A stretch of 64,000 nt of DNA, taken from the NCBI GenBank assembly GCA_938003925.1, contig CALKWQ010000023.1, positions 243,799-307,798 of the forward strand, given 5' to 3'. The notes under the pieces are model-generated. The model did not search any database. It worked only from the letters and a program-made list of their open reading frames with translations, and was not told where the DNA came from. This document shows, piece after piece, positions 1 to 64,000 of this stretch (within the stretch, counting starts at the first letter, position 1; each line of letters begins with the position of its first letter). A program made the position numbers and the translations under genes. Source of the stretch: an uncultured bacterium (lineage in GTDB: Bacteria > Patescibacteriota > Patescibacteriia > Patescibacteriales > UBA12465).

Positions 1-596
1 AGAGCGCCAACTTTGGCCGTGAAGCTCGCCTGACTACCGCCTATCACGAACAGATTCATCAGGGAGGCATCAAAGATGAAGCCTTGACTGAGGGTATTGC
101 TAAAGCCTTAATGGCCCAAAAATTATATGGTCGCAATGCTGCCACTGGTGGTCGCCACGTCAATGAAATTGCTGCCAAAGCGAAGCAAATGAAAGATGGC
201 GGATCTAGTAATGCCGATATTTTGAAAATGGTTAATCAAGAGGCCTCTCAGCGTTCAGCCGCTGAAAGCAAGAGTAGGGCGGAGAGAGTCGTGCAGATGG
301 AATCAGGCAAGCGGGAGACGGAGACGGATTTTGTTGCCTCTTCAGTTGCTGGCAGTAATGTTGAAGTAAATATAGATACTAAAACTTTAGAGACTAAACT
401 GGATAGTTTACAGAAGAGTTTTAAATCTCTCAAGTTGCCCGCAGATAATAGTAGTAAGATGGCGCAGTGGTTTGCTGCTTTAAATACCACTATTCGTAAA
501 ACTAGTGGCAATACCGCCAGAGCTATTGATAAAATGCCTGTCGCCGAAGCTTCCACTCCGCTAGAAGTTGAGTTGATGGCTGACACGATTAAGTAA
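1..596 (+). CDS. hypothetical protein, C-terminal part (ORF open to the window edge)
   Basis: Frame 3 is open from nt 3 to the TAA at 594-596. The listed ORF 84..596 only starts at an internal TTG. No recognisable motif; charged and Ser-rich. Confidence 0.5.
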   Translation, partial: SANFGREARLTTAYHEQIHQGGIKDEALTEGIAKALMAQKLYGRNAATGGRHVNEIAAKAKQMKDGGSSNADILKMVNQEASQRSAAESKSRAERVVQMESGKRETETDFVASSVAGSNVEVNIDTKTLETKLDSLQKSFKSLKLPADNSSKMAQWFAALNTTIRKTSGNTARAIDKMPVAEASTPLEVELMADTIK

Positions 597-610
597 TAAC
601 TTTTCTTTTT

Positions 611-1636
611 ATGAATTATATTGCCGAATGCTTAAAAAGATTTCAGGAACTGGATGATAAATTTAAGACGGATTTAGGAGCCGGGACTGCTTATTTGGCC
701 ATGAAGTCTTTAGAGGACGAGTACCAAGTTCATTTATCTTTTGTCTTGGTTTTATTGGCTGTCGGTGAATTGGAGGAAAATGATGTGGCTGAGTATTTGC
801 AGCTTAAGTTTAAGCTAGATGCCACCCGTTCGGTCACCATAGCGCAAAGATTAGCCGCGGAGGCCTATTATCCAGCAGTGGAAAGAGCTCTGGCAGCCTC
901 AGCTCTTAGAGAAGATGAGTCTTTAGAAATCAAATATCAGGCGTTTGAATTATTGTCTATTTTTGAGGGCAGTTTACTATCTTTTTTACAGAAGAATCCG
1001 GCCGAGATCAAAGATTTTAACATTGCGGTATTTGCTGCTATTGATGCCGATAATGCCTTGGAGGATAAGCTGATTAATGCTTTGTATGCCAATAAAGAAT
1101 TAATTTCTAATACTAACATAATGTTAGGTGAGCGCGAGGTCAGACCGACCGTCGCTAATTGGATTAAGCACTTTGTCGCTGATAGTGGTAGTGGTTTATT
1201 TGATGGCTTGGTGCTCGCTAAATATTTGAGCACTTCGGCCTCAGTTAGCCAGTTGAGTGCTTCTGATAAAAATTTGTTATCTAAAGTTCTTAAAACTTAT
1301 CGCAATCTGGTTTTCTTTCCGGAAAGTATGGATAACATCCCCTTAGAATTGTGGGAGGTTTTACCAGTGGAAAACGAGAACGGTATGCGTGATGTTTTAG
1401 CTGATGGCGAGATGGATGAACAGCCTATCTTGAAAAAATCAGTAACTGCAATTAAAGAAAAAGTTCAGCAAGCAGTCGTTACAGAAGCACCAACAGCGGG
1501 CACCGACAACGAACCTTCTCAGTTAGCTAAGTTGCAAGCAGCTCTCAATGATTATTCTCCTAACAGCTTAGAGTATAAGGTGATTAAGCAGGAGCTTGAT
1601 CGTCTGCGTCAGCTGGCTGGTAAAAAAAATATTTAG
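611..1636 (+). CDS. hypothetical protein (341 aa)
   Basis: Long ORF with an ATG start, tightly spaced after the upstream gene and followed by a hairpin terminator. No motif recognised. Confidence 0.6.
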   Translation: MNYIAECLKRFQELDDKFKTDLGAGTAYLAMKSLEDEYQVHLSFVLVLLAVGELEENDVAEYLQLKFKLDATRSVTIAQRLAAEAYYPAVERALAASALREDESLEIKYQAFELLSIFEGSLLSFLQKNPAEIKDFNIAVFAAIDADNALEDKLINALYANKELISNTNIMLGEREVRPTVANWIKHFVADSGSGLFDGLVLAKYLSTSASVSQLSASDKNLLSKVLKTYRNLVFFPESMDNIPLELWEVLPVENENGMRDVLADGEMDEQPILKKSVTAIKEKVQQAVVTEAPTAGTDNEPSQLAKLQAALNDYSPNSLEYKVIKQELDRLRQLAGKKNI

Positions 1637-1665
1637 TATTCTTGGTGTTATTATCAATTATATAT

Positions 1666-1700
1666 AGCCGCCTTTAAATGGGGCGGCTTTATAGTTTTTT
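1666..1700 (+). terminator. rho-independent terminator candidate
   Basis: Stem agccgcc (1666-1672) / ggcggct (1682-1688) followed by a T-rich run. Confidence 0.55.
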
Positions 1701-1817
1701 GAGCTATTTTTAAGACACTTTTTAGCTTTCACATTTTTGGGGAAATATGCTAAAATGGAGATAATGCCCGGAACAGATATCTGCGCTTTCTAATTTTAGT
1801 TTTTTCTTCGTTGTCTC

Positions 1818-3374
1818 ATGTTTGATTATTTGCAACAATTTAATAAACTGCCAAAAGAGCTTAGAGAGAAAGTATCCTCGCCAGCCGTGATGGAGATTTT
1901 GTCGTCTCTGGAATCTAAGTATGGTTTGAGTTTGGCTATGTTGGTGATGCAGGTGATGATTAAACAAATTCCTCTCAAATCTTTGCCCTCGCACTTTGTG
2001 GCGGATATGGGCTTAAGCGCCGAGAAAGCGCAAGCTTTGACTCAAGAATTGCAAGAAAGAATATTTTTTGCGGTAGCGGCTTATCTTGGCCTTAGACCTT
2101 CAGCCCCGCTTACCCCAGAAGAAAAAGAGTTGCAGACTTTGATGAAAGAAAATAGTATTGTGTTGCCAAGCCAAGATTTGATGTCTCGTTGCCGTCAAAT
2201 CTTATTAACATACCGCAAAGGGGTACGCACTAAGATTGATACTCGTGCCGCTTTAGAGAGATCAGTAGCTCAAGGTGGTTTAGGTTTAGATCAGGCCGCT
2301 TCCGATCGTTTATTACGGGCTTTAGAACAACCACTGCCATCGGCCAAGGCTACAGTCACAGCGACTGTAACTGCGAATGCCTCTGTTACTGCTCTAAATA
2401 ATTTAATCAATAACAATGAAAAAGGAGCTTACGATCTGAAAAAAGCTTTGGCTAGCGGTCAGGTCAAGCCTCCGGCTGCTTTGGCTGATAAGTTTAAGCC
2501 AGCAGGAGTTAAATTAGACCCCAGCCATGAATTAATAGCGCCTGAGTCAGAATTGAGCTTGGAAGCGCCTGATAAAATTTTGAATTTGCCCACCAAAACT
2601 CCTGCGCAGGCAATTAGTACACCATCGGTCAAGCCATCAGCGCCGGCAGCTCCTACGCCGACAACTATTAAAAGTGATATCTCTGTTGTTCCGCCTGCTC
2701 CCCTTGTTCCTCCTGTCCCCGTTGCCCCGGTCGCCACAGAAGTTTCTGCAGTCACTGCAGACAAGCCAGCAGCACCAGCGGCGGCAACAGCTAAAGATTT
2801 ATCATCCCTGCAACCGCCGGTAGCGGTTAATGCGCCTTTTAAAAAAGCCACGACTGGAGGCCTGTGGTCAAAATTATTTAAAGATAAAAAAGAAAAAGCT
2901 TCTGCTCATCAGTCTTTAGGCAAGATTACAGCCGCCAGTGTTAATTTGGAAGAAGCAGTCAGAATGGCTAACCAAAAAGCAGCCACTGCTCGTCCCGCGG
3001 CTTCTAGTGAAACTCGTCCAAAGATGGAAGACGTGAAGGCGCGACCAAAAGTGATGGGGCCCCTGGAAGAGTTGCGTTATTTAGATTTAATCAATTTTCG
3101 GCGTCTAGGTTCCGACCCTAAAGACATTACCACTAAAATCGTATCAAAAATCAGATTGTTGGAAAAAGATGGTTATGACCGTATGGTAGAAGGGGTTCAG
3201 GCTTGGCGTCAAAGCCCGGTTAATAGGATTTATGTGCGCCTGGTACAAGAGGCAGTAGCTAAAGGTGTGACTTTAAAGGAGGCGGTAGCTATTCGTCAGC
3301 AAGAAAACAAGGAAACTCTCAGCATGGAAGAAATAGAAGCAATCGTAGCCATGAATAGCCAGCTCATGTTTTAA
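1818..3374 (+). CDS. hypothetical protein with central Ala/Pro/Thr-rich low-complexity linker (518 aa)
   Basis: Long ORF. TGcTAAAAT extended -10-like element at 1748-1756. The middle third is PAAP/PVAP-type low complexity; the C-terminal roughly 120 aa look globular. Confidence 0.6.
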   Translation: MFDYLQQFNKLPKELREKVSSPAVMEILSSLESKYGLSLAMLVMQVMIKQIPLKSLPSHFVADMGLSAEKAQALTQELQERIFFAVAAYLGLRPSAPLTPEEKELQTLMKENSIVLPSQDLMSRCRQILLTYRKGVRTKIDTRAALERSVAQGGLGLDQAASDRLLRALEQPLPSAKATVTATVTANASVTALNNLINNNEKGAYDLKKALASGQVKPPAALADKFKPAGVKLDPSHELIAPESELSLEAPDKILNLPTKTPAQAISTPSVKPSAPAAPTPTTIKSDISVVPPAPLVPPVPVAPVATEVSAVTADKPAAPAAATAKDLSSLQPPVAVNAPFKKATTGGLWSKLFKDKKEKASAHQSLGKITAASVNLEEAVRMANQKAATARPAASSETRPKMEDVKARPKVMGPLEELRYLDLINFRRLGSDPKDITTKIVSKIRLLEKDGYDRMVEGVQAWRQSPVNRIYVRLVQEAVAKGVTLKEAVAIRQQENKETLSMEEIEAIVAMNSQLMF

Positions 3375-3376
3375 AT

Positions 3377-3811
3377 ATGCAGCAATTTACAGTACCTCAA
3401 TTTATTGATGTAGAGAGCAAAATTATTGGCCCGATTACGGTGCGTCAATTTTTAATCTTTTTGGGCGGCGCCATCATCATCGGTATTAGCTATAAGATTT
3501 TTGATTTTGCTCTGTTTCTGACTGTTGGTATTATTGTTTTTGCCCTATCTGGAACCTTTGCCTTTTTGAAAATTAATGGCCGACCCTTTCATTTTTTTGT
3601 ACTTAATCTGGTGCAAACTTGGCGTCGCCCCAATTTAAGGGTTTGGAATCATCATTTAGGTTTTGTAGATAGCCCCGAGTTTACCCCTACCATTAAAGCG
3701 GAACCTTTAGTAGCCGTAAAAGAAACGTATCATTCCTCGCGTTTAGCCGATTTATCTCTAGTGGTTGACACTAAAGGTCGCTATCGTGGCGATAAATCTG
3801 AAGATATTTAA
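3377..3811 (+). CDS. PrgI-family (VirB3-like) small membrane protein of type IV secretion systems
   Basis: N-terminus MQQFTVPQFIDVESKIIGPITVRQF followed by two TM helices is the pattern I associate with the PrgI family. It lies two genes upstream of a VirB4-like ATPase and starts 3 nt after the previous stop. Confidence 0.6.
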   Translation: MQQFTVPQFIDVESKIIGPITVRQFLIFLGGAIIIGISYKIFDFALFLTVGIIVFALSGTFAFLKINGRPFHFFVLNLVQTWRRPNLRVWNHHLGFVDSPEFTPTIKAEPLVAVKETYHSSRLADLSLVVDTKGRYRGDKSEDI

Positions 3812-3816
3812 TTTTT

Positions 3817-4500
3817 ATGCCCGAAAACAGTTTAGCGCGCAACAAAGTTAATGTGTCTACTCAGCAGTATTTAGATATTGCTGAGATTAAAGATGATGTT
3901 GTTATCATGAAGGATGGTACTTTGCGCTCAGTTTTGTTAGTATCCAGCATCAATTTTGCTTTAAAAAGTGAAGATGAACAGAATGCCGTAATTAATTCCT
4001 ACGTGATGTTTTTGAATAATCTCAATTTCATGTTGGAGATAGTTATTCAATCGCGTGAATTAGATATTGATAATTACCTTAATTATCTCAGAGAAAAAGA
4101 GAAACAACAGCTCAATAAATTGTTGAAGATTCAGACCGCTGAATATGTGGAATACATCAAGGAGCTTACTTCCATCGGCAAGATTATGAATAAGAGATTT
4201 TATGTTGTTGTGCCATACAATCCCTTGTCCGACAAGCATAAGAGTTTCTTTTCTTTGTTGCAGGAGGCTGTTAAGCCGGCCACTTCTATAAAATTAAAAG
4301 AGAAGAGTTTCTTGCGCTACAAAGAAATGCTCAACCGTCGCCTGGAAAGCGTTATTGGCGGTCTGGAATCAATCGGAGTGAGCGTAGCTCGTTTAGATAC
4401 CCAGAGCTTAATCGAATTGTATTACAAGACTTATAACCCAGAAACGGCTAAAAATCAGAATTTAGTTGAGGTGCAGAAGTTGCGAGTGGAGAGCAATTAA
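3817..4500 (+). CDS. hypothetical protein, T4SS-module associated (227 aa)
   Basis: Tightly packed between the PrgI-like and VirB4-like genes. No motif recognised. Confidence 0.55.
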   Translation: MPENSLARNKVNVSTQQYLDIAEIKDDVVIMKDGTLRSVLLVSSINFALKSEDEQNAVINSYVMFLNNLNFMLEIVIQSRELDIDNYLNYLREKEKQQLNKLLKIQTAEYVEYIKELTSIGKIMNKRFYVVVPYNPLSDKHKSFFSLLQEAVKPATSIKLKEKSFLRYKEMLNRRLESVIGGLESIGVSVARLDTQSLIELYYKTYNPETAKNQNLVEVQKLRVESN

Positions 4501-4509
4501 TATGACCGT

Positions 4510-6399
4510 ATGATTAATTTTAATAAAAACGACGACAAACAAAAAATTACTCTCAATACGCCGATTTCTCTTAAAGGCAAAGAGCGCTCTATTGAGTCTG
4601 ATCCAGAATTGACTAGGGAAATTATTGAAGAGGAAAAAGCTTTTAGGCGCGGCGTTTTGACGGTGCGCGATATTATTTCTCCGGCTAGTCTGCAGATTAC
4701 CCCTAAACATCTTCGCCTTGGTTCTAAATTTGTACGCACTATTTTTGTAATTGGCTATCCTCGCTATATTAGCGTTGGCTGGTTTGCTCCGATCATCAAT
4801 TTAAACCTGACTTTTGACGTTTCCATGTTCTTTTATCCGGTTAAAAGTTCTATTATTTTAAAACAGTTGAAGAATAAAGTTGGTGCCTTAGAGGCTCAGA
4901 TTGTATCTGACGCGGAAAAGGGAGCAGCGCGCGATCCTTTGCGAGAAACAGCTTTGCGCGATATTGAATATTTGCGCGATGCCTTGACTCAGGGTACAGA
5001 AAAATTCTTTCAATTCTCTTTGTATGTTACCTTGTATTCTGACGACTTGGAGGAGCTAGATCGGATGTCGGACCAGGTAGAAGATATTTTTGGTTCACGT
5101 CTAGTTTATTCTCGTCGTGTTTACTTCCAAGCAGAACAGGGATTTAGCTCCACACTACCTCTTTGTAATGATGAGCTCTATATTACCTTCAACATGAACT
5201 CCTCGCCGATTGCAGCTTCTTTCCCCTTTATCTCCAGTGAACTCACCAGCGATCGGGGTATTTTGTATGGTATCAATCGTCATAATAACAGCTTAATTTT
5301 ATTTGATCGCTTTTCTCTGCAAAACGCTAATTCTGTTGTTTTTGCTACCTCTGGAGCTGGTAAATCATACGCTATTAAACTGGAGATCCTGCGCTCTTTA
5401 ATGATGGGCTCTGAAGTGATTGTCATTGATCCCGAGTATGAGTACAAGCATTTAGCGGAGGCGGTGGGCGGTACTTATATTAACATCTCCCTGGCGTCAG
5501 AAAACAAGATTAATCCTTTTGATTTACCTAGAGCGATTGGCGGAGAGGCCAAGCCCAAAGACATTATCCGTAGTGCCGTTATTACACTCAAAGGCTTAGT
5601 GCGCCTGATGTTGGGCAAGCTGAATTATGATGAAGACTCCATTGTTGATCGAGCCCTGTTGGAAACTTATGCGAAAAAGGATATCACGCCCGACTCTGAT
5701 TTATCGGCTATTGAGGCGCCGATTATGGCGGATTTTGAACAGGTCTTAGACGGTATGGAGGGCGGCGGTGATTTAGCTTTACGTCTGAAGAAATTTACAG
5801 AAGGTACTTTTTCTGGTTTGTTAAACAGCCCCACTAATGTAGAGATGAATAATCAATTAGTTTGTTTTTCGGTTCGCGATCTTGAAGACGAGCTGCGTCC
5901 TTTGGCTATTTATACTATTGTTAATTACATCTGGAATATTGTGCGTAGCGAGATGCGCCAGCGTATTTTAGTAATTGATGAAGCTTGGTGGATGATGCAA
6001 AATGAAGACAGCGCCAAATTTATCTTTGCCTTAGTCAAGCGCTGCCGTAAGTATTATCTGGGCGTGACTACTATTACCCAGGATGTTAACGACTTTCTCA
6101 CTTCTCCTTATGGCCAGGCCATCGTGACTAACTCTTCTTTGCAAATTCTCTTGAAGCAATCACCTGCGGCTATTGATTTGATTCAGAAAACTTTCTTATT
6201 GACCGAAGGGGAAAAATACTTACTATTGGAATGTGGCGTAGGTGAAGGCATCTTTTTCGCTGGCAATAAGCATGTGGCCATGAAAGTAGTGGCGTCTTAC
6301 GCTGAAGACCAGCTGATTACTTCTGATCCTCGTCAGCTTCTAGAGATTGAAGAGGCTAAAAAAGAATTCAATGACAGCTTAGCTCAAAATCAAGCTTAA
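4510..6399 (+). CDS. VirB4/TraE-like type IV secretion ATPase (DUF87/AAA_10-type)
   Basis: Walker A FATSGAGKSY, Walker B-like RILVIDEAWWM, 629 aa, with the VirB4-like C-terminal ATPase layout and PrgI-like neighbourhood. Confidence 0.8.
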   Translation: MINFNKNDDKQKITLNTPISLKGKERSIESDPELTREIIEEEKAFRRGVLTVRDIISPASLQITPKHLRLGSKFVRTIFVIGYPRYISVGWFAPIINLNLTFDVSMFFYPVKSSIILKQLKNKVGALEAQIVSDAEKGAARDPLRETALRDIEYLRDALTQGTEKFFQFSLYVTLYSDDLEELDRMSDQVEDIFGSRLVYSRRVYFQAEQGFSSTLPLCNDELYITFNMNSSPIAASFPFISSELTSDRGILYGINRHNNSLILFDRFSLQNANSVVFATSGAGKSYAIKLEILRSLMMGSEVIVIDPEYEYKHLAEAVGGTYINISLASENKINPFDLPRAIGGEAKPKDIIRSAVITLKGLVRLMLGKLNYDEDSIVDRALLETYAKKDITPDSDLSAIEAPIMADFEQVLDGMEGGGDLALRLKKFTEGTFSGLLNSPTNVEMNNQLVCFSVRDLEDELRPLAIYTIVNYIWNIVRSEMRQRILVIDEAWWMMQNEDSAKFIFALVKRCRKYYLGVTTITQDVNDFLTSPYGQAIVTNSSLQILLKQSPAAIDLIQKTFLLTEGEKYLLLECGVGEGIFFAGNKHVAMKVVASYAEDQLITSDPRQLLEIEEAKKEFNDSLAQNQA

Positions 6400-6409
6400 T
6401 TAAAATCAT

Positions 6410-7027
6410 ATGGATAATCGTAAAAAACTAGGTATCTTTATCATCATTATCGGTTTGCTCATTATCGCCGGTATCATCTATTTTATTTTTATTCGAACAG
6501 ATGACGGCAATGATGTTCCGACAGTGCCGACAGCCACGACCACAGTGCAGTTACCCAGTGAGCCAGATACTAGCAGTACGACACCGAGTGATAAGCCTCG
6601 CAATTATCAGCAATATGACATTAGCCAAGAGGCAGAACACGAGATTAATGCTACTGATGTGGCTAAGTTGGCAGCTGCTTTTGCTGAGCGTCTAGGATCT
6701 TTTTCCAACCAGTCTAACTATCGTAATTTTGAAGACTTAAATATTTTTATGACTGCCTCCATGCGTTCTTGGGCGGTTGATTACGTGGCGAAAATGCGCC
6801 TGGACAATCCCTATGATGGTAATTATTACGGTATTACTACCCAGGCTGTAAATACTGAGGTTAAGACCTTTGATGATAAGGCGGGCAAGGCGCAGGTGAT
6901 GGTTAATACCCAGCGCCGAGAGGTAAAAACTGACGGTGGGGAAAATAACTTCGCCCAGAATTTGCGCCTCGATTTTGTTAAACAAGACGGTCAATGGCTG
7001 GTAGATGGCGCTTATTGGGAAAAATAA
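6410..7027 (+). CDS. membrane-anchored hypothetical protein (205 aa)
   Basis: N-terminal TM helix (LGIFIIIIGLLIIAGIIYFIFI), a Thr/Pro linker, then a globular domain. It is the last gene of the T4SS-like run. Confidence 0.55.
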   Translation: MDNRKKLGIFIIIIGLLIIAGIIYFIFIRTDDGNDVPTVPTATTTVQLPSEPDTSSTTPSDKPRNYQQYDISQEAEHEINATDVAKLAAAFAERLGSFSNQSNYRNFEDLNIFMTASMRSWAVDYVAKMRLDNPYDGNYYGITTQAVNTEVKTFDDKAGKAQVMVNTQRREVKTDGGENNFAQNLRLDFVKQDGQWLVDGAYWEK

Positions 7028-7030
7028 TTT

Positions 7031-8377
7031 ATGGCTTTAAAAAGGATTTATACTTGTGGCCACTGCGACGCCCAGTTTCCTAAGTGGAGTGGGCGTTGTT
7101 TAGAGTGTGGCGCCTGGGGTACACTGGCGGAAAGCATCACTGACGCGCAGAGCGAAAAAAAAGCCGAGGCTAAGCAGATGGGGGGAGCGACAGTGGTGGA
7201 TTTACGAACTCTAAAAAGCGGTCCCGAGGTGCGAATCCATAGCGGCTGGGAAGAAATTGACAGGGTGTTAGGGGGCGGGCTCCTGCCTGGATCTTTGTTA
7301 CTATTGAGCGGTGAACCAGGTATTGGTAAAAGCACTCTAGCCGCTCAATTAGCCAATGCTTTAAGCCAGGCAGGTGAAGTTTTGTATGTTAGCGGCGAGG
7401 AGTCAGCTACTCAAGTTAAGTCACGTTTAGAAAGATTATCTTGTGATTTGAGTCGATTGCGCTTCATCGGCGAAACCAGTGTAGAAAAGATTAGCGGGGC
7501 AGCCTTAAAATTAAAACCAACCTTAATGGTGGTTGATTCTATCCAAACCGTCTATTCCTCACTGATTCCTTCTGAGGCTGGCAGTCTAAGCCAGATCAGA
7601 GCGGTGGCGGTTAAATTTCTAGAAATTGCCAAAGAGCAAGGCATTACCGTTCTACTCATTGGCCATATCACCAAAGACGGTCAGATTGCCGGACCTAAAT
7701 CTTTGGAGCATATTGTAGATACGGTCTTGTCCCTAGAGAGTGAGCCAGGCAGTAATTATTGTCTATTGCGGGCCAGTAAAAATCGTTTTGGTTCAGTCAA
7801 CGAGTTGGGCGTCTTGGAGATGACCGGACAAGGCTTCGTAGAGGCTAAAGACCCAAGCTCTGTCTTCTTGGGAGCAGGCGCGAGCGCTATTGCTGGCTCG
7901 GTCATCGGTTGTGTTTTAGAAGGTAGCCGCCCCTTTCTGGTTAACATTCAGGCTTTAGTAACTAAAACTGTGTTTGGCTATCCTCAGCGCAAGGCCAGCG
8001 GTTTAGATTTAAATCGTTTACAGGTGTTGAGCGCTGTTATCGCTAAACGCAGCAAGATTAACCTGGTAACGCGTGATATTATTTTAAATGTGGTCGGAGG
8101 CCTAAAAATTAATGACCCCGCTTTAGATTTGGCAGTTTGTGCAGCCATGATTTCTTCTTATTTGAATAAACCTTTACCTGCCGGCATGGTTATTATCGGT
8201 GAAATTGGTCTAGGAGCTGAACTGCGCCCAGTATTTCGTTTAGAGCAACGCCTTAAAGAAGCTGAGAAGTTGGGCTTCAAGAGCGCCCTGATACCAGCGG
8301 GGGCAGAGTATAAGTCGGGCAAGTTAAAACTGATTAAAATTAGTGGTTTAAGTGAATTGGTAGAAATATTAGGCTAA
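7031..8377 (+). CDS. radA: DNA repair protein RadA/Sms
   Basis: N-terminal zinc ribbon CGHCDAQFPKWSGRCLECGAWG, Walker A GEPGIGKST, the KNRFG motif and a Lon-like C-terminal domain. Confidence 0.95.
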   Translation: MALKRIYTCGHCDAQFPKWSGRCLECGAWGTLAESITDAQSEKKAEAKQMGGATVVDLRTLKSGPEVRIHSGWEEIDRVLGGGLLPGSLLLLSGEPGIGKSTLAAQLANALSQAGEVLYVSGEESATQVKSRLERLSCDLSRLRFIGETSVEKISGAALKLKPTLMVVDSIQTVYSSLIPSEAGSLSQIRAVAVKFLEIAKEQGITVLLIGHITKDGQIAGPKSLEHIVDTVLSLESEPGSNYCLLRASKNRFGSVNELGVLEMTGQGFVEAKDPSSVFLGAGASAIAGSVIGCVLEGSRPFLVNIQALVTKTVFGYPQRKASGLDLNRLQVLSAVIAKRSKINLVTRDIILNVVGGLKINDPALDLAVCAAMISSYLNKPLPAGMVIIGEIGLGAELRPVFRLEQRLKEAEKLGFKSALIPAGAEYKSGKLKLIKISGLSELVEILG

Positions 8378-8412
8378 TATTAAAATATTAATTATTGTTA
8401 GGCCTTTAGCTA

Positions 8413-8441
8413 TTGACAATATTAAATAAAAGTGATATAAT
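8413..8441 (+). promoter_or_regulatory. consensus sigma70-type promoter
   Basis: TTGACA (8413-8418), a 17-nt spacer, then TATAAT (8436-8441). Confidence 0.6.
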
Positions 8442-8464
8442 TCAGTCAGCGTACCTTGAAAAAG

Positions 8465-8524
8465 AGATTTAGGGTTTGGTAAGGGACAATCAATATCGGT
8501 TTTTCCTTACAAACCCCTAAATCT
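8465..8524 (+). promoter_or_regulatory. long imperfect hairpin in the 5' leader of the 79-aa membrane protein gene
   Basis: agatttagggtttggtaagg (8465-8484) pairs with ccttacaaacccctaaatct (8505-8524). About 19 bp with two bulges and a 20-nt loop, ending 8 nt before the ATG at 8533. Confidence 0.5.
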
Positions 8525-8532
8525 TTGAAACA

Positions 8533-8772
8533 ATGAAAACAATGAAAAAAGTTTACACCATGATGTTGAACGTAATTGTTATTGTAGGCCTTTTAAGCCT
8601 CATTTACATGGTGTTAGTCTTTATATCTCTCGCCGGCATGCTTGACGGTGGTGGTACCGGAGAAATTTTGGAATCATGCAAATCCCCAATTCTTTATATC
8701 GGTATGCCCATCTCTATCATTTTCTTGGCTTTTTTAAAAAAGACCAGAAAAAGGCTTATCGGTTTAGATTAG
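8533..8772 (+). CDS. small two-TM membrane protein (79 aa)
   Basis: Two hydrophobic helices and a basic C-terminus, with a promoter and structured leader upstream and a hairpin terminator downstream. Confidence 0.45.
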   Translation: MKTMKKVYTMMLNVIVIVGLLSLIYMVLVFISLAGMLDGGGTGEILESCKSPILYIGMPISIIFLAFLKKTRKRLIGLD

Positions 8773-8880
8773 AGAAAATTTTACAAGCTTCCCCATAAAG
8801 GAAGCTTTTTTCATATAAAAAAGCTCTCCGGAGAGAGCTTTGGTAGGGAGGAGTGAGCCTAGAATTTTTTTTGTGGCACT

Positions 8881-9081
8881 TTAAGCGCGCATGATGATGC
8901 CGGCTCTTTCCGTTATTTCCATTTCGATTTGGTCTAACGGAATGCTGTTTGGCAGTCTTTCGTCAGTGCAATCACTGACATTTTTGGCGTTCCTTACCAC
9001 GAGTTCCTCATCGTCATAAAAGACATCGCCTTCATCGAAAGCTAAGTCGACACCATTGAATGATCCAAAATGAATGCTCAT
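8881..9081 (-). CDS. small acidic hypothetical protein (66 aa)
   Basis: ORF preceded on the minus strand by TTGACA (9145-9150), a 17-nt spacer and TAAACT (9122-9127). Confidence 0.4.
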   Translation of the reverse strand: MSIHFGSFNGVDLAFDEGDVFYDDEELVVRNAKNVSDCTDERLPNSIPLDQIEMEITERAGIIMRA

Positions 9082-9152
9082 TTTTTAAAAGTTTTAAATG
9101 AATACTGCTAATTATGAATTCAGTTTATATATTTTAGGCAAATTTGTCAAGA

Positions 9153-11219
9153 CTACTCCAGGTGAGCCTCCGGCTCTAGTTCTGAGCCGAGGTGTTGCTT
9201 AAGGGCTGGATAATTGCTTAATTCTGGGTCACTTTTGATTAATTCGCTGGCCGCAATCTGAGCTTTTTTAATTAATTCATAGTCAAAAAGTGAAGCTATC
9301 CGCAGTTCGGGAAAACCGCTCTGCACTAAGCCGTATAAATCACCAGCACCGCGTAATTTTAAGTCCATTTTAGCGAGCGAGAGTCCGTCATGGTATTTAC
9401 CTAAAGCTTGTAGGCGCTCAGCTGCTTTAGGGTTCTGCTGGTCTCGACTGGTTATAAGTAGGCAATATGACTGTTGTTTGCCGCGACCGACGCGACCACG
9501 GAATTGGTGGAGCTGGGCCAAGCCAAAACGCTCTGCTCCTTCAATCAACATCACCGAGGCATTAGGTATATCTACGCCGACTTCCACTACGGCGGTGGCG
9601 ACTAAAATATTAGTCTTACCAGCGGCAAAAGCGCTCATAGCTTTTTCTTTGTCAATGCTTTTGAGGCGGCCATGAATCAGATCCAGTTTTAATTCCGGGA
9701 ACACTTCTTGTTGCAGGCGTCTATATTCAGCCGTGGCTGAGCGCACTCCCAACTTGTCCGATTCTGTAACTAGCGGACAAATAATAAAGGCTTGATGGCC
9801 AGCTTTAATTTCTTGGCGAATGAAATCATAAGCTTGTTGGCGCTGTTCTTCGGCTATAATTTTGGTAATAATGGGGAGGCGATTTTTGGGCAGTTCGCGT
9901 ATGAGTGATAAGTCTAAATCTCCGTAAATTGTCAGCGCAAGAGAGCGGGGAATGGGGGTGGCAGTCATAGAGAGAAAATGAGGCCACAACTGTCCGCCGC
10001 TTTGTTGTAGTTTTTGGCGCTGACGAACACCAAAGCGATGCTGTTCGTCTACAATCACTAAAGCTAGACGAGGAATCTCGTAGTCTTGAATTAGGGCTTG
10101 GGTACCGATTAGTATTTCCGCCTCCTGGATGATAGTCGCTCTTCTGGCTGCTTTAGGTTTTGGCAAATTAAAATTAGCTTCAGCTTGGCTGCCACTAAGC
10201 AGCGCCAGTTTTACGTTGAAGGGACTGAGTAGGCGGTTAAGACTCTGGTAATGCTGATAAGCCAATATTTCTGTCGGCGCCATCAAGGCTCCTTGATATT
10301 TATTGATAGCTACATTAAACAAAGCCATAGCCGCGACCACAGTTTTGCCGCTACCGACATCTCCTTCCAACAGGCGCGACATGGGCTCATTTCGGTCAAT
10401 ATCTTGTAGTATTTCCCAGGCTGCCTGCTTTTGTCCGTTAGTAAGGGTGAAAGGAAGATCTTGGACAAAACGCCGGGTGATAACTTCTTGAAATTCAATT
10501 TTTGGAGCCGTTTTATTTTTCAACTGATGCTTTAATGATTGAGAGCGTAACTGTCTTAAAAACAGCTCGCCGAAACCAAGACGCCGACGAGCAGCAAGAG
10601 CTTGCTCTATATCTTCTGGGAAATGTATTTGTTTTACGGCGGTAGCTAGCGGTGTAAGCTGTAAAGAAGATAGGACTTGATTGGGTAACCACTCTTCCAA
10701 GTGGCTGACGGCATCAAGTGCCTGTTTAATCAAAAAACGCAGTTGTTTCTGAGTTAAATCGTTATTTAGATGGTAGACTGGGACTAAACCTTGAGTATGT
10801 ATAAGGCCGCCGCTTACCACCTTTTCATATTGAGGAGAGATGAGACTGAGCTGACCATAGCTCTCGGCTGTTTTGCCAGCCAAAGAAACCTTGTCGCCCG
10901 GCTTAAGATTTTGAGTAATAAAGGGTTGATTAAACCAAACCACCTTAATTATACCGCTATCGTCGCTAATCAGCGCTTCAGTAAGTTGTCTTTTTTGTTT
11001 GGTGCTGCGCTTGTTTTGGATTAATTCAATAGTACCGGTGATACTGACATTTTGTCCTGGTTCAATATCATTGATAGGAGTGGCCCGGCTAAAGTCATCA
11101 TAACGGAAAGGAAAATAGAAAAGCAGGTCTCTCACTGTTTCCAGTCCGAGTTTTTTGAGAGCTTGGGCGGTGCTTTGGCCAACGCGGTTGAGCGCCGATA
11201 AGGGTACGCTTAAAAGCAT
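9153..11219 (-). CDS. recG: ATP-dependent DNA helicase RecG
   Basis: OB-fold wedge N-terminus, helicase motif I GDVGSGKT, motif II DEQHRFG and QFRGRVGRG. 688 aa. Confidence 0.95.
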   Translation of the reverse strand: MLLSVPLSALNRVGQSTAQALKKLGLETVRDLLFYFPFRYDDFSRATPINDIEPGQNVSITGTIELIQNKRSTKQKRQLTEALISDDSGIIKVVWFNQPFITQNLKPGDKVSLAGKTAESYGQLSLISPQYEKVVSGGLIHTQGLVPVYHLNNDLTQKQLRFLIKQALDAVSHLEEWLPNQVLSSLQLTPLATAVKQIHFPEDIEQALAARRRLGFGELFLRQLRSQSLKHQLKNKTAPKIEFQEVITRRFVQDLPFTLTNGQKQAAWEILQDIDRNEPMSRLLEGDVGSGKTVVAAMALFNVAINKYQGALMAPTEILAYQHYQSLNRLLSPFNVKLALLSGSQAEANFNLPKPKAARRATIIQEAEILIGTQALIQDYEIPRLALVIVDEQHRFGVRQRQKLQQSGGQLWPHFLSMTATPIPRSLALTIYGDLDLSLIRELPKNRLPIITKIIAEEQRQQAYDFIRQEIKAGHQAFIICPLVTESDKLGVRSATAEYRRLQQEVFPELKLDLIHGRLKSIDKEKAMSAFAAGKTNILVATAVVEVGVDIPNASVMLIEGAERFGLAQLHQFRGRVGRGKQQSYCLLITSRDQQNPKAAERLQALGKYHDGLSLAKMDLKLRGAGDLYGLVQSGFPELRIASLFDYELIKKAQIAASELIKSDPELSNYPALKQHLGSELEPEAHLE

Positions 11220-11232
11220 AACTTACTGGTAT

Positions 11233-11258
11233 TAAAACAGGCGCCTAGGTGGCGCCTA
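11233..11258 (-). terminator. hairpin plus U-run downstream of tRNA-Arg (minus strand)
   Basis: Stem aggcgcc / ggcgcct followed on the minus strand by tgtttt. Confidence 0.45.
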
Positions 11259-11278
11259 TCATCTCAACTTGATTAATG

Positions 11279-11350
11279 TGCCCTCACCAGGAATCGAACC
11301 TGGATTACAAGATCCGCAATCTTGCGTTCTATCCATTAAACTATGGGGGC
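11279..11350 (-). tRNA. tRNA-Arg, anticodon GCG (folded by eye)
   Basis: Minus strand: acceptor GCCCCCA / TGAGGGC with one C-A mismatch, D arm GTTT..GAAC, anticodon stem CAAGA / TCTTG with loop TTGCGGA, and T arm CCAGG-TTCGATT-CCTGG. CCA is not encoded. Confidence 0.8.
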
Positions 11351-11382
11351 GCTAAGCAGAATCATACGATAGGCGAATTATA

Positions 11383-11907
11383 CTATAGCTTCAATAATTT
11401 CGTCAACTCCTCAGATAAGGGCGGAGAAATACGCTCTAAATCCTCGTTTAAATAGCGTACCAGATAGTTACGGACGGTTAAGGGGTCTTGTCGGCGCAAA
11501 GGTATGGTTAGGCGGGGCAGCATTTTGTTCTTAAATTCTAAGTAGAGATTTTTGACGCTCTGGCGTGGTTTGTAGAGGACACAAAAATTATTAATTTCGT
11601 CGTAATCGTAAAAGCGGCGACCTATACTAATACCCTCGGGACTAAGTTTGATTAAAACTGTTTGTGGTTCTTGACTGTCATGAATAATCATGATGGCTAC
11701 AGACATGAGGATGATGAGGGCAAATAAGAAATTAGATTCAGCTCCCAAAAATACCGGCCGCCAACCAGAGATGGTAAAGAAGGATAAGAATAGGCAGATA
11801 AAGACAAAAATGGCAGCTAATATATACCAGCGGGGGCCACGATCAGGCTTCTTGTATTCTGGCACTTGCCATTGAATGAAGTTGTTAGTACTGTTTGTTG
11901 GCGTCAT
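11383..11907 (-). CDS. membrane protein, two TM helices plus a C-terminal soluble domain
   Basis: The first ATG (MTPTNS) is at 11907; the listed ORF starts 12 nt earlier at a TTG. A TGgTATAAT element lies upstream on the minus strand. Confidence 0.55.
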   Translation of the reverse strand: MTPTNSTNNFIQWQVPEYKKPDRGPRWYILAAIFVFICLFLSFFTISGWRPVFLGAESNFLFALIILMSVAIMIIHDSQEPQTVLIKLSPEGISIGRRFYDYDEINNFCVLYKPRQSVKNLYLEFKNKMLPRLTIPLRRQDPLTVRNYLVRYLNEDLERISPPLSEELTKLLKL

Positions 11908-11978
11908 ATAGTTTGACAAGCAATGAGAGATTTTATATAGTGATTATACCATAAAATTTAAAAGAGAAGAATAATCAG

Positions 11979-12067
11979 GGAGAGGTGGCTGAGCGGCTGA
12001 AAGCGGCAGGTTGCTAACCTGTTATACGTGTAACAGCGTATCCGGGGTTCGAATCCCCGCCTCTCCG
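11979..12067 (+). tRNA. tRNA-Ser, anticodon GCT (long variable arm)
   Basis: Acceptor GGAGAGG / CCTCTCC, anticodon loop TTGCTAA, long variable arm, and T arm CGGGG-TTCGAAT-CCCCG. A hairpin terminator follows at about 12072-12108. Confidence 0.9.
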
Positions 12068-12246
12068 CAGTTGTAAAAAATAAGGCTAAAGGCCTTATTT
12101 TTTAATATCTTTTTAGTTCGAACATAAATAGGGAGAGCGGGACGGTGGTTTTTTAAATCGGCTATTTTTTGTTAATACTACATCAATATTACAAATTTCG
12201 AACATTTTAGTTTGAGTATAAATATAGCTGGTGGTACAATATTAGT

Positions 12247-12435
12247 ATGCAATTTACCGAAAAGCAGCTAAATAAATTTAGGAATTTATACAAAGAAACA
12301 TTCGGAGATGATTTATCGGATGGGGAAGTGTTAAGACAAGCCACAGCATTAGTTACTTTGGTTAAATTAACATACAAACCAATCACTAAGGGTGATTTTG
12401 AGAGAATTAAAAATTTAAAAACAAGTTGCACATAA
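12247..12435 (+). CDS. small hypothetical protein (62 aa), islet 1
   Basis: TGgTACAAT extended -10 (12232-12240) ends 6 nt before the ATG, so the mRNA may be leaderless. AT-rich islet context. Confidence 0.35.
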   Translation: MQFTEKQLNKFRNLYKETFGDDLSDGEVLRQATALVTLVKLTYKPITKGDFERIKNLKTSCT

Positions 12436-12500
12436 AAATAATCGCATTTCTAAAGATATATTTGGGTTATTATAAGTGATAGATAATTAATATTAACTAT

Positions 12501-12740
12501 ATGAAAATTGAGGATTATTTAAAAATTACTGTGCCAAAAATTGGTAATGCGGCTCTCGATTTAATACGCGACGCGCGCTTTAAAGCAATCGAAGAACTTT
12601 TAATAGAAAAAAATGTGGCGACACGAGAGGAAATAGATGCTGAAGTTGATAAACAATTAGGTGAAATTGCGAAGCAAATTTCAGAAATGCCGCCTATGCC
12701 TTCTAAAAATGAACAATCTAAAGAAACAAACAGAGATTAA
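12501..12740 (+). CDS. small hypothetical protein (79 aa), islet 1
   Basis: ORF only; helical and charged. It overlaps the start region of the next ORF. Confidence 0.4.
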   Translation: MKIEDYLKITVPKIGNAALDLIRDARFKAIEELLIEKNVATREEIDAEVDKQLGEIAKQISEMPPMPSKNEQSKETNRD

Positions 12741-13590
12741 GACCTCACTGCCGTATTGCTTGTATAAAATAGATACGAGGTTTTTTAAATTTGGCGATCG
12801 CTTTAATTCAAAAATTCGTTTTACAAAAGAGGATACTACTCCGAATCGCAGAACCCAAGATTCTAAAAACATGGAAGCAATTAGAGATAGATGGGGCATA
12901 GAAGCACACTCAGATGTACTTATTCTTACAGATAAACTTTTTGAAGAGTCTGTCGGGGCTGAAGAATTTGCGCTAGATCTATTAAATAATTTCATTAAAC
13001 TTTATCGTTGTTATGATGGTCAGGCGGTACATCTAGTTCCTCTTATAAAAGAAGATTTATTTGGCTTCTCAGTAGTTAGTCCAGACGGATCAGGAGTTCT
13101 TAGTTTGGCGCTGGGCGGTGGTATACAGATATATGACCCAATGTGGACGCAAAAAATTAGTGATAGTATAGAAAAAGCTCTGGATAAAAAAGAGGTTATA
13201 CCGTTGTGGCACGAACTCCTTCTCAATGCTGAGCAATATCTATATCAAGGAGATTATCGCCATTCCATATTGGAAAGCGTTATTGCACTTGAAGTCGTAT
13301 TATCTAGTTTTATACGAAAAATGTGTGTGTCTAAAGGCATCTCAGCTAAAGAAGCTAATAATTTTATAAAAGATGTTGGTCTCACGGGAAATATTAGAGT
13401 GTCTCTAAAACTCTTGCTCGATCCAACTATTATTTTAGGTGAAGATATGCTTGAAAAATGCAAGGCTGGTATTACTATAAGAAACGGCATTGTTCATAAA
13501 GGGGAGAATTCTGTCGGAAGTAAAGAAGCGAATGATACCATTATTAACGGAAGGAAATTGATTAATATAATGTTGCCATTTATAAATTAA
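12709..13590 (+). CDS. HEPN-like protein (Rx4H motif), candidate RNase toxin or abortive-infection effector
   Basis: C-terminal ITIRNGIVHKG contains R-N-x3-H, the Rx4-6H HEPN signature, in a helical C-terminal region. The start is ambiguous: ATG at 12709 or 12871, and the listed GTG at 12661 is unlikely. Confidence 0.5.
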   Translation: MNNLKKQTEIKTSLPYCLYKIDTRFFKFGDRFNSKIRFTKEDTTPNRRTQDSKNMEAIRDRWGIEAHSDVLILTDKLFEESVGAEEFALDLLNNFIKLYRCYDGQAVHLVPLIKEDLFGFSVVSPDGSGVLSLALGGGIQIYDPMWTQKISDSIEKALDKKEVIPLWHELLLNAEQYLYQGDYRHSILESVIALEVVLSSFIRKMCVSKGISAKEANNFIKDVGLTGNIRVSLKLLLDPTIILGEDMLEKCKAGITIRNGIVHKGENSVGSKEANDTIINGRKLINIMLPFIN

Positions 13591-13621
13591 AATTTAATAT
13601 TAGCCATTTTATTATAAAAAA

Positions 13622-13650
13622 GTTCGAATAGCGTCCCTCACTCTCCGCGG
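13622..13650 (+). repeat. degenerate copy of the tRNA-Ser 3' end (pseudo-att site 1)
   Basis: gttcgaatagcgtccctcactctccgcgg compared with the tRNA 3' end gttcgaatccccgcctctccgca. Like the tRNA, it is followed by a hairpin plus T-run (13657-13684). Confidence 0.55.
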
Positions 13651-13800
13651 CAAGTCAAAAACAAGGTTTAGCCTTGTTTTTTGGTGTCAAAAAATTCCAA
13701 AGTGGAGCAGAGAGTAAGTAAAAATATTTTTTAAAAATCACATAATTTATCTAATATTGATATATAAAATAGTGGTTCCAGGTAAATTATTTTAATTGTA

Positions 13801-13829
13801 TTGACAAATAAATAATAATGCCATACAAT
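13801..13829 (+). promoter_or_regulatory. sigma70-type promoter of the dinJ-yafQ pair
   Basis: TTGACA (13801-13806), a 17-nt spacer, then TACAAT (13824-13829). Confidence 0.6.
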
Positions 13830-13849
13830 ATGACTATAATAAAAAACAT

Positions 13850-14134
13850 ATGATTACTAAAAATAACGAACAAATTCAAATTCGTATCGACGCTGAAACT
13901 AAAAGAGAAACAAAAAAAATTCTTGATAGTTTGGGTATTGATATGAGTTCGGCTATAAAATTATTTTTTCGTCAGATAATAAATGCCAAAAATTTACCCT
14001 TTGAATTAAGGGGTGAAAATGGCCTTACTTTACGTAATGCTGAATTGTTAAGAGAATCCATTGTCAGTGCTAGTAATAGCACTAAGCTTTTTAAGGATGG
14101 GTCGGCCCTCATCAAAGACACTTTAAGGGATTAA
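13850..14134 (+). CDS. dinJ: type II antitoxin, RelB/DinJ family
   Basis: IQIRIDAETKRETKKILDSLGIDMSSAIKLFFRQIINAKNLPFEL matches the DinJ ribbon-helix-helix pattern. The toxin gene starts 3 nt downstream. Confidence 0.75.
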   Translation: MITKNNEQIQIRIDAETKRETKKILDSLGIDMSSAIKLFFRQIINAKNLPFELRGENGLTLRNAELLRESIVSASNSTKLFKDGSALIKDTLRD

Positions 14135-14137
14135 TCT

Positions 14138-14410
14138 ATGTTTTTGCTGAAATTTTCTAGTCGATTTAAGAAAGACTTAAAGTTTTATAAATATGACAAA
14201 GTTTTTTTAGTTGAGTTAGAAAAAGTTTTAGATATTTTAGCAAAAGGCAAAGATTTGCCAGATAAAAATCTTAATCATCCGCTTATTGGTGAATTTAAGG
14301 GTTGTTTTGAATGTCATATTAAACCCGATATTCTTCTTATTTATAAAATAGAAAAATCAGAGTTGACTGTTCTATTGCTTAGAGTTGGCTCACATTCAAA
14401 TCTTTTTTAA
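14138..14410 (+). CDS. yafQ: type II toxin, YafQ/RelE-family mRNA interferase
   Basis: HPLIGEFKGCFECHIKPDILLIYKI....LLLRVGSHSNLF matches the YafQ C-terminal signature (H..L.G....ECHI.PD.LLIY...R.GSHS.LF). Confidence 0.8.
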   Translation: MFLLKFSSRFKKDLKFYKYDKVFLVELEKVLDILAKGKDLPDKNLNHPLIGEFKGCFECHIKPDILLIYKIEKSELTVLLLRVGSHSNLF

Positions 14411-14454
14411 GGGTAATAATGGCGAATTAAGGTTTTTCTATAATACCGTTCCAA

Positions 14455-14475
14455 GTTCGTCCTACCCTCTCCGCA
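14455..14475 (+). repeat. second degenerate copy of the tRNA-Ser 3' end (pseudo-att site 2)
   Basis: gttcgtcctaccctctccgca compared with gttcgaatccccgcctctccgca. A GC-rich remnant and a hairpin terminator lie downstream. Confidence 0.5.
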
Positions 14476-14557
14476 TTAATAATGACCCCCTCCTCGCACT
14501 CGCGCTCCCGCTTCGCGGTTTGCCAATGAATACTCGTGCGGGGTTTCCTGACTATTT

Positions 14558-14590
14558 AAAAAAAAGACTGTTTTTAAAACAGTCTTTTTA
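14558..14590. terminator. bidirectional hairpin terminator
   Basis: aaaaaaaagactgttt ttaa aacagtcttttt is flanked by A- and T-runs and sits between convergent transcription units. Confidence 0.6.
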
Positions 14591-14598
14591 GTTGCTTG

Positions 14599-16041
14599 TT
14601 ATTTTATTGCATCTTTCATAACTTTGTAGATTTGGCTGAATTCTAGTCCAAGTTTTTTCCCGTATGATAGGAAGAAGGCCAAAGCCGCTTGGCTTACCAC
14701 CATGGGGAGACCGTCCATAGTCTGGAGCTTAAGCTTTTTAGCTTGAGAAATTAAAGGCGTATCATCGGAGCGCAAGATAATATCTGCTATTATACATGTT
14801 TTTGACATTTGCGTTAGAAGTTTCTGACTGATTTTTAAGTTTTCTTCTAGACCTTGATCAGTAACAGCTAAAGATGAATAATTTTCCCATTCTCCGGTTG
14901 CACCCTTGATACTAGCATTTACAATCAAATCTAGAGATGAAAAATAGTTTTCTACTTGTCTTTCTTGACAACCGATAGCTTTAGCTTCTCCTGAAAGTTG
15001 ATAAAAATCATTAATTTTTTCTGCTAGAGCTACAGCTTTAGATTCGGTTCGATTGGCGACTATTAAATGGGCTCCGGCTTTAGCTAAGGCGAATGCAATG
15101 GCATTGGCCGTACCACCAGAACCGAGTAATAAAACTTTTTTTTCAGTCATTTGGTTAAGAGAGGGGAAGTTTTCTTGTAGGCCTTGTACAAAACCAGTTC
15201 CATCAGTATTGTAGCCAATAAGGAGTCCTTTGTCGTTTTTAAGGATAAAATTAGCCGCACCGACGTTAGCGGCGCTATCATCTAAGAGATCAAGTAATTC
15301 TATAGCTTCATCTTTAAAGCCAACGCCGAGTCCACCTGCCAAAAAACGGTTATCATCTCGGAAAACTTCCAGTGTCCATTTTAGATTCTCTTTTTCTAGG
15401 TCATCTGTTCGGGGGACTAGAACTAAACTTTTTGCCGCAACATTAAAATGTGTGAAAGCGCTATTCCACAATAATGGCGTTCTAGCTGGGTAATCATGGT
15501 TAATTAGAGTAACCATCATTCCTTGATTGCTAAAACTTTTAGGATTGACAGGCGGTAGCTTAGCGATTTGCCATAAGCCATTTTGAGCCAAATTTTCTAG
15601 TTGTTTTTTGGGGACAGTCATAGATTTTGAATCATTATAATTTAGACGGATAATTGTGACATGAAAATCATCGGTAAGCTCATCTAGGCTGAGGTTATAA
15701 ATCAGTCCTAGATGGAATTTAAGAACATTTGAATCGTATACATCAGGACTTGATCCTTCAAAATCACTTCTATTCAGCTCGCCAATTTTTTTGCTATAGA
15801 TGTGTTCAATCGAAGCGATTATTTCTTCTGATTCATCAAATTGTGGAGCGATTCCTAATCGATCAGAACCTAAATGTTCGATTTTTTTTAAAGTTATTAC
15901 TTGTTTTTCACAATAACCACGATAAGCGGCGCATAGCCTCACTCCTGGGCGGAAAAAAGTAGTGACCCGTCCTTTAATAATTAGTGGCCAATATATTTTA
16001 CGAATGGCCATTTCATTAGGATTTAAGATGAGTTTTTTCAT
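14599..16041 (-). CDS. shikimate/quinate dehydrogenase (AroE)-like protein with an unrecognised roughly 160-aa N-terminal extension
   Basis: The C-terminal two thirds show the AroE layout: substrate domain ...LLWNSAFTHF..., GYNTDGTGF, and Rossmann LLLGSGGTANAIAFALAKAGAHLIVANRT. The N-terminal 160 aa may be ASCH/PUA-like (weak). Confidence 0.65.
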   Translation of the reverse strand: MKKLILNPNEMAIRKIYWPLIIKGRVTTFFRPGVRLCAAYRGYCEKQVITLKKIEHLGSDRLGIAPQFDESEEIIASIEHIYSKKIGELNRSDFEGSSPDVYDSNVLKFHLGLIYNLSLDELTDDFHVTIIRLNYNDSKSMTVPKKQLENLAQNGLWQIAKLPPVNPKSFSNQGMMVTLINHDYPARTPLLWNSAFTHFNVAAKSLVLVPRTDDLEKENLKWTLEVFRDDNRFLAGGLGVGFKDEAIELLDLLDDSAANVGAANFILKNDKGLLIGYNTDGTGFVQGLQENFPSLNQMTEKKVLLLGSGGTANAIAFALAKAGAHLIVANRTESKAVALAEKINDFYQLSGEAKAIGCQERQVENYFSSLDLIVNASIKGATGEWENYSSLAVTDQGLEENLKISQKLLTQMSKTCIIADIILRSDDTPLISQAKKLKLQTMDGLPMVVSQAALAFFLSYGKKLGLEFSQIYKVMKDAIK

Positions 16042-16276
16042 GATTAGTTTTTATTTTTTAATGAACCTTATTTTTTGAAACTATTTTTTATTATATACCC
16101 CCTAGGGGTGTATGTCAATAGTAAAAAGGTATTCTTTCTCTAAAAAATTTATCTCTATTTTGTTATAATTTAGATATGATAATAAAATAATGAATCATTA
16201 TAAATAATAGTTTTTTGTGATAAGCTATTTTATCTCTGCTAGCTTACATTTTTAATAATCATAGTAATACAAAACA

Positions 16277-16783
16277 ATGTGGAAAAATAAAGAAGGCTTT
16301 ACTTTAATAGAATTACTTGTAGTCATCGCTATCATTGCTCTTATTGCAGCGCTCTCAATAATTGCAATTAACCGTTCTCGCATGCTAGCACGCGATGCCA
16401 AACGAAAGGCTGATTTAAAAAATATAGTTGTTGCTTTAGAAATGTATTATCAAGAATATGGTGTTTATCCTCCCGCAGGATCTTGCGCATACGGTACGAA
16501 TTGTTACGTCTACAGTACTTCTGGAGCTAGCTGGCTCGCCCCTCTAAAACCTTATATATCACCACCAATCGATCCAATCAATAATCAGGCGGGGCCATGG
16601 ATAAGCGGGCGCTATTCATATTCATACGGAAACGTCACCGCTAATGGCCAAGAATACGATTTAGTTGGGCAACTGGAGAATACCAACGATCCCGATCGCT
16701 GCGCTATTAAAAAATATCGATTCAACTTAATTAAAAATACATGGTGCGGCAGTTATAGTGGACAAATGTATGCGCCACAGTAA
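16277..16783 (+). CDS. type IV pilin-like protein (prepilin N-terminal methylation motif)
   Basis: MWKNKEG|FTLIELLVVIAIIALIAA class III signal, with Glu at +5. Confidence 0.8.
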   Translation: MWKNKEGFTLIELLVVIAIIALIAALSIIAINRSRMLARDAKRKADLKNIVVALEMYYQEYGVYPPAGSCAYGTNCYVYSTSGASWLAPLKPYISPPIDPINNQAGPWISGRYSYSYGNVTANGQEYDLVGQLENTNDPDRCAIKKYRFNLIKNTWCGSYSGQMYAPQ

Positions 16784-16949
16784 AAATTTAGCGACCTTAA
16801 CATGAAAACTATCTCTAGAGATATTTTTTAAAGATTAGAAACTTCGTGCGAGTTGCCAGTGGTTGTGAGGAGGGTCTATTTGATTAAACTTTAGTTCCTA
16901 AATAAAATTAATTTTTAAGTTTTAATATAATAAAAGCGATTATCCTAAT

Positions 16950-17117
16950 ATGCTAAATATAATTATATATTGGATTCCAAAAATTCTAGCCATAGCACTG
17001 GGAGTCTTTTTTATTGTGTTTGGCGAATTTGACGACAGTCCCGGGCTGCAAGGGCTCGGACTCATTATAATCATGGCTATATTTTTTATAGTGATTAGGA
17101 GAAAAAAAGAAAAATAA
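16950..17117 (+). CDS. unlisted small two-TM protein (55 aa)
   Basis: My translation: MLNIIIYWIPKILAIALGVFFIVFGEFDDSPGLQGLGLIIIMAIFFIVIRRKKEK*. It is below the ORF-track cut-off. Two clean hydrophobic helices and a basic tail. Confidence 0.35.
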   Translation: MLNIIIYWIPKILAIALGVFFIVFGEFDDSPGLQGLGLIIIMAIFFIVIRRKKEK

Positions 17118-17196
17118 CTTTTTTAACTTGTCAAAATAAATTTAAATGTGTTATTTTTATAGATATGAGTTTTGTTAAATAAGAAAAGTAAAATTA

Positions 17197-17709
17197 ATGT
17201 CGATGTTTAGATTCCAGGCAGCTAAATCAAATAATAATTCCGGTTTTACCCTAATTGAGCTTTTGGTGGTGATTGCTATTATCGGTTTATTATCCACTAT
17301 TTCTATCGTGGCTCTCAACAGCACTCGCTCTCGAGCCCGTGATGCCAAGAGATTGGGTGACATGTCTCAAATAGCAAAAGCCCTAGATATGTATTATAAC
17401 GATAATGGCGCTTATCCTTCTTGCGGTGGTAGTAGTGGCGATAAAAATGGTGGCTGGTATACCTGTTTACAGCCAGCGCTGTCACCGTATATGAGTAAAT
17501 TACCCCATGATCCTTTAGAAAAAAGTTCCGGTTATTATTATACTGTTGCTTGGGCTAACAATAAGCAAGGAGCTCAATTAATATTTTTTTTAGAAAATAC
17601 TAATCCCAATCTAAGTAGTGCTAGGTTTAGCTGGTATGCGGGTGACTATGGTTATGCCTATGTGCACGAAGTGGGGCAATATAATCGCATCACTAGCTAT
17701 GGTTATTAA
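17197..17709 (+). CDS. type IV pilin-like protein
   Basis: ...NNNSG|FTLIELLVVIAIIGLLSTISIVALNSTRSRARDAKR is a typical T4 pilin N-terminus. Confidence 0.8.
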   Translation: MSMFRFQAAKSNNNSGFTLIELLVVIAIIGLLSTISIVALNSTRSRARDAKRLGDMSQIAKALDMYYNDNGAYPSCGGSSGDKNGGWYTCLQPALSPYMSKLPHDPLEKSSGYYYTVAWANNKQGAQLIFFLENTNPNLSSARFSWYAGDYGYAYVHEVGQYNRITSYGY

Positions 17710-19846
17710 CAAAAGAACTATTTTAGAGAAATTGTTGAAGGAGTACTATCCGTTATTATTTGTTTTTCTAGTGGGCCTGATTTTAATCACTGGCCCTTTT
17801 ATTTTTAGTAATAATTTGGAAGGTTTTGATGCTGCTGGCCAATATGCCAATGCTTATTATATCCGTTCCGCCTTTTGGCCTTGGCCAGGTGGATGGAATG
17901 CCATGCTTTTAACCGGTTTTCCTCAAGGCTTATTTTATCCTCCTTTTTTTCATTGGTTAAGCGCTGCTCTTAGCTTTGCTTTGCCCTTGCAATTTGCCTA
18001 TAAGTTAATTTTGAGTTTGGCAGTAATTGCTTTTCCTTTAGTATATTTCATTTTTGCGAAAAAACTTTTACTTAAATCGGTATTAGCCAATTCGGCTTTA
18101 TTGTTGGCTGGCATTTTTTATTATTTTGATTTAGGCCTAAATGATAATCTTTTCTGTGATTTATACTTTGGCATGTCTTCCCACCTTTTCTCTTTGACTT
18201 TGTTTATTGTGTATCTATATTTTTTGTGGTCTTTCTACCAAAACAAAGGACGCTGGCAATGGGCGAGCTTATTATTAGCTTTAGTGATTGTTACTCATGC
18301 CATTACTGGCTTGGTGGCTATTTTGTTCGGTGTGCTTTTTCTGATACTGAGCTGGCGTCAGCGCGATACCTTGGTAAAAGCCATTCAACACTTAGTGTTA
18401 GCAGCTCTGTTGTCTTTGTGGTGGTGGCTGCCGATGTTGCTTAATATTTCTTACATGTCTGGCAGCGACATCAGTTCTACGGCCGCTCCTGTTTTGATTT
18501 TGGTAATGCCTTTTATTTTGGCTATTAGTTTGGCGACATTAATGACAAAATCAAAGCACAGTGCTTTTATTCAAACTATAGCCGTCTTTAACTTTTTGAT
18601 TATAGCAGCCTACTTATTGGGCCGAGTTTTTGTGATTCATAATTTTCCTATTCATGTTAGCCGTTTCTTAGTGTACCCCTTATTATTGTCGCCTCTGCCT
18701 TTATTGAGCCTTATTGCTAAGTTCAAGTATGATTGGCAGAAGATAAATTTAACTCTAGTTTTTGCCTTCAGTTTCTATTTTTTCTTTTTCAGAATTATTC
18801 CTGTGGGCCCATTTGATACTTTTCTATTAGATAATGTGCATAATTACTACAAGCAAGGACGCGTTATCGTCACCGGGGGCAGTCGTTATCTAGATGATCG
18901 TTTTCACACCACCAGAATGAAGTTAGCAATGGAACATAATTTACCTGTTTCTGAGGGCTTGTTTGTAGAGTCCTCAGCTAATGGCTGGTTTATTATGTCT
19001 ATGATGCAGAGTTGGGAGAGCACGGTTCCTACTTTTGTTTGGGCTTATAAAAATTTGAAGAATGTGGCTGATTTGCGCTGGGGTGCTGACATTATGGCAG
19101 TTAACTATGAATACCGTTTAAACGACCTGCGACCCTCTCGGGAGGAAGAAGATTTATTGCAGGCACAAGCTAAAATAGCCTCTTCTACAGAGTCAACGAC
19201 TGCGACGGTAGAAGGCGAGAGAACTGCCGCAGAGAAAGAGGAAGCTGTTTTATCCTTTAAAAACGAGCGCGTTCGTTTGCTGGACAATGAACGCACCACC
19301 TCTCTATTGGCTGGCACTAATAACCCCTTTTATTATCAGTCTTTTTATCAAGTGGGTAATGCGGGTTTAGCCGAGGCTCTAGCGGTGAGACCTGTAACTA
19401 TTGATAGTAATTGGCAGGCAAGCACGCGACGCTGGTGGTCTAGTGATTGGCTGAAGCTAGATAATAACGAGGGTGGCTACACTAAGCCCGTTTTAGTTTA
19501 TCGGCAAAATGTAGCTGCCTGGGAGTTGTCGCCGACTAAGATTGGTTTACCTTTGTCGTTGTCTCCACAAAAAATGGATACTTTCGTTGTTGATGCGACC
19601 GTTCTTGAGTCACCGGCTCCTATTTATGTCAAGGTAGCTTATTTCCCCTTTTGGCGTGCTTTTGATGAGACTGGGAATAGATTGGAGATACATAGAGCCT
19701 CGCCTAATTTTATGTTGGTTTATGGGCAAGGAAAAATAACTTTTAAATACGTGGAACCTAATTATTATTTCGCTGGCTTCATAGTTTCCGGGCTAGCTCT
19801 ATTGTTCTGCTTAGCAGGCTTGATTTGGTTGCGTCCGAAGAGTTAA
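17699..19846 (+). CDS. large polytopic membrane protein (about 12 TM) with a C-terminal extracytoplasmic domain; GT-C-like glycosyltransferase candidate
   Basis: ATG at 17699 (MVINKRT...) overlaps the pilin stop by 11 nt. The listed start at 17618 lies inside the pilin gene. Many TM helices, an EGFDAAG first loop, a roughly 300-aa soluble region and a final TM. Confidence 0.55.
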   Translation: MVINKRTILEKLLKEYYPLLFVFLVGLILITGPFIFSNNLEGFDAAGQYANAYYIRSAFWPWPGGWNAMLLTGFPQGLFYPPFFHWLSAALSFALPLQFAYKLILSLAVIAFPLVYFIFAKKLLLKSVLANSALLLAGIFYYFDLGLNDNLFCDLYFGMSSHLFSLTLFIVYLYFLWSFYQNKGRWQWASLLLALVIVTHAITGLVAILFGVLFLILSWRQRDTLVKAIQHLVLAALLSLWWWLPMLLNISYMSGSDISSTAAPVLILVMPFILAISLATLMTKSKHSAFIQTIAVFNFLIIAAYLLGRVFVIHNFPIHVSRFLVYPLLLSPLPLLSLIAKFKYDWQKINLTLVFAFSFYFFFFRIIPVGPFDTFLLDNVHNYYKQGRVIVTGGSRYLDDRFHTTRMKLAMEHNLPVSEGLFVESSANGWFIMSMMQSWESTVPTFVWAYKNLKNVADLRWGADIMAVNYEYRLNDLRPSREEEDLLQAQAKIASSTESTTATVEGERTAAEKEEAVLSFKNERVRLLDNERTTSLLAGTNNPFYYQSFYQVGNAGLAEALAVRPVTIDSNWQASTRRWWSSDWLKLDNNEGGYTKPVLVYRQNVAAWELSPTKIGLPLSLSPQKMDTFVVDATVLESPAPIYVKVAYFPFWRAFDETGNRLEIHRASPNFMLVYGQGKITFKYVEPNYYFAGFIVSGLALLFCLAGLIWLRPKS

Positions 19847-19872
19847 TTTAATTCAGTATGACATGATATTTT

Positions 19873-19902
19873 AGCAACGCTTATTGGGGCGTTGCTTTTT
19901 TT
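19873..19902 (+). terminator. rho-independent terminator
   Basis: Stem agcaacgc / gcgttgct followed by T7. Confidence 0.65.
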
Positions 19903-19979
19903 ATGGCTATTGTTGCCCCTATTTGTTAATACTGCTAATTTTTTGATTTTTTGCTATAATATTAATAAGTTTTACTTTT

Positions 19980-22103
19980 ATGCTGAGTAGGATTAAGCGA
20001 GCCAATAAGCGTGCTCGCGTCATTATTTTAGGTGTTTTTTTATTAGCCGGCGGCTTAGCCTACAGCTTTGCTTTTGGTTATGGAATTAATAATAATAGTG
20101 ATGGCTTAGTTTTAGATATAGATTTTAGTCAGGCCAATTACAACTCCAGCACCAGAACTTTTACCGATCGGAGCGGTAATGGTAATCATGGTGTATCTAG
20201 TAGTGATGTTATTTTTGTAGCCGATAAGGATGGTAAGAGTAGCGGGGCCATTAGTTTAAATGGTACAAGTAATTATGTAAATATTCCTACTTCTAATTCT
20301 CTTAATCCTGGTGCAGATATGTCTTTTTCCGCTTGGGTATATTGGCAGGGAGGTTCTGGCGACGATAATATTTTAACCAAAGAAAATGCTTACGAATTTA
20401 GAGTAAATAATGGTTATGTTAATTACGCTATAAATCCATGGGCGTGGCGCGGAGGAACGTCAGCCCCGATAAATACGAATACTTGGAATCATGTTGTTGT
20501 TACTCATGATGGTGATGGCTCTCAAAAAATATATATAAATGGGATAGAAAGATTTGCCACCGCTTCTGGCGGGGGTATTGCTAGTAATTCTAACGTAGTG
20601 ACTGTGGGGGCAAGATATGGTGGAACTGCAAGCTTTTTTAATGGTTTAGTTAAAGACGTTACCATATATAATCGTGTTTTATCTATAGAAGAAGTCAAGC
20701 AAATGTATAAGGCTAGCATGCCCAAAGCTCAGTTTTCTTCTTTAGAAAAAGGCTTAATTGGCTATTGGCCCTTAGATGCTGATAATTTTAATGCGTCTGA
20801 TAATAAGGTGACCGACAAATCTGCTTATGGTAATCATGGCGTTGCCTTGAGCACCTCCTTGTCCACCGGCAGAAATGATGAAGCTGGTAGCGCCTTTGAT
20901 TTTGGAGGTATTAATGACGGTTATTCGGTTAATATTCCTAACAATAATTTTGCCGGTTTGTCAGATTTTTCTATGAGTGCTTGGATTTATATCAAGGGCG
21001 CTCATTTGCATTATGATGGCACTATTATCAGTTCAGGTAATTGGAATAATACTCACTGGTCTTTTGGTATAGCTCAAAATAATAATAGTTTTAAAACTAG
21101 GAATCCGCACGCTTCTGTGGCTTATAATTTTAGTCAGAATCGTTGGTATCACGTAGTTTATAAAAGACAGGGGACAACACTATCTTTTTACGTGGATGGA
21201 GTTTTAGTTTCTTCTGTTAACAGTAGTAGTAATATCCCTTTGACCAGTGGTTATACCAATACCAAAATAGGAATGGACACGTATACAGGTAATTATTTTA
21301 ATTTTAACGGTAAAATTTCTGAAGTTCGTATTTATAATCGCGCCTTAAACGAAGATGAAGTTAGTCAATTATATTCTCTGACTAAACCCAAAATAGCAGC
21401 TAAATCTTTAAGTCAGGGGCTAGTTTTGGATATGCCTTTGACCTCTAAATATACCAAGGGTGGGGCGGCGGGATCTGAAATTATGACAGATTTATCTGCC
21501 TACAGTCATGATGGGCATAACTTCGGCGGTGTAGTTAGTGCAGAGGGAACGCTTTTAGCTAATACCGGTAACAGGGTAGAAACAAACTTAACCGTTCCCA
21601 ATAGTGGCGGCACTATTTCTATTTGGTACAAACCGACCTATAGTTCTACTGACGCTAATCGTAATAGCGTATTATATTCTACCGGTAATTCTTGGGTTGC
21701 TAATAGCTTTGAGTTAGCGCTAAGGAGCTGTTGTGGTGAACCATATGACAATGTTTTGTATATGATGGCTGCCAACAATTCTTATTTACGTTTTGAGTGG
21801 GATAAACCTAATTGGGAGGCTAATCAGTGGATTAATTTGACTATAGTGTATGACTCCCGTGATTATATTAAGCCTTATGTTAATGGTGAACTAGCTTTGT
21901 CTTCGATGGCGGTTAATACAGCTGATTTCAATTTTCCGGCCGTTTTTAACATAGGCGCCCGTAGCTCTGCCGGTGTCTCCGCTAAAGGTACCGTTTCTTA
22001 TCTTAAGGTTTATAATCGACCTCTTTCTGGAGAAGAAATCAAGACTCTATATGATAAAGGGCGGGGTGATGCGGGGGCGATTCTAAGCGGTACTAATAAT
22101 TAG
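19980..22103 (+). CDS. LamG-like (concanavalin-A-type lectin) repeat surface protein, N-terminally anchored
   Basis: Signal anchor, then four repeats each ending in the LamG_3-type motif (F.G.I.DVRIYNRALS.EEV..LY). Examples: FNGLVKDVTIYNRVLSIEEVKQMY, FNGKISEVRIYNRALNEDEVSQLY, KGTVSYLKVYNRPLSGEEIKTLY. Confidence 0.75.
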   Translation: MLSRIKRANKRARVIILGVFLLAGGLAYSFAFGYGINNNSDGLVLDIDFSQANYNSSTRTFTDRSGNGNHGVSSSDVIFVADKDGKSSGAISLNGTSNYVNIPTSNSLNPGADMSFSAWVYWQGGSGDDNILTKENAYEFRVNNGYVNYAINPWAWRGGTSAPINTNTWNHVVVTHDGDGSQKIYINGIERFATASGGGIASNSNVVTVGARYGGTASFFNGLVKDVTIYNRVLSIEEVKQMYKASMPKAQFSSLEKGLIGYWPLDADNFNASDNKVTDKSAYGNHGVALSTSLSTGRNDEAGSAFDFGGINDGYSVNIPNNNFAGLSDFSMSAWIYIKGAHLHYDGTIISSGNWNNTHWSFGIAQNNNSFKTRNPHASVAYNFSQNRWYHVVYKRQGTTLSFYVDGVLVSSVNSSSNIPLTSGYTNTKIGMDTYTGNYFNFNGKISEVRIYNRALNEDEVSQLYSLTKPKIAAKSLSQGLVLDMPLTSKYTKGGAAGSEIMTDLSAYSHDGHNFGGVVSAEGTLLANTGNRVETNLTVPNSGGTISIWYKPTYSSTDANRNSVLYSTGNSWVANSFELALRSCCGEPYDNVLYMMAANNSYLRFEWDKPNWEANQWINLTIVYDSRDYIKPYVNGELALSSMAVNTADFNFPAVFNIGARSSAGVSAKGTVSYLKVYNRPLSGEEIKTLYDKGRGDAGAILSGTNN

Positions 22104-22126
22104 GTTAAATTAAATTACCATCTTTT

Positions 22127-22297
22127 ATGTCTCACGAAATTGAAGCCGACTTTGTTCACGATTGGGGGAATGATAACACCCAGTGTCAGCATTGCACCAG
22201 TTTTAACCAATTGCCTGATGGGGTTGGTTTTTGTAATGAAGCTCAAGCCGAAGTTCCGGCTACGGCTCATTGCGATTTTTTCCAAGCAGTAGATTAG
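22127..22297 (+). CDS. unlisted HiPIP-like 4-Cys mini-protein (56 aa)
   Basis: My translation: MSHEIEADFVHDWGNDNTQCQHCTSFNQLPDGVGFCNEAQAEVPATAHCDFFQAVD*. Cys spacing C-x2-C-x12-C-x12-C and the Q.C..C..F ... G.C ... C.FF context resemble high-potential iron-sulfur proteins. It replaces the antisense ORF 22115..22315. Confidence 0.45.
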   Translation: MSHEIEADFVHDWGNDNTQCQHCTSFNQLPDGVGFCNEAQAEVPATAHCDFFQAVD

Positions 22298-22307
22298 GAT
22301 TGATTGT

Positions 22308-22766
22308 ATGCACACTCTAATTATTTACGATTCTCTTTATGGCAATACGGCACAAGCGGCTGTATTTTTAGGCCGGCAGATAGCAGGCGCGGTGGTTAAA
22401 ACGATTAAAGAGACGCAACTTAAAGATGTGGCTACTGCTCGTCTAGTTATCATTGGCACGCCTACGCATGGCGGTCGCGCTAGTCAGCCGCTGCAGGCCT
22501 TTCTCGCTACTTTGCCAGTTTCAATTTGGCAAGAACGGAGGGTAGCTGTTTTTAGTACCGGCATGCCAGCGACTAATAAGAATATTTTTTTACGTTTAAT
22601 TATCCGACTTATTGGTTACGCCGCCACCCCCACCCTGTCCGCCTTAGTCAAAAAAGGGGCCGTGCCAGCTGCTGCTCCAATTAATCTTTTGGTACAAGGG
22701 AAAGAGGGGCCGTTATTGACGGGTGAATTAGAGCGTTTTAATGTTTGGTCGGCTAGTTTAAAATAA
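22308..22766 (+). CDS. flavodoxin-fold protein
   Basis: LIIYDSLYGNTAQAA ... LVIIGTPTHGGRAS is the flavodoxin-like FMN-binding pattern. Confidence 0.7.
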   Translation: MHTLIIYDSLYGNTAQAAVFLGRQIAGAVVKTIKETQLKDVATARLVIIGTPTHGGRASQPLQAFLATLPVSIWQERRVAVFSTGMPATNKNIFLRLIIRLIGYAATPTLSALVKKGAVPAAAPINLLVQGKEGPLLTGELERFNVWSASLK

Positions 22767-22767
22767 T

Positions 22768-24111
22768 ATGGATTTATCTATACGTCGTCGTAGATTAAAT
22801 GAGCGGTCGGTATTAGCTGGCCCGGTGGTTTGCTGGCTGTCACGCGATCAACGTCTACAAGACAATTGGGCTTTATTGTCTGCTCAGGACTTAGCTTTAA
22901 AGAACCACCAGCCTTTAGTGGTGGTTTTTTGTTTAGCAGCTAATTTTTTAGGCGCCACCGCCAGACAATATGATTTCATGTTAGCGGGGCTAAAAGAATT
23001 AGAGTTAGCTTTAGCTAAGCTAAATATAAAATTTTTGATTGTTTCCGGGGAGGCAAGGGTAGAAATACCTAAATTATGTGAAGAATTACAAGTAGGTGTG
23101 TTGTTGAGTGATTTTTCCCCTTTACGCTTACCTCGTCTTTGGAAGCAAGGGGTAGCAGCTAAAATCAGATGTGCTTTTTATGAGGTTGATGCTCATAATA
23201 TCGTGCCCGCTTGGCTGGCTTCTCCTAAGCAAGAATTTGGCGCCTATACTCTGCGCCCTAAACTGCACAAGCTGCTACCCGAGTATTTGCACGAATTTCC
23301 TAAATTAAAAAAACACCCCTTTGTCTTGACGAAGAGGGTATTGAAAAATAATTATAGCCAACTGCGGGCTACTATAAAAGTGGACGAAGCAGTGTTGCCG
23401 GTAGATAAAGTCATCCCAGGTGAGCGGGCGGCTCACACAGCGCTACAGATTTTTATTAAGTCGGGGTTGTCTAACTACAACACTGGCCGTAATAATCCCA
23501 ACGTTCAAGCGCAATCAGGTCTGTCTCCCTATCTGCATTTTGGCCACTTAAGCGCCCAACGAGTAGCTTTGGCGGTAATAGCATCTTCCGCGCCAGCTGC
23601 TGATAAGGAGGCTTTTTTAGAAGAATTAATTATACGGCGAGAATTGGCTGACAATTTTTGTTTATATAATAAACATTATGATACTCCAGCTGGTTTTCCA
23701 GCTTGGGCTCAGAAGAGCATTAGTAAGCACGCACGTGATAAAAGGACTTACTTATATACCAAAAAAGTTTTGGAGAGCGCAAATACTCATGACGCTTTGT
23801 GGAATGCCGCTCAACAAGAGATGTTAATCACCGGTAAGATGCATGGTTATATGCGGATGTATTGGGCAAAAAAAATCTTAGAGTGGACGCCGGACTTGGC
23901 TACTGCCACGAAAGTAGCAATTTATTTAAACGACAAGTATTCTTTAGATGGGCGCGATCCCAATGGTTATGCCGGTATTGCTTGGAGTTTGGGCGGCGTG
24001 CATGACCGGGCCTGGTTTGAACGACCAATTTTTGGACAGATTCGGTACATGAATGATAAAGGCTGTAGACGTAAGTTTGATGTGGAGGCTTATATTAAGA
24101 AATTTAATTAA
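22768..24111 (+). CDS. phr: deoxyribodipyrimidine (CPD) photolyase, class II type
   Basis: Class II hallmarks: RDQRLQDNWAL, SPYLHFGHLS, ELIIRRELADNF, GKMHGYMRMYWAKKILEW, DPNGYAGIAWS. It starts 1 nt after the flavodoxin stop. Confidence 0.9.
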   Translation: MDLSIRRRRLNERSVLAGPVVCWLSRDQRLQDNWALLSAQDLALKNHQPLVVVFCLAANFLGATARQYDFMLAGLKELELALAKLNIKFLIVSGEARVEIPKLCEELQVGVLLSDFSPLRLPRLWKQGVAAKIRCAFYEVDAHNIVPAWLASPKQEFGAYTLRPKLHKLLPEYLHEFPKLKKHPFVLTKRVLKNNYSQLRATIKVDEAVLPVDKVIPGERAAHTALQIFIKSGLSNYNTGRNNPNVQAQSGLSPYLHFGHLSAQRVALAVIASSAPAADKEAFLEELIIRRELADNFCLYNKHYDTPAGFPAWAQKSISKHARDKRTYLYTKKVLESANTHDALWNAAQQEMLITGKMHGYMRMYWAKKILEWTPDLATATKVAIYLNDKYSLDGRDPNGYAGIAWSLGGVHDRAWFERPIFGQIRYMNDKGCRRKFDVEAYIKKFN

Positions 24112-24135
24112 TATTAGCTATTTAGGATATTATAA

Positions 24136-24163
24136 AAAGCCATTCTGGAGAGTGGCTTTTATT
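24136..24163 (+). terminator. rho-independent terminator after the photolyase gene
   Basis: Stem agccatt / agtggct (one G-U pair) with a 6-nt loop and a T-run. Confidence 0.6.
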
Positions 24164-24164
24164 A

Positions 24165-24193
24165 TTGACAAATATCAATTAATATGATATAGT
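24165..24193 (+). promoter_or_regulatory. sigma70-type promoter
   Basis: TTGACA (24165-24170), a 17-nt spacer, then TATAGT (24188-24193). Confidence 0.6.
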
Positions 24194-24222
24194 TTAGTTG
24201 TAATATGGCTCTTTAAAAATAA

Positions 24223-24301
24223 GGTTAAATTTGATTAATTGCTAAGGTCGTCGTTATTTAGTGGACGGCGAATTTAGCAATTAATCAAATTAATATTAAC
24301 C
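24223..24301 (+). promoter_or_regulatory. large perfect-armed hairpin in the 5' leader of the lipoprotein gene
   Basis: aatttgattaattgctaa (24228-24245) is the exact reverse complement of ttagcaattaatcaaatt (24274-24291). There is an inner tcgtcg/cggcga helix and outer ggttaa/ttaacc pairing. Confidence 0.5.
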
Positions 24302-24318
24302 TTAATACAATTAAAGTC

Positions 24319-25035
24319 ATGAAATTTGCTAGTTTATTATTTATTCTTATTTCTTTTTCTGCTTGCCATCAAGATAGGCAAATCACTAATGCTAAGCTGG
24401 AGGGCTTGCATGAATCAACACCAGATTCTGCTTGCCATCAAGATAGGCAGATCACTAGTGCTAAGCTGGATAGCTTGTATGAATCAACGCCCGACCAGCC
24501 ACCAGTCATTATTTCCGATGACTATTCCATTGTCAGGGATGGTCAAAAAATGAGAGTTCCTGCCGGCAATCTCCCCGTAATGGTCTATGGGGAGCCTAAA
24601 AACGTCATTGAAGTGGCTGCGCATCATTGGTTCGAAAATAAAGGCTATATTGGCGTCTACAACATTGTAGACATCTCTCTTTTGAGGGGTAATACCTCTA
24701 TTTTTTATAGAGACCAGTTCCTCTATGAATTTGAGGAGTATGACCTCGAGCGCCCCTTACCTATACGGTTTGTTTTAGATGAGAAAATTATTGACGGACA
24801 AAGTTTTTTGTTTATTAAGGGAAACAGTTTCTTAATAAGCGATGTAGGACTGCTATATGTAGATGGAAAAATTGTCGCCTCTGTAGTACGAAGAGATGGC
24901 TGTACCTATAGCCTTGCAGCTATAAAAAAAGTTGAAGCTTCCGAAAAGATTTTGGTCCGTTTTGAAAACGGTAAAAAGAAAATTTTTGGTTACTTTGACC
25001 AAAAGTCACAAAAAATAATCCTCCCTTCTAAATAA
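24319..25035 (+). CDS. lipoprotein with tandemly duplicated N-terminal segment
   Basis: Signal peptide with lipobox LISFSA|C, then ACHQDRQIT(N/S)AKL(E/D)(G/S)L(H/Y)ESTPD twice. Confidence 0.6.
   Translation: MKFASLLFILISFSACHQDRQITNAKLEGLHESTPDSACHQDRQITSAKLDSLYESTPDQPPVIISDDYSIVRDGQKMRVPAGNLPVMVYGEPKNVIEVAAHHWFENKGYIGVYNIVDISLLRGNTSIFYRDQFLYEFEEYDLERPLPIRFVLDEKIIDGQSFLFIKGNSFLISDVGLLYVDGKIVASVVRRDGCTYSLAAIKKVEASEKILVRFENGKKKIFGYFDQKSQKIILPSK
24361..24498 (+). repeat. 2 x 69-bp in-frame tandem duplication
   Basis: 24361-24429 and 24430-24498 differ at about 10 positions. The repeat unit starts at the lipobox Cys codon region. Confidence 0.85.
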
Positions 25036-25051
25036 GAAGTTAATTCCTAAG

Positions 25052-25081
25052 GAAGTTCACAATGTTGGACTTCTTTTTTTA
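25052..25081 (+). terminator. rho-independent terminator
   Basis: Stem gaagttca / tggacttc followed by T8. Confidence 0.6.
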
Positions 25082-25129
25082 TTTGTTCAATTTTTAAGAG
25101 CGTGAGCAGTTTTAAATCTCTGCTATCTT

Positions 25130-26500
25130 TTAACTACTTGGTTTATCGGTCCTGGAAATTAATTTTTTCTTTTCCCAGGCGCTACGTTTAAATACGATGA
25201 AATAAATAACCGCCATTATGATGTTAGTCAGAGGGAAGGCCAGCCAAACTCCATTGAGATTCAAATCGTTGAGACGGGGTAAAAGATAAATGAGCGGTAG
25301 TTGTAGCAACCATTGAGAGGTTAGAGTTAGAGTCATAGCTCGAGTGGTGTTGCCCGAAGCTTGTAGGGTGCTGCCAATAATTATTTGTACTCCCAGTAAG
25401 CCGAAAATAGGAGCGATGAAATGCAGATAGTTGGTTCCAGCTACAATTACCGCTTGATCTTGGCCGGCAAAAAGGCTAATTAGGTTCGGGGCTAACAAGA
25501 AAACTACCGCACCTAAAATACTAAGGGTCATGGCAGCGAGTTTTAAGCTGGAGTTAGCTAAGCTGCGCGCTAGCGCTGGTTCGCCGGCGCCTAATTTTTG
25601 TCCGACTAGCGCGGCGTTGGCTCCGGCCAGCCCAAAAGTAATCATCAGTATTACTTGCAAGATGGTGCTACCCACGCCGTAAGCCGCTACAGCCAGGGTG
25701 CCAAAAGTCGCAATCATGCCCGTGGTGATAGTTAGGGCTAAGCTACGAGTAGATTGCTCAATAGAAGCGGGTAATCCCAATAGAAAAGCTTTTTTAATAA
25801 ATTTTATATCTGGCTTGAAATCTCGGTAATGCAAATGAATACCGTGTTTACCGGCAAACAACAGATAAAGTCCGATACTGGCCGCTAAGCTTTGGGTAAT
25901 GAGTGTGGCGAGTGCTATGCCGCCTATCCCCATGCCTGGTAAGGGGCCGAAGCCAAACATGAACAAAGGGTCAAGCATGAAGTTAAGCATGACTGTGCCA
26001 ATGACTATATAGACAGGTGTTTGCGGCTTGCCGATGCTGCGCATGATAGACTGGAAAATAAAAAAGCAGAAGTTAAAAATTAGACCCAGGAAAGCAATCC
26101 GCAGATAAGATGAGGCTTCGTTTATAATCGAGCTATCAGTGCCTAATAGGTGGAGAATGTTTTCAGTGTTGAGGTAGCCGATGATACTAAAAATAATTGA
26201 GGCCGCAGATACCATTAACATGGTTTGAGCGGCAGACTTGCTCAACATGCTCTCATTTTTAGCCCCAAAATACTGGGCCGTCAGTGTTGAACCCGCAATA
26301 GCCAGACCAATCCCCAGGCTAGTCATGAAAAAAATTACGGGCATGCTCATGGCTACGGAAGCAATAGCCTTTTCGCCTAAGCGGCCTATCCAAAAAGCAT
26401 CGGTAATCTGATAAGCAATTTGAAAAAGTTGGGCTAAAATAATAGGAGAGGCCAATTTAACAATTGTCTTGATGTTATTTGTTTGCTTAAAGTTATTCAT
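25130..26500 (-). CDS. MATE-family efflux transporter
   Basis: 456 aa with 12 predicted TM helices. The N-terminal PIILAQLFQIAYQITDAFWIGRLG motif and internal two-fold repeat are typical of MATE/NorM. Confidence 0.85.
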   Translation of the reverse strand: MNNFKQTNNIKTIVKLASPIILAQLFQIAYQITDAFWIGRLGEKAIASVAMSMPVIFFMTSLGIGLAIAGSTLTAQYFGAKNESMLSKSAAQTMLMVSAASIIFSIIGYLNTENILHLLGTDSSIINEASSYLRIAFLGLIFNFCFFIFQSIMRSIGKPQTPVYIVIGTVMLNFMLDPLFMFGFGPLPGMGIGGIALATLITQSLAASIGLYLLFAGKHGIHLHYRDFKPDIKFIKKAFLLGLPASIEQSTRSLALTITTGMIATFGTLAVAAYGVGSTILQVILMITFGLAGANAALVGQKLGAGEPALARSLANSSLKLAAMTLSILGAVVFLLAPNLISLFAGQDQAVIVAGTNYLHFIAPIFGLLGVQIIIGSTLQASGNTTRAMTLTLTSQWLLQLPLIYLLPRLNDLNLNGVWLAFPLTNIIMAVIYFIVFKRSAWEKKKLISRTDKPSS

Positions 26501-26607
26501 AGCTTAGCCATTTTAACTTATTAACGGACTAGGAGCAAGTAGTCTTAATTCTCGTTTTTATTAGTTGTTTGTGCTATAATAAACTTATAATAATTAATTA
26601 TAAAAGT

Positions 26608-27447
26608 ATGAAAAAAATCTTAGTTATAACTTTATTGTTAGCTCTAAGTTTTGGCATCTTGGCTGTAGTGCCAGTACAAGCGGAAACAGCGGTTGTTACT
26701 AATGCTAGTATAAGCGCTAACGGCCAACCAAATCTTGGTGATTTAGAAAAAATATCTTCTCCTGATCAAATTCGTTATTTTCGGGTAATGAAAAAAGAAA
26801 ATGGTGCTCTATACGGCATTCGTTTGGAGAAATTAAGTCAGAATGAAAAGATTAAAGTTAGTGCCGGTTTAAATCAAGCAGATTCTGTTACGGCCACCAA
26901 TACGAAGGCGCAGTTGGAAAAGATTTTAGCACCCCACTTAATTAGCCTTTACGAGAAAGTGCAAAAAATCGGCACTTCTTTATGGGGAGTGAAGAAGGAT
27001 AAAAATAACATTGAACAAGGTGATAAGAAGGGAGAGTCTAAGGATGAAACTAAGCCGGTAGTTAAATATCGGGTGGTTACTCCAGAGATGCTTACTTGCG
27101 TGACCAGTGCTATTGATAAAAAAGACAATGCTTTGCAGGCCAGGGTTACCAGTACCGGTGTTGATGTTAACGCGGCTATCGCTGCTCGGGGTACGTGCCA
27201 AAAACAGGCTCTAGCCAGTGTCGAGAATCAGCAGGAAAATATGAAAGTTTGTGTGCAGAAGTTTCAAGAAAAACACCGCGAGATCGTGGCCAAGGCTAAG
27301 ACCGAACAGCAAGCTATTTGGAAGACTTATCAGACCGAACTTAAAGCTTGCGTTCCGGTAATCGCTAGCGGTGCCGCAGAGGCTGAAGCAGAGTTAATAA
27401 TTGAAGATGGCGGCAGCGCTTCCTTGGAAGTAATGTTAAGTCAATAA
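26608..27447 (+). CDS. secreted hypothetical protein
   Basis: ATG at 26608 gives a clean signal peptide, MKKILVITLLLALSFGILAVVPVQA. TGcTATAAT at 26572-26580. The listed start at 26569 lies inside the promoter. Confidence 0.55.
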   Translation: MKKILVITLLLALSFGILAVVPVQAETAVVTNASISANGQPNLGDLEKISSPDQIRYFRVMKKENGALYGIRLEKLSQNEKIKVSAGLNQADSVTATNTKAQLEKILAPHLISLYEKVQKIGTSLWGVKKDKNNIEQGDKKGESKDETKPVVKYRVVTPEMLTCVTSAIDKKDNALQARVTSTGVDVNAAIAARGTCQKQALASVENQQENMKVCVQKFQEKHREIVAKAKTEQQAIWKTYQTELKACVPVIASGAAEAEAELIIEDGGSASLEVMLSQ

Positions 27448-27464
27448 TTTAATTAGAAATTATA

Positions 27465-27494
27465 AAGGCCTGATATTATCAGGCCTTTTGTTTT
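27465..27494 (+). terminator. rho-independent terminator
   Basis: Stem aaggcctga / tcaggcctt followed by ttttgtttt. Confidence 0.65.
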
Positions 27495-27579
27495 ACTGAT
27501 TTTTCTGTTATTATTAATAAACTCTTAATAATTAAAGCCGCCGCTCCGGTCTTGGTCCGGTCCGGTCATTATTGTTTAT

Positions 27580-28716
27580 ATGTCAGATTTTAAAGCCGAA
27601 TCTTTAGAGCTCCATCGTTTGAATCGCGGCAAATTAAGCACAGCTCTGTCTGTGCCTTTGGAAAATAAACACGATTTATCTTTAGCTTATACTCCTGGGG
27701 TAGCTGCTGTCTGTGAAGCTATCGCCGCTGATAAAACCAAAGCCTTCAGTCATACTATTAAGGGCAGGACCATTGCAGTAGTTAGTGACGGCAGCGCCAT
27801 CTTGGGCTTAGGTAATCTTGGTCCAGAGGCTGCTTTGCCTGTGATGGAAGGGAAGTGCGCGTTATTTAAAAAATTTGCTGGCGTAGATGCTTTTCCTTTA
27901 TGCTTAGATACTCAAGATACAGAAGAAATTATTAAGACTATTAAATATTTAGCCCCAGTTTTTGGCGGTATTAATCTGGAGGACATTGCCGCGCCTCGTT
28001 GTTTTGAAATCGAACGTCGTCTGCAAGAGGAATTGAATATTCCCGTGATGCATGATGATCAGCATGGTACCGCTGCGGTTGTCTTGGCTGCTCTTATTAA
28101 CGCTTTAAAAGTGAGACAGAGCAATAAAGAGGAAATTAAAGTTGTTATCAGTGGTGCTGGCGCGGCTGGCAATGCTATTGCACGTTTGTTAAGTGGTTAT
28201 GGTGTCAAGAATATTATTGCTTGCGATCGCCAGGGTGCGATTTATGCCGGTCGCCCTGATTTGGATGCTGAAAAAAGCTCTTTAGCTACTCTAACTAATG
28301 TTGAGCAACAAAAAGGTTCACTGGCAGATATTTTAGTCGGCGCCGATGTTTTTATCGGAGTATCTTCGGCTGGACTAGTAACGGCAGAGATGGTAAAGAG
28401 TATGGCGCCTCAACCAATTATTTTTGCCCTAGCCAATCCAGTGCCAGAAATCATGCCCGAAGTTGCCACTGCTGCCGGCGCTTTGGTGGTGGCTAGTGGG
28501 CGCAGTGATTTTCCTAATCAAATTAATAATGTTTTAATTTTCCCAGGTGTTTTTCGTGGCGCCTTAGATAATCAAGTGGCGCAAATTAGTGACGCGATGT
28601 TGGCAAAAGCCGCAGAGCAATTGGCGTCTTTAGTGGCGAAGCCAACGGCCGCTGAAATTTTGCCCTCAGCCTTTGATGAACGGATTGCGTCGGCGGTAGC
28701 CTCGGCGATTAAATAG
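27580..28716 (+). CDS. NAD(P)-dependent malic enzyme (short, MaeB N-terminal type)
   Basis: LSLAYTPGVA, VVSDGSAILGLGNLG, NLEDIAAP, HDDQHGTA, GAGAAG and LANPVPEI are the canonical malic enzyme blocks. Confidence 0.9.
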   Translation: MSDFKAESLELHRLNRGKLSTALSVPLENKHDLSLAYTPGVAAVCEAIAADKTKAFSHTIKGRTIAVVSDGSAILGLGNLGPEAALPVMEGKCALFKKFAGVDAFPLCLDTQDTEEIIKTIKYLAPVFGGINLEDIAAPRCFEIERRLQEELNIPVMHDDQHGTAAVVLAALINALKVRQSNKEEIKVVISGAGAAGNAIARLLSGYGVKNIIACDRQGAIYAGRPDLDAEKSSLATLTNVEQQKGSLADILVGADVFIGVSSAGLVTAEMVKSMAPQPIIFALANPVPEIMPEVATAAGALVVASGRSDFPNQINNVLIFPGVFRGALDNQVAQISDAMLAKAAEQLASLVAKPTAAEILPSAFDERIASAVASAIK

Positions 28717-28720
28717 GCCT

Positions 28721-29500
28721 ATGCGGTGGCAAGTTTTAATCACGGTTTTGGTTGTTGGTCTGTGGCCCTTGGGTTTAAACGAGGCCCAGTCTGACCAGTT
28801 TTTGTTATTGCCCGAGATGGTTACAGCACCACAGGTGGCAATAGTTGAGCCAGTAAAGGCGCCGGTAGCCGTGACAGCCACTGGTACTGAGGCATTAGCA
28901 GTAGCGACAACTACTAGTAGTTTGATAATGAATGTTCCTTTTATGTCGCAAGCCCCTTTGGGCCGTTGGGAAGATGAACGTCAACAAGACGGCTGCGAAG
29001 AAGCCGGCGCTTTAATGGCGATGGCTTGGGCGCGGGGCGATTTAGACCTATCACCACCAGCAGCCGAGAAAGCTTTGTTAGCTTTAGCTGATTGGCAACA
29101 GGAAAAGTATGGGGAAAATTTAGATGTAAATATCCAAGATGTGGCCGATCGCATTTTTGTTGATTATTTTAAGTATGACCAAACCAGCGTTATAACCGTA
29201 ACCGCTAAAAAAGATTTACTGGATGTGTTGTTAGCTGGCAATATTATACTAGCGCCTACTAATGGTCAGACCTTGCTTAATCCCCATTTTACCTCTCCGG
29301 GACCAGAAAGACATTTATTAGTGATAACTGGCTATGATGAAGTGAAGGATGAATTTATTACTAATGACCCGGGCACGCGTCACGGTCACAATTTTAATTA
29401 TCCAGCCGACCGCTTGTTACAAGCTATCAGGGTCTATCCTACCGGCTATCACTTGCCTATAGAACCGGGACCAAAGCAGGTTTTGGTGGTGGAAAAATGA
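28721..29500 (+). CDS. secreted C39-like (papain-fold) peptidase domain protein
   Basis: Signal peptide; VPFMSQAP....DGCEEAGALMA is the peptidase_C39_2-type catalytic Cys context; His candidates lie in the C-terminal GTRHGHNF. Confidence 0.55.
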   Translation: MRWQVLITVLVVGLWPLGLNEAQSDQFLLLPEMVTAPQVAIVEPVKAPVAVTATGTEALAVATTTSSLIMNVPFMSQAPLGRWEDERQQDGCEEAGALMAMAWARGDLDLSPPAAEKALLALADWQQEKYGENLDVNIQDVADRIFVDYFKYDQTSVITVTAKKDLLDVLLAGNIILAPTNGQTLLNPHFTSPGPERHLLVITGYDEVKDEFITNDPGTRHGHNFNYPADRLLQAIRVYPTGYHLPIEPGPKQVLVVEK

Positions 29501-29637
29501 TATTTATTGGCTAATTTTAAATTAATAAATTTTTGTTTAAACTATTTACATTTTTAATATTGTATTATAACATAGAGTTATCTGAAATTTTTTAAGTTCT
29601 TTAACCAGGCGCACTGCGCCACAAAACCCCAAGCAGC

Positions 29638-29985
29638 ATGATTCAAAAAGCAGAGAATTGGCTGATTACCATCAAGCCCAGCCACGTGATGAACAATCCC
29701 GATTTTCGTCGTGATTTTCACCCGCACACCCAGGTTCAACTTCGGCCCGATTCTATTACTACCGAGGAGGTCTATGGCAATAATTTACCTCTCGTTTTAG
29801 TAGAGATAGAAACCAGTCAGGGCAAAATATTGCCGATTGATTTGTCAGAGTTAATTCTGACAAAACAGCAACGCAAAGATCTTAATCGTCGCAATGTTTT
29901 GCCTCGTAAGTACTTCAAAAGACTCGCCCGTGTGGTGGGAGCAAAAGAAGATGCGATTGCTTATGCATTGATTGAGGAAGAATAG
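29638..29985 (+). CDS. hypothetical protein (115 aa)
   Basis: ORF only. Confidence 0.4.
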   Translation: MIQKAENWLITIKPSHVMNNPDFRRDFHPHTQVQLRPDSITTEEVYGNNLPLVLVEIETSQGKILPIDLSELILTKQQRKDLNRRNVLPRKYFKRLARVVGAKEDAIAYALIEEE

Positions 29986-30045
29986 CACGGCATCGCTTTA
30001 CAACAAAAGAGCCCCTCGCGGAGCTCTTTTTCTTTGGCAATAACT

Positions 30046-30582
30046 TTATTCTAAGCAGCAGTTGATGGCTCTTTTTACGAGCTCACCGAGTTTGCCGGCA
30101 AAACCTTTTTTCTCAGTATCTTGTTTATTAATAGCCCGCTCATCTATCTTTTTAATATCTTTAGTGCCGATTAACTTCATATTCAGCCCCCAAAAGAGGG
30201 AGTAGAGCTCATAGGCTTTGTTAAACATGTTGTAGGCTTCATCTTTTTGTCCGCGGCTAAGTTGTTTGGTGCCGACCTCCATTAGGCGATAACTGGCTGC
30301 TAAGAGGTGTTTAGAAATGCACCACACTTCACCTTCGTATTCTTTTATAATCTTTTTTAACAACTCTTTGCGCATTTCTCGCACCTCATTGATGAGGTCA
30401 TAATATTCATTTTTACCGGTTTTGGCGCCTGTGAAAAAGAAATGCTCCTCTATGCCGACCAAATTCATAATGGCGATAGTTAAGTCCTGGTCGGAGGATA
30501 GATCCATTTTTTCTTGTTTTTTCATGTCGTCCACGCGGTCAATGAAAGATTGTAAGTTTTGAGCGGTGTGATTATTGTCCAT
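30046..30582 (-). CDS. hypothetical cytoplasmic helical protein (178 aa)
   Basis: Last gene of a three-gene minus-strand run with 4-6 nt spacing. No motif recognised; ends in CCLE. Confidence 0.5.
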   Translation of the reverse strand: MDNNHTAQNLQSFIDRVDDMKKQEKMDLSSDQDLTIAIMNLVGIEEHFFFTGAKTGKNEYYDLINEVREMRKELLKKIIKEYEGEVWCISKHLLAASYRLMEVGTKQLSRGQKDEAYNMFNKAYELYSLFWGLNMKLIGTKDIKKIDERAINKQDTEKKGFAGKLGELVKRAINCCLE

Positions 30583-30586
30583 AGAT

Positions 30587-31099
30587 TTATTTGGTTAACA
30601 GATAAAAAATGAGACTCAATGTAATTAGAGAGCTAACTGGTAGCACCACTTTTTCTAAGGGGAAGTGAGCATGTCCGCCGTTACGTTTTTTCATTTCCTC
30701 GTATCCCCAAGCCGCCAAAGCAAAAACCAAACTGCCGCTGACAATGCCTAAGGCCAGCTTGTCCAAGCCAAACAAGCGGTTGAAGGGATTGCCGATAAAG
30801 TCCTGGGCGTACAGCGGCCAGATGACCATCAGGTAATAAGCTAGGACAATTAAGGGGTCACGCCAAGAGCGGTTGTTGATGAACCATCTTTTTTTATCAC
30901 AGTAACTGATGGTCCAGGCGCTTAAGGCGATGAGCATGCCCCCAATCCAAGCGCCGGCAATGCTATCATCAATGCCTAGATATTCGGATAATCCTAGGCC
31001 GGCTCCGACCGCCACGATGCAGACGGGGCAAACTGCTTGCGCCGGAACAATTGGTGCGGCCAATAATCCGATGGCGACGAATAAATATTTTTTAATCAT
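30587..31099 (-). CDS. integral membrane protein with an N-terminal CPVC motif
   Basis: Signal/TM region, then AVCPVCIVAVGAG and 4-5 TM helices. It lies directly downstream of the thioredoxin-fold gene. Confidence 0.55.
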   Translation of the reverse strand: MIKKYLFVAIGLLAAPIVPAQAVCPVCIVAVGAGLGLSEYLGIDDSIAGAWIGGMLIALSAWTISYCDKKRWFINNRSWRDPLIVLAYYLMVIWPLYAQDFIGNPFNRLFGLDKLALGIVSGSLVFALAAWGYEEMKKRNGGHAHFPLEKVVLPVSSLITLSLIFYLLTK

Positions 31100-31105
31100 A
31101 ATTTT

Positions 31106-31480
31106 TTATTGTTGAAAGAATTCAATAATATCGGTATCACCCATTAAGCACTTCTCGCCTGTCCATAGGAAGGGCACTCCTATACCCTGAGTGTCTAAAC
31201 CGCAGGCTCGAGCTTTAGCTGCCAGTTGAGCGCTATTATTTTGGTTTTTAGATACTTCCAAACGATCAAAACTATACTTTTCCTTAACTTTATTAGTCTC
31301 AATATATTGCTCCACGTTCTGACAATGGGGACAGGACAGACTATAGAAAAGAATCATGCCTTGATTGCCGCTGGTAGACTCGGCTTGCTCTTGTTTTCGG
31401 CTGAGCAGGAATAGTCCAGCTACCACAATGAGAATGGCTATGACCACTAGGGCAGTGTTAGCACTCTTGGGCTTATTCAT
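31106..31480 (-). CDS. membrane-anchored thioredoxin/glutaredoxin-fold protein (CPHC active site)
   Basis: N-terminal TM helix, then FYSLSCPHCQNVEQYI, with a cis-Pro region (GVPFLW) downstream. Confidence 0.7.
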   Translation of the reverse strand: MNKPKSANTALVVIAILIVVAGLFLLSRKQEQAESTSGNQGMILFYSLSCPHCQNVEQYIETNKVKEKYSFDRLEVSKNQNNSAQLAAKARACGLDTQGIGVPFLWTGEKCLMGDTDIIEFFQQ

Positions 31481-31520
31481 AGTTTTATTAGTTTAATTTT
31501 ATATTACTCAATTTTATCAT

Positions 31521-31553
31521 AAAAACAGGCGGGAAGGAAATTCTCGCCTGTTT
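31521..31553 (-). terminator. rho-independent terminator after thrS (minus strand)
   Basis: Stem acaggcg / cgcctgt followed by a T-run on the minus strand. Confidence 0.6.
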
Positions 31554-31578
31554 GGTTACTTAGTTACCAGTCAGTAAT

Positions 31579-33315
31579 TTATTGGTAATTTTTGACCTTA
31601 TCTAAGACTTCTTGGATAAAATCAGTACGGCTAATTTCTCTGGTAGTCTGAGCTCCGCGGTCACGGACAGCTAAATTGGAAGCGGCTGCTTCTTTGTCGC
31701 CAATGACTAACATATATGGAACCTTGTCATTAACTGCTTTGCGAATCTTATTACCAACCGTTTCGTTGTTTTCATCAATTTCTACCCTGATGCCAGCTGC
31801 TAATAATTCGGCGGCTAAAGTGCGGCAGGCCGTGATATGGGTTTCGGCTACCGAGACTAGTTTTACCTGCACGGGTGAGAGCCACACCGGGAAAGCGCCG
31901 GCGTAATGTTCAATGATGACGCCTAAGAATCTCTCTATTGATCCCAATAGAGCGCGGTGTATCACCACTGGGGTTTTGGCGCTACCATCTACGTCGGTGT
32001 ATTTCAATTCAAAGCGTAATGGTAGTTGGAAGTCCAGCTGAATAGTGGCTAGTTGCCACTGGCGACCAATGGCATCTTTAACCTTAACGTCAATTTTGGG
32101 TCCATAGAAAGCTCCGTCGCCCTCATTAATTTTATATTCCAAGTTGGCGCTAGTTAGCGCTTGTTTCAGGTTAGCTTCGGCTTCATCCCAGACTGATTTT
32201 TCACCCAGAAAATGTTCGGGCCGGGTGGAGAGATGAATTTCATCTATCTGCAGATTAAAGACCTGATAAATCATTTTAATTTTTTCCAACAAAGCTGCAA
32301 TTTCACCTAGAATCTGATCAGGGCGCACAAAGATGTGTGAATCGTCCTGGGATAAGCTGCGCACCCGGGTTAGCCCATGCAGGGTGCCGGATTTTTCGTT
32401 GCGATAGAGAGTGGTGGTTTCAGCTAAACGCAGAGGCAGTTCTTTGTATGATTTAAGGTCGCGCTTGAAGACTAACATATGTGCTGGGCAGTTCATCGGT
32501 TTGATGCCTAAATCGGTATCATCTTCAGCGTGATGCAGGCAGAACATGTCTTCTTGATAGTGATCCCAGTGGCCTGAAACCTTCCACAGCTCGGCGTTGA
32601 GAATTTGCGGTGTGCGCACTTCTTGATAGCCTGGTCCGTAGGAGTGCGTACGGGTAAATTTAATCAGTTCTTGCAACAAGATCATGCCTTTAGGCAGGAA
32701 GAAGGGCATGCCGGGAGCGAATTCATGATTCATAAACAAATCCAACTCTTTGCCTAATTTACGGTGGTCTCTTTTCTCGGCTTCAGCCATCATGTTTAGG
32801 TAATTATCTAGTTCTTCTTTAGTGTCAAAAGCCAAGCCATAGATACGGGTTAACATGGTGCGCTTTTCATCACCTCGCCAATAAGCGCCAGCGAGTTTAT
32901 CCAACTTGAAGCTCCCCGGTTTGATCTCATTAGTGTTGTCTACGTGTGGTCCGCGGCATAAATCAGTGAAACTGCCGACCGTATAAAAACTAACCCGAGT
33001 TTCACCTTGAGTTTTGAGGTCGCTGATGATTTCTTCTTTATATTGATCACCGGCCGCCTTAGCCCAAGCTAGGCCGTCATCAATATCTTTTTCATCGCGA
33101 ATGAAACTCAAATTTTGCTTGGCTAGGTGAGCCATGCGTTTTTCAATATCTTTTAATTGACTTTCACTAATGCTTTCGCCGTTAAAATCGATATCGTAGT
33201 AAAAGCCGTTATCGATGGCGGGGCCGATGGCAAGTTTAGCCTGAGGCCACATTTCTTTGACAGCAGTGGCTAGCAAATGTGCTAGCGAGTGCCTTTTAGT
33301 TTCTAAATTGCTCAT
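31579..33315 (-). CDS. thrS: threonine--tRNA ligase lacking the N-terminal TGS domain
   Basis: Start MSNLETKRHSLAHLLA at 33315. N2/editing-type HxxxH, AIGPAIDNGFYYD, CRGPH, class II motifs (FRNE-type LYRNEKSG, GAFYGPK) and an anticodon-binding C-terminus. The listed 36-codon extension runs over the leader terminator. Confidence 0.95.
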   Translation of the reverse strand: MSNLETKRHSLAHLLATAVKEMWPQAKLAIGPAIDNGFYYDIDFNGESISESQLKDIEKRMAHLAKQNLSFIRDEKDIDDGLAWAKAAGDQYKEEIISDLKTQGETRVSFYTVGSFTDLCRGPHVDNTNEIKPGSFKLDKLAGAYWRGDEKRTMLTRIYGLAFDTKEELDNYLNMMAEAEKRDHRKLGKELDLFMNHEFAPGMPFFLPKGMILLQELIKFTRTHSYGPGYQEVRTPQILNAELWKVSGHWDHYQEDMFCLHHAEDDTDLGIKPMNCPAHMLVFKRDLKSYKELPLRLAETTTLYRNEKSGTLHGLTRVRSLSQDDSHIFVRPDQILGEIAALLEKIKMIYQVFNLQIDEIHLSTRPEHFLGEKSVWDEAEANLKQALTSANLEYKINEGDGAFYGPKIDVKVKDAIGRQWQLATIQLDFQLPLRFELKYTDVDGSAKTPVVIHRALLGSIERFLGVIIEHYAGAFPVWLSPVQVKLVSVAETHITACRTLAAELLAAGIRVEIDENNETVGNKIRKAVNDKVPYMLVIGDKEAAASNLAVRDRGAQTTREISRTDFIQEVLDKVKNYQ

Positions 33316-33345
33316 ATGATTGTTATAAATTAATTTATTAAGTTT

Positions 33346-33545
33346 AAAAAAAGTCCCTTCCTCACAAAAACAGACAATTACTGTTTTTGCCAGGACGGGA
33401 CTCGTATGGTCTCGCGGTTCCACCTAGCTTTCCCGCCGGTGGCGGGACGCTTTCATTTATCACCTTTAGCCGTTAAATTTAACGGGGCTAGCATGGTGGC
33501 TAGTCTTGGGCTTGGTGGGCCCAACAATCAGGCAGGTCTCTTTTA
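33346..33545 (-). promoter_or_regulatory. T-box-like transcription-attenuation leader of thrS
   Basis: Minus strand reads AAGCUAGGUGGAACCGCGAG (plus 33411-33430), matching the T-box core GGUGGNACCGCG. A GC hairpin CCCGCC-acc-GGCGGG lies just upstream. Downstream is a long terminator: GUCCCGUCC ... GGAAGGGAC plus U7 (plus 33346-33402). An AGAGA element sits at the 5' end. Two hairpin loops display ACCA (33506-33524 and 33488-33503). Confidence 0.65.
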
Positions 33546-33580
33546 GCTTAGGTTATTTTAAGTTTTTTGTAAAGCCCACT

Positions 33581-34303
33581 TTAACTTACCTGAGCCATCA
33601 CAGCTACTAGGATATTGTTAGCACCGGCTTGTTTAAGAGCGATGCTGGCCGCTTGAGCGGTGGCGCCAGTGCTGACTATATCATCGACTAGAATAATAGT
33701 TTGTCCGTTCAGTGCGTTTTTTGGACAGACAAAGACGGGCGCTTGTTCTTGTCTCCAGTTATCACTAAGGTGGCTATTGGCCTGTCTGTATTTAATCCTT
33801 TGTAGCTGCTTGCTCCAAGCCCAGCCACTAGCCTGAGAAAGTCCAGTCGCAAGTAGGTCGCTCTGGTTAAAACCACGTTCTCGCTGTCGGCGAGGATGCA
33901 GGGGGATGGGTATAATGTGGGGTGTGGTTATTTGCCAAGCTGGTGGGGCTTGTTGCCAATCTGCCTTCAGGGCGCGCCCTAGCATTTTGCCCAGCTTATA
34001 GCCGATGTCTTTGACGCCGCGATCTTTACAGGCTTTAATGGCTGTCTGTAAGGTGGCTTGCTGATAATTGCCGTAGGCATAGATGCCTGAGAAAGCATAA
34101 TTTTTGGCAACTGTCTGACAGTTGACGCAAAACAAGCCTAGTTTGTTGTTGCGCCCACAGAGAGGGCAACACCTAGGCTTTTTTAGAATGTGGGCACGAC
34201 AGTGGGGACAGAAGCTAGTACCACTGCGGCCACAAGTGGCACAGGCAGTGGGTAGGAGTTGATACTCTAAGTTGCTTAAAAAATTATTAAAAATACTGAA
34301 CAT
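33581..34303 (-). CDS. comFC: ComF-family phosphoribosyltransferase-like competence protein
   Basis: Four-Cys N-terminus (CATCG...CPHC...CCPLCG...CVNC), ERGFNQS, and the PRTase loop IILVDDIVSTGAT. The start is moved to ATG 34303 because a terminator lies at 34311-34340. Confidence 0.85.
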   Translation of the reverse strand: MFSIFNNFLSNLEYQLLPTACATCGRSGTSFCPHCRAHILKKPRCCPLCGRNNKLGLFCVNCQTVAKNYAFSGIYAYGNYQQATLQTAIKACKDRGVKDIGYKLGKMLGRALKADWQQAPPAWQITTPHIIPIPLHPRRQRERGFNQSDLLATGLSQASGWAWSKQLQRIKYRQANSHLSDNWRQEQAPVFVCPKNALNGQTIILVDDIVSTGATAQAASIALKQAGANNILVAVMAQVS

Positions 34304-34310
34304 ATCGTTA

Positions 34311-34340
34311 AACAAAAAACCGGCGTTGGGTGCCGGTTTT
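34311..34340 (-). terminator. rho-independent terminator after the PD40 gene (minus strand)
   Basis: Stem aaaaccggc / gccggtttt followed by T6 on the minus strand. Confidence 0.6.
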
Positions 34341-34356
34341 GATGATCTCAATTTGT

Positions 34357-35628
34357 TTATTTTAATTTTATTTCGTAAATTAAACCACTGTTTTTATCGG
34401 TGAAGTATAATCGGTTTTGATTATCGGCCACCATAATACTGGAAACGTTACTAACTCCTTCGGGAACGGCAATTAGTTTTTTAGCGCCAGTCTTGAGATC
34501 GACTTTATAGAGACTGTCATTAGTCTTGTCAGCTAGTTCTGGGAATAGCCCCGCTCCTTCTGGTAGATTGTTGGGCACGGCGCAATAGACTTCATTGTTG
34601 GTAGCAAAGCTACATTTACTGGCCCAAGTATTTAATCCTAGGTTAGTGCGGTTTTGACCAATATTGTCACCCTGGGCTTGGACGATCCAGAGACTGGGAT
34701 TCATATTGTTATCACTGCTATATACGCTATATAACAACTGATCGCCGGTATCTGACCATTGTGGCTGGAAGCCTCGGCCGTTAATAATGGTGGATTTAAA
34801 GTTTTCTCCATTTAAACCAACAAAAAATACTTCTTGGCGATTAAAATCAACACCGCGAGTGTACATTGCTGCCACCTGGTTGCTGGGTGACCAGACTGGA
34901 TAGACGTCATCGGCGTTGTTACCGATAGCGCTTAAAGAGGCAGCTCTGGAACCATCACTGTTGGCAGTAATTAGGTAACGATTTTCCACGTCTGTACCCA
35001 TGCTCTTAGCGCTGATTTTATTGCTATCTGGTGAAAAAGAGAAATCTTCCCAGTGTTTAGGCAAAGTTACCTGTTTTTTGGTATTAAAGTCATAGGTAAT
35101 TTTGGAACCATCGGGATATTCTAAAATGGCTTTATTGCCGTCGTTTGACCAAGTAACATTCTGTACTTGATGAAAGACTTTATCACTCAGCGCTACTAAC
35201 TCACCGCTACTATCCAGTTTATAGAACTTGCCGTCGTTGTTATTATAGTAGCGCAGCTGACCGTCGCTGCTCATTGTGGGATCTAAGACCGGGTCGCTTG
35301 TAACTGGTGTGACTTTAGTTAAGCCGCCCACAGCTAGGTCACTGGCCTCTGAGCCTGTAGGTGCGCCCGTACTGGAGGCGGTGCCAGTTTGGTTACTGTC
35401 ACTTCCGTCTAAGCCCTCTAGGCGACCGCTGCCAGTGGAAGAAGATAAGTTGCCACTACCGTCTCCTGCCGGGTTAAGCCCGCCAATATTGCCAATTGTT
35501 CCCGGTTCGGTAGTAGGACTTATTTGACTGCGAAAAAATAGGCTCCACAACAGGTAGCCAATAAGGCAAACCACTCCTAAAAAAGCAATAATTATCAAGA
35601 CTTTTTTATATTTGCTAAAGAATCCCAT
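34357..35628 (-). CDS. membrane-anchored PD40/TolB-like beta-propeller protein
   Basis: N-terminal TM helix and a Gly/Ser/Thr linker. Repeated W-S-P/D-G motifs (VTWSNDGNKA, FSFSPDSNKI, PVWSPSNQVA, PQWSDTGDQL) are typical of PD40 blades. Confidence 0.65.
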   Translation of the reverse strand: MGFFSKYKKVLIIIAFLGVVCLIGYLLWSLFFRSQISPTTEPGTIGNIGGLNPAGDGSGNLSSSTGSGRLEGLDGSDSNQTGTASSTGAPTGSEASDLAVGGLTKVTPVTSDPVLDPTMSSDGQLRYYNNNDGKFYKLDSSGELVALSDKVFHQVQNVTWSNDGNKAILEYPDGSKITYDFNTKKQVTLPKHWEDFSFSPDSNKISAKSMGTDVENRYLITANSDGSRAASLSAIGNNADDVYPVWSPSNQVAAMYTRGVDFNRQEVFFVGLNGENFKSTIINGRGFQPQWSDTGDQLLYSVYSSDNNMNPSLWIVQAQGDNIGQNRTNLGLNTWASKCSFATNNEVYCAVPNNLPEGAGLFPELADKTNDSLYKVDLKTGAKKLIAVPEGVSNVSSIMVADNQNRLYFTDKNSGLIYEIKLK

Positions 35629-35800
35629 ATTCTTATTTTTTATTTACTGTTTTTATGATACACTAAAGCTAGTGACGGATAATTTTTTTCAGCTTCTTTT
35701 TTTATTTTTCCTTGTCTCTTATCTCTAAATATTATATACTAGAAGTAGTTAGAATACAATTTTGATTGGCTGAGATGCAGTGATAATTTAATTTTTACTT

Positions 35801-36853
35801 ATGGGTTTATTTTCTTCAGCGGATGACAATTTGTTCCTCGGTATTGATATTGGTGATTCTTCTCTGAAGATGGTGGAGTTAAGGAAGAAGAGCAAAAAAA
35901 TCTATCTTTCCAATTACGCTTTTAGTGAAAACGTGAGCGGGGTTAATTTTACCAAAATTGACGATATTAATTATCTGGCTCAAGCGATTCTGAAAGTGAA
36001 GGCTGAAGCTGGTATCAAGGCTCGTCGTGTGACTGCCTCTTTGCCGACTTTTTCAGTATTTTCCTCCATTATTAACTTGCCCTCGGTGGACAAGAAGAAT
36101 ATGGACTTAGCCGTCGCTGAAGAGGCTAAGAAGGTTATTCCGTTGCCGGTGGAGGAAATGATTCTGGACTGGAAACTTGTTCCAGGTGATGTTAAAGCTG
36201 ATAATAAGGAGGGGGTGCGTGTGTTTCTAACCGGTTCACCTAAAAAGTTAGTACGGCGTTATATTGAGATTTTTCGCCTAGCTAAATTAGAATTAGCTAG
36301 CTTAGAGACCGAAACCTTTTCTTTGGTGCGCGGCTTGATGGGCAATGATCCTTCTACCGTCATGATTGTTGAGATTGGCGCTAACAGTACCGATTTATCC
36401 ATTGTGCAGGAGAGCATTCCCGTATTGAATCGTAGCCTAGAAATATGTGGCGGTACCGTTACGGCAGCTCTAGCTGAAAAATTGGGCTTAAGTTTTGCTC
36501 AGGCCGAACAATTTAAATTTGATCTCAGCGCATCTTTATCCGACGCTTCCAAAGAAGAGCTGCCACAATTGATTGTCAAAACTTTAGCTCCGGTAATTCA
36601 CGAGATTGAATATATGCGGGAATTTTTCCAGAGCAATGCTGGGGGCAAGAAGATTGAAAAAATTATTCTATCTGGCGGCGGAGCTTTGTTAATGAATTTA
36701 GCTGATTACATCTCGCATCACCTTAATTTACAAGTTATTATCGGCGATCCTTTTAGCCGTATTGCCTATCCTGCGGAAATGAAGCCTATTATTGCCGAGG
36801 TTGGACCTAAGTTGGCGGTAGCGGCTGGCTTAGCGCTGCGTGAGATTTCTTAA
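35801..36853 (+). CDS. pilM: type IV pilus assembly protein PilM (actin-like ATPase fold)
   Basis: GIDIGDSSLKMVEL phosphate-1 motif, 350 aa, and a C-terminal SGGGA motif. PilN/PilO-like genes follow. Confidence 0.85.
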   Translation: MGLFSSADDNLFLGIDIGDSSLKMVELRKKSKKIYLSNYAFSENVSGVNFTKIDDINYLAQAILKVKAEAGIKARRVTASLPTFSVFSSIINLPSVDKKNMDLAVAEEAKKVIPLPVEEMILDWKLVPGDVKADNKEGVRVFLTGSPKKLVRRYIEIFRLAKLELASLETETFSLVRGLMGNDPSTVMIVEIGANSTDLSIVQESIPVLNRSLEICGGTVTAALAEKLGLSFAQAEQFKFDLSASLSDASKEELPQLIVKTLAPVIHEIEYMREFFQSNAGGKKIEKIILSGGGALLMNLADYISHHLNLQVIIGDPFSRIAYPAEMKPIIAEVGPKLAVAAGLALREIS

Positions 36854-36864
36854 TTTCTACTGAT

Positions 36865-37518
36865 GTGCTTAATTTTAAGGCCAAACTAAATAATTCTACC
36901 CTCAAAAGTCGCGCTGACTCCAGCCAGAACCCTAAGGTGTTGGAGGTCAACTTGATTAAGAATGAGATGAGGGTGGATTTTGATGTGCGTAAGCACCTGG
37001 GCACGCTGTTATTTTCTTTGGCAGTGACGGCTTTGTTCGTGGCAGAAATATATTTTGGCCTTAATTGGTGGTCGGCTTATGAAAATGAGCGCGTTTTGGC
37101 AACTGAAGCTAAATTCAATCAGGTCTCTAAAGAAATCAAAGACATGAAGAGCGAGTCTGATCAAATCCTAGCCTTCAAGCAAAGAGTTGATTTAGCTGAT
37201 TCTTTATTGGCTAATCACATTTATTGGACCAATTTTTTCGCCTGGTTGGAAAAAAATACTCTTAGCACCGTTAACTACAATGGTTTTTCCGGCAAGATAG
37301 ATGGTAATTACGACTTGCAAGCTTCGGCCGACACTTTCCGCGATATCAGCTGGCAAACCAGAGCCTTATTAGCTGATCCTTCAGTTCTGTCGGTTAAGGT
37401 AGATAGCGGGAGTTCTCAATTAGCTGGCGATGCCGCTCAGGATAATCCCGACGGTAGTATTAGTTTTAGCGTTAACCTCAAGATTAATCCCCAATTATTT
37501 AAGGCCAATAACCAATAA
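36865..37518 (+). CDS. pilN: PilN-like bitopic pilus alignment protein
   Basis: N-terminal VNLIK (compare the PilN INLLP PilM-binding motif), one TM helix, a coiled coil and a ferredoxin-like tail. GTG start. Confidence 0.55.
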   Translation: MLNFKAKLNNSTLKSRADSSQNPKVLEVNLIKNEMRVDFDVRKHLGTLLFSLAVTALFVAEIYFGLNWWSAYENERVLATEAKFNQVSKEIKDMKSESDQILAFKQRVDLADSLLANHIYWTNFFAWLEKNTLSTVNYNGFSGKIDGNYDLQASADTFRDISWQTRALLADPSVLSVKVDSGSSQLAGDAAQDNPDGSISFSVNLKINPQLFKANNQ

Positions 37519-37526
37519 GCATTTTT

Positions 37527-38153
37527 ATGCCCGTAGCTGCACCTGTAAAAAACTCCAGAAACGATCTTAACTCTTTTTTGAACGCCAATTTTAATTTGGT
37601 AATTGTGTTTTTGGTGATTATTGTATTAGTGGCCTCTTATTTCTTTCTAATTAAGCCTAAGTTTGAACTCACTTTGGTGGCTATTCGTGATAATACGGCT
37701 CAGCAGGAACAATTTTATCAAAATCAACGCCAGAAGCTAGCTGATTTACAAGCAGCCGCCAACTTATACCGCCAAGTCAGTGAAGCGGATATTAAGAAGG
37801 TTAATACTATTTTGCCTAATGAATACGCGAAAGAGAGATTGTTTGGTGAACTTGAGGACGTATTGCTGCAACAAGGTTTGATTTTAAACAACATTAAATT
37901 AACTAAGTCCGGTGAAGATGTTGGTGGCGAGCCTATGGCGGCCAAAGATGGGCGCGTTTTAGATATCCCTAACGCTGATAGAGTGGGCACTATTAGAGCC
38001 GAAGTGTCTTTATCGTCGACGGATTACGCCGCTTTACGCAATCTACTGCCAGTTCTAGAAAATCACTTACAGCTGATAGATATCCAGTCGCTAGATTTTA
38101 GCGCCGCTGCTAAGACGGTTAATTTAGTGTTTTTAACCTATTATTTTAAATAA
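37527..38153 (+). CDS. pilO: PilO-like bitopic pilus alignment protein
   Basis: One TM helix, a long coiled coil and a C-terminal alpha/beta domain. Called from its position after pilM-pilN. Confidence 0.5.
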   Translation: MPVAAPVKNSRNDLNSFLNANFNLVIVFLVIIVLVASYFFLIKPKFELTLVAIRDNTAQQEQFYQNQRQKLADLQAAANLYRQVSEADIKKVNTILPNEYAKERLFGELEDVLLQQGLILNNIKLTKSGEDVGGEPMAAKDGRVLDIPNADRVGTIRAEVSLSSTDYAALRNLLPVLENHLQLIDIQSLDFSAAAKTVNLVFLTYYFK

Positions 38154-38158
38154 TCCCT

Positions 38159-38539
38159 ATGTCATCTCGCCGTAACGCCAGCATCTACATACTCGTCGGA
38201 CTTTTGCTGATTGTCGGCATTTTGATTTTTGCTTTTAAGGACCGTTTATTGTCTTATGTCAGTGTTCGCGTTTTTGGCGAGGCGCCAACGGGGGTGGAGG
38301 CGCCACTGAAAGCCTCGGCAGCTAGCGTCATTAATTTGCAGATTTTAGACAACAACCGTTTTCGTCAGCTAGAAAATAAGGTGCTTTATTTTGACTTTAA
38401 TACGGTGGGCAAACCGGTGGTCAATCCTGACTATAGCGGCAAAATTCCCGCTCCTTCTTGGCAGCCAGTTTATTTAGGTAATGCTAATCCTTTTTTAGTT
38501 CCAGTTAAGGCGGCGCCAGACTCCGAAGAGGTAAAATAA
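38159..38539 (+). CDS. small membrane-anchored pilus-locus protein (126 aa)
   Basis: N-terminal TM helix. Located between the pilO-like gene and pilB. Confidence 0.45.
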   Translation: MSSRRNASIYILVGLLLIVGILIFAFKDRLLSYVSVRVFGEAPTGVEAPLKASAASVINLQILDNNRFRQLENKVLYFDFNTVGKPVVNPDYSGKIPAPSWQPVYLGNANPFLVPVKAAPDSEEVK

Positions 38540-38544
38540 TAATT

Positions 38545-40302
38545 ATGGATCAACAAGACCAATTACTGCGCATTTTGCAGGAAAAACAATGGCTGAGCGC
38601 AGAGCAGGCCGCAGATATTAAAAATCAAGCTTTGGCCGCTAAGATGGAGCTGCCAAGTTTTTTATTATCCAAAAAATTGGTGACCGAAGAGCAGTTGGCT
38701 GAGGCTAAGGCCGCTGTTTACAATCTACCTTATTACATCCATACCGACGAGCCGGTCAGTGAAGACGCTTTAAATTTTTTACCCGAAGAAATCGCCCGTA
38801 CTTATAACATGGTTTGTTTCTCACGGGAAAATAAGGCTATCAAAATCGGGATGGTGGAGCCGAATTTGAAAGCCATGGAGGCTGTGAATTTTTTAGCCTT
38901 GGATGAGAAATTGACGGTGCAGTATTATTTGCTCTCGGCCGCTAGCTGGCAGAAAGTTTTTAAACAATATCAAAAAATTGAAGAAGAAATTTCCAGCGCT
39001 TTGGAAGTTAAGGCTAAAGAAGAGAGTGATGATGTTGTTTCCGTAAAAGCTGAAGATTCTTCCATGGTGGATGACGAAGATATCAATAGCGCGCCGGTAT
39101 CGCGCATTGTGTCCGTGGTCATTCGCCATGCCGTCGAAGCTCGAGCCAGTGATATTCATATTGAGCCTTTTGATAAAGAGAGTCGGGTGCGCTATCGCAT
39201 CGACGGTATTTTACATACTTCCTTGACCTTGCCCAAGAGTATTCATAACGCTATTATCGCTCGTGTGAAGGTTATGGCCAAATTGAAGTTGGACGAAACT
39301 CGCATTCCTCAAGACGGCCGTATTCGTTTGCTGGTGAGCGGTCGGGCGGTGGACTTCCGTATCTCCACCTTACCTTTAGCTAGTCAAGAAAAAGTGGTAA
39401 TGCGTATTTTAGATACTGCCAAAGGCGCACCGTCTTTAAATGATCTAGGTTTTAATTCCAATTCTTTGCGGGTGATTAATAATGCGGCCCTAAAAACGAG
39501 CGGTATCATCTTGGTTACCGGTCCGACCGGTTCTGGTAAAACCACCACCCTCTATTCCTTATTGAATATTTTAAATCAAGAGGGTGTCAATATCTCTACT
39601 TTAGAAGATCCGATTGAGTATGAAATGAAAGGCATTAATCAGTCCCAGGTTCGTCCTAAGGTCGGTTTTACTTTTGCCAGCGGCTTGCGTTCACTGTTGC
39701 GTCAGGATCCAAATATTATCATGGTCGGAGAAATTCGTGATGAAGAAACAGCAGAGTTGTCTATCCACGCTTCTTTGACCGGACACTTAGTGGTTTCCAC
39801 TTTGCATACTAACGACGCTCTGGGAGCAGTGTTCCGTTTGTTGGACATGAAGATTGAGCGTTTTTTACTCGCGTCTACCCTTAAAACAGTGGTGGCTCAA
39901 CGTTTAGCTCGGCGTTTGTGTGACAAGTGTAAAAAAGAAGTAGTTTTACCACCGGCTGAACTAGCTGCTTTGTCTGCCGATATTAAAGACGTGCCAGCCA
40001 GTATTTTGCAAGAAGAATTGCCGGGTTTGACTGATACTAATAACTTGAGTGCTTATAAATTTTATCAACCAGTCGGTTGCAGTCATTGTGAAAACACCGG
40101 TTTCACTGGTCGCGTCGCTGTTTCTGAAGTTATTGACATCAACGAACAGTTGAAAGAGATGATTAATCAGGGTGATAAGAATTTTAATCTTGACGCCGTG
40201 AAGAAGAGCCAAGACTTTATTTCTATCAAACAAGACGGAGCGATTAAAGTTTTGAAGGGAATAACGACTATTGAAGAAGTTTTGCGCGTCATTGAAAGTT
40301 AA
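38545..40302 (+). CDS. pilB: type IV pilus assembly ATPase PilB (GspE family)
   Basis: Walker A GPTGSGKTTT, Asp box, Walker B IIMVGEIRD, His box TGHLVVSTLHTN and a tetracysteine motif (CDKC...CSHC). Confidence 0.95.
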   Translation: MDQQDQLLRILQEKQWLSAEQAADIKNQALAAKMELPSFLLSKKLVTEEQLAEAKAAVYNLPYYIHTDEPVSEDALNFLPEEIARTYNMVCFSRENKAIKIGMVEPNLKAMEAVNFLALDEKLTVQYYLLSAASWQKVFKQYQKIEEEISSALEVKAKEESDDVVSVKAEDSSMVDDEDINSAPVSRIVSVVIRHAVEARASDIHIEPFDKESRVRYRIDGILHTSLTLPKSIHNAIIARVKVMAKLKLDETRIPQDGRIRLLVSGRAVDFRISTLPLASQEKVVMRILDTAKGAPSLNDLGFNSNSLRVINNAALKTSGIILVTGPTGSGKTTTLYSLLNILNQEGVNISTLEDPIEYEMKGINQSQVRPKVGFTFASGLRSLLRQDPNIIMVGEIRDEETAELSIHASLTGHLVVSTLHTNDALGAVFRLLDMKIERFLLASTLKTVVAQRLARRLCDKCKKEVVLPPAELAALSADIKDVPASILQEELPGLTDTNNLSAYKFYQPVGCSHCENTGFTGRVAVSEVIDINEQLKEMINQGDKNFNLDAVKKSQDFISIKQDGAIKVLKGITTIEEVLRVIES

Positions 40303-40307
40303 AATGT

Positions 40308-41516
40308 ATGCCAATTTTTAAATATAAGGCCAAGAATAACACGACTGGTCGTTTAAAGTCAGAGATGACGGTCGGGGTCAACGAAAATGATGTGGCCGCT
40401 CGCTTGCGCCGGCGTGATTTTAGTATTATCTCTTTGACCGAGGCTAGCAGTAGTTGGGAGGCTAAAATTCACTTGTTTTTAAACCCCATTAGCGTGAAGG
40501 ATTTAGTGATCTTTTCACGCCAATTTTCCGTGATGATTGCCGCTAATGTTCCGGTAGTGGAATCCTTATTGATTTTAATCGATCAGACCGATAATTTTTC
40601 CTTAAAAAACATGATTGCTGATATCGCCTTTGAAGTCGATAGCGGCTCCTTATTATCCGATGCCTTTGCCAGGCGTCCCAAAATATTCTCTGAATTCTTT
40701 GTAAATATCATTAAAAGCGGTGAAACTTCAGGTAAGTTAGACGAAGTGCTGACCTATTTAGCTGATGAAACTGAGAAGAGTTACGACATGGCAGCTAAAA
40801 TCAAGGGCGCTATGATTTATCCGGTTTTTATTTTGGTCGGCTTGACTGGGGTGGGTGTGGTGTTAATGGTTTACATCATTCCTAATTTAACCGCCATGCT
40901 GACGGAGTCTGGTATGGAGCTGCCCATTTCTACCCGCGTGATTATTGCGATATCTAATTTCATGAAAGATTATTTGATTCTGTTGGGATTTATCGTCGCC
41001 GGCTTGGTATTTGGCGCCCGTTATTATTTGAAAACAACGTTAGGTCGTTATCAGTTAGATAAAGTAAAATTAAAGATGCCTATTTTTGGGAAACTATTTA
41101 AATATATCTATTTGATGCGTTTTACGCGATCTCTGTCCACTTTGCTTAAAGGTGGAGTGACCATTACCCGCGGCTTAGAGATTACCTCTAATGTGGTCGG
41201 TAATGTGGTGTATAGAGATTTGTTGCTGGAGACTTTAAGTTCAATTAATGATGGCAATCCTTTATCTACAGTGCTGGAAGCCAGTACGGATGTACCTAAA
41301 ATGGTGCCGCAGATGATCAGCGTCGGTGAACGCACTGGTCGCTTGGATTCAGTTTTAGACAAAATTACTGACTTTTATGGCCGAGAAGTGAGCGCGATGC
41401 TAGCCAATATGAGCGCTTTGATGGAGCCATTAATCATGGTCGTGATGGGTGTCGGCGTGGGTATCATGGTAGCAGCCGTCTTAATGCCGATGTATAATAT
41501 GGCCAGTCAGTTTTAA
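40308..41516 (+). CDS. pilC: type IV pilus platform protein PilC (GspF family)
   Basis: Duplicated T2SF domain, three TM helices, GE.SG.L and GERTG.L motifs. 402 aa. Confidence 0.9.
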   Translation: MPIFKYKAKNNTTGRLKSEMTVGVNENDVAARLRRRDFSIISLTEASSSWEAKIHLFLNPISVKDLVIFSRQFSVMIAANVPVVESLLILIDQTDNFSLKNMIADIAFEVDSGSLLSDAFARRPKIFSEFFVNIIKSGETSGKLDEVLTYLADETEKSYDMAAKIKGAMIYPVFILVGLTGVGVVLMVYIIPNLTAMLTESGMELPISTRVIIAISNFMKDYLILLGFIVAGLVFGARYYLKTTLGRYQLDKVKLKMPIFGKLFKYIYLMRFTRSLSTLLKGGVTITRGLEITSNVVGNVVYRDLLLETLSSINDGNPLSTVLEASTDVPKMVPQMISVGERTGRLDSVLDKITDFYGREVSAMLANMSALMEPLIMVVMGVGVGIMVAAVLMPMYNMASQF

Positions 41517-41645
41517 TTAGGTTTAGCTCTTGTTGTTAAATTTTATTATTGCTATAATTTAATTATCTTATATCTTTATTTGCGCTTGCGCCCTTACCAC
41601 CGGTATTAAGGGTGTAAATGGAAATTTTTGAAAGGGGGTGAATCT

Positions 41646-42086
41646 ATGAATAAAAATAACAAAGGTTTTACTTTAATTGAGCTCTTAGTGGTTATTGCCA
41701 TTATCGGTCTTTTATCCACGCTCTCAGTTTTAGCTTTAAACAGCGCCAGAGCTCGCTCTCGTGATGCTAAGCGTATTTCCGACATTAAACAGATTCAGAC
41801 CGCTTTAGAAATGTATTACAACGAAGCTGGTTATTATCCGGCTGACGGTGCAGTGGACGCTGGTGATACCATTTCTACTGGTACCAATGTTTACATGAAG
41901 GTTGTCCCCACTGCCCCTATTCCAGTTGATGGCAGCTGTTCCGCAGCTCAAAATACTTATACTTATGACTACCTCGGATCAGGTACTGAAGCTTCCGGTT
42001 CCTACACCTTGACCTACTGTCTGGGTGCCGCCACTGGTGGTGTACCTGCCGGTGTCAACACCGCTACTCCGTCCGGTATTAGATAA
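41646..42086 (+). CDS. major type IV pilin candidate, copy 1
   Basis: AAGGGGG Shine-Dalgarno sequence, then MNKNNKG|FTLIELLVVIAIIGLLSTLSVLALNSARARSRDAKR. The listed TTG start at 41628 is less likely. Confidence 0.85.
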   Translation: MNKNNKGFTLIELLVVIAIIGLLSTLSVLALNSARARSRDAKRISDIKQIQTALEMYYNEAGYYPADGAVDAGDTISTGTNVYMKVVPTAPIPVDGSCSAAQNTYTYDYLGSGTEASGSYTLTYCLGAATGGVPAGVNTATPSGIR

Positions 42087-42100
42087 TTAGTGATTAAACA

Positions 42101-42136
42101 AAAACCTCCTCCTATTTTTGGGGGAGGTTTTTTGTT
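42101..42136 (+). terminator. rho-independent terminator after pilin copy 1
   Basis: Stem aacctcc / ggaggtt followed by T6. Confidence 0.7.
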
Positions 42137-42205
42137 TGCGGTGGTTTTTGTTTTATGCTATATTAATAATAATTAGTTGATTACTTATTTTTTTAAAATA
42201 ATTCT

Positions 42206-42640
42206 ATGCGCAAGCAAGGTTTTACTTTAATTGAGCTCTTAGTGGTTATTGCCATTATCGGTCTTTTATCCACACTCTCAGTTTTAGCTTTAAACAGCGC
42301 CAGAGCTCGCTCTCGTGACGCTAAACGTGTGTCTGATATTAAGCAGATTCAGACCGCTTTAGAAATGTACTACAACGAAGCTGGTTATTATCCAGCTGAC
42401 GGTGCAGTAGACGCTGGTGATACCATTTCTACTGGCACCAATGTTTACATGAAGGTTGTCCCCACCGCCCCTATTCCAGTTGATGGCGGCTGTTCCGCGG
42501 CTCAAAATACTTATACTTATGACTACATCGGTACTGGTGGCGCCGCTGCCGGTTCCTACACCTTGACCTACTGTCTGGGTGCCGCCACTGGTGGTGTACC
42601 TGCCGGTGTCAACACCGCTACTCCTTCTGGTATTAGATAA
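42206..42640 (+). CDS. major type IV pilin candidate, copy 2
   Basis: MRKQG|FTLIELLVV... The mature part is nearly identical to copy 1. Confidence 0.85.
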   Translation: MRKQGFTLIELLVVIAIIGLLSTLSVLALNSARARSRDAKRVSDIKQIQTALEMYYNEAGYYPADGAVDAGDTISTGTNVYMKVVPTAPIPVDGGCSAAQNTYTYDYIGTGGAAAGSYTLTYCLGAATGGVPAGVNTATPSGIR

Positions 42641-42655
42641 TTAGTGATTAAACTC

Positions 42656-42690
42656 AAACCTCCCCCTATCTTTGGGGGAGGTTTTTTGTT
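42656..42690 (+). terminator. rho-independent terminator after pilin copy 2
   Basis: Same hairpin as 42101-42136: aacctcc / ggaggtt plus T6. Confidence 0.7.
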
Positions 42691-42716
42691 TGGGTGCTTA
42701 TGCTATACTTAGTAAT

Positions 42717-43709
42717 ATGAATTTAGAGTTAGTGGACAACATTACCAGCGAGGAATGGGAAGAGGCCTTATCCTTTCTGCCAGATGGCGGCGAATTATTG
42801 CAATCTATTTTTTGGCAACGTTTAGCAGAGACTGAACATAAAATTTGCCATCGTTGGGCTTGGCGTTTAGATGGTCAACTTGTAGCTCTGGCTCAGGTTT
42901 TAGAAACTACCCGAGCTGGCCTTAAGTTTTGGTATATACCGCGCGGACCGGTGTGTCTATCTTTTATAGACGGTTCTTCTATGTGGGTGAAATTAGAACA
43001 TGATTTGCGTCTGCTGGCGGCTAAGCATAGGGTGATAGCGTTGCATTTTGAACCACAAAATTGGCCTGCTAATTTAGGTGTAAGGAGTAGATTGACCAAG
43101 GCAATCCAGCCTGCAAAAAGTTTGTTGTTAGATTTGAGTTTTGACGCCGAGTCTTTGTTGTCAGGCATGCATCCTAAGACGCGCTATAACCTGCGTTTGG
43201 CGGAAAAGAAGGGGGTTACTATTGTTCGCGGCGAGGAAAAAGATTTAGTTGCTTTTATGGATTTAATGGATAAAACCACTGCTCGTGATGGTTTCCGCGG
43301 CCACAGTGCAGAACACTATCGTCAGCTCTTGTTACAGGGTAATCCAGCAGTGGAATTATATTTAGCTAAGCGGGAAGGGAAGGTATTGGCAGCTGGTATT
43401 TTTTCTTTTTATCAGGGTAGAGCTGTATATCTGCATGGCGCCTCCTCGGACTACGATCGTCAATATATGGCCCCGTATTTGTTGCAGTGGCATATAATCC
43501 AGTTGGCCCGGTCTCGTGCTTGCCGTTATTATGATTTTTACGGCATTGATGAACAAAAATGGCCAGGGGTAACCAGGTTTAAGCGTGGTTTTGGCGGGGA
43601 AGAGCGGGTTTATCCCGGTACTTTTCTCATGGTTATTAGTCCGCTCAAATATTATTTTTATCGCTATAGCGCCAGTTGCTTCAACTATTTGCGCTCTAAA
43701 TTTGTTTAA
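42717..43709 (+). CDS. FemAB-family peptidoglycan-bridge aminoacyltransferase
   Basis: FWQRLAE, WYIPRGP, KTRYNLRLAEKKGV, YLHGASS, APYLLQWHIIQLAR and YDFYGI...W.GVTRFKRGFGG. ATG 42717 lies 7 nt after a TGcTATACT element. The listed start at 42672 lies in the terminator. Confidence 0.8.
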   Translation: MNLELVDNITSEEWEEALSFLPDGGELLQSIFWQRLAETEHKICHRWAWRLDGQLVALAQVLETTRAGLKFWYIPRGPVCLSFIDGSSMWVKLEHDLRLLAAKHRVIALHFEPQNWPANLGVRSRLTKAIQPAKSLLLDLSFDAESLLSGMHPKTRYNLRLAEKKGVTIVRGEEKDLVAFMDLMDKTTARDGFRGHSAEHYRQLLLQGNPAVELYLAKREGKVLAAGIFSFYQGRAVYLHGASSDYDRQYMAPYLLQWHIIQLARSRACRYYDFYGIDEQKWPGVTRFKRGFGGEERVYPGTFLMVISPLKYYFYRYSASCFNYLRSKFV

Positions 43710-43717
43710 CTAACTTT

Positions 43718-44173
43718 ATGTTTACTGTAGAGATTATTAATTTAACTAAACAAAAGGCGCCCTTATCAACGCTTAGAGCCGCCACTCTTTTTGCGGCGAA
43801 ACGTTGGCGCTTGCGGGGCGAACTGTCGGTAGTATTGGCCGGTGATCGGCGCTTGCAATCTTTAAATCGGGATTTTCGACAGCTAGATAAGGTTACAGAC
43901 GTTTTGTCTTTTGCTGCGCCCATAGGAGCCGAAGGAGCTCTAGGTGAAATCTTCATTAATCTATCCGATTGTCGCCGGCCCTTTAAATACCGGGAAGTAT
44001 TGGCAGCGAGGCCGACTTTCAATTATCTTTTATTGTTTTTATTGCTCCACGGTTTGTTGCATTTAGCCGGTTATGACGATGTTTTGGAAGTAGATAGGCG
44101 TGCGATGGTAATAAAAGGTGAAAAGATGATGAAAGAGTTGATAAAAAATGGTATAATTAAAGAGAAGTTTTAG
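43718..44173 (+). CDS. ybeY: rRNA maturation endoribonuclease YbeY
   Basis: DVLSF and the metal-binding motif HGLLHLAGYDD. The last His of the canonical H..LHL.GYDH is Asp here. Confidence 0.85.
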   Translation: MFTVEIINLTKQKAPLSTLRAATLFAAKRWRLRGELSVVLAGDRRLQSLNRDFRQLDKVTDVLSFAAPIGAEGALGEIFINLSDCRRPFKYREVLAARPTFNYLLLFLLLHGLLHLAGYDDVLEVDRRAMVIKGEKMMKELIKNGIIKEKF

Positions 44174-44176
44174 ATT

Positions 44177-45556
44177 ATGATTCGCCGTCGTTGGTTATTG
44201 GTATTTTTATTAGTCTTAGCTGGTGCCATGCCGGCTTTTCGTCGTGATGCCCAGGCTTCGTTGAGTCATAATATCCGGGGTTTGGCGGATTCTTTATATG
44301 GTTATATTAGCTTTAATTGTCTGGATGATGATTTTGCCGGCCGTTTTCCTTTCATCTTTACTTTTCGTTTTAACGTTCCCGCCTGTTCTTTGTCCAACCA
44401 TGGTGTTAACCTCGGTTTAGATAACAAGTTTACCGGGCAGGCCTGGAATCCGACTTTAGGTTATATTGATATGGATCCGGCAGGGCCGCCGCCGGATAAT
44501 TATGCTTCTACCAATGCCCATTGCCAGAGTCCTTGCAACGCCAGTAATTGCCTGTCTTGCTATAATGAAATTGATCAACGAGTCTACGGTTGGGCACGTC
44601 AAGCGGTTACCGATGGCGAGTGGATTGAATTAAATAGCGCAATTAATCCACCTACCACGATGACTAATTATCTAGCCCCTAATCCTGGTATTTTTTCCGG
44701 CTATGCTTCCAGTTCTTTTGGTGCTATCAGTTTCAATTGCACTAATGACGGCAGTTGCGGCACTTTTGATTACAAGGTTTATTTGTGGAAGTTGGAATTG
44801 GAGGCAATGTCAGCGCCTAACTGGAGTTTTGCCGAAGCTTGTAGTGGTGGTGCCAGGAAGGCTGTGTTTAAATGGTCTCGTCGTGGCGGTACCCAGAGCG
44901 CTTATCGGGTAATCGTCAATACTGTTAATAGCACCTCTAGTCCAGTATTTGATTCGGGTAAAATTTATGGTGCGGCTTCGCAATTAGTTTGTCCCGGAGC
45001 TACTTGCGTTAACACTATAGATAGCTCAATTTTCACCCCAGCCTATAATACTACCTATTACTGGTGGCTACAGCTTTGGAATCTTGATGACGAGCCGACG
45101 GAATATTTTCAGTTTAATACCAATGTCTACGGCGCAGAGTCTTTGACTGATAATAAGCTTTATAATCAAACGGTAAATCCCGATGATAATTATCTGACTT
45201 TTACTACTTATCGCCACGAATTCCCGACGCCTTTTTTTACTTGGACTCCGTTTGAGCCTATAGTCAGCAGCAGCACCGAATTCATTAGCAACTCCGCCTA
45301 TTATTCCGGTGTGGGCCCGGGCACGTCTCAACCCTGTGTCGGTGGTAATTGCACTTTATTATGGACAGCTTCTGACCCGGTGGCTATTATCAGCAGTACT
45401 AATACGCCGACCACCAGCATCATCTTTGGTAATCGTCGCCCTCAGACGGTGTCGCTAACGATAACCGACCAAGATCAATATATTTGTTCTATGACTTCAC
45501 CTACTCTAACGATTAATTTTGAATTACCGATTTGGAAAGAGGTTAAGGCGCAATAA
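44177..45556 (+). CDS. secreted Cys-rich protein heading the minor-pilin gene run
   Basis: Signal peptide (…AMPAFRRDAQA). About 20 Cys. Repeated G(Y/A)ISFNC and YGWA motifs. The first minor pilin gene starts 15 nt after its stop. Confidence 0.55.
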   Translation: MIRRRWLLVFLLVLAGAMPAFRRDAQASLSHNIRGLADSLYGYISFNCLDDDFAGRFPFIFTFRFNVPACSLSNHGVNLGLDNKFTGQAWNPTLGYIDMDPAGPPPDNYASTNAHCQSPCNASNCLSCYNEIDQRVYGWARQAVTDGEWIELNSAINPPTTMTNYLAPNPGIFSGYASSSFGAISFNCTNDGSCGTFDYKVYLWKLELEAMSAPNWSFAEACSGGARKAVFKWSRRGGTQSAYRVIVNTVNSTSSPVFDSGKIYGAASQLVCPGATCVNTIDSSIFTPAYNTTYYWWLQLWNLDDEPTEYFQFNTNVYGAESLTDNKLYNQTVNPDDNYLTFTTYRHEFPTPFFTWTPFEPIVSSSTEFISNSAYYSGVGPGTSQPCVGGNCTLLWTASDPVAIISSTNTPTTSIIFGNRRPQTVSLTITDQDQYICSMTSPTLTINFELPIWKEVKAQ

Positions 45557-45570
45557 TAATTTGTTTCTAC

Positions 45571-46086
45571 ATGTTGAAAATATTTAAACAACTCAAGCAA
45601 CCACAGCCGGCCTTTAGCTTGATTGAGATTATGGCAGTATTATTGATTGTCTCTTTGGGTATTGTTGGTACTGCTAATTTGGCTGTTCAAAGTATTCAGG
45701 CCCAGACTATTAATCGTGGCAGTATCGTGGCCTATCAATTAGCTCAAGAAGGAATCGAATTGGTTCGGCAAATTCGCGATACCAATTGGATGCAGGGCAA
45801 TGACTGGTCTGACGGTTTAGCTTCTGGCACTTATTGCGTAGACTACAAGTCGCCAGTTCTTAGGGCCGTAGCTGGACCCAATGATTGCGGGTTGTATTTT
45901 GACGCTGATAACTGGTATTTTGCTCCTGCTGTTATTTCTCCGGGGATGCGTTTTAGTAATTTTAGACGGGCAATAGTGATTGATATGGCTAGTTCCAGCG
46001 CTTCGGTGAAAGCGGTGGTTACCTGGGACGATCGGGATAAGGTTTTTCGTTACGAAACTGAAACTGAACTTTATGATTGGCGTTAA
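45571..46086 (+). CDS. minor pilin / pseudopilin-like protein
   Basis: ...QPQPA|FSLIEIMAVLLIVSLGIVG class III signal-like N-terminus. Confidence 0.7.
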   Translation: MLKIFKQLKQPQPAFSLIEIMAVLLIVSLGIVGTANLAVQSIQAQTINRGSIVAYQLAQEGIELVRQIRDTNWMQGNDWSDGLASGTYCVDYKSPVLRAVAGPNDCGLYFDADNWYFAPAVISPGMRFSNFRRAIVIDMASSSASVKAVVTWDDRDKVFRYETETELYDWR

Positions 46087-46663
46087 TTTAAGTCCGGCTA
46101 AGCGCCGGTTATCACGGGGTTTTTCTTTAATAGAGCTGATTGTCAGCATCAGCATTATTGCTTTACTGTCTGGCTTATTTTTAGCCAACTATCGCAGCAC
46201 CAACCGTCGCACTGATTTGGTGATGGCGGCTCAGACACTAGTGACTGATATCCGTTTTGCTCAGGCTAATGCCTTGGGACTAATTAAATATGACGGAGAA
46301 GTCCCGGCTGGCGGTTGGGGTATATACGTTTCTAATACCACTGGCACCACTAAGGGCGGCACCAGTTATACCTTATTTGCTGATGAAAATGATGATCAAA
46401 TCATGAATACCGGCGAAGCGGCTGCTAATTTGGGCGGGAAGCTGATAGATTTGCCGCCTAACATTGTAATTGACCGCTTGACTTTAGGCACTAGCGAGGT
46501 GTCTACGGCCAATATCACTTTTTTGCCGCCGGATCCAATTACACGTTTGCGTGGTAGTGTGGGCACTAGCACCGTCTTGGAGATACGTTTGCGTGAAAAG
46601 GTGAAGGACACCAACAAGACAGTGAGAGTTAATTTTTTAGGTTTAGTAGAGGTGATTGATTAA
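46073..46663 (+). CDS. minor pilin (FimT/GspH-like)
   Basis: ...LSRG|FSLIELIVSISIIALLSGLFL. It overlaps the previous gene by 14 nt. Confidence 0.7.
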   Translation: MIGVNLSPAKRRLSRGFSLIELIVSISIIALLSGLFLANYRSTNRRTDLVMAAQTLVTDIRFAQANALGLIKYDGEVPAGGWGIYVSNTTGTTKGGTSYTLFADENDDQIMNTGEAAANLGGKLIDLPPNIVIDRLTLGTSEVSTANITFLPPDPITRLRGSVGTSTVLEIRLREKVKDTNKTVRVNFLGLVEVID

Positions 46664-47231
46664 TATGTTGAACTACTGCCGTCGCCATCATTTGCATAGT
46701 GGCATCTCTTTAATTGAGGTGCTAGTTTCCACGACTTTGTTCGTGGTTATTTTGCTGGCTATGACCGGTATTTTTAAATTGATTTTAGATAGCCAGCGTC
46801 AAGCCATCGCTACCCAGAACGTACAAGAGAATTTGAAATATTTCTTTGAAGTTATTTCTAAAGAAATTAGGATGGCAAAAAGAGATGGCGGCGAATGCCC
46901 TAACTTATCGTCCAACAAGCGTTTTGCCACTAGCACTAATGCTTACGGTGAGGTTTTGTATTTAAAGAATTATCATGGTGAATGCGTCACCTATTCTTTG
47001 GATGAAGATAATGGTGTCTTGCGTTTCAAAGTAGAAAGAGGAGCTAATGGCGGCTTCTTATCGCCCATGAAGATAGAAGTGAAGGACCTGCGTTTTATCG
47101 TGCATGAAGAAACGGATGAGCAGGCTTATGTCTCTATTAATCTCAGCGCTCAGTCGGTGGGCAGAGAAGCCATGTTTTCCCAGATGCGGGTACAGACCAC
47201 GATTACTTCCCGTTATTATCGAGTTAATTAA
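46656..47231 (+). CDS. minor pilin (PilW-like)
   Basis: ...HLHSG|ISLIEVLVSTTLFVVILLAM. It overlaps the previous gene by 8 nt. Confidence 0.7.
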   Translation: MINMLNYCRRHHLHSGISLIEVLVSTTLFVVILLAMTGIFKLILDSQRQAIATQNVQENLKYFFEVISKEIRMAKRDGGECPNLSSNKRFATSTNAYGEVLYLKNYHGECVTYSLDEDNGVLRFKVERGANGGFLSPMKIEVKDLRFIVHEETDEQAYVSINLSAQSVGREAMFSQMRVQTTITSRYYRVN

Positions 47232-47233
47232 TT

Positions 47234-47617
47234 ATGCGTATCAGGATGAAAATTTTTGAAAATTATGACGGCAGTGCGATTATGCTCACCCTCTTTTTGT
47301 TGAGCGCGATTATGCTCATCGTGTTTGGCGGAGCTTCGGTGATCGTTTCCGGTTTAAAAATGGGTAGCGTGCAGTCACAGTCAACTCGGGCTTATTTTGC
47401 GGCTGAGGCAGGAGCGGAAAGATTGTTGTATGAGTTCAGACATACTTCTAATTTTGAGACTTTAGATAAGGTGGGCATGGAAAATGTTTTTGGTACCACT
47501 ACCTTAGCTTCCGGTAGTACTTATACCGTCAATTACGACTCTTTTTTACCTCAAATTATTTTCACCAGTATCGGTTCCTACGAATCCACTAAAAGAAGTG
47601 TGGAATTGAATTTTTAA
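47234..47617 (+). CDS. PilX-like minor pilus protein
   Basis: Hydrophobic N-terminus GSAIMLTLFLLSAIMLIVFGG followed by SQSTRAYFAAEAGAERLLYEF, the PilX_N-type pattern. Confidence 0.55.
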   Translation: MRIRMKIFENYDGSAIMLTLFLLSAIMLIVFGGASVIVSGLKMGSVQSQSTRAYFAAEAGAERLLYEFRHTSNFETLDKVGMENVFGTTTLASGSTYTVNYDSFLPQIIFTSIGSYESTKRSVELNF

Positions 47618-47635
47618 GACTATTTACAATGCTTT

Positions 47636-47667
47636 AAAAACGCCTGCAATCCAGGCGTTTTTTGTTT
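47636..47667 (+). terminator. rho-independent terminator closing the pilus locus
   Basis: Stem cgcctg / caggcg followed by T6. Confidence 0.7.
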
Positions 47668-47720
47668 TCAATGTTGTGGCCAGAAAAAATCGTTTAAAGC
47701 TTTCCTTGATTTAGAAAAAA

Positions 47721-47729
47721 TGATATAAT
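47721..47729 (+). promoter_or_regulatory. extended -10 promoter (TGaTATAAT) of giant gene 1
   Basis: TG at 47721-47722 and TATAAT at 47724-47729, 51 nt upstream of the GTG start. Confidence 0.5.
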
Positions 47730-47780
47730 TTTATTATAAAATCAGTCTCCTTTTAGGACCTGTTTATTCATATTCTGCTT

Positions 47781-50700
47781 GTGCAGAGAAAATTAATTGC
47801 GACAAAAAAAATTAGCTGGGCACCCAAGCTGGGGTTGCTGTTTTTTGTTATGGGTGGGCTGTTTTTCGTTCTCGGTATTCAGCCGTCTCAAGCCGCTTTA
47901 GCTAATTTATACAACAAAGCTACAAGTAGCACTTTAGCGGCTTATGAGTGGAATAATCTGTTGTCCGATTTTGTTACTAAGAATAATGGCGGCGATAGAT
48001 TGGATGGCTACTTCAGTATTAATACGGCGACTTCTTCCACCTATGCTTTAGATATCAATGGTGCTTTGCGCGCCACCAACTTAACAGGCGCTCTGTCTGG
48101 CACCCTGAACGCTGGTAATGTTTCTACCGGTGCCTTCGGTTTAAATACCGGTGGCGGTAATTATAATTTTCCTGCCAATATCGGTATCGGTATCGGTACC
48201 GCCACTCCGGCCTCTATCATCACTCTCGCCAACAATCGCTGGGTGTCTGCTTTAAATAGCACCGGCACTGGTTATGTGAACATGTTTAGAGTGAACGCTA
48301 ACGATGAGATTGAAGTGGGGGGAGCTTTAAACATCGGTCAATTCCAGTTTGCTGCCGATAGCGGTTTTAACACTTTTGTAGATATGCCGGTGACTAATGC
48401 TCCGGCGGCTGGCACTATCATGGGCTACACCATGAAGGTGGATGGGGACAATATTTTAAATGTCTATTCTGAAGCTAATGGTAGCGGCGGTATTCAAAAT
48501 CGTCGCATTGGTATTGGTACTAGTACCCCTGCTTTTACTCTGGATGTTAATGGCATTATCAATGCTTCCGCTCTTTATGTTAATGGCGCTCCTTATATCG
48601 GTAGTCAGTGGACTACTAACGGCACGAGCGTGTATTACAACACTGGTAATGTCGGTATCGGCACTACTACTCCTATCGCCACTTTAGACGTGAACGGGTT
48701 GATTAAGATGCGGACTGCTTTGATTACCGCCAATGAGGATGTAATTAACAAAGGTTATTTGGACTCAGCTTTAGCCAGTACCACCGCCCAAATTATTACC
48801 CAGGTTGCCACCAGTAGTTTCTGGCAGGGCAGCATGGCGGGCAGTATTTATAATGCTAACTCTGGTAGCGTTGGGATTGGGACGACGAATCCGAGTGGGA
48901 AGCTGCATATTACTGATGCTAGTAATACAACGAGGTATGCGTCCTTTAGTTCTACTGGTTTGTTAACCATCAATTTTCAAGATGGTACTGGTAGCATTCC
49001 TTTTCTAACCTTGCAGAATCCTTATGGCAATATGGGTGTTTCTTCGCACATATTGTTTAAGTCTGGTTACGCTGGCACTACTTACGTTGATTCTGGTCGT
49101 ATCACCTTGGGTCATGAAGTTGATTGGACTAGCACGGCTGCCACTAGGGACTCTTATCTCGCTCTTTTTACCTCTCTAGACGGTGCGTTGGGAGAAAAGA
49201 TGAGGATTACGAGCGCTGGTAATGTGGGGATTGGAGTAACTAACCCTATTCATAAGCTTCAAATCAGTTCCGGTAATTTATCTTTAAGTGATGGTAATTT
49301 TATTGATTGGGGTAACGGTAGCACAAGAATTCTTTCAATAACCTCTGTTCCAAATAACAGAATTATGGGATTTGAGACTTGGAACAGCACAACTGGTAGA
49401 GCGGAAAGGATGAGAATAGATGGAGTTGGCAACGTCGGCATCGGGACTACCAACCCCACCGCCAAACTATACGTCAATGGTACTTCCATATTTAATGATA
49501 TTGCCACCTTCACTCAACCAGTAGTAGTGGCCACCCCTATTTTAGGTCCTCATGCTGCTACTAAGAGTTACGTAGATTCTACTATTGCTTCTGCCACTTC
49601 CAGCATTACTCTATGGGGCGGAACAATTGGGGGTAATGTTTGGAATTTAAATTCTGGTAACGTTGGGATTGGGACGACTAGCCCTGGTATTAGCAAATTA
49701 AGAATTGAACATAACGCCTGGACGACATATGGATTAACTTTAAGCAATACCTATACCGGCGGTCGGTCTTGGAATTTGGGCGATGGATTAGCGGCCATGG
49801 GCATGTTTTCTATCAGAGATGAAACCGCTGGTCAGGTCAGGTTGACTATTAATGGCAATGGTAACGTCGGCATTGGTACTACCACTCCTGGCACTAAATT
49901 GACGGTGGTTGGATCAGGTAATTACAGTATTGATGCTGGTAATTATCGCGTCGGCAATGTTGCTACGCCGGTAGCTGCTTTGGATGCGGTTAATAAATCA
50001 TATCTTGATTCCGCGGTTGGCACCGCACAAACCGCCTTTTGGAACATTAACGGTTCTAACCTCTACGCCTCTTCAACCAGTTGGAATGTCGGAGTCGGAA
50101 CCACCGCCCCAGATTCACGCCTTCATATTGTAGGCACCGGCCAACCTCTTTTGCATATTCAAAACTCTAATGGAACCGATGGAATAACCGCCGGAATTTT
50201 ATTTGGAGTTACGAATGCGACTGATTATCAGCAAGCAGGTATATTTTTTGAAAGACTTGGTGGTTCAGCTGAGGGCAGTTTGCATTTCGCCACTAAAAAT
50301 GGTGGCGCTGGTAACGCAACTAAGGCAAATGCAAGGATGACAATAAACGCTAGTGGAAATGTTGGGATTGGAACAACCAATCCAGATGCCAAGCTACAAG
50401 TACAAGGAACTTTAAAGTTACAGAATGTTGTTTCTTCTTCACCTGATACTAATTTTAGAAGAATGATTAATGTTGCTTCGTATAATGGTGGAGGCACTTA
50501 TCGAACTGGTATATTAACTGTTAAATTACCTTCTCCTTTAGCTCATTCAATGGCTAAAATCAAAATTAGTGGTTGGAGTTATGGTCAGGCTTGGGATGTG
50601 ATTGTGTCTGGTTATTTAAATACTACTCAATGGACGCAAGTCGGAGGCACAGTGGTTACAGGTAATCCTCCTTTTAATACCGATCAAATTCGCTTAGTAG

Positions 50701-53700
50701 CTGATAGTGCTTCAGATACTTTCTATATCTTATTAGGCGATGCGGCAACTACTTATGGATATTATGCTAGTATCGGTGTTGATGTAGATAGTATTTACTC
50801 AAACAATCTGCCTTCTACTGGTTGGGATATTTATATTGCTGCTAGTGATCCGTCTTTTGATTATGTAACTACTCCCGCCTCGTCTTTGTATGGTAGTCAT
50901 GGTGCAGATATTAATAACGGTAATGTTTATATTAATGATGCCGTTATTACCTCTGGCACTCCTAAGGCTGCTATTACCAAAGAATACCTCACCTCTTCCT
51001 TAGAAGCTTTTAATTCAGAAACTAATCTATGGAAGTTAAATGGTTCTAACCTCTACGCTTCTACTACTACTTGGAATGTGGGTATTGGTACTAGTAGCCC
51101 AGCCACTAAATTAGATGTCTGGGGTAATATTTATATTAATTCGGCTACACATAATAACACTACTACTCTAGCCTTTGCTACTAATGGTAGTCCCTATCAC
51201 CAGATATTTTCTAATCGGCAAACCGGCGAATTCTCTATAAGGGCTGGCGTTGGCGGCAGTGGCCACTATCTAACCTTTGGTTCAGGTGATGGTTCGGAAA
51301 AAATGAGAATTACTACTACTGGCAACGTCGGGATTGGCACTAACAATCCGGCTGGCTTATTGGAACTGTATAAGGCTGGTTCTAATGCTAACTTAAAGCT
51401 CTATGCTTTTAGCAGCTCTGCTTATGATTCCCAATTGCAATTTTCTGCCAACACTAATGCTGCCGTGGAATATAGCGCTGGTCTAGATAATAATGATAAT
51501 AATTTTAAGATTTACTCTGGTGAAAATGTAAGAGGGACTAATGAGTTCGTAATTAATCCATCGGGCAACGTCGGCATCGGCACCACCAACCCCACCGCCA
51601 AACTATACGTCAATGGTACTTCCATATTTAATGATATTGCCACCTTCACTCAACCAGTAGTAGTGGCCACCCCTATTTTAGGTCCTCATGCTGCTACTAA
51701 GAGTTACGTAGATTCTACTATTGCTTCTGCCACTTCCAGCATTACTCTATGGGGCGGAACAATTGGGGGTAATGTTTGGAATTTAAATTCTGGTAACGTT
51801 GGGATTGGGACGACTAATGCCCTAGAAAAGCTAGATTTAAGAGACGGTAATTTGTATATTTCTGATTCAGATTTGGCAACGAACAGTGCTGGTGGTGCTA
51901 TAAAATTTGGTAGACCCGATGGTTATGCCTCTAATTGGTTGGCATCAATAGGCTCTTATACTACTACTGGCTACGATCGCATAGGTTTAACTTTTAATAC
52001 TTCTTTCGGGACTTCTCAAGAGCGAATAAGAATTACGCCAGAAGGTAATGTTGGGATTGGAACAACAAATCCGACAACGAAGTTGCATATAGAAAATGGA
52101 GTGATAAGGGCAAACAATATAGTAGCCGTTGGCAGTAGTGCCGCCCACCCTACGGGAATTGGATCTTATATAGAACTTTATATGTTGGGTGAAGTGGGAA
52201 GAATTTTGCCTTATGATGGTGCTAGTTATAAAGATTTGGCTATTGGTGATTGGAATGGAGGTAATCCGAATATAATGTTGAAAGTGGGCGGTAATGTCGG
52301 TATTGGAAATGGGTCTCCTTCTAATAAATTGAGTGTTGCGGGTAGTGCAGACTTTTCCGGTAACGTCGGTATCGGGACTACCAACCCCACCGCCAAACTA
52401 TACGTCAATGGTACTTCCATATTTAATGATATTGCCACCTTCACTCAACCAGTAGTAGTGGCCACCCCTATTTTAGGTCCTCATGCCGCTACTAAGAGTT
52501 ACGTAGATTCCACTATTGCTTCCGCCACTTCCAGTATCGCCACTCTCTGGGGTGGAACCGTTGGAGGACATATCTGGAATTTAAATTCAGGTAATGTTGG
52601 TATTGGTGTGGCCAGTCCGGAATCATTATTTGAAGTAGAGCGATCTGCTACTGGGACCGTGGCTACCTTTGACGTTAATACGACTAATAGAGCGACTGTC
52701 CAGTTGAGCGTATTTGATAATTATGCTCAGCTGCAAAGTTACGGTCGCGGGTCTTCTAGCGGTTACTTGTCTATTAATCCTCTAGGTAATAATGTCGGTA
52801 TCGGGACTACTAACCCGGGTTCTTACAAGCTAAACGTTAATGGCAGCACTAATATCAGTGGCAGTTTAAATGTCACTGGCACAACTACCGCCGGAGCCTT
52901 TGTTGGCCCAGTGGTAGGCACAATTAATGCTCGCAACGTTTCTTCCGGGGCTTTTGGCGCTGATGCTGGCGGAGGTAATTTTAGCTTTCCGGCTAATGTT
53001 GGAATTGGGACGACGAATCCTGGTTCTAGGCTGACTATTAATGGGGTTGGGGCTTCTAGTACACCTTTAACCTTGTTGCAGGTGTTTAATATGATTCCTT
53101 ATGCTACAGGCAATGGTCTTGGCGCAGCTCGAATTGAAATTGGTCACGGCACTTTGCATGGTTATATAGAAAGTGCTGCTAATTCTGAGAATAATAGCGC
53201 TGATGGTTATATGGCTTTTGGTACCCGTCGTCCTACTAATAATGTGACTGAGGCAATGAGGATAGATCAATCTGGTAATATCGGAATTGGGACCACTACT
53301 CCGGATGCAAAATTATCCGTTAATGGCGGAGCTACTTTTAATACTGGCGCCGGACTCGCAATTGGTAATGTTGGCAGTTATAATAAATTAATAACTTATT
53401 CTGCTGGTCCCGTTTTTCGTATTTTTACTGGTGGTAGTTACGGTAGTTTTGGCGCTGGCAGTGCTTCTATCGGAGCTTCGTATGCTGCCATATCTTCGCC
53501 TGCGGGCGGGTTAATTGTAGAGGGTAACGTCGGTATCGGCACTTCTAATCCTGGCGCATATCGCTTGAAGGTGGCAGGAGATATGGCTGTTACTGGCACC
53601 TTACAGACTCAGACTGGTTCCGACTTTGCGGAAGAATTTAGTGTAGATTCAGTAATTTTACCAGGTACGGTGGTGGTGATGGCTGATAACGGGCACAAAT

Positions 53701-54005
53701 CGGTTCGAGTCTCAACTGCAGCCTATGATCGCAAGGTTGTAGGTATTGTGTCCGATAATCCCTCTATTATTGCTGGTAGAATTGAAAGCGGACAAAAGGT
53801 TGTGGTGGCTATGATGGGGGTAGTTTCAGTTAATGTCACTAGTGCTAATGGCAAAATTGAAAAGGGGGATTTATTGACTTCTTCTAACCTGCCTGGCTAT
53901 GCCATGAAGGTGACTGAGTTTGCGCCGGGAACTGTAATTGGCAAAGCCTTGGAAGATCTAGTGGGAAAGAAAGGGAAGATTAAGGTGTTGGTAAATTTGC
54001 AGTAA
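47781..54005 (+). CDS. giant (2074 aa) secreted fibre/adhesin-like protein built from about 20 GNVGIGTTxPxxKLxVxG modules
   Basis: GTG start and an N-terminal signal anchor. The G-N-V-G-I-G-T-T-x-P...KL.V.G motif recurs about 20 times and is also seen in phage tail-fibre-like proteins. A distinct C-terminal roughly 150-aa domain follows (GSDFAEEF...VVGIVSDNPSII...GDLLTSS..PGYAMK...GTVIGKALE). Confidence 0.85.
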   Translation: MQRKLIATKKISWAPKLGLLFFVMGGLFFVLGIQPSQAALANLYNKATSSTLAAYEWNNLLSDFVTKNNGGDRLDGYFSINTATSSTYALDINGALRATNLTGALSGTLNAGNVSTGAFGLNTGGGNYNFPANIGIGIGTATPASIITLANNRWVSALNSTGTGYVNMFRVNANDEIEVGGALNIGQFQFAADSGFNTFVDMPVTNAPAAGTIMGYTMKVDGDNILNVYSEANGSGGIQNRRIGIGTSTPAFTLDVNGIINASALYVNGAPYIGSQWTTNGTSVYYNTGNVGIGTTTPIATLDVNGLIKMRTALITANEDVINKGYLDSALASTTAQIITQVATSSFWQGSMAGSIYNANSGSVGIGTTNPSGKLHITDASNTTRYASFSSTGLLTINFQDGTGSIPFLTLQNPYGNMGVSSHILFKSGYAGTTYVDSGRITLGHEVDWTSTAATRDSYLALFTSLDGALGEKMRITSAGNVGIGVTNPIHKLQISSGNLSLSDGNFIDWGNGSTRILSITSVPNNRIMGFETWNSTTGRAERMRIDGVGNVGIGTTNPTAKLYVNGTSIFNDIATFTQPVVVATPILGPHAATKSYVDSTIASATSSITLWGGTIGGNVWNLNSGNVGIGTTSPGISKLRIEHNAWTTYGLTLSNTYTGGRSWNLGDGLAAMGMFSIRDETAGQVRLTINGNGNVGIGTTTPGTKLTVVGSGNYSIDAGNYRVGNVATPVAALDAVNKSYLDSAVGTAQTAFWNINGSNLYASSTSWNVGVGTTAPDSRLHIVGTGQPLLHIQNSNGTDGITAGILFGVTNATDYQQAGIFFERLGGSAEGSLHFATKNGGAGNATKANARMTINASGNVGIGTTNPDAKLQVQGTLKLQNVVSSSPDTNFRRMINVASYNGGGTYRTGILTVKLPSPLAHSMAKIKISGWSYGQAWDVIVSGYLNTTQWTQVGGTVVTGNPPFNTDQIRLVADSASDTFYILLGDAATTYGYYASIGVDVDSIYSNNLPSTGWDIYIAASDPSFDYVTTPASSLYGSHGADINNGNVYINDAVITSGTPKAAITKEYLTSSLEAFNSETNLWKLNGSNLYASTTTWNVGIGTSSPATKLDVWGNIYINSATHNNTTTLAFATNGSPYHQIFSNRQTGEFSIRAGVGGSGHYLTFGSGDGSEKMRITTTGNVGIGTNNPAGLLELYKAGSNANLKLYAFSSSAYDSQLQFSANTNAAVEYSAGLDNNDNNFKIYSGENVRGTNEFVINPSGNVGIGTTNPTAKLYVNGTSIFNDIATFTQPVVVATPILGPHAATKSYVDSTIASATSSITLWGGTIGGNVWNLNSGNVGIGTTNALEKLDLRDGNLYISDSDLATNSAGGAIKFGRPDGYASNWLASIGSYTTTGYDRIGLTFNTSFGTSQERIRITPEGNVGIGTTNPTTKLHIENGVIRANNIVAVGSSAAHPTGIGSYIELYMLGEVGRILPYDGASYKDLAIGDWNGGNPNIMLKVGGNVGIGNGSPSNKLSVAGSADFSGNVGIGTTNPTAKLYVNGTSIFNDIATFTQPVVVATPILGPHAATKSYVDSTIASATSSIATLWGGTVGGHIWNLNSGNVGIGVASPESLFEVERSATGTVATFDVNTTNRATVQLSVFDNYAQLQSYGRGSSSGYLSINPLGNNVGIGTTNPGSYKLNVNGSTNISGSLNVTGTTTAGAFVGPVVGTINARNVSSGAFGADAGGGNFSFPANVGIGTTNPGSRLTINGVGASSTPLTLLQVFNMIPYATGNGLGAARIEIGHGTLHGYIESAANSENNSADGYMAFGTRRPTNNVTEAMRIDQSGNIGIGTTTPDAKLSVNGGATFNTGAGLAIGNVGSYNKLITYSAGPVFRIFTGGSYGSFGAGSASIGASYAAISSPAGGLIVEGNVGIGTSNPGAYRLKVAGDMAVTGTLQTQTGSDFAEEFSVDSVILPGTVVVMADNGHKSVRVSTAAYDRKVVGIVSDNPSIIAGRIESGQKVVVAMMGVVSVNVTSANGKIEKGDLLTSSNLPGYAMKVTEFAPGTVIGKALEDLVGKKGKIKVLVNLQ
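49428..49679 (+). repeat. 252-bp cassette, copy A (encodes GNVGIGTTNPTAKLYVNGTSIFNDIATFTQPVVVATPILGPHAATKSYVDSTIASATSSITLWGGTIGGNVWNLNSGNVGIGTT)
   Basis: It differs from copy B at only two synonymous sites (49445 and 49448). 49449-49679 reads identical to 51585-51815. Confidence 0.9.
51564..51815 (+). repeat. 252-bp cassette, copy B
   Basis: See copy A. The flanks of A and B are unrelated at the DNA level. Confidence 0.9.
52359..52607 (+). repeat. cassette copy C (mosaic)
   Basis: The 5' roughly 140 bp are near-identical to A and B. The 3' roughly 110 bp carry substitutions (catgccgct, gattccact, an extra Ala codon, ctctggggtggaac) that match copy D in the second giant gene. Confidence 0.8.
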
Positions 54006-54014
54006 ATTCTTTAC

Positions 54015-54260
54015 AAATGAATATCCCTGTGTCCGCTTCTACCACTCTTTAGAGGCATTAACAGTCAAGGGGTCCGCGCCAACAAAAACCGCTAATGCCG
54101 GTGGTGTCGGATGACTTGATTTTATCCATCACTAGTCATCCCCCGAAGGGGCGACTAGCAAGAGAAAATCCCAGCGATCAAGCTGGGACTCATTGTCAAG
54201 AAAACAGCGTGCGGCCGTCAGGTACGTACGTTCTAGGAGCGGTCACAAGGATATTCATTT
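54015..54260 (+). ncRNA. candidate RT-associated structured non-coding RNA (retron msr/msd-like or DRT-type template RNA)
   Basis: 54015-54038 pairs with 54237-54260: 22 of 24 positions, including aaatgaatatcc.tgtg against cacaaggatattcattt. The enclosed roughly 200 nt are visibly more GC-rich than the flanks. They contain hairpins 54054-54060/54093-54099, 54132-54158 (ctagtc..cccc gaa gggg..gactag) and 54169-54188 (tcccagc/gctggga). There is no ORF. A 6-bp hairpin plus T5 (54267-54287) lies just before the RT ATG. Confidence 0.55.
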
Positions 54261-54289
54261 TTTAGTAGGGGCTTAATTGCCCTTTTTGT

Positions 54290-55498
54290 ATGTATCAACA
54301 GATTATTGCCCTTAAAAACTTGGAAGCAGCTTATTTGAAAATCGCCGGTGATATGGAATTAGATGGGCGCTCCGGTCGTTATCGGGGCTGGGATAGCTGG
54401 AAAATGGCTGATGTAGAAGTGAGAACTTCAGCTTTGTTGCGGTTAATTAGGGCGGAATTACGCGATTTAAAACCCATTGCTCCGGCTGTACTATTTAAAA
54501 TTCCTAAAAAGAGTAATCCTCAGAAACTCAGAGAAATTTATATCTATAATTGGTCGGAGCGCATCAAGGCCCAGGCTATTTATCAGGTGGTCGAGCCGGT
54601 TTTTGATGCTTATTTTTCCCCTTATCTCTTTTCCTATCGCTCGTCTCACGCAAGTTATTTTGCAGCGCGTAGCGCCGTCAGGCATTACCGTAGATATTGG
54701 CACCGAGATTCAGTGTTGATTGGTGATTTGTCTGACTATTCTAATTATATCCAGCATGACCAGTTAAAAGAGAAAATCAAGAAATTGCAACTAGACAAGA
54801 AAGTTGAAGAGCTGTTATTCTTATTCATCGGCAATGAAGTTATTCGTGATGGCGCGATTGTTAAGCCGTCAGTTGGCTTGGTTCAGGGTGTGCCGTTGAT
54901 TGCTCTGTTTAATAATCTGTATCTAGATGATTTTGATAAATACGTTGGGCAGCGGGCTGATTTTTATCGCCGCGTAGGCGATGATTTGGCTATCTTTGAC
55001 CGTTTGTCTGCACGTTTATTGCCTCTGCGTGATCGCTTAGAGCAGGAGGCTAAAGTCTTAGGTTTGAAAATTAACCAAGACAAGACTGGTTTGCGTTTAG
55101 CCTCTGAGCCCTTTAATTTTCTAGGTTATCATTTTCAAGCTGGACAAGTGTCCTTACCGCCCAATTTCGTTAAGGCCTTAGTTAATAAATGGCGGCAACA
55201 ATTTTCTTACTACGGCAGTCAGCGCCTTGTCCTTAAGAGTCGCATGTTAAAAAACTCTTTACGCCAAGACAGGCAGAATTTACGCGAACAATTGCGGCAG
55301 TTATCTCAGCAGAAGAAGTTGGTCACAGATGAAGCGCAGTTGCGCCGTTTATCTGAAGCTTTTTTTCGGGTTTTGACTCGTTATTTCTTCAAAGATTATT
55401 CACCTCGTCATCGTCGTCTTTTGGCCGGAAAACTTGAAAAGTTAGGTTTAAAATCGGTATACAAACATTTTTTATCAGCTCGTTATGACTCAGATTAG
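54290..55498 (+). CDS. reverse transcriptase, unclassified (not DGR-type; retron, group-II-like or UG-like)
   Basis: RT motifs in order: FKIPKKSNPQKLREIY (1/2), FSYRSSHAS (3), LIGDLSDYSNYIQHD (4/A), GLVQGVPLIALFNNLYLDDFD (5/B), FYRRVGDDLAIF (C; VGDD instead of YADD), GLKINQDKT (6), FNFLGYHF (7). These are followed by a roughly 120-aa basic helical tail. Confidence 0.85.
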   Translation: MYQQIIALKNLEAAYLKIAGDMELDGRSGRYRGWDSWKMADVEVRTSALLRLIRAELRDLKPIAPAVLFKIPKKSNPQKLREIYIYNWSERIKAQAIYQVVEPVFDAYFSPYLFSYRSSHASYFAARSAVRHYRRYWHRDSVLIGDLSDYSNYIQHDQLKEKIKKLQLDKKVEELLFLFIGNEVIRDGAIVKPSVGLVQGVPLIALFNNLYLDDFDKYVGQRADFYRRVGDDLAIFDRLSARLLPLRDRLEQEAKVLGLKINQDKTGLRLASEPFNFLGYHFQAGQVSLPPNFVKALVNKWRQQFSYYGSQRLVLKSRMLKNSLRQDRQNLREQLRQLSQQKKLVTDEAQLRRLSEAFFRVLTRYFFKDYSPRHRRLLAGKLEKLGLKSVYKHFLSARYDSD

Positions 55499-57188
55499 GG
55501 ACAATGTTAAATTATTGCGTCAACGCCGGGCACAAAGATTGGCTAATAAGCCACTGTGGCCCAGTCAAGAGCACTTGGTCTATTTGCGTAATTTTTTTAG
55601 GCGGCAGCATCGCTTGTTGTCGATTAGTTTGATGGCCTTGTTACTGCAGGGACTATTTGAAATCGCTCTGATTGTTATTAGCCACCGGTATCTAAAGAGT
55701 TTTTCTGGTTACGAATTAGCCGTTAGTCGTCGTGCCTTATTTATCTTATTGGTAGTAATGGCGACCGTGTATCTGTTGGCAGCCTTTGCAGCGATTAAGG
55801 GGGAGCGCACCTTGATTGTGCGATTGATTAATGACTTACGTGCCCGTTGGTTTAAGTTGTTTTTATATAAGCGGCGCGAGGAAAATAATTTGGAAAATAA
55901 GGGTATGTTGCTGGCTAAAATCTCTTATCATCTGCCTTTACTCAGCACTGGTCTGTCTAATTCGTTGGCCGGAGTCGTGCGTTGGCTGATGTTTGTCCTG
56001 ATTTTGTTGTTCTTAGCTTTTGTTTTTACCTATAAGCTTTTGTGGTTTGTAGCTGGGGCGGTATTAGTTGGTCTATTGGTTGGAGCGGCTGCTTTTTGGA
56101 TTTCCTATAATTACGTTACCAAAGAAACTACTTTCTATTCCCAAATCATCAGGTTGGTGGATTTTAACTTATCCGACTGGTCGTTTGTAAAACAATATCG
56201 ACGTGAACGGGCGGTAGTGAAGGAGTTTGATCAGTTGGTAGAATTAGATTCATACTTTCGAGTACGCCGCGATCTCTGGCTGCGTTTCAGTATCAGTTTA
56301 GTGTTTGTGCTCTTAGTTTTTATCAGCTTTATGGTCGGTTCTTGGCATAGTCGCTTGGAATACTTTTTCGGAGCCGCTAGCTTGGACGCCAGATTCGTCT
56401 TGGTAATTGCTCTAGTCTATTTTTCTCGTCTACTCTATGAAAGTTTGCGGGTAGGTCTGTATTCCGTACCCTTGCTTTTAGGTCTGAAGCTGGCTATACC
56501 TGATTTTTTGCCGCGGAAACTAGGGGCGGGGAAACTAATTACAGCACCAGCGCTGGTTTTCAGCGCAGCTAAAGCCAAGCTCTTTGCTCGTGATCATAAA
56601 TATCGTCGTTTCAATTTCGAATTTGTGCCAGGCGGGCGCTATGTTATCAGTGGCCCCTCCCGTTCTGGTCGTAGTTCTTTGGCTAAGTTACTGGCCGGTC
56701 AAGCTGTTTATGGCCGTCGCGCCTGGTTAATTAAGGTGGGACGTAGGCGCTATTTCTATAACGAATTTTTTGATAAATACGCGGGCACCTATTATTTTGA
56801 TCCCCACTTTAACAGTGCTCGTTCTTTGTTGGAGGTAGTGGTGGGCAAAGAGAAGACGGCTATTACCCCAGCTGATTTAGCTACCGCTTCTACTTTAGTT
56901 AATGAACATCAGGAGCTAAGGGCCATCTTTTTTGAACGCGAAGACTGGCGTTATCCAGCTAATAGGTTTTGCAATAATCGTAAAAGCGTCTTTTTAGTGC
57001 AGCTGCTTTACTGCTTAATCAACAAGCCCTATTTAGTAATGATAGATAATGAGTGGCTTGAGACTGAAGATGCCGATATTAGCGCTTGGTTGCGCCTATT
57101 GGATCAGTTATTACCGAAGAGCGCTGTAGTGGCCTTCACTTCTACTAATAGAAAATTATTTACTAACCAACATCATCATGAAATTTAA
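55485..57188 (+). CDS. ABC-exporter-like protein (6-TM domain plus degenerate nucleotide-binding domain)
   Basis: It overlaps the RT stop by 14 nt. The N-terminal roughly 340 aa have the ABC_membrane-type six-helix layout. In the C-terminal NBD, Walker A is GPSRSGRSS (Lys to Arg), the signature is FCNNR in place of LSGGQ, and Walker B is YLVMIDNE. Confidence 0.65.
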   Translation: MTQIRDNVKLLRQRRAQRLANKPLWPSQEHLVYLRNFFRRQHRLLSISLMALLLQGLFEIALIVISHRYLKSFSGYELAVSRRALFILLVVMATVYLLAAFAAIKGERTLIVRLINDLRARWFKLFLYKRREENNLENKGMLLAKISYHLPLLSTGLSNSLAGVVRWLMFVLILLFLAFVFTYKLLWFVAGAVLVGLLVGAAAFWISYNYVTKETTFYSQIIRLVDFNLSDWSFVKQYRRERAVVKEFDQLVELDSYFRVRRDLWLRFSISLVFVLLVFISFMVGSWHSRLEYFFGAASLDARFVLVIALVYFSRLLYESLRVGLYSVPLLLGLKLAIPDFLPRKLGAGKLITAPALVFSAAKAKLFARDHKYRRFNFEFVPGGRYVISGPSRSGRSSLAKLLAGQAVYGRRAWLIKVGRRRYFYNEFFDKYAGTYYFDPHFNSARSLLEVVVGKEKTAITPADLATASTLVNEHQELRAIFFEREDWRYPANRFCNNRKSVFLVQLLYCLINKPYLVMIDNEWLETEDADISAWLRLLDQLLPKSAVVAFTSTNRKLFTNQHHHEI

Positions 57189-58419
57189 GTTTAAACATTG
57201 GCGCTGGCTGTGGGCGCCCCTAGTAATTATCTTGGGTCTATTATTACTGGCCTTAGTGGCAAGACAGGGAGGGGCGTTAGTAGAAAAATGGTTGCTTATC
57301 AAAAGTCGGCCAGCTGTCAGCGTTACTACGGTCTTACCCGTGTCAGCCGAATTGCTATTTAATCACGAGCCGGGAGTGGAGATTTTTTCGGAACGGATTG
57401 TTACTGAAATTGGCCAGGCGCAGCAGAGCTTAGAAATTGCGATGTACGCTTTTTCTTCGGTTAAGCTGAAAGAAGCGGTTTATGCTGCTCAGCGGCGCGG
57501 GGTAAAAGTAACTATTATCACAGATTTTCGTAAACGAGAAAATCACGAGGCTTTTTTTGCAGATGCGGTTAGAGACATCAAGCGCTTAGAGGCTGGGGCT
57601 GAAACCGCCAGTAAGACTATTTTGATGCACCATAAGTTTGCTTTAATTGATCGAGGCACCGCCAATCAGAAATTACTATTTGGCGCCTATAATTGGACGG
57701 ATTTACAAGAAAAGTATGATCCCAGTTTCTTGATGGTGAGCACTAGTTCGGAGTTGGTTGCTAGTTTCGGTCGAGAATTTGATCGTTTATTGGCCGGCCA
57801 AGCCGGAACTCAGAAGCTGCGTGACCAGGCTTATCATCCCTGGGATTTAGAGCTTAAGGCCGCTGGCTATACTTCGGAAGTCTGGTTTAGTCCGGGGCGA
57901 GAGGGCGATGGCATTAAGACCAGGCTTTCTTCTTTGATTAATAGCGCTCAACAAGAGATCCAAATTATGATTTGGGACTTTACCGACAAGGAATTAGCAG
58001 TGGATTTAATTCGTCGTGCCCGCCAAGGCGTAAAAGTGACCATCATCACTGATACCTGGAATTTTTACAACCAAAATTCAGTATTCTTATACTTAGCCGA
58101 AGCTAAACAGCGTTATCAGTTAGATAATTTTGAATTAATTGTCGATAAAGTAGGCGGTGAAAAGACCATTGCCGCTGTCAACGCTCCTGATTTAGAGGCT
58201 GACTTTGATCCCTTCTTGCATTTTCACGTTTTGATTGTAGATGGGCAAAAAGTTTTGTTTGGCACCAACAATTGGAGTCGTGCCGGCTCTTATTTCAATG
58301 ACGAGTCAATGATGATTAGTGAAGACCCGGCTGTGGCTGCTGCTTTTCAGGAGGCTTTCAGGTATCAGTATCAACACAATACTACGCCATTAGTGGAGGC
58401 TGGGGTAATTGTTGATTAA
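57178..58419 (+). CDS. membrane-anchored phospholipase-D/HKD-superfamily protein (nuclease-like, two HKD domains)
   Basis: It overlaps the upstream stop by 11 nt. N-terminal TM helix. HKD 1 is HHKFALID...GAYN. HKD 2 is HFHVLIVD...GTNN, with the Lys replaced by His. Confidence 0.8.
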   Translation: MKFKFKHWRWLWAPLVIILGLLLLALVARQGGALVEKWLLIKSRPAVSVTTVLPVSAELLFNHEPGVEIFSERIVTEIGQAQQSLEIAMYAFSSVKLKEAVYAAQRRGVKVTIITDFRKRENHEAFFADAVRDIKRLEAGAETASKTILMHHKFALIDRGTANQKLLFGAYNWTDLQEKYDPSFLMVSTSSELVASFGREFDRLLAGQAGTQKLRDQAYHPWDLELKAAGYTSEVWFSPGREGDGIKTRLSSLINSAQQEIQIMIWDFTDKELAVDLIRRARQGVKVTIITDTWNFYNQNSVFLYLAEAKQRYQLDNFELIVDKVGGEKTIAAVNAPDLEADFDPFLHFHVLIVDGQKVLFGTNNWSRAGSYFNDESMMISEDPAVAAAFQEAFRYQYQHNTTPLVEAGVIVD

Positions 58420-58466
58420 ATGGGAAAATGCTATAATTAAATTAATTAAAAATTAAATTTAAAAGT

Positions 58467-59057
58467 ATGTCTGAACAAGCAAAAAGTTCTCTTTCTAGCC
58501 ATCGCCGTGTCTGGCTATTTTCGGCCCTTATTTTTTTCCTGCTAGCTTTAGCCGCCGCTGGCCCCTTAGTTTTTAAAGCTTTCGCTGACGCCAGTTCTGC
58601 TCATGAGCAGGTTATTCAAGCCCGCAATGCTGCCATCAGTGAAGCTATCCTAAATAATGATTATAATGCCTGGGATTCTTTAGTTCAGGATCAAACACTT
58701 AAGCAACAGATTAACTCTAGTAATTTCGAGGCCTTTGCTGAAGCCTATCGTCTTTTAGAGAAGGGCATGATTACCGAGGCAGAGTTACTGAAACGGCAGG
58801 TAGGTATTAAGGAGGAGATGAATCAAAACGCTGTAGTGAGCAGCATGATTGGCCAGGCAATCGTCAATAAAGACTATAACCTGTGGCGCCAAGCCGTGGG
58901 CAATGATTATGCTCAGGGTGTAGTTACTGCTGGTAATTTTGATAAATATGCCAGCTTTCTCCAAGATGTGGAAAAAGGCAGGTTAAATCGCGCCGTTCGC
59001 TATCAGTATGATTTGGGGGTAAAGCAGAAAATGGATTACAGTTCTAGTCGCGAGTAG
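58467..59057 (+). CDS. membrane-anchored hypothetical protein with an internal duplication
   Basis: TGcTATAAT at 58429-58437 and one TM helix. Repeated AI(L/V)N(N/K)DYN.W ... NF(E/D)..A ... EKG segments. Confidence 0.5.
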   Translation: MSEQAKSSLSSHRRVWLFSALIFFLLALAAAGPLVFKAFADASSAHEQVIQARNAAISEAILNNDYNAWDSLVQDQTLKQQINSSNFEAFAEAYRLLEKGMITEAELLKRQVGIKEEMNQNAVVSSMIGQAIVNKDYNLWRQAVGNDYAQGVVTAGNFDKYASFLQDVEKGRLNRAVRYQYDLGVKQKMDYSSSRE

Positions 59058-59069
59058 CGCTAATTTATT

Positions 59070-59252
59070 ATGATGAAATATTTAAAGGTAACCTTCGCCT
59101 TTCTGGTGGTAGCAATTTTTTTACTCTCTGCTTATATGGTCATCTTCGACTCTAGAAATCGGGAGCTGGCTATAGCTAAGAGTCAGCGTTTCAGTGCTGG
59201 TGGCGCTGGGCGTTTCCTGAGTTTGGGTGATTACAGTTCCAGCCATGATTAA
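59070..59252 (+). CDS. small single-TM protein (60 aa)
   Basis: ORF with one hydrophobic helix, tightly spaced within the run. Confidence 0.35.
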   Translation: MMKYLKVTFAFLVVAIFLLSAYMVIFDSRNRELAIAKSQRFSAGGAGRFLSLGDYSSSHD

Positions 59253-59264
59253 TTTTTGCAATTT

Positions 59265-59825
59265 ATGCTTAACAAAAAAATAATTATTGCCGTCTTGTCA
59301 GTGGTGGTGGTGATGTTAGTAGTAGCTTTGTGGTGGCGCAATGGTGACAAGGAGATTAAGGTGACTGAAGTTAAGGTAACGCCGGAGCAAGTCACTAACA
59401 CCACTCCCTTGCCAGGCGGCAATACCATCAATGAAGAGCAAATTGTAGTGACTGAGGCTGGTACGCCGGTGCAGGTAAATGTGATGCCCAATAATCCCGA
59501 AGCCCCTAAAGCGGTAGTGGTATCAACTAAGAAACTGCCGCAGAGCGCAGTGCAAATCAAGGTGGGTGATAGTAAGTTTGAGCCCTCAACCTTTACCGTG
59601 CAGCCTGGAGCGCCGGTGTCTTTAGCTTTTTCTTCGGTTGATAAAAAAGTTCATGTCATTACTTTTTCTGACCCCTCTTTGGCGGCTCTGTCTTTCGGGG
59701 TGGGGGCCAATCAGACTAAGGCTATGACTTTCAATGCTCCTAGCCAGGCGGGTGAGTATGAGTTCCACTGTGATGTTCCCGGTCATCGAGCAGCTGGAGA
59801 AGTGGGGGTCATGATTGTGCAATAA
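59265..59825 (+). CDS. membrane-anchored cupredoxin (type-1 copper-like) domain protein
   Basis: The first ATG is at 59265. TM anchor, then a C-terminal beta domain with VHVITF...EYEFHCDVPGHRAAGEVGVMIV, giving a His ... Cys-x4-His ... Met ligand pattern. Confidence 0.65.
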   Translation: MLNKKIIIAVLSVVVVMLVVALWWRNGDKEIKVTEVKVTPEQVTNTTPLPGGNTINEEQIVVTEAGTPVQVNVMPNNPEAPKAVVVSTKKLPQSAVQIKVGDSKFEPSTFTVQPGAPVSLAFSSVDKKVHVITFSDPSLAALSFGVGANQTKAMTFNAPSQAGEYEFHCDVPGHRAAGEVGVMIVQ

Positions 59826-59846
59826 TTGTTAACTTATTATATCTCT

Positions 59847-60470
59847 ATGTCTAAATTTCTAACTAAAAATCTACCCGGTAACCAGAAAGCCATCCTCCTT
59901 GCTTTATTAGGTGTAGCTATTGTCTTAGTGGTCCTAGTGGCGATAGATTTGTTTCGTAAACCGGTGGCGGAAACACCGATAATAGAGGGGGCCAATGTTC
60001 CCACTGAGGCTTTACCCGATCAGGAAGATTATCAAGATGTCGTAGCTATGCCTCAAGTGCAGAAAGATGAATTTAAGGAAGAAGTACCAGTAGATATTGT
60101 AGTGCCGGAGATCGACACTCAATTAACCGAGGAACAAAAAAAAGAAATAGCCCTACCGACAGTGACAGTGGCAGCGGCTCCTGGTGTTGAAGCTAAGTTC
60201 CGTAGCTTCCAGATTAAAGCGGAGGGTGGAGCGTTTGTGCCGACCAAAGTTATTGCTAATGCCGGCGATACCGTTCACATTGATTTCACGGCTGTAGATG
60301 GTAATTATGACATTGTATTTCCGAGCTACAACATGATGCAGACAGCTAGCCAGGGTCAGACAAAAATCTTAGAGTTCCAAGCCCTGCAATCCGGCAGCTT
60401 TACCTACTACTGTTCCAGCTGTGGCGGTCCTGAGAGCGGGCCTAAAGGCAATATTATTATTGTGGAATAA
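59847..60470 (+). CDS. membrane-anchored cupredoxin-fold-like protein lacking the full copper ligand set
   Basis: ATG at 59847 and a TM anchor. The C-terminal domain parallels the upstream gene (GDTVHIDFT...FTYYCSSCGGPESGPKGNIIIVE) but has no His/Met after the Cys pair. Confidence 0.5.
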   Translation: MSKFLTKNLPGNQKAILLALLGVAIVLVVLVAIDLFRKPVAETPIIEGANVPTEALPDQEDYQDVVAMPQVQKDEFKEEVPVDIVVPEIDTQLTEEQKKEIALPTVTVAAAPGVEAKFRSFQIKAEGGAFVPTKVIANAGDTVHIDFTAVDGNYDIVFPSYNMMQTASQGQTKILEFQALQSGSFTYYCSSCGGPESGPKGNIIIVE

Positions 60471-60489
60471 AAAATTATTGTTAGTTCTA

Positions 60490-60520
60490 AAAACGCCTAC
60501 TACATAGTGGGCGTTTTTGT
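60490..60520 (+). terminator. rho-independent terminator
   Basis: Stem aacgcctac / gtgggcgtt followed by a T-run. Confidence 0.6.
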
Positions 60521-60612
60521 GTTTTCAGACCCAGTTTATGCTGAGTGTTTCTTGGCTGTAGCCAGCGTTTAAAAGTATTATTTAGAACCTTGAAAAAACA
60601 GGCAAAAAATTA

Positions 60613-60641
60613 TTGCTAGGATTCTAAAAATGAGGTATAAT
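60613..60641 (+). promoter_or_regulatory. sigma70-type promoter of giant gene 2
   Basis: TTGCTA (60613-60618), a 17-nt spacer, then TATAAT (60636-60641), 15 nt before the ATG. Confidence 0.55.
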
Positions 60642-60656
60642 TAGGGCATAGTAAGT

Positions 60657-63600
60657 ATGCTTAAATCGTCCCTAAAATTAACTGCGAAAACGCTGGTTTT
60701 ATTGTTAATTCCGGCGGCGTTTTTATTTATTGAGACTCATTCTACTGAGGCGGCAGTTGGTTTATCAGTGGGCAACACTGGTTTAAATTTATTACAGGCA
60801 GAGAATTTATTTTATGGTAACGTCGGTTCTACCAGCCATGCTTCCAGTAGTTTCTTATTATTCCAAAACAATAGCGTGGATAGATTGAGAATTGATATCT
60901 TGGGCAACTTAACCACGTCCGGAACCATTACTGCTGGTGCTTTTTCTGGTCCAATCACCGGAGGTTCTATCTCGGCCGCTAATGTCTCCGCTGGTAATTT
61001 TGGATCCAATGTTGGTAATGGTAATTTCAGTTTTCCTGGTAATGTGGGAGTGGGCACGACAAATCCTTTGGGTCTTTTGCATATTTATTCAACAGCTTCT
61101 TCATCTCAGGCTTTATTCATTGCTAATAATGGTTATGTTGGAATTGGTAGAAATAATCCAGGTTTTAGATTGGATGTACAGGGCGATACTTACATTCAAG
61201 GGTCCTTATATAATTGGGGAAATGCATCTATACAGACCTTAGCTTTAGGTTACGGTGCAGCATATCCGGCAATTTTAACAACTCAAACCGCCAATGAAGA
61301 TTTAACTATTGACCCTGCCGGCGTAGGTAACATTATTATGCAAGGTAACGTCGGGATAGGGACGACGAATCCATTAGCAACTTTAGATATTTTGCATCCC
61401 AATTCTGCCGCCGGGGGCATAAGACTTCAATCTTCATTAGATGATTTAACTCTAAAGAGGGGCAGAATAAAAACAGGACATTATAATAATAGCGAAGAGC
61501 CGGTGACGTTACTTATTACCAGTAATTCAAGCGGCGAGAATTTAATTGCTCTTGGTGGCAGCAGTACTGTTGAAAATTCTGCAAATACAATTTCATTTTA
61601 TACAGGCGAAACAGCGGCAACTCTAAACGGTACGGAGCGAATGAGAATAAATTCTGCCGGCAACGTCGGCATCGGCACCACCAATCCTACTGCTAAACTA
61701 TATGTTAATGGTACTTCCATATTTAACGATATTGCTACCTTCACTCAACCAGTAGTAGTCTCCGCTCCTATTTTGGGTCCTCATGCCGCTACTAAGAGTT
61801 ACGTAGATTCCACTATTGCTTCTGCCACTTCCAGTATTGCCACTCTCTGGGGTGGAACAATTGGAGGAAATGTTTGGAATTTAAATTCTGGTAATGTTGG
61901 GATTGGTAATAATAATCCACTAGCCAAATTGCAGATTAATAATCAGGGAGCATTTAATGCGGTCATTCCTGGACCTTCGGCTTATTACGGTCTCCATTTT
62001 AATGGCCAGACTACTGCAGATTATGCCACGGGTATTACTTGGAATGGCGGCACCACGGGGACTCAGGCTGGTTTATATGTCCAAGGCTCAGGTGCTTATG
62101 GTACCAAAATGTATTTTGCTACAACTCAGAGTTATGCTACCGGCGCTCAAACCAGAATGATGATTGATCATAGTGGTAACGTCGGCATTGGCACCACTAC
62201 TCCGGGCACCAGACTAACTGTAATTGGTTCAGGTAATTATAGTATTGATGCTGGCAATTATCGTATCGGCAATATTGCTGCACCGGTATCAGCTAATGAT
62301 GCTGTTAATTTATCTTATTTGCAATCGGCTGTCGGTACTGCTCAAAACGCCTACTGGAATCTATCTGGCAGTACTTTGTCGGCCTCATCTACCACTTGGA
62401 ATGTGCGCGTTGGCACCACCACCGCGGGCACTGACAAAATTGGAGTTGCCGGTGGCCGTATTTCCACTTTAGATACCAGCGACATCTATGCTGGTGGTCA
62501 GGTTAATTCAGCTGGTACTGGCGCTAACGCTTTTGCTGGTCGGTTAGCGGTTGGGCAAATTGCAGTGGCCACACCCAAGTTTTTTGTAAATGGTGGCGCG
62601 GCTATCGGTACGAATTATTCTACCGCTAACATCGCGACTGGCACCATGGCTTTAGAGACCAATTTAGGTATCGGTTTAACTAATCCCACTGCTCGCTTAC
62701 ATGTCTTTGACCCCACGACGACGACGGGCTACAACACCTATTTGTATAATAATGGCATCACCTCAGGCACAATGCTGGGTTTAGTCCAAGCTTCTTCTAC
62801 CTTTAACGGTATTGGCTTGTATATGAATTTTCAATCCGGCACTGGCACTAGCACTGCTAATTTTGCCGATTTTAGGATTAATAATTCTCAGCGTTTTGCT
62901 GTTAATTATCGTGGTGGCATTACCAGCACCTATGCTAATGATGCCGATAATGTTAACTTAAATAGTTTCACGCTTACTAGTGGTAATGCCAGTGCAGCTT
63001 CATATAATGCTTTGGCAGTTAGCAGTCCGAGTCGGCTCATAGTTTCGCAAACTTCCGCCACTGAAGATGAGTTGTTTGATAATAATTACGAGGGCTTTAA
63101 ATTTAACTCCGGTACTTATAACAACATGGGTGGCTTCTATGTTCGCATGAGGAGGGGCACTACTACCCCAGTTAATGCGGGTGGAGCTTATTTCCGCGCC
63201 CATATTTACACTGATAACGGTGGTCAGCCTGGCACCAATGTCACTAATAGCCCTTCTATTTATGTTGCGCGCTTAGGTACCACTTATGCTGATTATTATT
63301 TTCCTTTAAGCGTTGCGCTGACCGCCAATACTAACTATTGGATTTTGCTTTATAAAGTTGGTGGCTTTAACGCTGCCGACCAAGTGTATTTTTATACTCA
63401 TCCTACTTCCGGCAGCGCTGAATGGGCTTACGGCAACGGGACATCCTGGTCAGTTGACCCAACTCGTCGCGGTTATTTTAGAGTGTATTCGCGTAGCGCT
63501 AATGGTATTACCGCCACTTCTGATGTTAACTATGGTGTTTATGGTAGCTCTACTTTTGGCACTGGAGTCAGGGGCGCCTCTAATGCCGGTATTGGTGTGT

Positions 63601-64000
63601 ACGGCGTCAGTACCCATGGTTATGGCGGCCAGTTTGATAGTGGCTTAGGTTTGTATAATGTAGTTAATGGCCCATCAGCTTCAGCGATTTATAATTTTAC
63701 TGCCCTACAGAGAACTGGGCAGCGTTTCTTAGATTATACCTATAACTTGGGTTATACCGGTGATATTTTTAATATTAACTCCGGATCTAATGTTTATACC
63801 GTTCACTATCTTTACTATAACGGTTCTGCTTTCACTGACTATACCAACGCTGCTCGTAATTTCGGCGGCTCTGCCTATCCATTATTAGCCGATAGCGATG
63901 ATTATTTTTACTTTGGTCGTACTTCCGCTACCACAGCTTATCGTAATCTCTTCTTTGATATTTCCAATACACCCAATCTCTCGGGTGTTACTTGGGAATA
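60657..64000 (+). CDS. second giant fibre/adhesin-like protein, N-terminal 1114 aa (open to the window end); absent from the ORF track
   Basis: ATG 60657 gives MLKSSLKLTAKTLVLLLIPAAFLFIETHSTEA (signal). I translated several stretches in this frame (60657-61400, 63000-63400, 63960-64000) and found no stop. It has the same GNVGIGTTNP modules, carries cassette copy D, and has a segment (62175-62425) about 80 percent identical to 49861-50105. All listed small ORFs in this region are in other frames. Confidence 0.8.
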   Translation, partial: MLKSSLKLTAKTLVLLLIPAAFLFIETHSTEAAVGLSVGNTGLNLLQAENLFYGNVGSTSHASSSFLLFQNNSVDRLRIDILGNLTTSGTITAGAFSGPITGGSISAANVSAGNFGSNVGNGNFSFPGNVGVGTTNPLGLLHIYSTASSSQALFIANNGYVGIGRNNPGFRLDVQGDTYIQGSLYNWGNASIQTLALGYGAAYPAILTTQTANEDLTIDPAGVGNIIMQGNVGIGTTNPLATLDILHPNSAAGGIRLQSSLDDLTLKRGRIKTGHYNNSEEPVTLLITSNSSGENLIALGGSSTVENSANTISFYTGETAATLNGTERMRINSAGNVGIGTTNPTAKLYVNGTSIFNDIATFTQPVVVSAPILGPHAATKSYVDSTIASATSSIATLWGGTIGGNVWNLNSGNVGIGNNNPLAKLQINNQGAFNAVIPGPSAYYGLHFNGQTTADYATGITWNGGTTGTQAGLYVQGSGAYGTKMYFATTQSYATGAQTRMMIDHSGNVGIGTTTPGTRLTVIGSGNYSIDAGNYRIGNIAAPVSANDAVNLSYLQSAVGTAQNAYWNLSGSTLSASSTTWNVRVGTTTAGTDKIGVAGGRISTLDTSDIYAGGQVNSAGTGANAFAGRLAVGQIAVATPKFFVNGGAAIGTNYSTANIATGTMALETNLGIGLTNPTARLHVFDPTTTTGYNTYLYNNGITSGTMLGLVQASSTFNGIGLYMNFQSGTGTSTANFADFRINNSQRFAVNYRGGITSTYANDADNVNLNSFTLTSGNASAASYNALAVSSPSRLIVSQTSATEDELFDNNYEGFKFNSGTYNNMGGFYVRMRRGTTTPVNAGGAYFRAHIYTDNGGQPGTNVTNSPSIYVARLGTTYADYYFPLSVALTANTNYWILLYKVGGFNAADQVYFYTHPTSGSAEWAYGNGTSWSVDPTRRGYFRVYSRSANGITATSDVNYGVYGSSTFGTGVRGASNAGIGVYGVSTHGYGGQFDSGLGLYNVVNGPSASAIYNFTALQRTGQRFLDYTYNLGYTGDIFNINSGSNVYTVHYLYYNGSAFTDYTNAARNFGGSAYPLLADSDDYFYFGRTSATTAYRNLFFDISNTPNLSGVTWE
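61659..61907 (+). repeat. cassette copy D, in giant gene 2
   Basis: Same module, with mostly synonymous substitutions in the 5' half. The 3' half shares the copy C variants. Confidence 0.8.

Follow-up and report, generated by a model that had tools for sequence, protein, structure and literature searches.

A conserved operon of a reverse transcriptase, an ABC-like protein, and a PLD protein behind a structured RNA in Patescibacteria: a possible retron/DRT-like system

Most characterized bacterial modules that join a reverse transcriptase (RT) and a noncoding RNA (ncRNA) to an effector, among them retrons, DRT2, DRT3, and DRT9, are antiphage systems, and DRT2 and DRT9 act as RT and ncRNA alone. 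Group-II-like RTs also serve outside defense: G2L4 functions in DNA repair, and the RTs of CRISPR systems help to capture spacers. Here, we describe a locus in a 64-kb stretch of DNA from an uncultured member of the Patescibacteriota (the window), in which a structured RNA is followed by the genes for an RT, an ABC-like protein, and a PLD protein. A preliminary description had taken it for a retron- or DRT-like module; the structured RNA and the RT operon bear this out in part, but the RT itself is group-II-intron-like.

Locus layout and the structured RNA

The stop of a giant upstream gene lies at 54005, and a 284-nt gap (54006-54289) separates it from the RT gene (Table 1). The RT and ABC-like genes overlap by 14 nt and the ABC-like and PLD genes by 11 nt, exactly as first reported, and the view of one tightly coupled operon behind a structured RNA is supported. 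At an RT identity of at least about 50%, most loci have the gene of the 196-aa membrane-anchored protein 3′ of the PLD gene; it is found 5′ of the RT gene instead in two loci (L014 and L021) and is missing from the more distant loci of the family. Family and profile searches yielded no significant match for this protein, which may be a clade-specific fourth protein of the module. Three to four small genes separate the PLD gene from a downstream giant gene, whose open frame of at least 1,118 aa begins at about 60.6 kb and runs to the end of the window. It is 44% identical to the upstream giant gene and shares with it a 251-bp repeat at 90% identity, confirming the second giant surface-protein gene that had been proposed there.

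Table 1. Coordinates of the features of the locus within the window
Feature	Position	Strand	Size	Basis
ncRNA core	54015-54260	+	~246 nt	fold, covariation
Closing stem P1	5′ strand 54015-54041, 3′ strand 54235-54260	+	~25 bp	
P2, small conserved hairpin (CUC-loop-GAG), then conserved single-stranded GCAUUAA	54045-54054	+		alignments
P3 domain, nested helices	54063-54121	+		covariation
Hairpin CCG-CUAAUG-CGG in P3, most conserved element	54089-54101	+		
Hypervariable GC-rich hairpin cassette	54132-54158	+		alignments
Hairpin with conserved GACUCAUUGUCA motif (54187-54198) at its end	54158-54198	+		motif scan, alignments, MFE fold
3′ hairpin P-last, inner CC/GG stem	54206-54233	+		covariation
Terminator-like hairpin and T-run, between RNA and RT start codon	54267-54289	+		consensus scan
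RT gene	54290-55498	+	402 aa	
ABC-like TMD-NBD gene	55485-57188	+	567 aa	
PLD gene	57178-58419	+	413 aa	
Membrane-anchored protein with internal repeat	58467-59057	+	196 aa	

The gap holds a genuine structured RNA. Its fold energy is -117 kcal/mol (z = -8.2 versus shuffles), and the stem-closed element noted earlier corresponds to the long P1 helix. RNAalifold on 19 copies found compensatory changes in 47 of 54 pairs; in the consensus structure, 94.9% of the cells are paired and 46 of 53 pairs carry changes on both sides, compared with 0/500 shuffles and 31 to 45% pairing in slid controls. P2 is uninformative for covariation because its pairs are nearly invariant. For the P3 domain, 40 copies give 90.8% paired cells and compensatory changes in 18 of 19 pairs, and the covariance model that had been suggested, built on P3, matches directly 5′ of the RT in about 25 further, distant loci. 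P-last has 8 pairs, 7 of them with compensatory changes (95.8% paired). The cassette, about 27 nt in the window and 30 to 110 nt elsewhere, is unalignable between loci. No Rfam family matched the RNA, no cDNA template or primer site is readable from its sequence, and no conserved G of the kind that a retron branch point would give lies beside P1. The gap is GC enriched as described, but only modestly (0.50 versus 0.40 to 0.49 nearby), and it is free of open reading frames of 60 aa or more, although one of 56 aa occupies 54095-54265.

The RNA and the RT gene share a strand, with the RNA upstream and, in nearly all loci, immediately adjacent; the exception is L040, where other genes intervene. 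Its closed multistem architecture recurs in distant CPR loci and in a copy from Longimicrobiales. One locus (L005) carries three tandem RNA genes with cores about 85 to 90% identical and cassettes wholly different in length and sequence, and three others (L012, L072, and L026) have two RNA matches each; this contrast between near-identical cores and dissimilar cassettes suggests that the cassette is the payload. A -10-like box precedes most RNA copies, and a terminator-like hairpin follows the RNA in several loci, the window-type element being present also in L007, L008, L009, and L010. In L005, the scan flagged such hairpins after copies 1 and 3, whereas the one after copy 2 escaped the scan and was recognized by eye. 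Given these boxes, hairpins, and tandem arrays, the RNA appears to be a separate gene in many loci, unlike retron msr/msd.

The three proteins of the operon

The RT has the complete domain that had been described as seven blocks: Pfam RVT_1 (3e-16) is covered over positions 1 to 205 of 205, and residues 32 to 303 align to the GsI-IIC RT. It has fingers/palm and thumb regions plus C-terminal helices, with RVGDD as motif C and FLGY as RT7; Tyr150 is the steric-gate residue, which the family keeps together with the catalytic Asp residues. The best profile matches in the PDB are GsI-IIC (1e-31) and Cas6-RT-Cas1 (9e-30), and the AF2 model (pLDDT 92) superimposes on GsI-IIC (6ar1) with a TM score of 0.82 and an RMSD of 3.3 Å. 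Comparison with HMMs, as had been advised, gave matches to group II intron, retron St85, Drt2, and Drt3a models, but the RT falls short of the curated cut-off of each of these, with 107 bits against 300 for the group II intron model TIGR04416. The nearest PADLOC profile is UG26 (7e-32), a match judged weak to moderate, followed by Drt9 (2e-14) and Drt2 (1e-11). From profiles and model alike, we classify the RT as group-II-intron-like, not as a retron or UG/DRT type. Neither element that would accompany a genuine intron or DGR was found: group II ribozyme domains gave no match at gathering or E ≤ 10 thresholds, and no TR/VR-like copy of the RNA occurs in the 64 kb, with A-position mismatches allowed.

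The TMD-NBD architecture proposed for the second protein agrees with its predicted structure (AF2 pLDDT 81), for which Foldseek retrieved MsbA, TmrAB, and TAP over about 550 columns (TM scores of 0.6 to 0.72); Pfam ABC_membrane matches at 5.7e-8, and by sequence the TMD is closest to MsbA, ABCB4, and Pgp. Among 71 family proteins, the Walker A position is Lys in 61 and Arg in 6, including that of the window, and the Walker B Asp is present in all 71. The next residue, the catalytic Glu site, is Asn in 64 and Glu in 0, and neither the LSGGQ signature nor the H-loop His occurs in any of the 71. The protein had been called degenerate and inactive looking; the hydrolysis residues are indeed gone, but the pattern is conserved family-wide and is not random decay, and the nucleotide-binding residues are kept. 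The NBD is predicted to be specialized, binding nucleotide without ATP hydrolysis. In sequence space the family is small (91 representatives at E ≤ 1e-30) and isolated: a wide gap in score sets it apart from every other ABC protein, with canonical ABCs appearing only near 1e-9.

The PLD protein contains two PLDc_2 domains (1.6e-38) and matches the NucT (1e-24) and DrmC (4e-20) models and, in the PDB, Zucchini/MitoPLD (7e-10), NucT (4.5e-6), and Nuc (2e-5). The two domains bear out its designation as a two-HKD protein. HKD1 is HxK(x)4D in 71/71 proteins, and HKD2 is HxH(x)4D in 72/72, where His takes the place of Lys; no protein of the family departs from the catalytic His residues. A single N-terminal TM segment is present in 69 of 72 proteins (3 have a second hydrophobic segment), and in 68 of 72 the net charge on its N side is positive, so that by the positive-inside rule the catalytic domains are predicted to face the cell exterior. 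The protein is most simply read as a putative membrane-anchored tandem Nuc/NucT/Zucchini-like phosphodiesterase; its predicted outward topology does not suit the role of a cytoplasmic nuclease like DrmC, which had been cited as an example of a defense PLD.

Distribution and possible functions

The anticipated co-occurrence of homologous RTs with the upstream RNA and the ABC-like and PLD genes was found in about 80 loci, almost all in Patescibacteria. In essentially all of the 81 loci with enough sequence for gene-order comparison, the three protein genes have constant order and strand and mostly overlap. Across loci, RT identity falls from 74% to 32%, and the similarity of the other two proteins declines in step. 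The family is rare (91 clusters in 1.84 billion representatives) and patchy; some sub-1-Mb genomes hold two or three divergent copies, and one non-CPR copy, from Longimicrobiales, sits in a low-GC island of 5 kb in the chromosome of a free-living-type genome of 3 to 5 Mb. These features fit the accessory position that had been claimed, but within the clade of the window the module keeps a syntenic place beside a type IV pilus operon (L001) over considerable divergence. Neighborhoods consist of housekeeping, pilus, and giant surface-protein genes, with no defense islands. Pilin-like genes occur about once per 34 kb at the loci versus six times in the 64-kb window; proximity to pilus genes does not exceed the background. 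Among 2.9 million viral contigs the family is all but missing, which shows that the module is not phage-borne but is neutral for defense.

We tentatively favor the explanation that the module is a new RT-RNA system of retron/DRT-like type that has its effectors in the envelope and probably serves in defense. It would be a self-contained system of four components: the structured RNA gene or genes, the RT, the ABC-like protein, and an outward, membrane-tethered tandem PLD. The RT would bind the RNA and most likely copy the cassette and the adjacent 3′ region into cDNA, and the ABC-like protein would act as a dimer whose cytoplasmic NBDs bind nucleotide and cannot hydrolyze it. Translational coupling and coevolution of the three proteins make a single membrane-associated complex probable. 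If the system works as retrons and DRTs do, its RT-RNA(-cDNA) particle would be a cytoplasmic sensor or regulator, and a change in it, for instance upon phage infection, could be read by the NBDs. The ABC-like protein would then change conformation across the membrane, a switch that may open or gate the envelope and/or activate the external PLD, so that envelope damage would abort the infection or nucleic acid entering the cell would be destroyed at its surface. Several points count against this explanation: synteny over divergence in the window's clade suggests a stable cellular function, a sensor inside the cell would be oddly matched with a nuclease or lipase outside the cytoplasm, a defense-island setting is lacking, group-II-like RTs also have roles other than defense, and the RNA shows neither a readable cDNA template or primer site nor a conserved branch G.

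Synteny, neighborhood, and an exterior PLD would also suit a machine for envelope functions or nutrient acquisition in episymbiotic bacteria with little biosynthetic capacity, a reading that we regard as rather unlikely. Here, the PLD would cleave or transphosphatidylate phospholipids or nucleic acids of the host or environment, the MsbA-like protein would flip or import the products, and the RT-RNA particle would serve as a subunit for regulation or assembly. As a rule, Patescibacteria do not make lipids and nucleotides de novo; the PLD domains are predicted to be exterior, Nuc-, NucT-, and Zucchini-type enzymes use nucleic acids or cardiolipin, the TMD is nearest to flippases of lipids and hydrophobic substrates, and the neighbors are surface and housekeeping genes in a syntenic setting. 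However, this leaves unexplained why, in every locus, the two membrane proteins come obligatorily with an RT and a covarying RNA with swappable cassettes; without catalytic Glu, signature, and H-loop, ATP-driven transport is unlikely; and the family is too rare and patchy for core nutrition and also occurs on a low-GC island of a free-living-type genome.

Nucleic acid export or display is improbable and entirely speculative. The RT would copy the cassette into cDNA or an RNA-DNA product, the ABC-like protein would pass it outward, and the PLD, perhaps Tdp1/Nuc-like, would process or release it as extracellular DNA or a surface signal toward host cells. The inside-to-outside series of RT and RNA, exporter fold, and phosphodiesterase would fit, as would the RNA arrays, whose differing cassettes would yield differing products, and the giant surface-protein and pilus genes adjoining some loci. 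Yet we know of no type I ABC exporter that moves nucleic acid, the NBD looks incapable of hydrolysis, and pilus genes are not enriched. Last, we regard it as very improbable that the module is a mobile retroelement, whether decayed or unusual (what remains of a group II intron, or a DGR with a distant target), with the ABC-like and PLD genes as cargo. The RT is indeed structurally nearest to a group IIC intron RT, the RNA lies upstream as intron domains I to III do, and some genomes hold several copies, but the ribozyme search and the TR/VR search of the 64 kb were negative and the TIGR04416 score is below cut-off, the overlap of the RT stop with the next gene leaves no domain V or VI, the RNA is self-closed and separable from the RT (L040), with a terminator-like hairpin behind it in some loci, and the within-genome copies, 35 to 57% identical to the window RT and scattered over different parts of the family, are not products of recent transposition.

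Comparison with known systems

Like retrons, the module has an end-paired, long-stem RNA in front of the RT, a variable hairpin within a conserved RNA scaffold, and effectors encoded with the RT, and some retron effectors are membrane proteins. Its RT, however, falls outside the retron lineage (Ec86 at 4e-6 versus 1e-31 for the group II RT; 21 bits versus a cut-off of 235 for the St85 model) and has FLGY in RT7 instead of the retron VTG; its RNA appears to have a -10-like box in many loci and a terminator-like hairpin in several, occurs in two to three tandem copies in places, and has no evident conserved branch G. In agreement with the preliminary description, the pair of an ABC-like protein and an exo-facing PLD was not found among retron or DRT types in the searchable literature. 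With DRT2, DRT9, DRT3, and UG26 the module shares an upstream structured ncRNA and an RT of about 400 aa without an extra enzymatic domain. The RT is nevertheless below the curated Drt2 (43 versus 390 bits) and Drt3a (30 versus 200 bits) cut-offs and is structurally nearer to the group II RT than to DRT9 (TM score of 0.66) or DRT2 (0.54), and two obligatory membrane proteins partner it. For UG26, a Vsr-like endonuclease, rather than ABC and PLD genes, has been reported as the partner in 9/35 members (PMC9226505).

In sequence and fold, the RT is closest to the RT domains of GsI-IIC, the E. rectale and R. intestinalis maturases, and Cas6-RT-Cas1, sharing with group II RTs the N-terminal extension, thumb, and C-terminal helices and with G2L RTs the lack of an intron ribozyme. 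It differs from group II RTs in having no ribozyme or endonuclease domain, VGDD rather than YADD or YIDD in motif C, a dedicated nonintron RNA, and a fixed ABC-like and PLD operon; no G2L subgroup in such a context appears in the reviews consulted (PMC8632793). The ABC-like protein has the full-length 6-TM and NBD half-transporter fold of type I (type IV-fold) exporters such as MsbA, TmrAB, TAP, and TM287/288 and retains Walker A and the Walker B Asp, but identity is only 12 to 17%, and Asn replaces the catalytic Glu, followed by x-Trp. As presumably a homodimer lacking LSGGQ and the H-loop His, it would have two nonhydrolytic sites. For the PLD protein, the top matches among PLDc_2 proteins are NucT, DrmC, and Zucchini, although DrmA, DrmB, and other DISARM partners are absent from the conserved module. 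It shares with Zucchini (PLD6) an N-terminal helix anchor and an invariant catalytic His, whereas, in contrast to single-domain homodimeric Nuc-type enzymes, it is a tandem two-domain protein with an invariant HxH(x)4D second motif that is predicted to be extracytoplasmic.

Layout of the module and its structured RNA

The coordinates and gene overlaps that the preliminary description had assigned to the intergenic gap, the reverse transcriptase (RT) gene, and the genes of the 567- and 413-residue proteins were exact on recheck, and they are listed below with the neighboring features. The two giant surface proteins flanking the module share 44% identity across about 590 residues, and their genes have a repeat of 90% identity in common; the downstream gene crosses the window end, with at least 1118 residues visible.

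Features of the module and its surroundings in the window
Feature	Position	Size	Remarks
Pilus operon	35801-41516		PilM-like, T2SSE, T2SSF
Surface-gene repeat, upstream copy	52357-52607	251 bp	in upstream giant gene
Repetitive surface-type protein gene	end at 54005	2074 aa	upstream of gap
Gap	54006-54289	284 nt	RNA-bearing
Structured RNA	54015-54260
Short ATG frame	54095-54265	56 aa	same strand, within RNA gene
Central cassette of RNA	54132-54158
RT gene	54290-55498	402 aa
ABC-like gene	55485-57188	567 aa	14-nt overlap with RT gene
PLD gene	57178-58419	413 aa	11-nt overlap with ABC-like gene
Gene 3' of PLD gene	58467-59057	196 aa	N-terminal TM helix, internal repeat of ~75 aa
Small membrane-anchored protein gene	59256-59825
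Small membrane-anchored protein gene	59826-60470
Surface-gene repeat, downstream copy	61657-61907	251 bp	in downstream giant gene

The gap contains no open reading frame of 60 residues or more, and the short ATG frame within the RNA gene is very unlikely to be coding because the region changes by compensatory base pairs and indels. The gap had been described as GC enriched and structured; the structure is borne out by folding (-117 kcal/mol, z = -8.2 versus shuffles), whereas the GC enrichment is present but modest. An nhmmer search found the element directly 5' of the RT in 19 other loci. In a MAFFT alignment built blind to structure, the RNAalifold consensus displays compensatory changes in 47 of 54 pairs; after trimming, 94.9% of the cells are paired and both sides have changed in 46 of 53 pairs, a level of pairing reached by none of 500 shuffles, with register-shifted pairing at only 31 to 45%. 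R1, a 96-position covariance model of the kind envisaged in the preliminary description and confined to the RNA 5' domain, extends the element to about 25 further distant loci, just 5' of the RT and always on its strand. Across 40 R1-aligned copies, pairing extends to 90.8% of the cells and covariation to 18 of 19 pairs, in a model-fitted alignment that leans towards structure. Single-sequence folds of distant loci from Patescibacteria (CPR) and of one non-CPR locus return the same closed multistem plan. The gap contains a real structured RNA, which matches no Rfam family: searches of the gap at E ≤ 10 and of the 64-kb window at gathering thresholds gave only noise and two tRNAs.

The RNA is closed by a stem, P1, of about 25 bp (24 to 25), with compensatory changes at 24 of 24 pairs. 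An RNA upstream of the RT with paired ends, resembling the a1/a2 repeats of retrons, had been anticipated, and P1 supplies these ends in about 45 loci, each time on the strand of the RT. From 5' to 3', P1 is followed by a small P2 hairpin, a P3 domain holding a highly conserved CCG-CUAAUG-CGG hairpin, the central cassette (a hypervariable GC-rich hairpin), a hairpin ending in GACUCAUUGUCA, a 3' hairpin, and the 3' strand of P1. Between the RNA and the RT ATG, members of the window's clade have a terminator-like hairpin with a T-run.

The RNA often appears to form an independent gene. In many loci, an extended -10-like TGnTAnAAT box lies 8 to 15 nt 5' of P1, and one locus (L005:6135-6992) carries three tandem RNA genes 5' of a single RT, each preceded by a TATAAT-like -10 box. 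The scan flagged a terminator-like hairpin behind copies 1 and 3, that behind copy 2 being seen by eye only. The cores of these copies are about 85 to 90% identical, and their cassettes are wholly different in sequence and length (about 35, 110, and 30 nt). Two RNA copies each are present at L012:905-1526, L072:5376-6003, and L026:5627-5913. At L040:2794-5992, the RT starts 8 nt past the last of three near-identical type IV pilin-like genes arranged in tandem; the RNA gene is situated between the first and second of these, 2 kb from the RT, with two duplicated pilins intervening. The RNA is a new family, able to stand in tandem with swapped cassettes. A further cassette, within L017:5843-5960, contains a perfect-looking tandem duplication of a hairpin unit of about 33 nt, CTGCACAGCTCCGTATTTCTAC(A/G)GAGCCATGCG x2.

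Reverse transcriptase and its partner proteins

The RT matches Pfam RVT_1 and scores best with the profiles of generic group II-type RT, UG26 (7e-32), and CRISPR-RT; the curated models for group II, Drt2, Drt3a, and retron RTs all score far below cut-off. A profile search of the PDB is led by the GsI-IIC RT (1e-31), other group II intron RTs, and Cas6-RT-Cas1, whereas the structures of DRT2, DRT9, the DGR bRT, G2L4, and Ec86 match much more weakly. The AF2 model (pLDDT of 92) superposes on the full-length GsI-IIC RT with a TM score of 0.82 and an rmsd of 3.3 Å. The motif A Asp, a steric-gate Tyr four residues on, and RVGDD in motif C are invariant, and RT7 reads F-x-FLGY, as in group II RTs. 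On these matches, the RT probably stems from a group II-like lineage. Some RTs of the family (P0083, P0092, and P0107) carry a precomputed Pfam RdRP_1 (PF00680) match besides RVT_1, which probably reflects the GDD-type motif C; despite these matches, the retained steric-gate Tyr argues for use of dNTPs.

The second protein has a weak Pfam match, and its AF2 model (pLDDT of 81) retrieves MsbA, TmrAB, TAP, and PglK in Foldseek with TM scores of 0.6 to 0.72 over about 550 columns, resembling type I ABC exporters in its six-helix TMD and NBD fold. A competent NBD of such exporters has, besides the Walker A Lys and the Walker B Asp, a Walker B Glu, an LSGGQ signature, and an H-loop His, whereas the ABC-like NBD is without the latter three: the Walker B Asp is kept in 71/71 homologues and is followed by Asn in 64/71 and never by Glu, and both LSGGQ and the H-loop His are absent from the 71 homologues. 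The Walker A Lys is present in 61/71 and is replaced by Arg in the window; this replacement was rejected as a sign of decay because the family consensus retains Lys. The earlier characterization as a degenerate, inactive-looking ABC exporter therefore holds for the exporter fold and the missing catalytic residues, but not for decay, since the motif pattern is conserved. We read the NBD as a conserved nucleotide-binding, putatively non-hydrolysing domain.

The third protein had been called a two-HKD phospholipase D (PLD)-family protein, and it indeed contains two PLDc_2 domains (1.6e-38) with both motifs present and the second varied. Its nearest relatives are NucT, DrmC, and Zucchini/Nuc. Members of the Nuc/Zucchini branch have two HxK(x)4D motifs per active site, whereas only the first is canonical here (71/71 homologues); the second reads HxH(x)4D in 72/72, with His in place of Lys. 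The protein is likely to be catalytically active, since the nucleophile and the acid His are both kept. A single N-terminal hydrophobic helix occurs in 69/72 homologues (three have a second segment), and because the net charge on its N side is positive in 68/72, we predict that the catalytic domains are located outside the membrane.

The 196-residue protein has no family match. It joins the module, usually just 3' of the PLD gene, only where RT identity is about 50% or more, and may be a lineage-specific fourth component. The two small membrane-anchored proteins encoded farther downstream are kept 3' of the module in the nearest loci, and their homologues in one of these (L003) carry Pfam Cupredoxin_1.

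Conservation, hosts, and genomic setting

In tblastn searches of the three window proteins against 81 loci, contigs of sufficient length keep one order and orientation of the RT, ABC-like, and PLD genes, confirming the anticipated co-occurrence of the latter two with the RT. RT identity to the window falls from 74% to 32%, with parallel divergence of all three proteins. In one Peregrinibacteria locus (L080), the ABC-like and PLD genes are divergent and upstream. The ABC-like family is small and isolated, with 91 members at E ≤ 1e-30 among 1.84 billion representatives; ordinary ABC exporters appear only near 1e-9, past a score gap.

The hosts are nearly all Patescibacteria (Falkowbacteria, Magasanikbacteria, Paceibacteria/Parcubacteria, Saccharibacteria, and Peregrinibacteria), and several genomes of less than 1 Mb hold two or three divergent copies. 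Many module-bearing MAG records (L007, L009, L011, L014, and others) bear the title "uncultured Gammaproteobacteria bacterium"; the genes in them and their resemblance to records of Patescibacteria suggest that these titles are placeholders or errors. A Longimicrobiales chromosome (L067, L086, L087) likewise carries the module, as an island of about 5 kb with 55 to 58% GC between flanks of 62 to 65% GC. Around the module, two Longimicrobiales-type contigs differ only by an IS element (HTH_Tnp_1 and rve) that one of them carries just 5' of the RNA and RT (L086:7014-8467, compared with L087). Phage carriage was rejected: 2.9 million IMG/VR contigs contain one true member of the RT family (L088), the other matches being unrelated RTs. 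That member (IMGVR_UViG_3300001866_000229), 57% identical and located at a contig end, may come from a misclassified piece of CPR DNA and not from a phage.

The neighbors of the module are housekeeping, pilus, or giant surface-protein genes, not defence genes. The module is syntenic within the window's clade; in L001 it lies directly 3' of a type IV pilus operon (L001:958-6655) that is 78 to 84% identical to that of the window, whereas in the window about 12.8 kb of extra sequence (41.5 to 54.0 kb), including pilin-like genes and the 2074-residue giant gene, stands between operon and module. Pilus genes are directly adjacent to the module in a few other loci (L025, L040, L048, and L084). A link to type IV pili or competence was rejected: only about 9 of the 85 loci have T2SSE/F homologues close to the module, and the density of pilin-like genes in the loci does not exceed that of the window itself. 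We treat the proximity of pilus genes as a probable background of pilin-rich CPR genomes.

Proposed role and comparison with known systems

The analyses establish the components, their linkage, the RNA structure, the folds, and the motifs, and they predict the PLD topology; what the module does is inferred. We tentatively favor, at somewhat less than even confidence, its operation as sensor, transducer, and effector. A cytoplasmic RT-RNA(-cDNA) particle would control the ABC-like protein through its NBDs, and this protein would gate the membrane and/or activate the external PLD, with abortive infection or surface exclusion as the outcome. A module that serves the envelope or acquires nutrients, regulated by the RT, is unlikely, its surface-gene and housekeeping neighbors notwithstanding, and one dedicated to cDNA export or display is quite improbable; that the whole is a retroelement remnant seems scarcely credible.

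Beyond the sensor-transducer-effector arrangement, a bolder claim, which we advance with considerable doubt, is that the module represents a new functional class, in which a domesticated group II-type RT, programmed by cassette-bearing RNA arrays, would act at or beyond the cell surface through an ABC fold and a PLD. If so, RT output would cross the membrane via a non-hydrolysing ABC-fold transducer to an extracellular phosphodiesterase, which would imply surface exclusion of incoming nucleic acid, cDNA export or display, or host-interaction signaling in episymbiotic CPR bacteria, and not a cytoplasmic abortive-infection toxin. To our knowledge, this effector logic of a putatively ATP-binding, non-hydrolysing ABC fold joined to an outward PLD has no described precedent. 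With the module, the region of the bacterial tree that has been studied least gains a conserved RT system with an RNA partner, together with a structured RNA family of unusually clean covariation. The GsI-IIC RT is a biotechnologically useful enzyme, and its closeness should make the module RT expressible and open to study. Programmability, the property that made retrons, DRT2, and CRISPR-RT systems useful, is hinted at by the tandem RNA genes and their swapped cassettes. CPR bacteria have few recognizable defence systems, and for this reason the question of their defence and dealings with hosts has stayed open; the module could offer a handle on it.

Among known systems, a group II intron was rejected because ribozyme domains are absent and the stop codon of the RT gene falls inside the start of the ABC-like gene. 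No group II Rfam family is found at gathering threshold in the 64 kb or at E ≤ 10 around the RNA, and TIGR04416 gives 107 bits against a cut-off of 300, even though the fold matches that of the GsI-IIC RT. G2L RTs branch next to group II and CRISPR RTs and have no intron RNA; among solved structures, the module RT is closest to group II RTs and Cas6-RT-Cas1, and no intron RNA accompanies it. Diversity-generating retroelements (DGRs) pair a template repeat with a variable repeat, the two differing at adenines; this reading was rejected because the window contains no such copy: no 40-nt stretch of the RNA is recopied with A-position mismatches free plus three others, and blastn-short gives only chance matches of 10 to 14 nt. 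The bRT match (7e-11) is also below the group II match. In DISARM, DrmC occurs with DrmA, DrmB, and a methylase or DrmD/DrmE, whereas in the module only the PLD matches a DISARM profile and the conserved partners are the RT and ABC-like protein; the neighbor lists contain no helicase or DUF1998 genes.

By analogy, the anatomy of the module, with a dedicated structured RNA, an RT, and putative effectors, is retron- or DRT-like, as the preliminary description had proposed, but the RT itself fails the family models of both. In DRT2 and DRT9, the ncRNA is the template for defensive cDNA; no template could be deduced from the sequence of the module RNA. The RT scores 42.8 against 390 bits for Drt2 (NF041746) and 30 against 200 bits for Drt3a (NF041747), and the matches to PADLOC Drt9 (2e-14) and to DRT2 (1e-13) and DRT9 (1e-11) in the PDB are modest. 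UG26, the nearest PADLOC DRT profile (7e-32, 108 bits, positions 49 to 295 of 398), fits no better than generic group II profiles. A Vsr-like endonuclease is reported beside 9 of 35 UG26 members (PMC9226505); the conserved module includes no Vsr-like gene.

The likeness to retrons lies in the RNA, whose ends pair in P1 upstream of the RT on its strand. Retron ncRNA ends are paired as a1/a2, their RTs have VTG in RT7, and a conserved branch G beside a1 primes msDNA synthesis through its 2'-OH. The family RT7 is not of the VTG type, and after the 5' strand of P1 the alignment reads AAA(C), with no conserved branch G. The retron model NF038233 (St85) gives 21 bits against a cut-off of 235, and Ec86 matches at E = 4e-6 with a Foldseek TM score of 0.44, compared with 1e-31 for the group II RT. 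The module RNA moreover appears to have its own promoter-like box in many loci and terminator-like hairpins in several, can be tandem, and is separated from the RT in L040. The literature on UG/Abi and prokaryotic RTs and on myRT, of which our coverage was incomplete, yielded no description of an RT-ABC-PLD system or of the module RNA, in keeping with the earlier proposal that the effector pair falls outside described retron and DRT types. In its RT lineage, its new RNA family, and its effector pair, the module differs from every described type that we found.

Follow-up and report, generated by a model that had tools for sequence, protein, structure and literature searches.

A structured non-coding RNA accompanies a group-II-intron-like reverse transcriptase, mainly in Patescibacteria

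Organisation of the locus

The window, as we call the whole 64-kb stretch of DNA analysed here, carries a structured RNA element, a reverse transcriptase (RT) gene and a downstream cassette of three genes on the same strand. The features are the following:

54015..54041, + strand: 5′ arm of the closing stem P1, part of a 27-nt inverted repeat that is 89% complementary
54042-54044, + strand: unpaired junction, CCA in the window and A(A/C)(A/C)A family-wide
54045..54054, + strand: P2, a mini-hairpin of 3 bp, CUC-UUUA-GAG; 97% of cells paired, two of three pairs changed on both sides
54055..54060, + strand: 5′ strand of a pseudoknot, GCAUUA, with its partner at 54093-54098
54063-54069 / 54115-54121, + strand: P3, scored jointly with P4 (13 of 16 pairs changed on both sides)
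54072-54080 / 54103-54112, + strand: P4, scored jointly with P3
54088-54091 / 54099-54102, + strand: P5, a small hairpin whose loop (54093-54098) is the 3′ strand of the pseudoknot; three of four pairs changed on both sides
54122..54168, + strand: variable region, differing in length and sequence by locus and by tandem copy, with a hairpin at 54132-54158
54169..54188, + strand: P6, hairpin UCCCAGC / GCUGGGA (arms 54169-54175 / 54182-54188), assigned by inspection, without a pair count
54189..54207, + strand: J6/7, a single-stranded A/U-rich segment, CUCAUUGUCAAGAAAACAG, conserved in sequence and unpaired in folds
54208..54230, + strand: P7 hairpin, immediately 5′ of the P1 3′ arm
54234..54260, + strand: 3′ arm of P1, containing AAGGA
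54267..54287, + strand: terminator-like hairpin and T-run, specific to a subclade
54290..55498, + strand: group-II-intron-like RT, 402 aa, with an invariant RVGDD catalytic motif
55485..57188, + strand: ABC-exporter-like protein with a transmembrane domain and a degenerate nucleotide-binding domain (Pfam ABC_membrane)
57178..58419, + strand: double-PLD nuclease-like protein with an N-terminal membrane anchor
58467..59057, + strand: small membrane-anchored protein of 196 aa, accessory to the cassette

The cassette is constant next to the RT, which heads an operon with the ABC-like and PLD-like genes. In the window these genes overlap, by 14 nt between the RT stop and the ABC-like start and by 11 nt between the ABC-like stop and the PLD-like start, and the ABC-like gene adjoins the RT in every locus that reaches that far. 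A sequence search of the PDB returned no match for the ABC-like protein; its fold, assigned through structure prediction, is of the MsbA/TmrAB type. The ATPase is degenerate, with a Walker B motif that reads DN and no LSGGQ signature. Each of the 14 loci (12 distinct) that are long enough and whose RT is at least 51% identical encodes the 196-aa protein; in L015 its gene lies upstream of the RNA instead. The most distant loci showed no such gene. Both this protein and the PLD domain look extracytoplasmic by the positive-inside rule, applied without a topology predictor. An extracytoplasmic PLD would be unusual for an abortive-infection effector.

Structure of the RNA element

The two arms of P1 lie 192 nt apart and form the top long-range inverted repeat of the window among those with arms more than 100 nt apart. 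At 27 nt the repeat is slightly longer than the 24 positions claimed in an earlier interpretation of this DNA made from its letters alone (hereafter the sequence-only reading). The RNA from 54006 to 54289 folds on the + strand with an energy of -117.2 kcal/mol, far more stable than shuffled sequence (-76.2 +/- 5.1 kcal/mol in 200 shuffles; z = -8.06). The minus strand folds almost equally well (z = -7.68), so the strand cannot be told from folding energy alone. The + strand reading follows instead from the G-U pairs, of which P1 contains 39 across copies whose minus-strand equivalents are A-C mismatches, and which are also conserved in P3 and P4. The GC content of the element is higher than that of its flanks, as had been remarked, but only modestly so (0.49 compared with 0.43-0.46). 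Across the family the RNA ranges from 170 to 310 nt in size. No known RNA family was found at the element in a search of 53000-56000 against Rfam 15 (E <= 10), which gave three chance-level matches, all within the RT gene. We dismissed a 56-codon open reading frame inside the element (54095-54265) as coding, because the related locus L001 has the conserved motif in another reading frame than the window.

In the 5′ domain the strands 54055-54060 and 54093-54098 pair with one another, and as this pairing crosses helices P3 and P4 it constitutes a pseudoknot. All six of its pairs changed on both sides, and it was 100% paired in 23 of 23 copies. The sequence-only reading had described three internal hairpins, of which two stand as placed, the one at 54132-54158 (CTAGTC..CCCC-(C)GAA-GGGG..GACTAG) and P6, whereas the ggcatta/taatgcc helix is the pseudoknot and not a simple hairpin. 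The variable region is composed of hairpins in every copy, one to three in number, despite the change in sequence. By inspection, most copies have a P6-like hairpin ending in ..GGAC just 5′ of the CUC of the next segment. P7 shows compensatory changes in six of six outer pairs, none of which is broken in 23 copies.

Covariation and distribution across loci

Compensatory changes in the closing stem and hairpins, which the sequence-only reading had proposed to look for in homologous loci, were found at 41 of the 58 predicted pairs of the whole RNA (12 loci). P1 accounts for 27 of the 58, mostly with compensatory changes, and varies from 22 to 30 bp across the family. In 23 copies, P1 arms from the same copy pair at 19.8 of 22 positions, compared with 11.7 for arms taken from different loci. 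For the 5′ domain in the same number of copies, both sides had changed in 24 of 29 pairs, 90.4% of cells were paired compared with 75.4% in shuffles, and none of 500 shuffles reached the observed covariation score. When the partners were slid by 1-3 columns as a control, only 28-47% of cells were paired.

The RNA lies directly upstream of the RT in all 21 distinct loci where the RT is at least 37% identical and upstream DNA is available, and the hosts are mostly tiny Patescibacteria genomes. A covariance model, R1, which scores 87 bits at 54030-54125, matched only directly upstream of RTs and on the same strand in the window and 23 loci, and within this set it gave no further copies away from that position. 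The model also finds the RNA in three loci outside its training set, with 99 bits (E 3.5e-19) in L033 and two matches in L036. A locus in a GC-rich genome of 5.5 Mb (L034) has the same fold with almost no sequence in common. In the most distant locus (L032, RT 28% identical) the cassette is kept and the RNA was not detected. The gene further upstream differs by locus and includes ribonucleotide reductase, DsbB, tRNA genes and others. Since the RNA accompanies the RT into loci with other upstream genes, it is not a 3′ UTR of the giant gene that precedes it in the window, which agrees with the sequence-only reading. The element is a real structured non-coding RNA that is tied to the RT.

Five loci contain tandem arrays of two or three RNA copies, with variable hairpins that differ between copies. 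In L021 there are three tandem copies, each preceded by a TATAAT-like box and followed by a hairpin and T-run, and from these signals they look like separate transcription units. A search of 50,697 phage records gave no close homologue that would point to a phage origin. In one IMG/VR contig the RNA and the RT follow a 1405-aa protein, but this contig stops within the RT, short of where ABC and PLD genes would lie.

The region before the RT start

The RT starts at the ATG at 54290, in agreement with the earlier assignment. The hairpin and T-run at 54267-54287, the sole terminator-like site detected in 53500-54800, had likewise been recognised before, although the gap to the ATG is 2 nt and not 3. 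The hairpin is kept via compensatory changes in five close relatives, L001, L002, L003 and L012 among them, and is missing from most loci. There the 3′ arm of P1 extends up to or over the start codon of the RT, ending 1-6 nt before the ATG where it does not run into it, and in L036 the ATG lies inside P1. Loci without the terminator have an AGGA box within the P1 3′ arm, 8-14 nt from the ATG. The AAGGA of this arm serves as a Shine-Dalgarno-like box in the relatives where the arm abuts the RT ATG, and P1 may there mask the ribosome-binding site of the RT. In the subclade of the window, the terminator between the RNA and the RT would allow the RNA to be in excess of RT mRNA. This suggestion of the sequence-only reading is plausible in view of the compensatory changes in relatives and of the L021 copies, each with its own hairpin and T-run, but the terminator is absent in most loci.

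Classification of the reverse transcriptase

Profile matches and a predicted structure both describe the RT as group-II-intron-like. Among NCBIfam profiles, the group II RT profile TIGR04416 matched with an E value of 1.1e-30 and 107 bits, below its cut-off of 300. The NCBIfam retron profile reached 1.6e-4, and scores were low for retron_St85_RT (21.1 bits, cut-off 235), Drt2 (42.8 bits, cut-off 390) and Drt3a (30.2 bits, cut-off 200). PADLOC returned no system-level match. Its best UG profile was UG26 (7e-32, 108.6 bits), which has no curated cut-off and was covered only from position 49 to 295 of 398; UG17 (8e-20) and Drt9 (2.2e-14) came next, both over the RT core only, and the best PADLOC retron profile was RT_III-A (1.9e-8). 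The predicted structure (pLDDT 90.8) aligned in Foldseek over its full length with GsI-IIC (6ar1), with a TM-score of 0.82 by query and 0.80 by target and an rmsd of 3.4 Å, and the match spans the N-terminal extension, the thumb and the C-terminal helical domain. Lower TM-scores were obtained for DRT9 (0.68), DRT2 (0.54) and retron Ec86 (0.44). A DGR RT gave 0.68 by query length, below GsI-IIC and with less of the query covered. The RT family is discrete, with 46 clusters at E <= 1e-30; in all, the family numbers roughly 180 members.

The partner of a group II intron RT is its own intron RNA, with no separate trans-acting non-coding RNA, and we know of no RNA partner for G2L4. That no such RNA is needed by the nearest relatives of solved structure counts against reading the element as an RNA partner. 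The present RT resembles enzymes of the GsI-IIC/G2L4 type in its full-length structural match and in its best sequence matches, but differs from group II and group-II-like RTs in having RVGDD rather than YADD, no intron RNA, a dedicated non-coding RNA of ~250 nt and an operon with membrane proteins.

Comparison with known RNA-RT systems

The RNA-RT system resembles retron and DRT systems and matches none of them. Among class 2 UG/Abi RTs, DRT2, DRT9, DRT10 and the uncharacterised UG26 group similarly have a free-standing RT of ~400 aa with a structured non-coding RNA upstream, the best UG profiles of our RT come from this group (UG26, then UG17 and Drt9), and the DRT2 RNA is also pseudoknotted (PMC12039810). 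In contrast to family members, however, the RT matches these profiles far below family level, as with Drt2, and its fold is nearer to GsI-IIC than to DRT9 or DRT2. The RNA has no poly-U tract that could act as a template. The partner genes also differ, being SLATT in DRT10 and a Vsr-like YcjD neighbour in 9 of 35 members of UG26 (PMC9226505); no Vsr-like gene lies beside our RT, whose neighbours are the ABC-like and PLD genes.

As an analogy only, telomerase RNA also has a closing helix, a pseudoknot and a single-stranded segment with a stable hairpin upstream. On the other side, no repeat-addition signature was found in the element, the best match of the RT is not to the TERT/UG clade, and nothing points to relatedness. 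A telomerase- or DRT10-like repeat template in J6/7 received no significant support from the A-B-A′ pattern, for which the longest repeat averages 3.87 nt compared with 3.32 nt in shuffles; P was below 0.05 in one of 23 copies and 0.05-0.06 in three more, which is not significant. The searchable literature, including that on UG26 and on group-II-like RTs of the candidate phyla radiation, gave no description of such a system. The words Patescibacteria, PLD and ABC did not occur in a term count of the full text of a 2026 preprint on mining of non-coding RNAs (10.64898/2026.09.22.753630).

Alternative explanations

The sequence-only reading had seen the a1/a2 geometry of a retron in the element. 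The geometry stands: a long terminal stem closes a multi-hairpin RNA, encoded immediately 5′ of the RT gene and on its strand, one part of the RNA is conserved and the hairpins vary, and the conserved downstream genes could be effectors. The variable hairpins of orthologous copies in L004 and L007 keep their structure while the sequence changes, like retron msd stems. In a true retron the RNA would be the msr-msd, a 2′-OH at the P1 junction would prime copying of those hairpins that adjoin the inner end of the 3′ arm, and a branched msDNA-RT complex would hold the ABC-like/PLD effectors in check. We consider this unlikely, as the RT lies outside the retron clade, with weak retron profiles and a TM-score to Ec86 about half that to GsI-IIC, and no conserved G offers a priming site at the junction, the 5′ arm being followed by G in 0 of 23 copies. 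To our knowledge a pseudoknot core and tandem arrays of non-coding RNA are not retron features, and ABC-exporter-like and membrane-anchored PLD partners fit no retron type that we know of; those described by Mestre et al. in 2020 reportedly do not include such effectors. It is also possible, with a similarly low probability, that the RNA is a cis-acting leader of the operon and never a template. The folded RNA would then set expression of the RT, ABC-like and PLD genes by hiding the ribosome-binding site or start codon or by ending transcription, perhaps bound by the RT as DIVa is by group II intron proteins. The position of P1 and its AGGA box at the ATG in most loci, the ATG within P1 in L036, the terminator-like hairpin in the clade of the window and the group II intron RT fold are all consistent with such a role. 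Masking a ribosome-binding site, however, would take far less than a pseudoknotted RNA 170-310 nt long with variable hairpins. Where copies stand in tandem, the ATG is reached by the last of them only, and those of L021 resemble separate transcription units. A leader role is moreover compatible with a role as RNA partner of the RT rather than a replacement for it.

Two further readings start from what surrounds the RNA. DGRs are common in Patescibacteria, and in the window the non-coding stretch and RT come directly after the 3′ end of a gene for a 2074-aa fibre-like surface protein, an arrangement shared by nine loci, so that the element might be a DGR template repeat that diversifies this giant protein. 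We rejected this as extremely improbable. Neither blastn (word size 7) of the element against the 64 kb nor an adenine-tolerant scan of both strands for 40-nt windows with <= 3 mismatches at non-A positions gave a similar copy, the upstream protein has a conserved rather than a variable C-terminus, and the RNA accompanies the RT into loci without the fibre-like gene. Motif 4 of the RT reads QGVPLIALFNN (QGVPL..L.N) and not the DGR signature I/LGxxxSQ. A decayed group II intron, with its 5′ domains still beside the protein gene, would account for the nearest sequence and structure relatives of the RT, which has an intron-encoded-protein fold. We rejected this too, and regard it as very unlikely, since the RNA domains of an intron were not found: no Rfam group II intron family matched at E <= 10 in 53000-56000, and because the ABC-like gene overlaps the RT stop there is no room for domains V and VI. 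The RNA is also a closed unit of ~250 nt, with strong purifying selection on a fold of its own and with tandem duplicates, which argues against a remnant.

Proposed function and significance

The reading we favour, with somewhat better than even confidence, is that 54015-54260 is a + strand gene for a non-coding RNA of ~246 nt, a member of an undescribed family, which is the dedicated partner of the adjoining RT and acts as its scaffold and probably its template. The RT would bind the conserved pseudoknotted core and may copy part of the RNA into a small cDNA, as the RTs of retrons, DRT2, DRT9 and DRT10 do, using either the variable hairpins or the single-stranded segment as template. Templating is considered probable by analogy, there being precedent in DRT2, DRT9 and DRT10 for an upstream non-coding RNA that is both scaffold and template of the RT (PMC12632851, PMC9226505). 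P1 could provide a double-stranded site of 22-30 bp for release of the RNA by an RNase III-type enzyme. The resulting RNA-protein or RNA-cDNA complex might control the membrane ABC-like/PLD pair, or pass its product to it. By analogy, the role of the cassette would most likely be that of a defence or conflict system.

More tentatively, and with a low probability, a group-II-intron-type RT may have been domesticated independently together with its own pseudoknotted non-coding RNA. The tandem variable hairpins would then be exchangeable specificity modules, acting as sensor, decoy or template, and a membrane machine, made of the ABC-like protein with its degenerate ATPase and an outward-facing PLD nuclease, would be coupled to the RNA-protein complex.

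RTs with a dedicated non-coding RNA, such as those of retrons, DRT2, DRT9 and DRT10, each showed a new mode of making DNA and became tools for genome engineering. The system described here would add a further RT-RNA lineage, with an RT of the group II intron type, a new and well-defined RNA fold in tandem arrays and membrane-protein partners. With exact coordinates and a structure backed by covariation, it can be put to a direct test. Its setting is mainly the Patescibacteria, whose biology is poorly known and in which few such systems have been described. If the domestication reading is true, the system could mediate an interaction with host or phage at the envelope of these episymbiotic bacteria, even nucleic-acid export, instead of abortive infection of the classical cytoplasmic kind.

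A conserved pseudoknotted RNA precedes the reverse transcriptase

Our comparison established a conserved, pseudoknotted RNA on the + strand, always directly 5' of a group-II-intron-like reverse transcriptase (RT) that heads an RT/ABC-like/PLD operon. In the window the RNA is closed by a 27-nt inverted repeat, 89% complementary with its arms 192 nt apart, which ranks best among the long-range inverted repeats of the 64 kb. The sequence-only reading had seen 24 positions of this repeat, which is real, and its internal hairpins were recovered both by direct reading and by folding. A further long-range inverted repeat of 22 nt, 82% complementary and with arms 113 nt apart, lies at 62839-62860 / 62974-62995. 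The RNA fold of 54006-54289 was far more stable (-117.2 kcal/mol) than 200 dinucleotide-preserving shuffles (-76.2 ± 5.1 kcal/mol; z = -8.06). The raised GC content that had been remarked on exists, although the excess is only modest (0.49 versus 0.43-0.46 outside). The elements of the RNA are as follows:

54015-54041 / 54234-54260, +, P1, closing stem
54042-54044, +, junction, CCA
54045-54054, +, P2, mini-hairpin of 3 bp
54055-54060 / 54093-54098, +, pseudoknot, its 3' strand being the P5 loop
54063-54069 / 54115-54121, +, P3
54072-54080 / 54103-54112, +, P4
54088-54091 / 54099-54102, +, P5
54132-54158, +, variable hairpin
54169-54188, +, P6
54189-54207, +, J6/7, A/U-rich, single-stranded and conserved
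54208-54230, +, P7, 3' hairpin

The strand cannot be told from folding energy, since the minus strand folds almost equally well (z = -7.68). It follows from the G-U pairs: the 39 that P1 holds across the copies, and the conserved ones of P3 and P4, would each become an A-C mismatch if the minus strand were transcribed. The RNA is accordingly encoded on the + strand, like the RT. A 56-codon ATG ORF inside the RNA (54095-54265) is most likely spurious, its frame not being conserved in relatives.

The RNA structure is maintained by compensatory change

The loci fetched for comparison carry RTs ranging from 74% down to 28% identity. Across them the 250-300 nt 5' of the RT could be aligned, and compensatory changes were obvious. 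The covariation that the retron-like proposal called for in the closing stem and hairpins was found: RNAalifold predicted 58 pairs from 12 loci, 41 of which stay paired through changes on both sides. For the 5' domain we scored a 23-copy alignment against a hand-written structure that included the pseudoknot. Pairs were formed in 90.4% of cells, compared with 75.4 ± 1.0% in shuffles, and 24 of the 29 pairs showed two-sided changes. The covariation score was 0.536 versus 0.253 in shuffles, none of 500 shuffles attaining the observed score, and pairing fell to 28-47% when partners were slid by 1-3 columns. Every one of the 23 copies pairs at the pseudoknot, whose six pairs all covary, with variants such as GGCAUUA/UAAUGCC, GGUAUCG/CGAUACC and GAUGUUA/UAACAUC. 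In P7 all six outer pairs are compensated and none is broken. P1 was found in every copy; it spans 22-30 bp in the majority, whereas L021 has 8-11 bp. The arms of one copy pair at 19.8 of 22 positions, versus 11.7 for arms swapped between loci. The central region varies in length and sequence between loci, with hairpins everywhere, and in the orthologous copies of L004 and L007 its stems are altered on both sides. Comparison of these sequences points to a structural rather than a sequence-coding role for the variable stems.

A covariance model of the 5' domain gave one match per RT, always directly upstream on the + strand, and none away from this position in 303 kb. Among loci left out of the model, L033 scored 99 bits (E 3.5e-19), L036 gave two tandem copies (48.6 and 46.8 bits) and L034 a weak match at the expected place (16.5 bits). 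The L034 sequence can be fitted to P2, the pseudoknot (UUGUCG/CGACAA), P3, P4 and P5, although it has almost nothing in common with the other copies in sequence. No copy was detected in the most distant locus, L032 (RT 28% identical), which retains the ABC-like and PLD neighbours; its 180-nt spacer 5' of the RT (L032:4822-5000) has no covariance-model match and a weak fold, and the RNA has either been lost or diverged past recognition. In L011 the site directly 5' of the RT, where the RNA is expected, contains the C-terminal end of an IS200/IS605-type TnpA together with a hairpin (L011:1-212), and the contig stops at this point. A search of Rfam 15 with the element returned no matching family.

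Tandem copies and probable local control

Several loci carry tandem RNA copies before a single RT:

L021:5148-5939, three copies
L004:914-1519, two copies
L007:5388-5996, two copies
L036:4435-4718, two copies

L013 repeats the upstream sequence of L004, while L014 and L007 cover one and the same stretch of contig. Tandem copies have a common scaffold and unlike variable hairpins. A TATAAT- or TACAAT-like box lies 10-35 nt upstream of most copies; in L021 every copy is preceded by a TATAAT-like box and followed by a hairpin with a T-run. The terminator proposed before the RT (54267-54284, then a T-run) is the sole terminator-like site in 53500-54800, and the RT does begin at 54290 as had been read. 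This terminator is a subclade feature: L001, L002, L003 and L012 alone retain it, and there its pairing is kept by compensatory changes. In the other loci the 3' arm of P1 stops 1-6 nt before the RT ATG or overlaps it, and holds an AGGA box at Shine-Dalgarno distance, so that P1 probably also controls RT translation.

The RT and its relation to known systems

The operon in the window comprises:

54290-55498, +, RT, Pfam RVT_1 match
55485-57188, +, ABC-like protein, 567 aa, ABC exporter transmembrane domain
57178-58419, +, double-PLD protein, 413 aa
58467-59057, +, 196-aa protein

The RT family is discrete, with 46 clusters (50% identity) at E <= 1e-30, all of about 400-430 aa and with an invariant RVGDD catalytic motif; beyond this threshold only generic RT-core matches were found. 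The top profiles were the generic PADLOC RT (3e-34), UG26 (7e-32, RT core only), CRISPR RT-Cas1 and the NCBIfam group II intron RT (1e-30, below cut-off), and the nearest solved sequences were GsI-IIC RT (1.7e-18) and Cas6-RT-Cas1, with DRT2 at only 1e-3. An AlphaFold2 model built from 40 homologues (pLDDT 90.8) superposed over its full length on GsI-IIC (TM-score 0.82, rmsd 3.4 Å); TM-scores for DRT9, DGR RT, G2L4 and DRT2 were 0.68, 0.68, 0.61 and 0.54. In fold the modelled RT is closer to this group II intron RT than to retron Ec86 (0.44).

The retron a1/a2 geometry suggested by the sequence-only reading fits in part. The layout of the RNA matches, but profiles (only 1.9e-8 and 1.6e-4 for retrons) and structure place the RT outside the retron clade, and the branching G is missing at the junction. 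The RNA of DGRs primes from an A, and here a 2'-OH primer other than G may be used. A DGR itself was rejected: within the 64 kb blastn found no second copy and no adenine-tolerant match was present on either strand, and the upstream protein has a conserved, not a variable, C-terminus. Nor is the element a group II intron remnant, as it matched no intron RNA family and the locus has no space in which domains V and VI could lie. As to a repeat template of the DRT10/telomerase type, short direct repeats in J6/7 were no commoner than in shuffles; as to a phage origin, phage records held no close homologue. The finding is best classed with systems that join an RT to a dedicated ncRNA, rather than as a retron.

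The partner proteins and genomic setting

In the window the RT, ABC-like and PLD genes overlap end to start and the 196-aa gene comes next; the first three keep this order in every locus reaching far enough. Clustering at 90% identity divides the ABC-like family into 73 clusters, many of them on contigs equal in length to RT-bearing ones, and both contigs fetched for distant members carry an adjoining RT. The model of this protein (pLDDT 80) has the exporter fold of the MsbA/TmrAB/TAP type. Its nucleotide-binding domain is degenerate family-wide, with a DN Walker B lacking the catalytic glutamate and no LSGGQ signature, and the window's clade has arginine in place of the Walker A lysine; judged from these motifs, ATP hydrolysis is doubtful. 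The PLD protein, which among solved structures is closest to the nucleases Zucchini and NucT, has one canonical HHKFxxxD motif and, in all homologues, HxH instead of HxK in the second. In both the PLD and the 196-aa protein, basic residues precede a conserved N-terminal hydrophobic anchor, which suggests that their domains are extracytoplasmic. The comparison supports the 196-aa protein as part of the module even though L015 has another gene order, in which its homologue (L015:755-1345) lies upstream of the RNA, not downstream of PLD. Beyond the cassette (59256-60470) come two cupredoxin-like membrane or secreted proteins, which recur in relatives whose RT is 57% identical or more; the second is restricted to those at 64% and above, and more distant relatives have neither. 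They probably adjoin the cassette without belonging to it.

Which gene lies upstream of the RNA differs from locus to locus. In nine loci (the window, L001-L003, L012, L018 and L029-L031) it encodes a giant fibre-like protein ending ...VLVNLQ, and elsewhere another large protein, ribonucleotide reductase, DsbB, tRNA genes or an ABC-F protein. In the window this gene is:

47781-54005, giant fibre-like ORF upstream of the ncRNA, 2074 aa, tail-fibre-like repeats, no Pfam match

It directly follows minor-pilin and PilX-like genes, and a type IV pilus operon also lies before it. The C-terminal domain of the giant protein gave a weak Peptidase_G2 IMC-like match. Most named sources of the RT family are metagenome-assembled genomes of Patescibacteria. 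The cassette also reaches beyond this group, as L034 (4468-9160) and L035 carry it, on a GC-rich contig of 5.47 Mb, a size unlike that of small Patescibacteria genomes. An IS3-type transposase is inserted upstream in one of two related contigs.

A proposed role for the cassette

PADLOC recognised only the RT core and PLD domains, with no system-level match, and NCBIfam named no cassette gene above its cut-offs. Our literature search found no description, and term counts for a 2026 ncRNA-mining preprint showed no use of Patescibacteria, PLD or ABC. By analogy with retrons, DRT2, DRT9 and DRT10, which are RT systems with an ncRNA (PMC9226505, PMC12632851), the RT would bind the conserved RNA core and copy part of the RNA into cDNA, and the complex so formed would regulate, or feed, the membrane proteins. 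The patchy contexts, with insertion sequences (L011, L021, L034) and tRNA genes (L028) nearby, fit an accessory, defence-like module. The seemingly outward-facing PLD protein, the ATPase-degenerate exporter and the pilus and giant adhesin genes that often adjoin would also be compatible with a function in the cell envelope.

Follow-up and report, generated by a model that had tools for sequence, protein, structure and literature searches.

Three genuine, overlapping open reading frames were found on the forward strand of the window, the whole stretch of 64,000 nucleotides analysed here, directly downstream of a structured ncRNA. The features of the locus are as follows.

54017..54258, +, structured ncRNA upstream of the reverse transcriptase (RT) gene (MFE, covariation, covariance model)
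54017-54041 with 54234-54258, closing stem of the ncRNA (25 bp)
54055-54060 with 54093-54098, H-type pseudoknot of the ncRNA
54267..54284, +, terminator-like hairpin and T-run between ncRNA and RT start codon (consensus scan)
54290..55498, +, RT (RVT_1, 3e-16)
55485..57188, +, ABC-like, exporter-fold membrane protein, 567 aa (ABC_membrane, 5.7e-8)
56652..56675, +, Walker A equivalent GPSRSGRS, Arg for Lys
56967..56981, +, FCNNR where the LSGGQ signature aligns (P-gp NBD profile alignment)
57033..57050, +, Walker B equivalent LVMID-N, Asn for the catalytic Glu, Asp retained
57132..57149, +, AFTSTN, H-loop equivalent without His (profile alignment to P-gp NBDs)
57178..58419, +, two-lobed PLD-superfamily protein, 413 aa (PLDc_2 twice, 1.6e-38)
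57205-57261, +, N-terminal membrane anchor of the PLD protein (TM helix in 52/52 homologues)
57628..57651, +, first PLD motif HHKFALID (HxKx4D, canonical; H, K and D invariant in 52/52)
57682-57693, +, GAYN, belonging to the first PLD motif
58219..58242, +, second PLD motif HFHVLIVD (HxHx4D, variant; His for Lys in 52/52)
58261-58272, +, GTNN, belonging to the second PLD motif

Together, the ABC-like and PLD genes make up the membrane half of a strictly conserved, previously undescribed four-part cassette, for which no published description was found in the literature. Its parts, the structured ncRNA, a group-II-intron-like RT, the ABC-like protein and the PLD protein, are all co-inherited. 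The three genes follow the order RT-ABC-PLD in each of the 58 GTDB loci and in every metagenome locus with enough flank, including the very distant branches L069 and L073, and they overlap almost everywhere; the homologues are thus not ordinary ABC exporters unlinked to RTs, a possibility raised in the earlier note. The ORFs were full-length and intact in all loci, the pairwise divergences of the three proteins correlated (r = 0.93-0.94) and dN/dS ranged from 0.04 to 0.17 across all three genes.

The cassette was detected in about 58 of 185,579 species representatives, with a patchy distribution inside the tiny Patescibacteria, which are overwhelmingly its hosts; further hosts are Omnitrophota and large-genome Longimicrobiales. 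Among 1.84 billion representatives the family comprises about 90 clusters. Some genomes hold two divergent cassettes (35-60% identical), and no repeated copies within a genome were found beyond two such paralogues. The flanks vary and occasionally contain transposases (IS3 and IS200/605 next to the cassette in L005 and L065) and defence genes such as AriA, LmuA, PifA and Fic, while most consist of housekeeping or type IV pilus genes, not of defence islands. In the window, a giant surface-type protein and a type IV pilus locus directly precede the cassette, and synteny is kept within the window's clade. Pilins and T2SSE/T2SSG recur among the neighbours, and the L065 cassette adjoins DprA and a ComM-like gene. 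Patchy and cross-phylum occurrence, variable flanks and duplicate divergent copies are typical of accessory genes rather than of core physiology.

The RT is most similar to group II intron RTs (GsI-IIC RT profile, 1.7e-18). With the group II intron maturase model TIGR04416 it reached 107 bits, below the cut-off of 300, and with retron St85 1.6e-4. PADLOC profiles gave 3e-34 (RT), 7e-32 (RT_UG26), 8e-20 (RT_UG17) and 4e-19 (RT_UG4). D146, Y226-R228-G230-D231-D232, K265 and L278-G279-Y280 were invariant in 39 homologues, the catalytic residues among them, and the protein is devoid of an endonuclease domain. The ncRNA, roughly 240 nt long, has an MFE of -117 kcal/mol (z = -8.1). Besides the closing stem and the pseudoknot it contains a small hairpin, a long hairpin, a variable insert, a 3' hairpin and a conserved single-stranded GACUCAUUGUCA..AAAA stretch. 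Compensatory changes were found in 49 of 56 predicted pairs, and 94% of the alignment cells were paired compared to 31-47% in slid controls. The pseudoknot, left out of the model that aligned the 34 sequences, was 100% paired in them, with covariation in all six pairs (6/6). In about 35 loci, the covariance model placed the module on the + strand just 5' of the RT. A search of Rfam with the ncRNA returned no matching family, group II intron RNA domains were not detected, and no branching G was conserved beside the closing stem.

The ABC-like protein consists of a conserved, basic N-terminal helix (aa 1-25), a TMD (aa ~46-340) and a pseudo-NBD (aa ~341-567). Its Pfam match to ABC_membrane lies above the cut-off, that to ABC_tran reached just 0.026; together with the double PLDc_2 match of its neighbour, this supports the identities proposed earlier for both proteins. 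The best Foldseek matches of the AF2 model (pLDDT 80) were MsbA, TmrAB, TAP and ABCB10; MsbA/TmrAB/TAP half-transporters were matched in full length, TM-scores to type IV exporters were 0.57-0.72 over the whole length, and the ICL1 region could be aligned with P-gp and MsbA. Ordinary exporters scored only about 50 bits in the profile search, and the family is sharply separate from them. In TM1, Glu59 is invariant and Gln55 near-invariant.

The strings GPSRSGRS, FCNNR, HHKFALID/GAYN and HFHVLIVD/GTNN, read by eye in the earlier note, all occur where it had placed them, and its assignment of the ABC motifs agrees with both the profile alignment to P-glycoprotein NBDs and the AlphaFold model. In this alignment, LSGGQ is matched by the FCNNR region, 'llDE' by 'viDN' and the H-loop by the AFTSTN region. 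Motif counts refer to 52 genome-derived homologues. The Arg at the Walker A Lys position is limited to the window's clade (3/52), while Lys is present in 48/52; judged from the sequences, the exchange is a secondary loss within this clade. The P-loop is absent outright in P0016-P0022, L069 and L073. Walker B, given before as MIDNE, does depart from hhhhDE and is better read as LVMID-N, with Asp in 52/52, and with the catalytic Glu exchanged for Asn in 51/52 and kept in none. The Glu523 that follows is replaced by F/L/A/Y in homologues and, since it is not conserved, is no shifted catalytic base. LSGGQ is absent from the whole family. Two further family-wide losses had escaped the earlier inspection, those of the Q-loop Gln (Asp in 38/52) and the H-loop His.

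With catalytic Glu, signature, Q-loop and H-loop gone family-wide, the pseudo-NBD has lost every residue required for ATP hydrolysis, and the protein is predicted to be incapable of acting as a hydrolysing transporter, as had been suspected. Because each cassette encodes a single ABC-like protein, both sites of a homodimer would be dead. Most members keep GxxxxGK[ST] and the Walker B Asp, which suggests that ATP was probably bound but not hydrolysed in the ancestral state. The description of the motifs as decayed is apt for the lost catalytic residues, but not for the domain: the pseudo-NBD is still under strong purifying selection (dN/dS ~0.07; 0.071 for the NBD alone in a pair from the Arg clade without the Walker A Lys). 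It is also strongly basic, with a pI of 9.42 +/- 0.29 compared to 5.90 +/- 1.09 in control NBDs of ordinary exporters, taken irrespective of source organism.

The AF2 model of the PLD protein (pLDDT 92.8) had 7e0m, PLD3/PLD4, vaccinia F13 and PssA as best Foldseek matches; taken singly, both halves hit Zucchini/MitoPLD, NucT and Nuc (about 1e-25) and are closer to the Nuc/NucT/Zucchini nucleases than to lipid enzymes. The earlier reading, a single composite site whose second motif is altered, holds for all homologues. HxH, also present in the distant L069 and L073, is invariant, and here too the term decay does not apply; Lys at this position was found only in non-cassette outgroup PLDs, which are not RT-linked. 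Being present in 52/52 homologues, the combination of HxK and HxH is a fixed, selected and derived active site. The residues flanking the TM helix include 282 K/R on the N flank compared to 127 on the C flank, and with the positive-inside rule as sole criterion the protein is predicted to be single-pass, N-in/C-out, with an extracytoplasmic catalytic domain. This location is at odds with a simple cytoplasmic abortive-infection toxin. The ectodomain is acidic (pI 5.7, in the same genomes as the basic pseudo-NBDs), which makes a general role in nucleic acid binding less likely.

With type IV ABC exporters (MsbA, TmrAB, TAP1/2, ABCB10, TM287/288) the ABC-like protein shares the half-transporter layout of elbow helix, six long TM helices and C-terminal NBD fold. 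It differs from them by Asn for the catalytic Glu, the missing LSGGQ, Q-loop Gln and H-loop His, in the window also the lost Walker A Lys, the basic NBD (pI 9.4 vs 5.9), the extra basic N-terminal helix and its invariable position between RT and PLD genes. ABC proteins with a degenerate site or without transport activity include TM287/288, TmrAB and BmrCD (degenerate site), CFTR (site 1) and SUR, and SbmA/BacA are NBD-less transporters of the exporter fold; in such proteins, ATP is bound without hydrolysis or there is no ATPase at all, and the fold serves as switch, regulator or proton-driven carrier. Degenerate heterodimers keep one competent site, unlike the putative ABC-like homodimer, and some ABC-like lineages are without even a P-loop. 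Whereas SbmA/BacA lost the NBD, that of the ABC-like protein was retained, conserved and made basic.

The two-lobed PLD fold is shared with compact enzymes of the two-HKD and Nuc types, namely PLD3/PLD4, Zucchini/MitoPLD, Nuc (pKM101), NucT, vaccinia F13 and DISARM DrmC. The N-terminal anchor and the predicted non-cytoplasmic catalytic domain resemble PLD3/4; Nuc and NucT are extracytoplasmic as well. In contrast to the compact PLD enzymes, every cassette member has HxH instead of HxK and an acidic ectodomain, and identity to the structural matches is only 13-16%. DrmC is matched in PADLOC (4e-20), but DISARM partners are missing and the gene always accompanies ABC-like and RT genes. Similarity to defence components is thus seen for two proteins, the RT on DRT/UG profiles and the PLD protein on DrmC.

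Type I retrons, composed of ncRNA, RT, the ABC-type ATPase PtuA and the HNH nuclease PtuB, resemble the cassette in the order of ncRNA, RT and effectors, in an ncRNA closed by a long inverted-repeat stem, and in an effector pair made up of a nuclease-superfamily protein and an ABC-type NTPase fold. However, the cassette RT falls outside the retron clade, its ncRNA lacks a conserved branching G, and its proteins are predicted to be membrane-embedded or extracytoplasmic, with a dead ATPase. Class 2 UG/DRT systems (UG26; UG17/DRT10 with SLATT membrane proteins; DRT2, DRT9) likewise have a stand-alone RT of about 400 aa and a structured ncRNA upstream, but the cassette RT scores on them are partial and only moderate. 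Some UG groups have membrane proteins as partners, and the one reported for UG26 is a Vsr/YcjD-like endonuclease, not an ABC or PLD protein (PMC9226505). No UG group was found in the literature with the ABC-like and PLD pair.

A role either in membrane defence or as an envelope device, controlled by the RT, is most likely. Our tentative preference, held with some reserve, is an RT/ncRNA-governed, non-hydrolysing membrane complex serving defence through an output at the envelope. In the manner of retrons and class 2 UG/DRT systems, the RT would copy a portion of the ncRNA, and the RT-ncRNA/cDNA particle would bind to an ABC-like homodimer at its basic pseudo-NBD and basic N-terminal helix. The dimer may be an ATP-independent conformational switch or conduit, or, in most family members, a non-hydrolysing, ATP-binding switch. 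It would control the membrane-proximal phosphodiesterase reaction of the outward-facing PLD protein and/or membrane permeability; the role would most likely be to ward off phages or other mobile DNA, by abortive infection or a block of entry at the envelope. The accessory, mobile-type occurrence of the cassette and the likeness of its RT and PLD protein to defence components speak for this scheme. In this scheme we infer cDNA synthesis, complex formation and a phage phenotype, and 'effector' and 'abortive infection' are used as interpretive labels. An outward-facing catalytic domain is unusual in an abortive-infection effector, and the predominance of housekeeping or type IV pilus flanks also speaks against defence.

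A less likely alternative is a non-immune cassette with an envelope or scavenging function in host-dependent bacteria and RT/ncRNA as regulator. It might take up or remodel host lipids, by an ATP-independent, flippase-like ABC fold and a transphosphatidylase on the outer face, or process DNA that enters by type IV pilus-dependent uptake, using a NucT/EndA-like surface nuclease. The prevalence in Patescibacteria, the place in the window directly behind the pilus locus and surface-type protein, the synteny kept within the window's clade, the recurrent pilins and T2SSE/T2SSG, DprA and the ComM-like gene in L065, and the predicted extracytoplasmic, membrane-proximal PLD protein, whose kin include both PssA-type lipid enzymes and NucT, a competence-associated nuclease, are in line with this. 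However, such a function is hard to reconcile with the rare and patchy occurrence, the large-genome Longimicrobiales and Omnitrophota among the hosts, the variable flanks and the duplicate copies, and it leaves the obligate RT and ncRNA without a reason. It is improbable that the non-hydrolysing exporter passes or presents cDNA or an RNA-cDNA hybrid to the PLD protein for trimming or transfer at the surface. The basic pseudo-NBD and helix at the cytoplasmic mouth of an exporter fold, a Nuc/PLD3-4-type protein on the opposite face, the strict co-inheritance of the three proteins and the conserved Glu59 and Gln55 of TM1 would suit a conduit, but no ABC exporter is known to move nucleic acid unless energised, the ectodomain is acidic, and exported DNA is deduced from the architecture.

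Even less probable is a domesticated or mobile retroelement derived from a group II intron, with the ABC-like and PLD genes as cargo of unrelated function. The affinity of the RT, the adjoining transposases in L005 and L065 and the spread across phyla would agree with it. Against this, intron RNA domains were not detected, the RT without endonuclease domain scores far below the maturase cut-off, the ncRNA precedes the RT instead of surrounding it, genomes hold at most two, divergent copies, and the three proteins co-diverge as tightly as interacting partners. Plain decay, with relics of an ordinary exporter and PLD pair beside an RT by chance, is hardly credible: the loss of the Walker A Lys in the window's clade and of the P-loop in three other lineages is outweighed by intact ORFs, low dN/dS, the invariant HxH, RT linkage in every locus and the sharp separation from ordinary exporters. 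Decay of both genes was rejected, as selection and linkage data contradict it.

The terminator-like hairpin with its T-run was also seen in the close relatives L007, L008, L009 and L011.

The upstream part of the locus consists of a 284-nt intergenic stretch, located directly before the open reading frame of a reverse transcriptase (RT) and harboring a structured ncRNA. It is followed by three overlapping genes:

54290-55498, forward strand: RT, 402 aa, Pfam RVT_1; overlaps the ORF of the ABC-like protein
55485-57188, forward strand: ABC-like protein, 567 aa, Pfam ABC_membrane above cut-off
57178-58419, forward strand: PLD-like protein, 413 aa, PLDc_2 twice; overlaps the ORF of the ABC-like protein

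The RT, ABC-like and PLD genes are collinear in 58 GTDB species-representative loci and in further metagenome loci, wherever the contig allows, and the gene overlaps are seen in nearly all of them. Divergence between pairs of loci is correlated across the three proteins (r = 0.93-0.94). Homologues of the ABC-like and PLD proteins originate almost exclusively from Patescibacteria metagenomes, where they are encoded on shared contigs. The earlier note had allowed for homologues that are ordinary ABC exporters unlinked to RTs. This did not hold, since an RT adjoins at every cassette locus; an ordinary ABC exporter and PLD pair without RT link was rejected for the same reason.

The RT is most similar to group II intron RTs (GsI-IIC, 1.7e-18), with 107 bits against TIGR04416 (cut-off 300) and 21 bits against the NCBIfam profile retron_St85_RT (cut-off 235). 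The class 2 UG profiles UG26 and UG17 gave partial matches; RT_UG26, a profile without curated cut-off, was matched with 7e-32 over its positions 49-295 of 398. No variation was seen among the RT homologues in the catalytic Asp, YRRxGDD, Lys265 and the LGY motif. The upstream spacer folds at z = -8.1 in RNA folding. Compensatory changes were found in 49 of the 56 predicted pairs of the ncRNA, and 94% of cells are paired compared to 31-47% in slid controls. A 6-bp pseudoknot, which was left out of the covariance model used for the ncRNA, is 100% paired in 34 sequences including distant clades, with covariation in all six pairs (6/6). Judged by folding and covariation, the spacer is a real structured RNA; no Rfam family matches it. 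The ncRNA is separated from the RT start codon by a terminator-like GC hairpin with a T-run (54267-54284, forward strand); it is also visible in the cassette loci L007, L008, L009 and L011 and might determine how much ncRNA is made relative to RT mRNA. At four loci, the 5' module of the ncRNA (the pseudoknot domain) is found twice in tandem, about 190-340 nt apart, upstream of one RT:

L015, 938-1332: tandem 5' modules
L017, 4152-4545: tandem 5' modules
L032, 4442-4721: tandem 5' modules
L065, 6428-6860: tandem 5' modules

The catalytic motifs of both putative effector proteins had previously been read by eye, and every motif string was recovered at the position stated in the earlier note. In the Pfam comparison proposed there, the ABC-like protein matched PF00664 (ABC_membrane) above cut-off (5.7e-8) and PF00005 (ABC_tran) below it (E = 0.026), and the PLD protein matched PLDc_2 twice (1.6e-38). 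The AlphaFold (AF2) model of the ABC-like protein (pLDDT 80, pTM 0.71) can be superposed along its entire length on MsbA, TmrAB and TAP (about 550 columns) and on ABCB10, and displays the six-helix transmembrane domain (TMD) and the C-terminal nucleotide-binding domain (NBD) folds of type IV exporters. For motif assignment, a profile of 58 ABC-like homologues was aligned to the NBDs of P-glycoprotein; motif states were counted in 52 independent genome-derived cassettes. The family sequence 'viDN' aligned with 'llDE' of P-glycoprotein, the FCNNR region with LSGGQ, as read by eye, and the AFTSTN region with the H-loop. Intact Walker and signature motifs that were merely misaligned by eye, the second outcome allowed for earlier, were rejected by both the profile and the structure alignments.

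The Walker A motif of the window protein, GPSRSGRS, deviates from GxxxxGK[ST] by the Lys to Arg replacement noted before. The canonical motif is present in 40/52 homologues and the Lys in 48/52, with Arg confined to the clade of the window protein (Arg clade). The P-loop was erased independently in the homologues P0016-P0022 and in the most divergent cassette branches, L069 and L073. The Walker B Asp is retained in all 52 proteins and followed by Asn in 51 of them and by Glu in none. The window sequence is LVMID-N, lacking the catalytic Glu of hhhhDE. The previous reading of Walker B as MIDNE was thus correct with respect to the missing catalytic Glu; the trailing Glu523 varies among homologues and is for this reason not a displaced catalytic base. 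LSGGQ, the Q-loop Gln and the H-loop His are absent family-wide; the window protein carries FCNNR, Asp439 and AFTSTN at the respective positions, and the Q-loop position is occupied by Asp in 38/52. Since these four motifs are lost throughout the family with the Walker A Lys mostly kept, the motif pattern indicates an NBD able at most to bind nucleotide as the family hallmark, and the window protein has gone one step further.

Besides the NBD motifs, the TMD contains conserved polar and charged residues that may serve in gating or coupling: Gln55 and Glu59 in TM1, together with DSYFRVRRDLW (aa 255-265) in its intracellular extension, all invariant or nearly so. By profile score, the nearest of the ordinary relatives is P0404, a near-canonical ABC exporter with intact Walker A, DE and H-loop, encoded on the 5.3-kb contig L075. 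Its gene is convergent with an RVT_1 gene and overlaps it by 4 nt (L075, 1709-4905), an arrangement that may be a coincidence or a hint to the origin of the association.

The dN/dS ratios of the RT, ABC-like and PLD genes range from 0.04 to 0.17, leaving out the ABC value of the locus pair L027/L057, an alignment artefact. For the Arg-clade pair L007/L011, the NBD alone has 0.071 compared to 0.058 for the TMD. Sequence identity within this clade is 0.58 for the NBD compared to 0.69 for the TMD, a ratio like that of the Lys-type members. Pseudogene-like decay of the cassette genes was ruled out by the dN/dS values and the invariant motif columns, and the designation of the motifs as decayed was borne out only in part. 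The non-catalytic NBD (pseudo-NBD) has a pI of 9.42 ± 0.29 (n = 58) compared to 5.90 ± 1.09 for 19 ordinary exporter NBDs, and a family-specific N-terminal helix of the ABC-like protein contains about 7 Lys/Arg in 25 residues. From these data, the domain appears to have been converted into a polyanion-binding module, with the RNA or cDNA of the RT as candidate ligands.

The model of the PLD protein (pLDDT 92.8) displays the two-lobed fold of the PLD superfamily and matches the compact two-HKD enzymes PLD3/PLD4, vaccinia F13, PssA and 7e0m in Foldseek (E = 1e-16 to 1e-20 for PLD3/4, F13 and PssA). At the sequence level, each half has its best matches in Zucchini/MitoPLD, NucT and Nuc (about 1e-25), with cardiolipin synthases far away. 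The first motif, HxKx4D...GxxN, is canonical in all members. In place of a second HxK(x)4D...GxxN motif, HxHx4D...GTNNWS...NDE is found in 52/52 cassette proteins and also in L069 and L073, in agreement with the Lys to His exchange observed earlier. The nearest non-cassette PLDs, including the canonical-HKD outgroup P0167, carry HxK and have no adjacent RT. From this distribution among the sequences, His for Lys is a fixed, family-defining state. An N-terminal TM helix is present in 52/52 PLD proteins, with 282 Lys/Arg in its N-terminal flank compared to 127 in the C-terminal flank, so that, following the positive-inside rule, the catalytic domain is predicted to be located outside the cytoplasmic membrane, near the surface. 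The ectodomain is acidic (pI 5.7, same genomes as the basic pseudo-NBD), which argues against a generic DNA binder. Its substrate may be a nucleic acid, a lipid head group or another phosphodiester.

An exhaustive search of 1.84 billion representatives with the ABC-like profile gave about 90 clusters at E <= 1e-30, beyond which there is a sharp drop to the roughly 50 bits of ordinary ABC exporters. Many lineages of Patescibacteria carry the cassette, and it also occurs in Omnitrophota and in one Longimicrobiales genome (2.96-Mb contig). Transposases adjoin at some loci, and some genomes harbor two divergent copies (35-60% identical). Plasmid or phage origin was rejected: the cassette has no match in the plasmid collection, phage records contain only distant retron-type or other RTs, and in IMG/VR the ABC profile has no match and the RT a single one (L072). 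This contig shares giant repeat proteins with the window and is therefore probably a misfiled Patescibacteria genome fragment. In the window, the protein in question is a 2074-aa ORF before the cassette (47781-54005, forward strand), which is densely filled with repeats of the GNVGIGTT(N)P type and has no Pfam match; homologues precede the cassette in L001/L009 and L072.

The flanks are heterogeneous and include pilins, ECF sigma factors and cupredoxins besides a few defence-type neighbours (AriA, LmuA, PifA, Fic); as the latter are scattered and have no background rate for comparison, no defence-island enrichment is claimed. In the window, a type IV pilus locus (35801-47231; PilM, PilB-type ATPase, PilC, pilins) immediately precedes the cassette, and two cupredoxin-like genes (59256-60470) follow it. 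Pilins and T2SSE/T2SSG near other cassettes amount to 11 hits among 150 proteins, a number likewise without background rate. At L065, DprA and a ComM-like gene are adjacent to the cassette.

The order of ncRNA, RT and effectors resembles that of retrons and class 2 DRTs; as in type I retrons, a nuclease-superfamily protein is paired with a protein of ABC-type NTPase fold. A retron was rejected because the RT is in the wrong clade. Compared to an msr-msd RNA with a1/a2 repeats and a priming G, the ncRNA has a 25-bp closing stem and no conserved G beside it. A group II intron was rejected as well, with the RT below the family cut-off and no intron RNA: scanning the window at the gathering threshold and 53900-54400 at E <= 10 gave no Rfam intron family. 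A diversity-generating retroelement was dismissed for lack of a variable repeat, as the ncRNA region occurs only once in the 64-kb window. The RT of UG26 is reported with a YcjD-like endonuclease (PMC9226505); this partner is absent from the cassette, and the RT match is partial. The PLD protein scores on the DrmC profile of DISARM (DrmC with DrmA/DrmB and a methylase), which was discarded since the cassette comprises RT, ABC-like and PLD only and no DISARM genes are among the neighbours. Compared to ABC exporters and PLD enzymes, each effector has the right fold and fails on a defining catalytic motif. The locus is therefore classed among the RT-ncRNA-effector cassettes, with an unusual adaptation in each effector. 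No system of RT, ABC-like and PLD proteins is described in the searchable full-text literature, a scope mostly excluding subscription journals.

Anatomy, motif states, folds, predicted topology, linkage, purifying selection and RNA structure are computed results; the following mechanism is proposed alongside them. The RT would copy part of the ncRNA, and the resulting ribonucleoprotein or cDNA would engage the basic pseudo-NBD of an ABC-like homodimer. This dimer might be an ATP-independent switch or conduit, or, in the Lys-type, maybe a switch binding ATP without hydrolysis, and would govern the outward-facing PLD reaction and/or membrane permeability. Given the accessory, horizontally spread and sometimes duplicated distribution together with the retron/DRT-like layout, a role in defence is tentatively regarded as the best fit, at somewhat less than even chances. 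The main rival, by which the cassette would serve host-dependent bacteria at the envelope or in scavenging and would involve lipids or incoming DNA, is considered rather unlikely, and export or presentation of nucleic acids quite improbable. Patescibacteria are uncultured, host-attached and have few recognised defence systems, and a membrane-directed RT system is of relevance to their dealings with phages, foreign DNA or host-derived material.

Much unexpected biochemistry has come from retrons and DRTs, as have genome-engineering tools. To these, the cassette adds a compact RT derived from group II introns together with its well-defined, pseudoknotted RNA, an effector pair unreported in the literature searchable here, and a PLD variant of interest with a strictly conserved His for a catalytic-site Lys. 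The ABC-like family represents a natural experiment in ABC evolution, in which fold and selection were kept, ATP hydrolysis and then ATP binding were lost and the domain became basic. It is unlikely, though conceivable, that the cassette forms a new class of RT systems, in which a dead ABC-fold protein reads out or translocates RT-ncRNA or cDNA and couples the signal across the membrane to an outward-facing PLD whose HxK/HxH active site is unique. If true, this would be the first RT module to be connected to an extracytoplasmic effector, and the first ABC nucleotide-binding domain turned into a nucleic-acid sensor.

Beside the cassette, a 196-aa protein with an N-terminal TM helix is encoded in the closer clade only (window 58467-59057, forward strand). 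A homologue is located upstream of the cassette in L012 and L013, and the protein is probably not a core component. Many cassette contigs (L008, L010-L012, L018, L019 and others) are titled 'uncultured Gammaproteobacteria'; by their genes and relatives, however, they resemble Patescibacteria, and these record titles appear unreliable.
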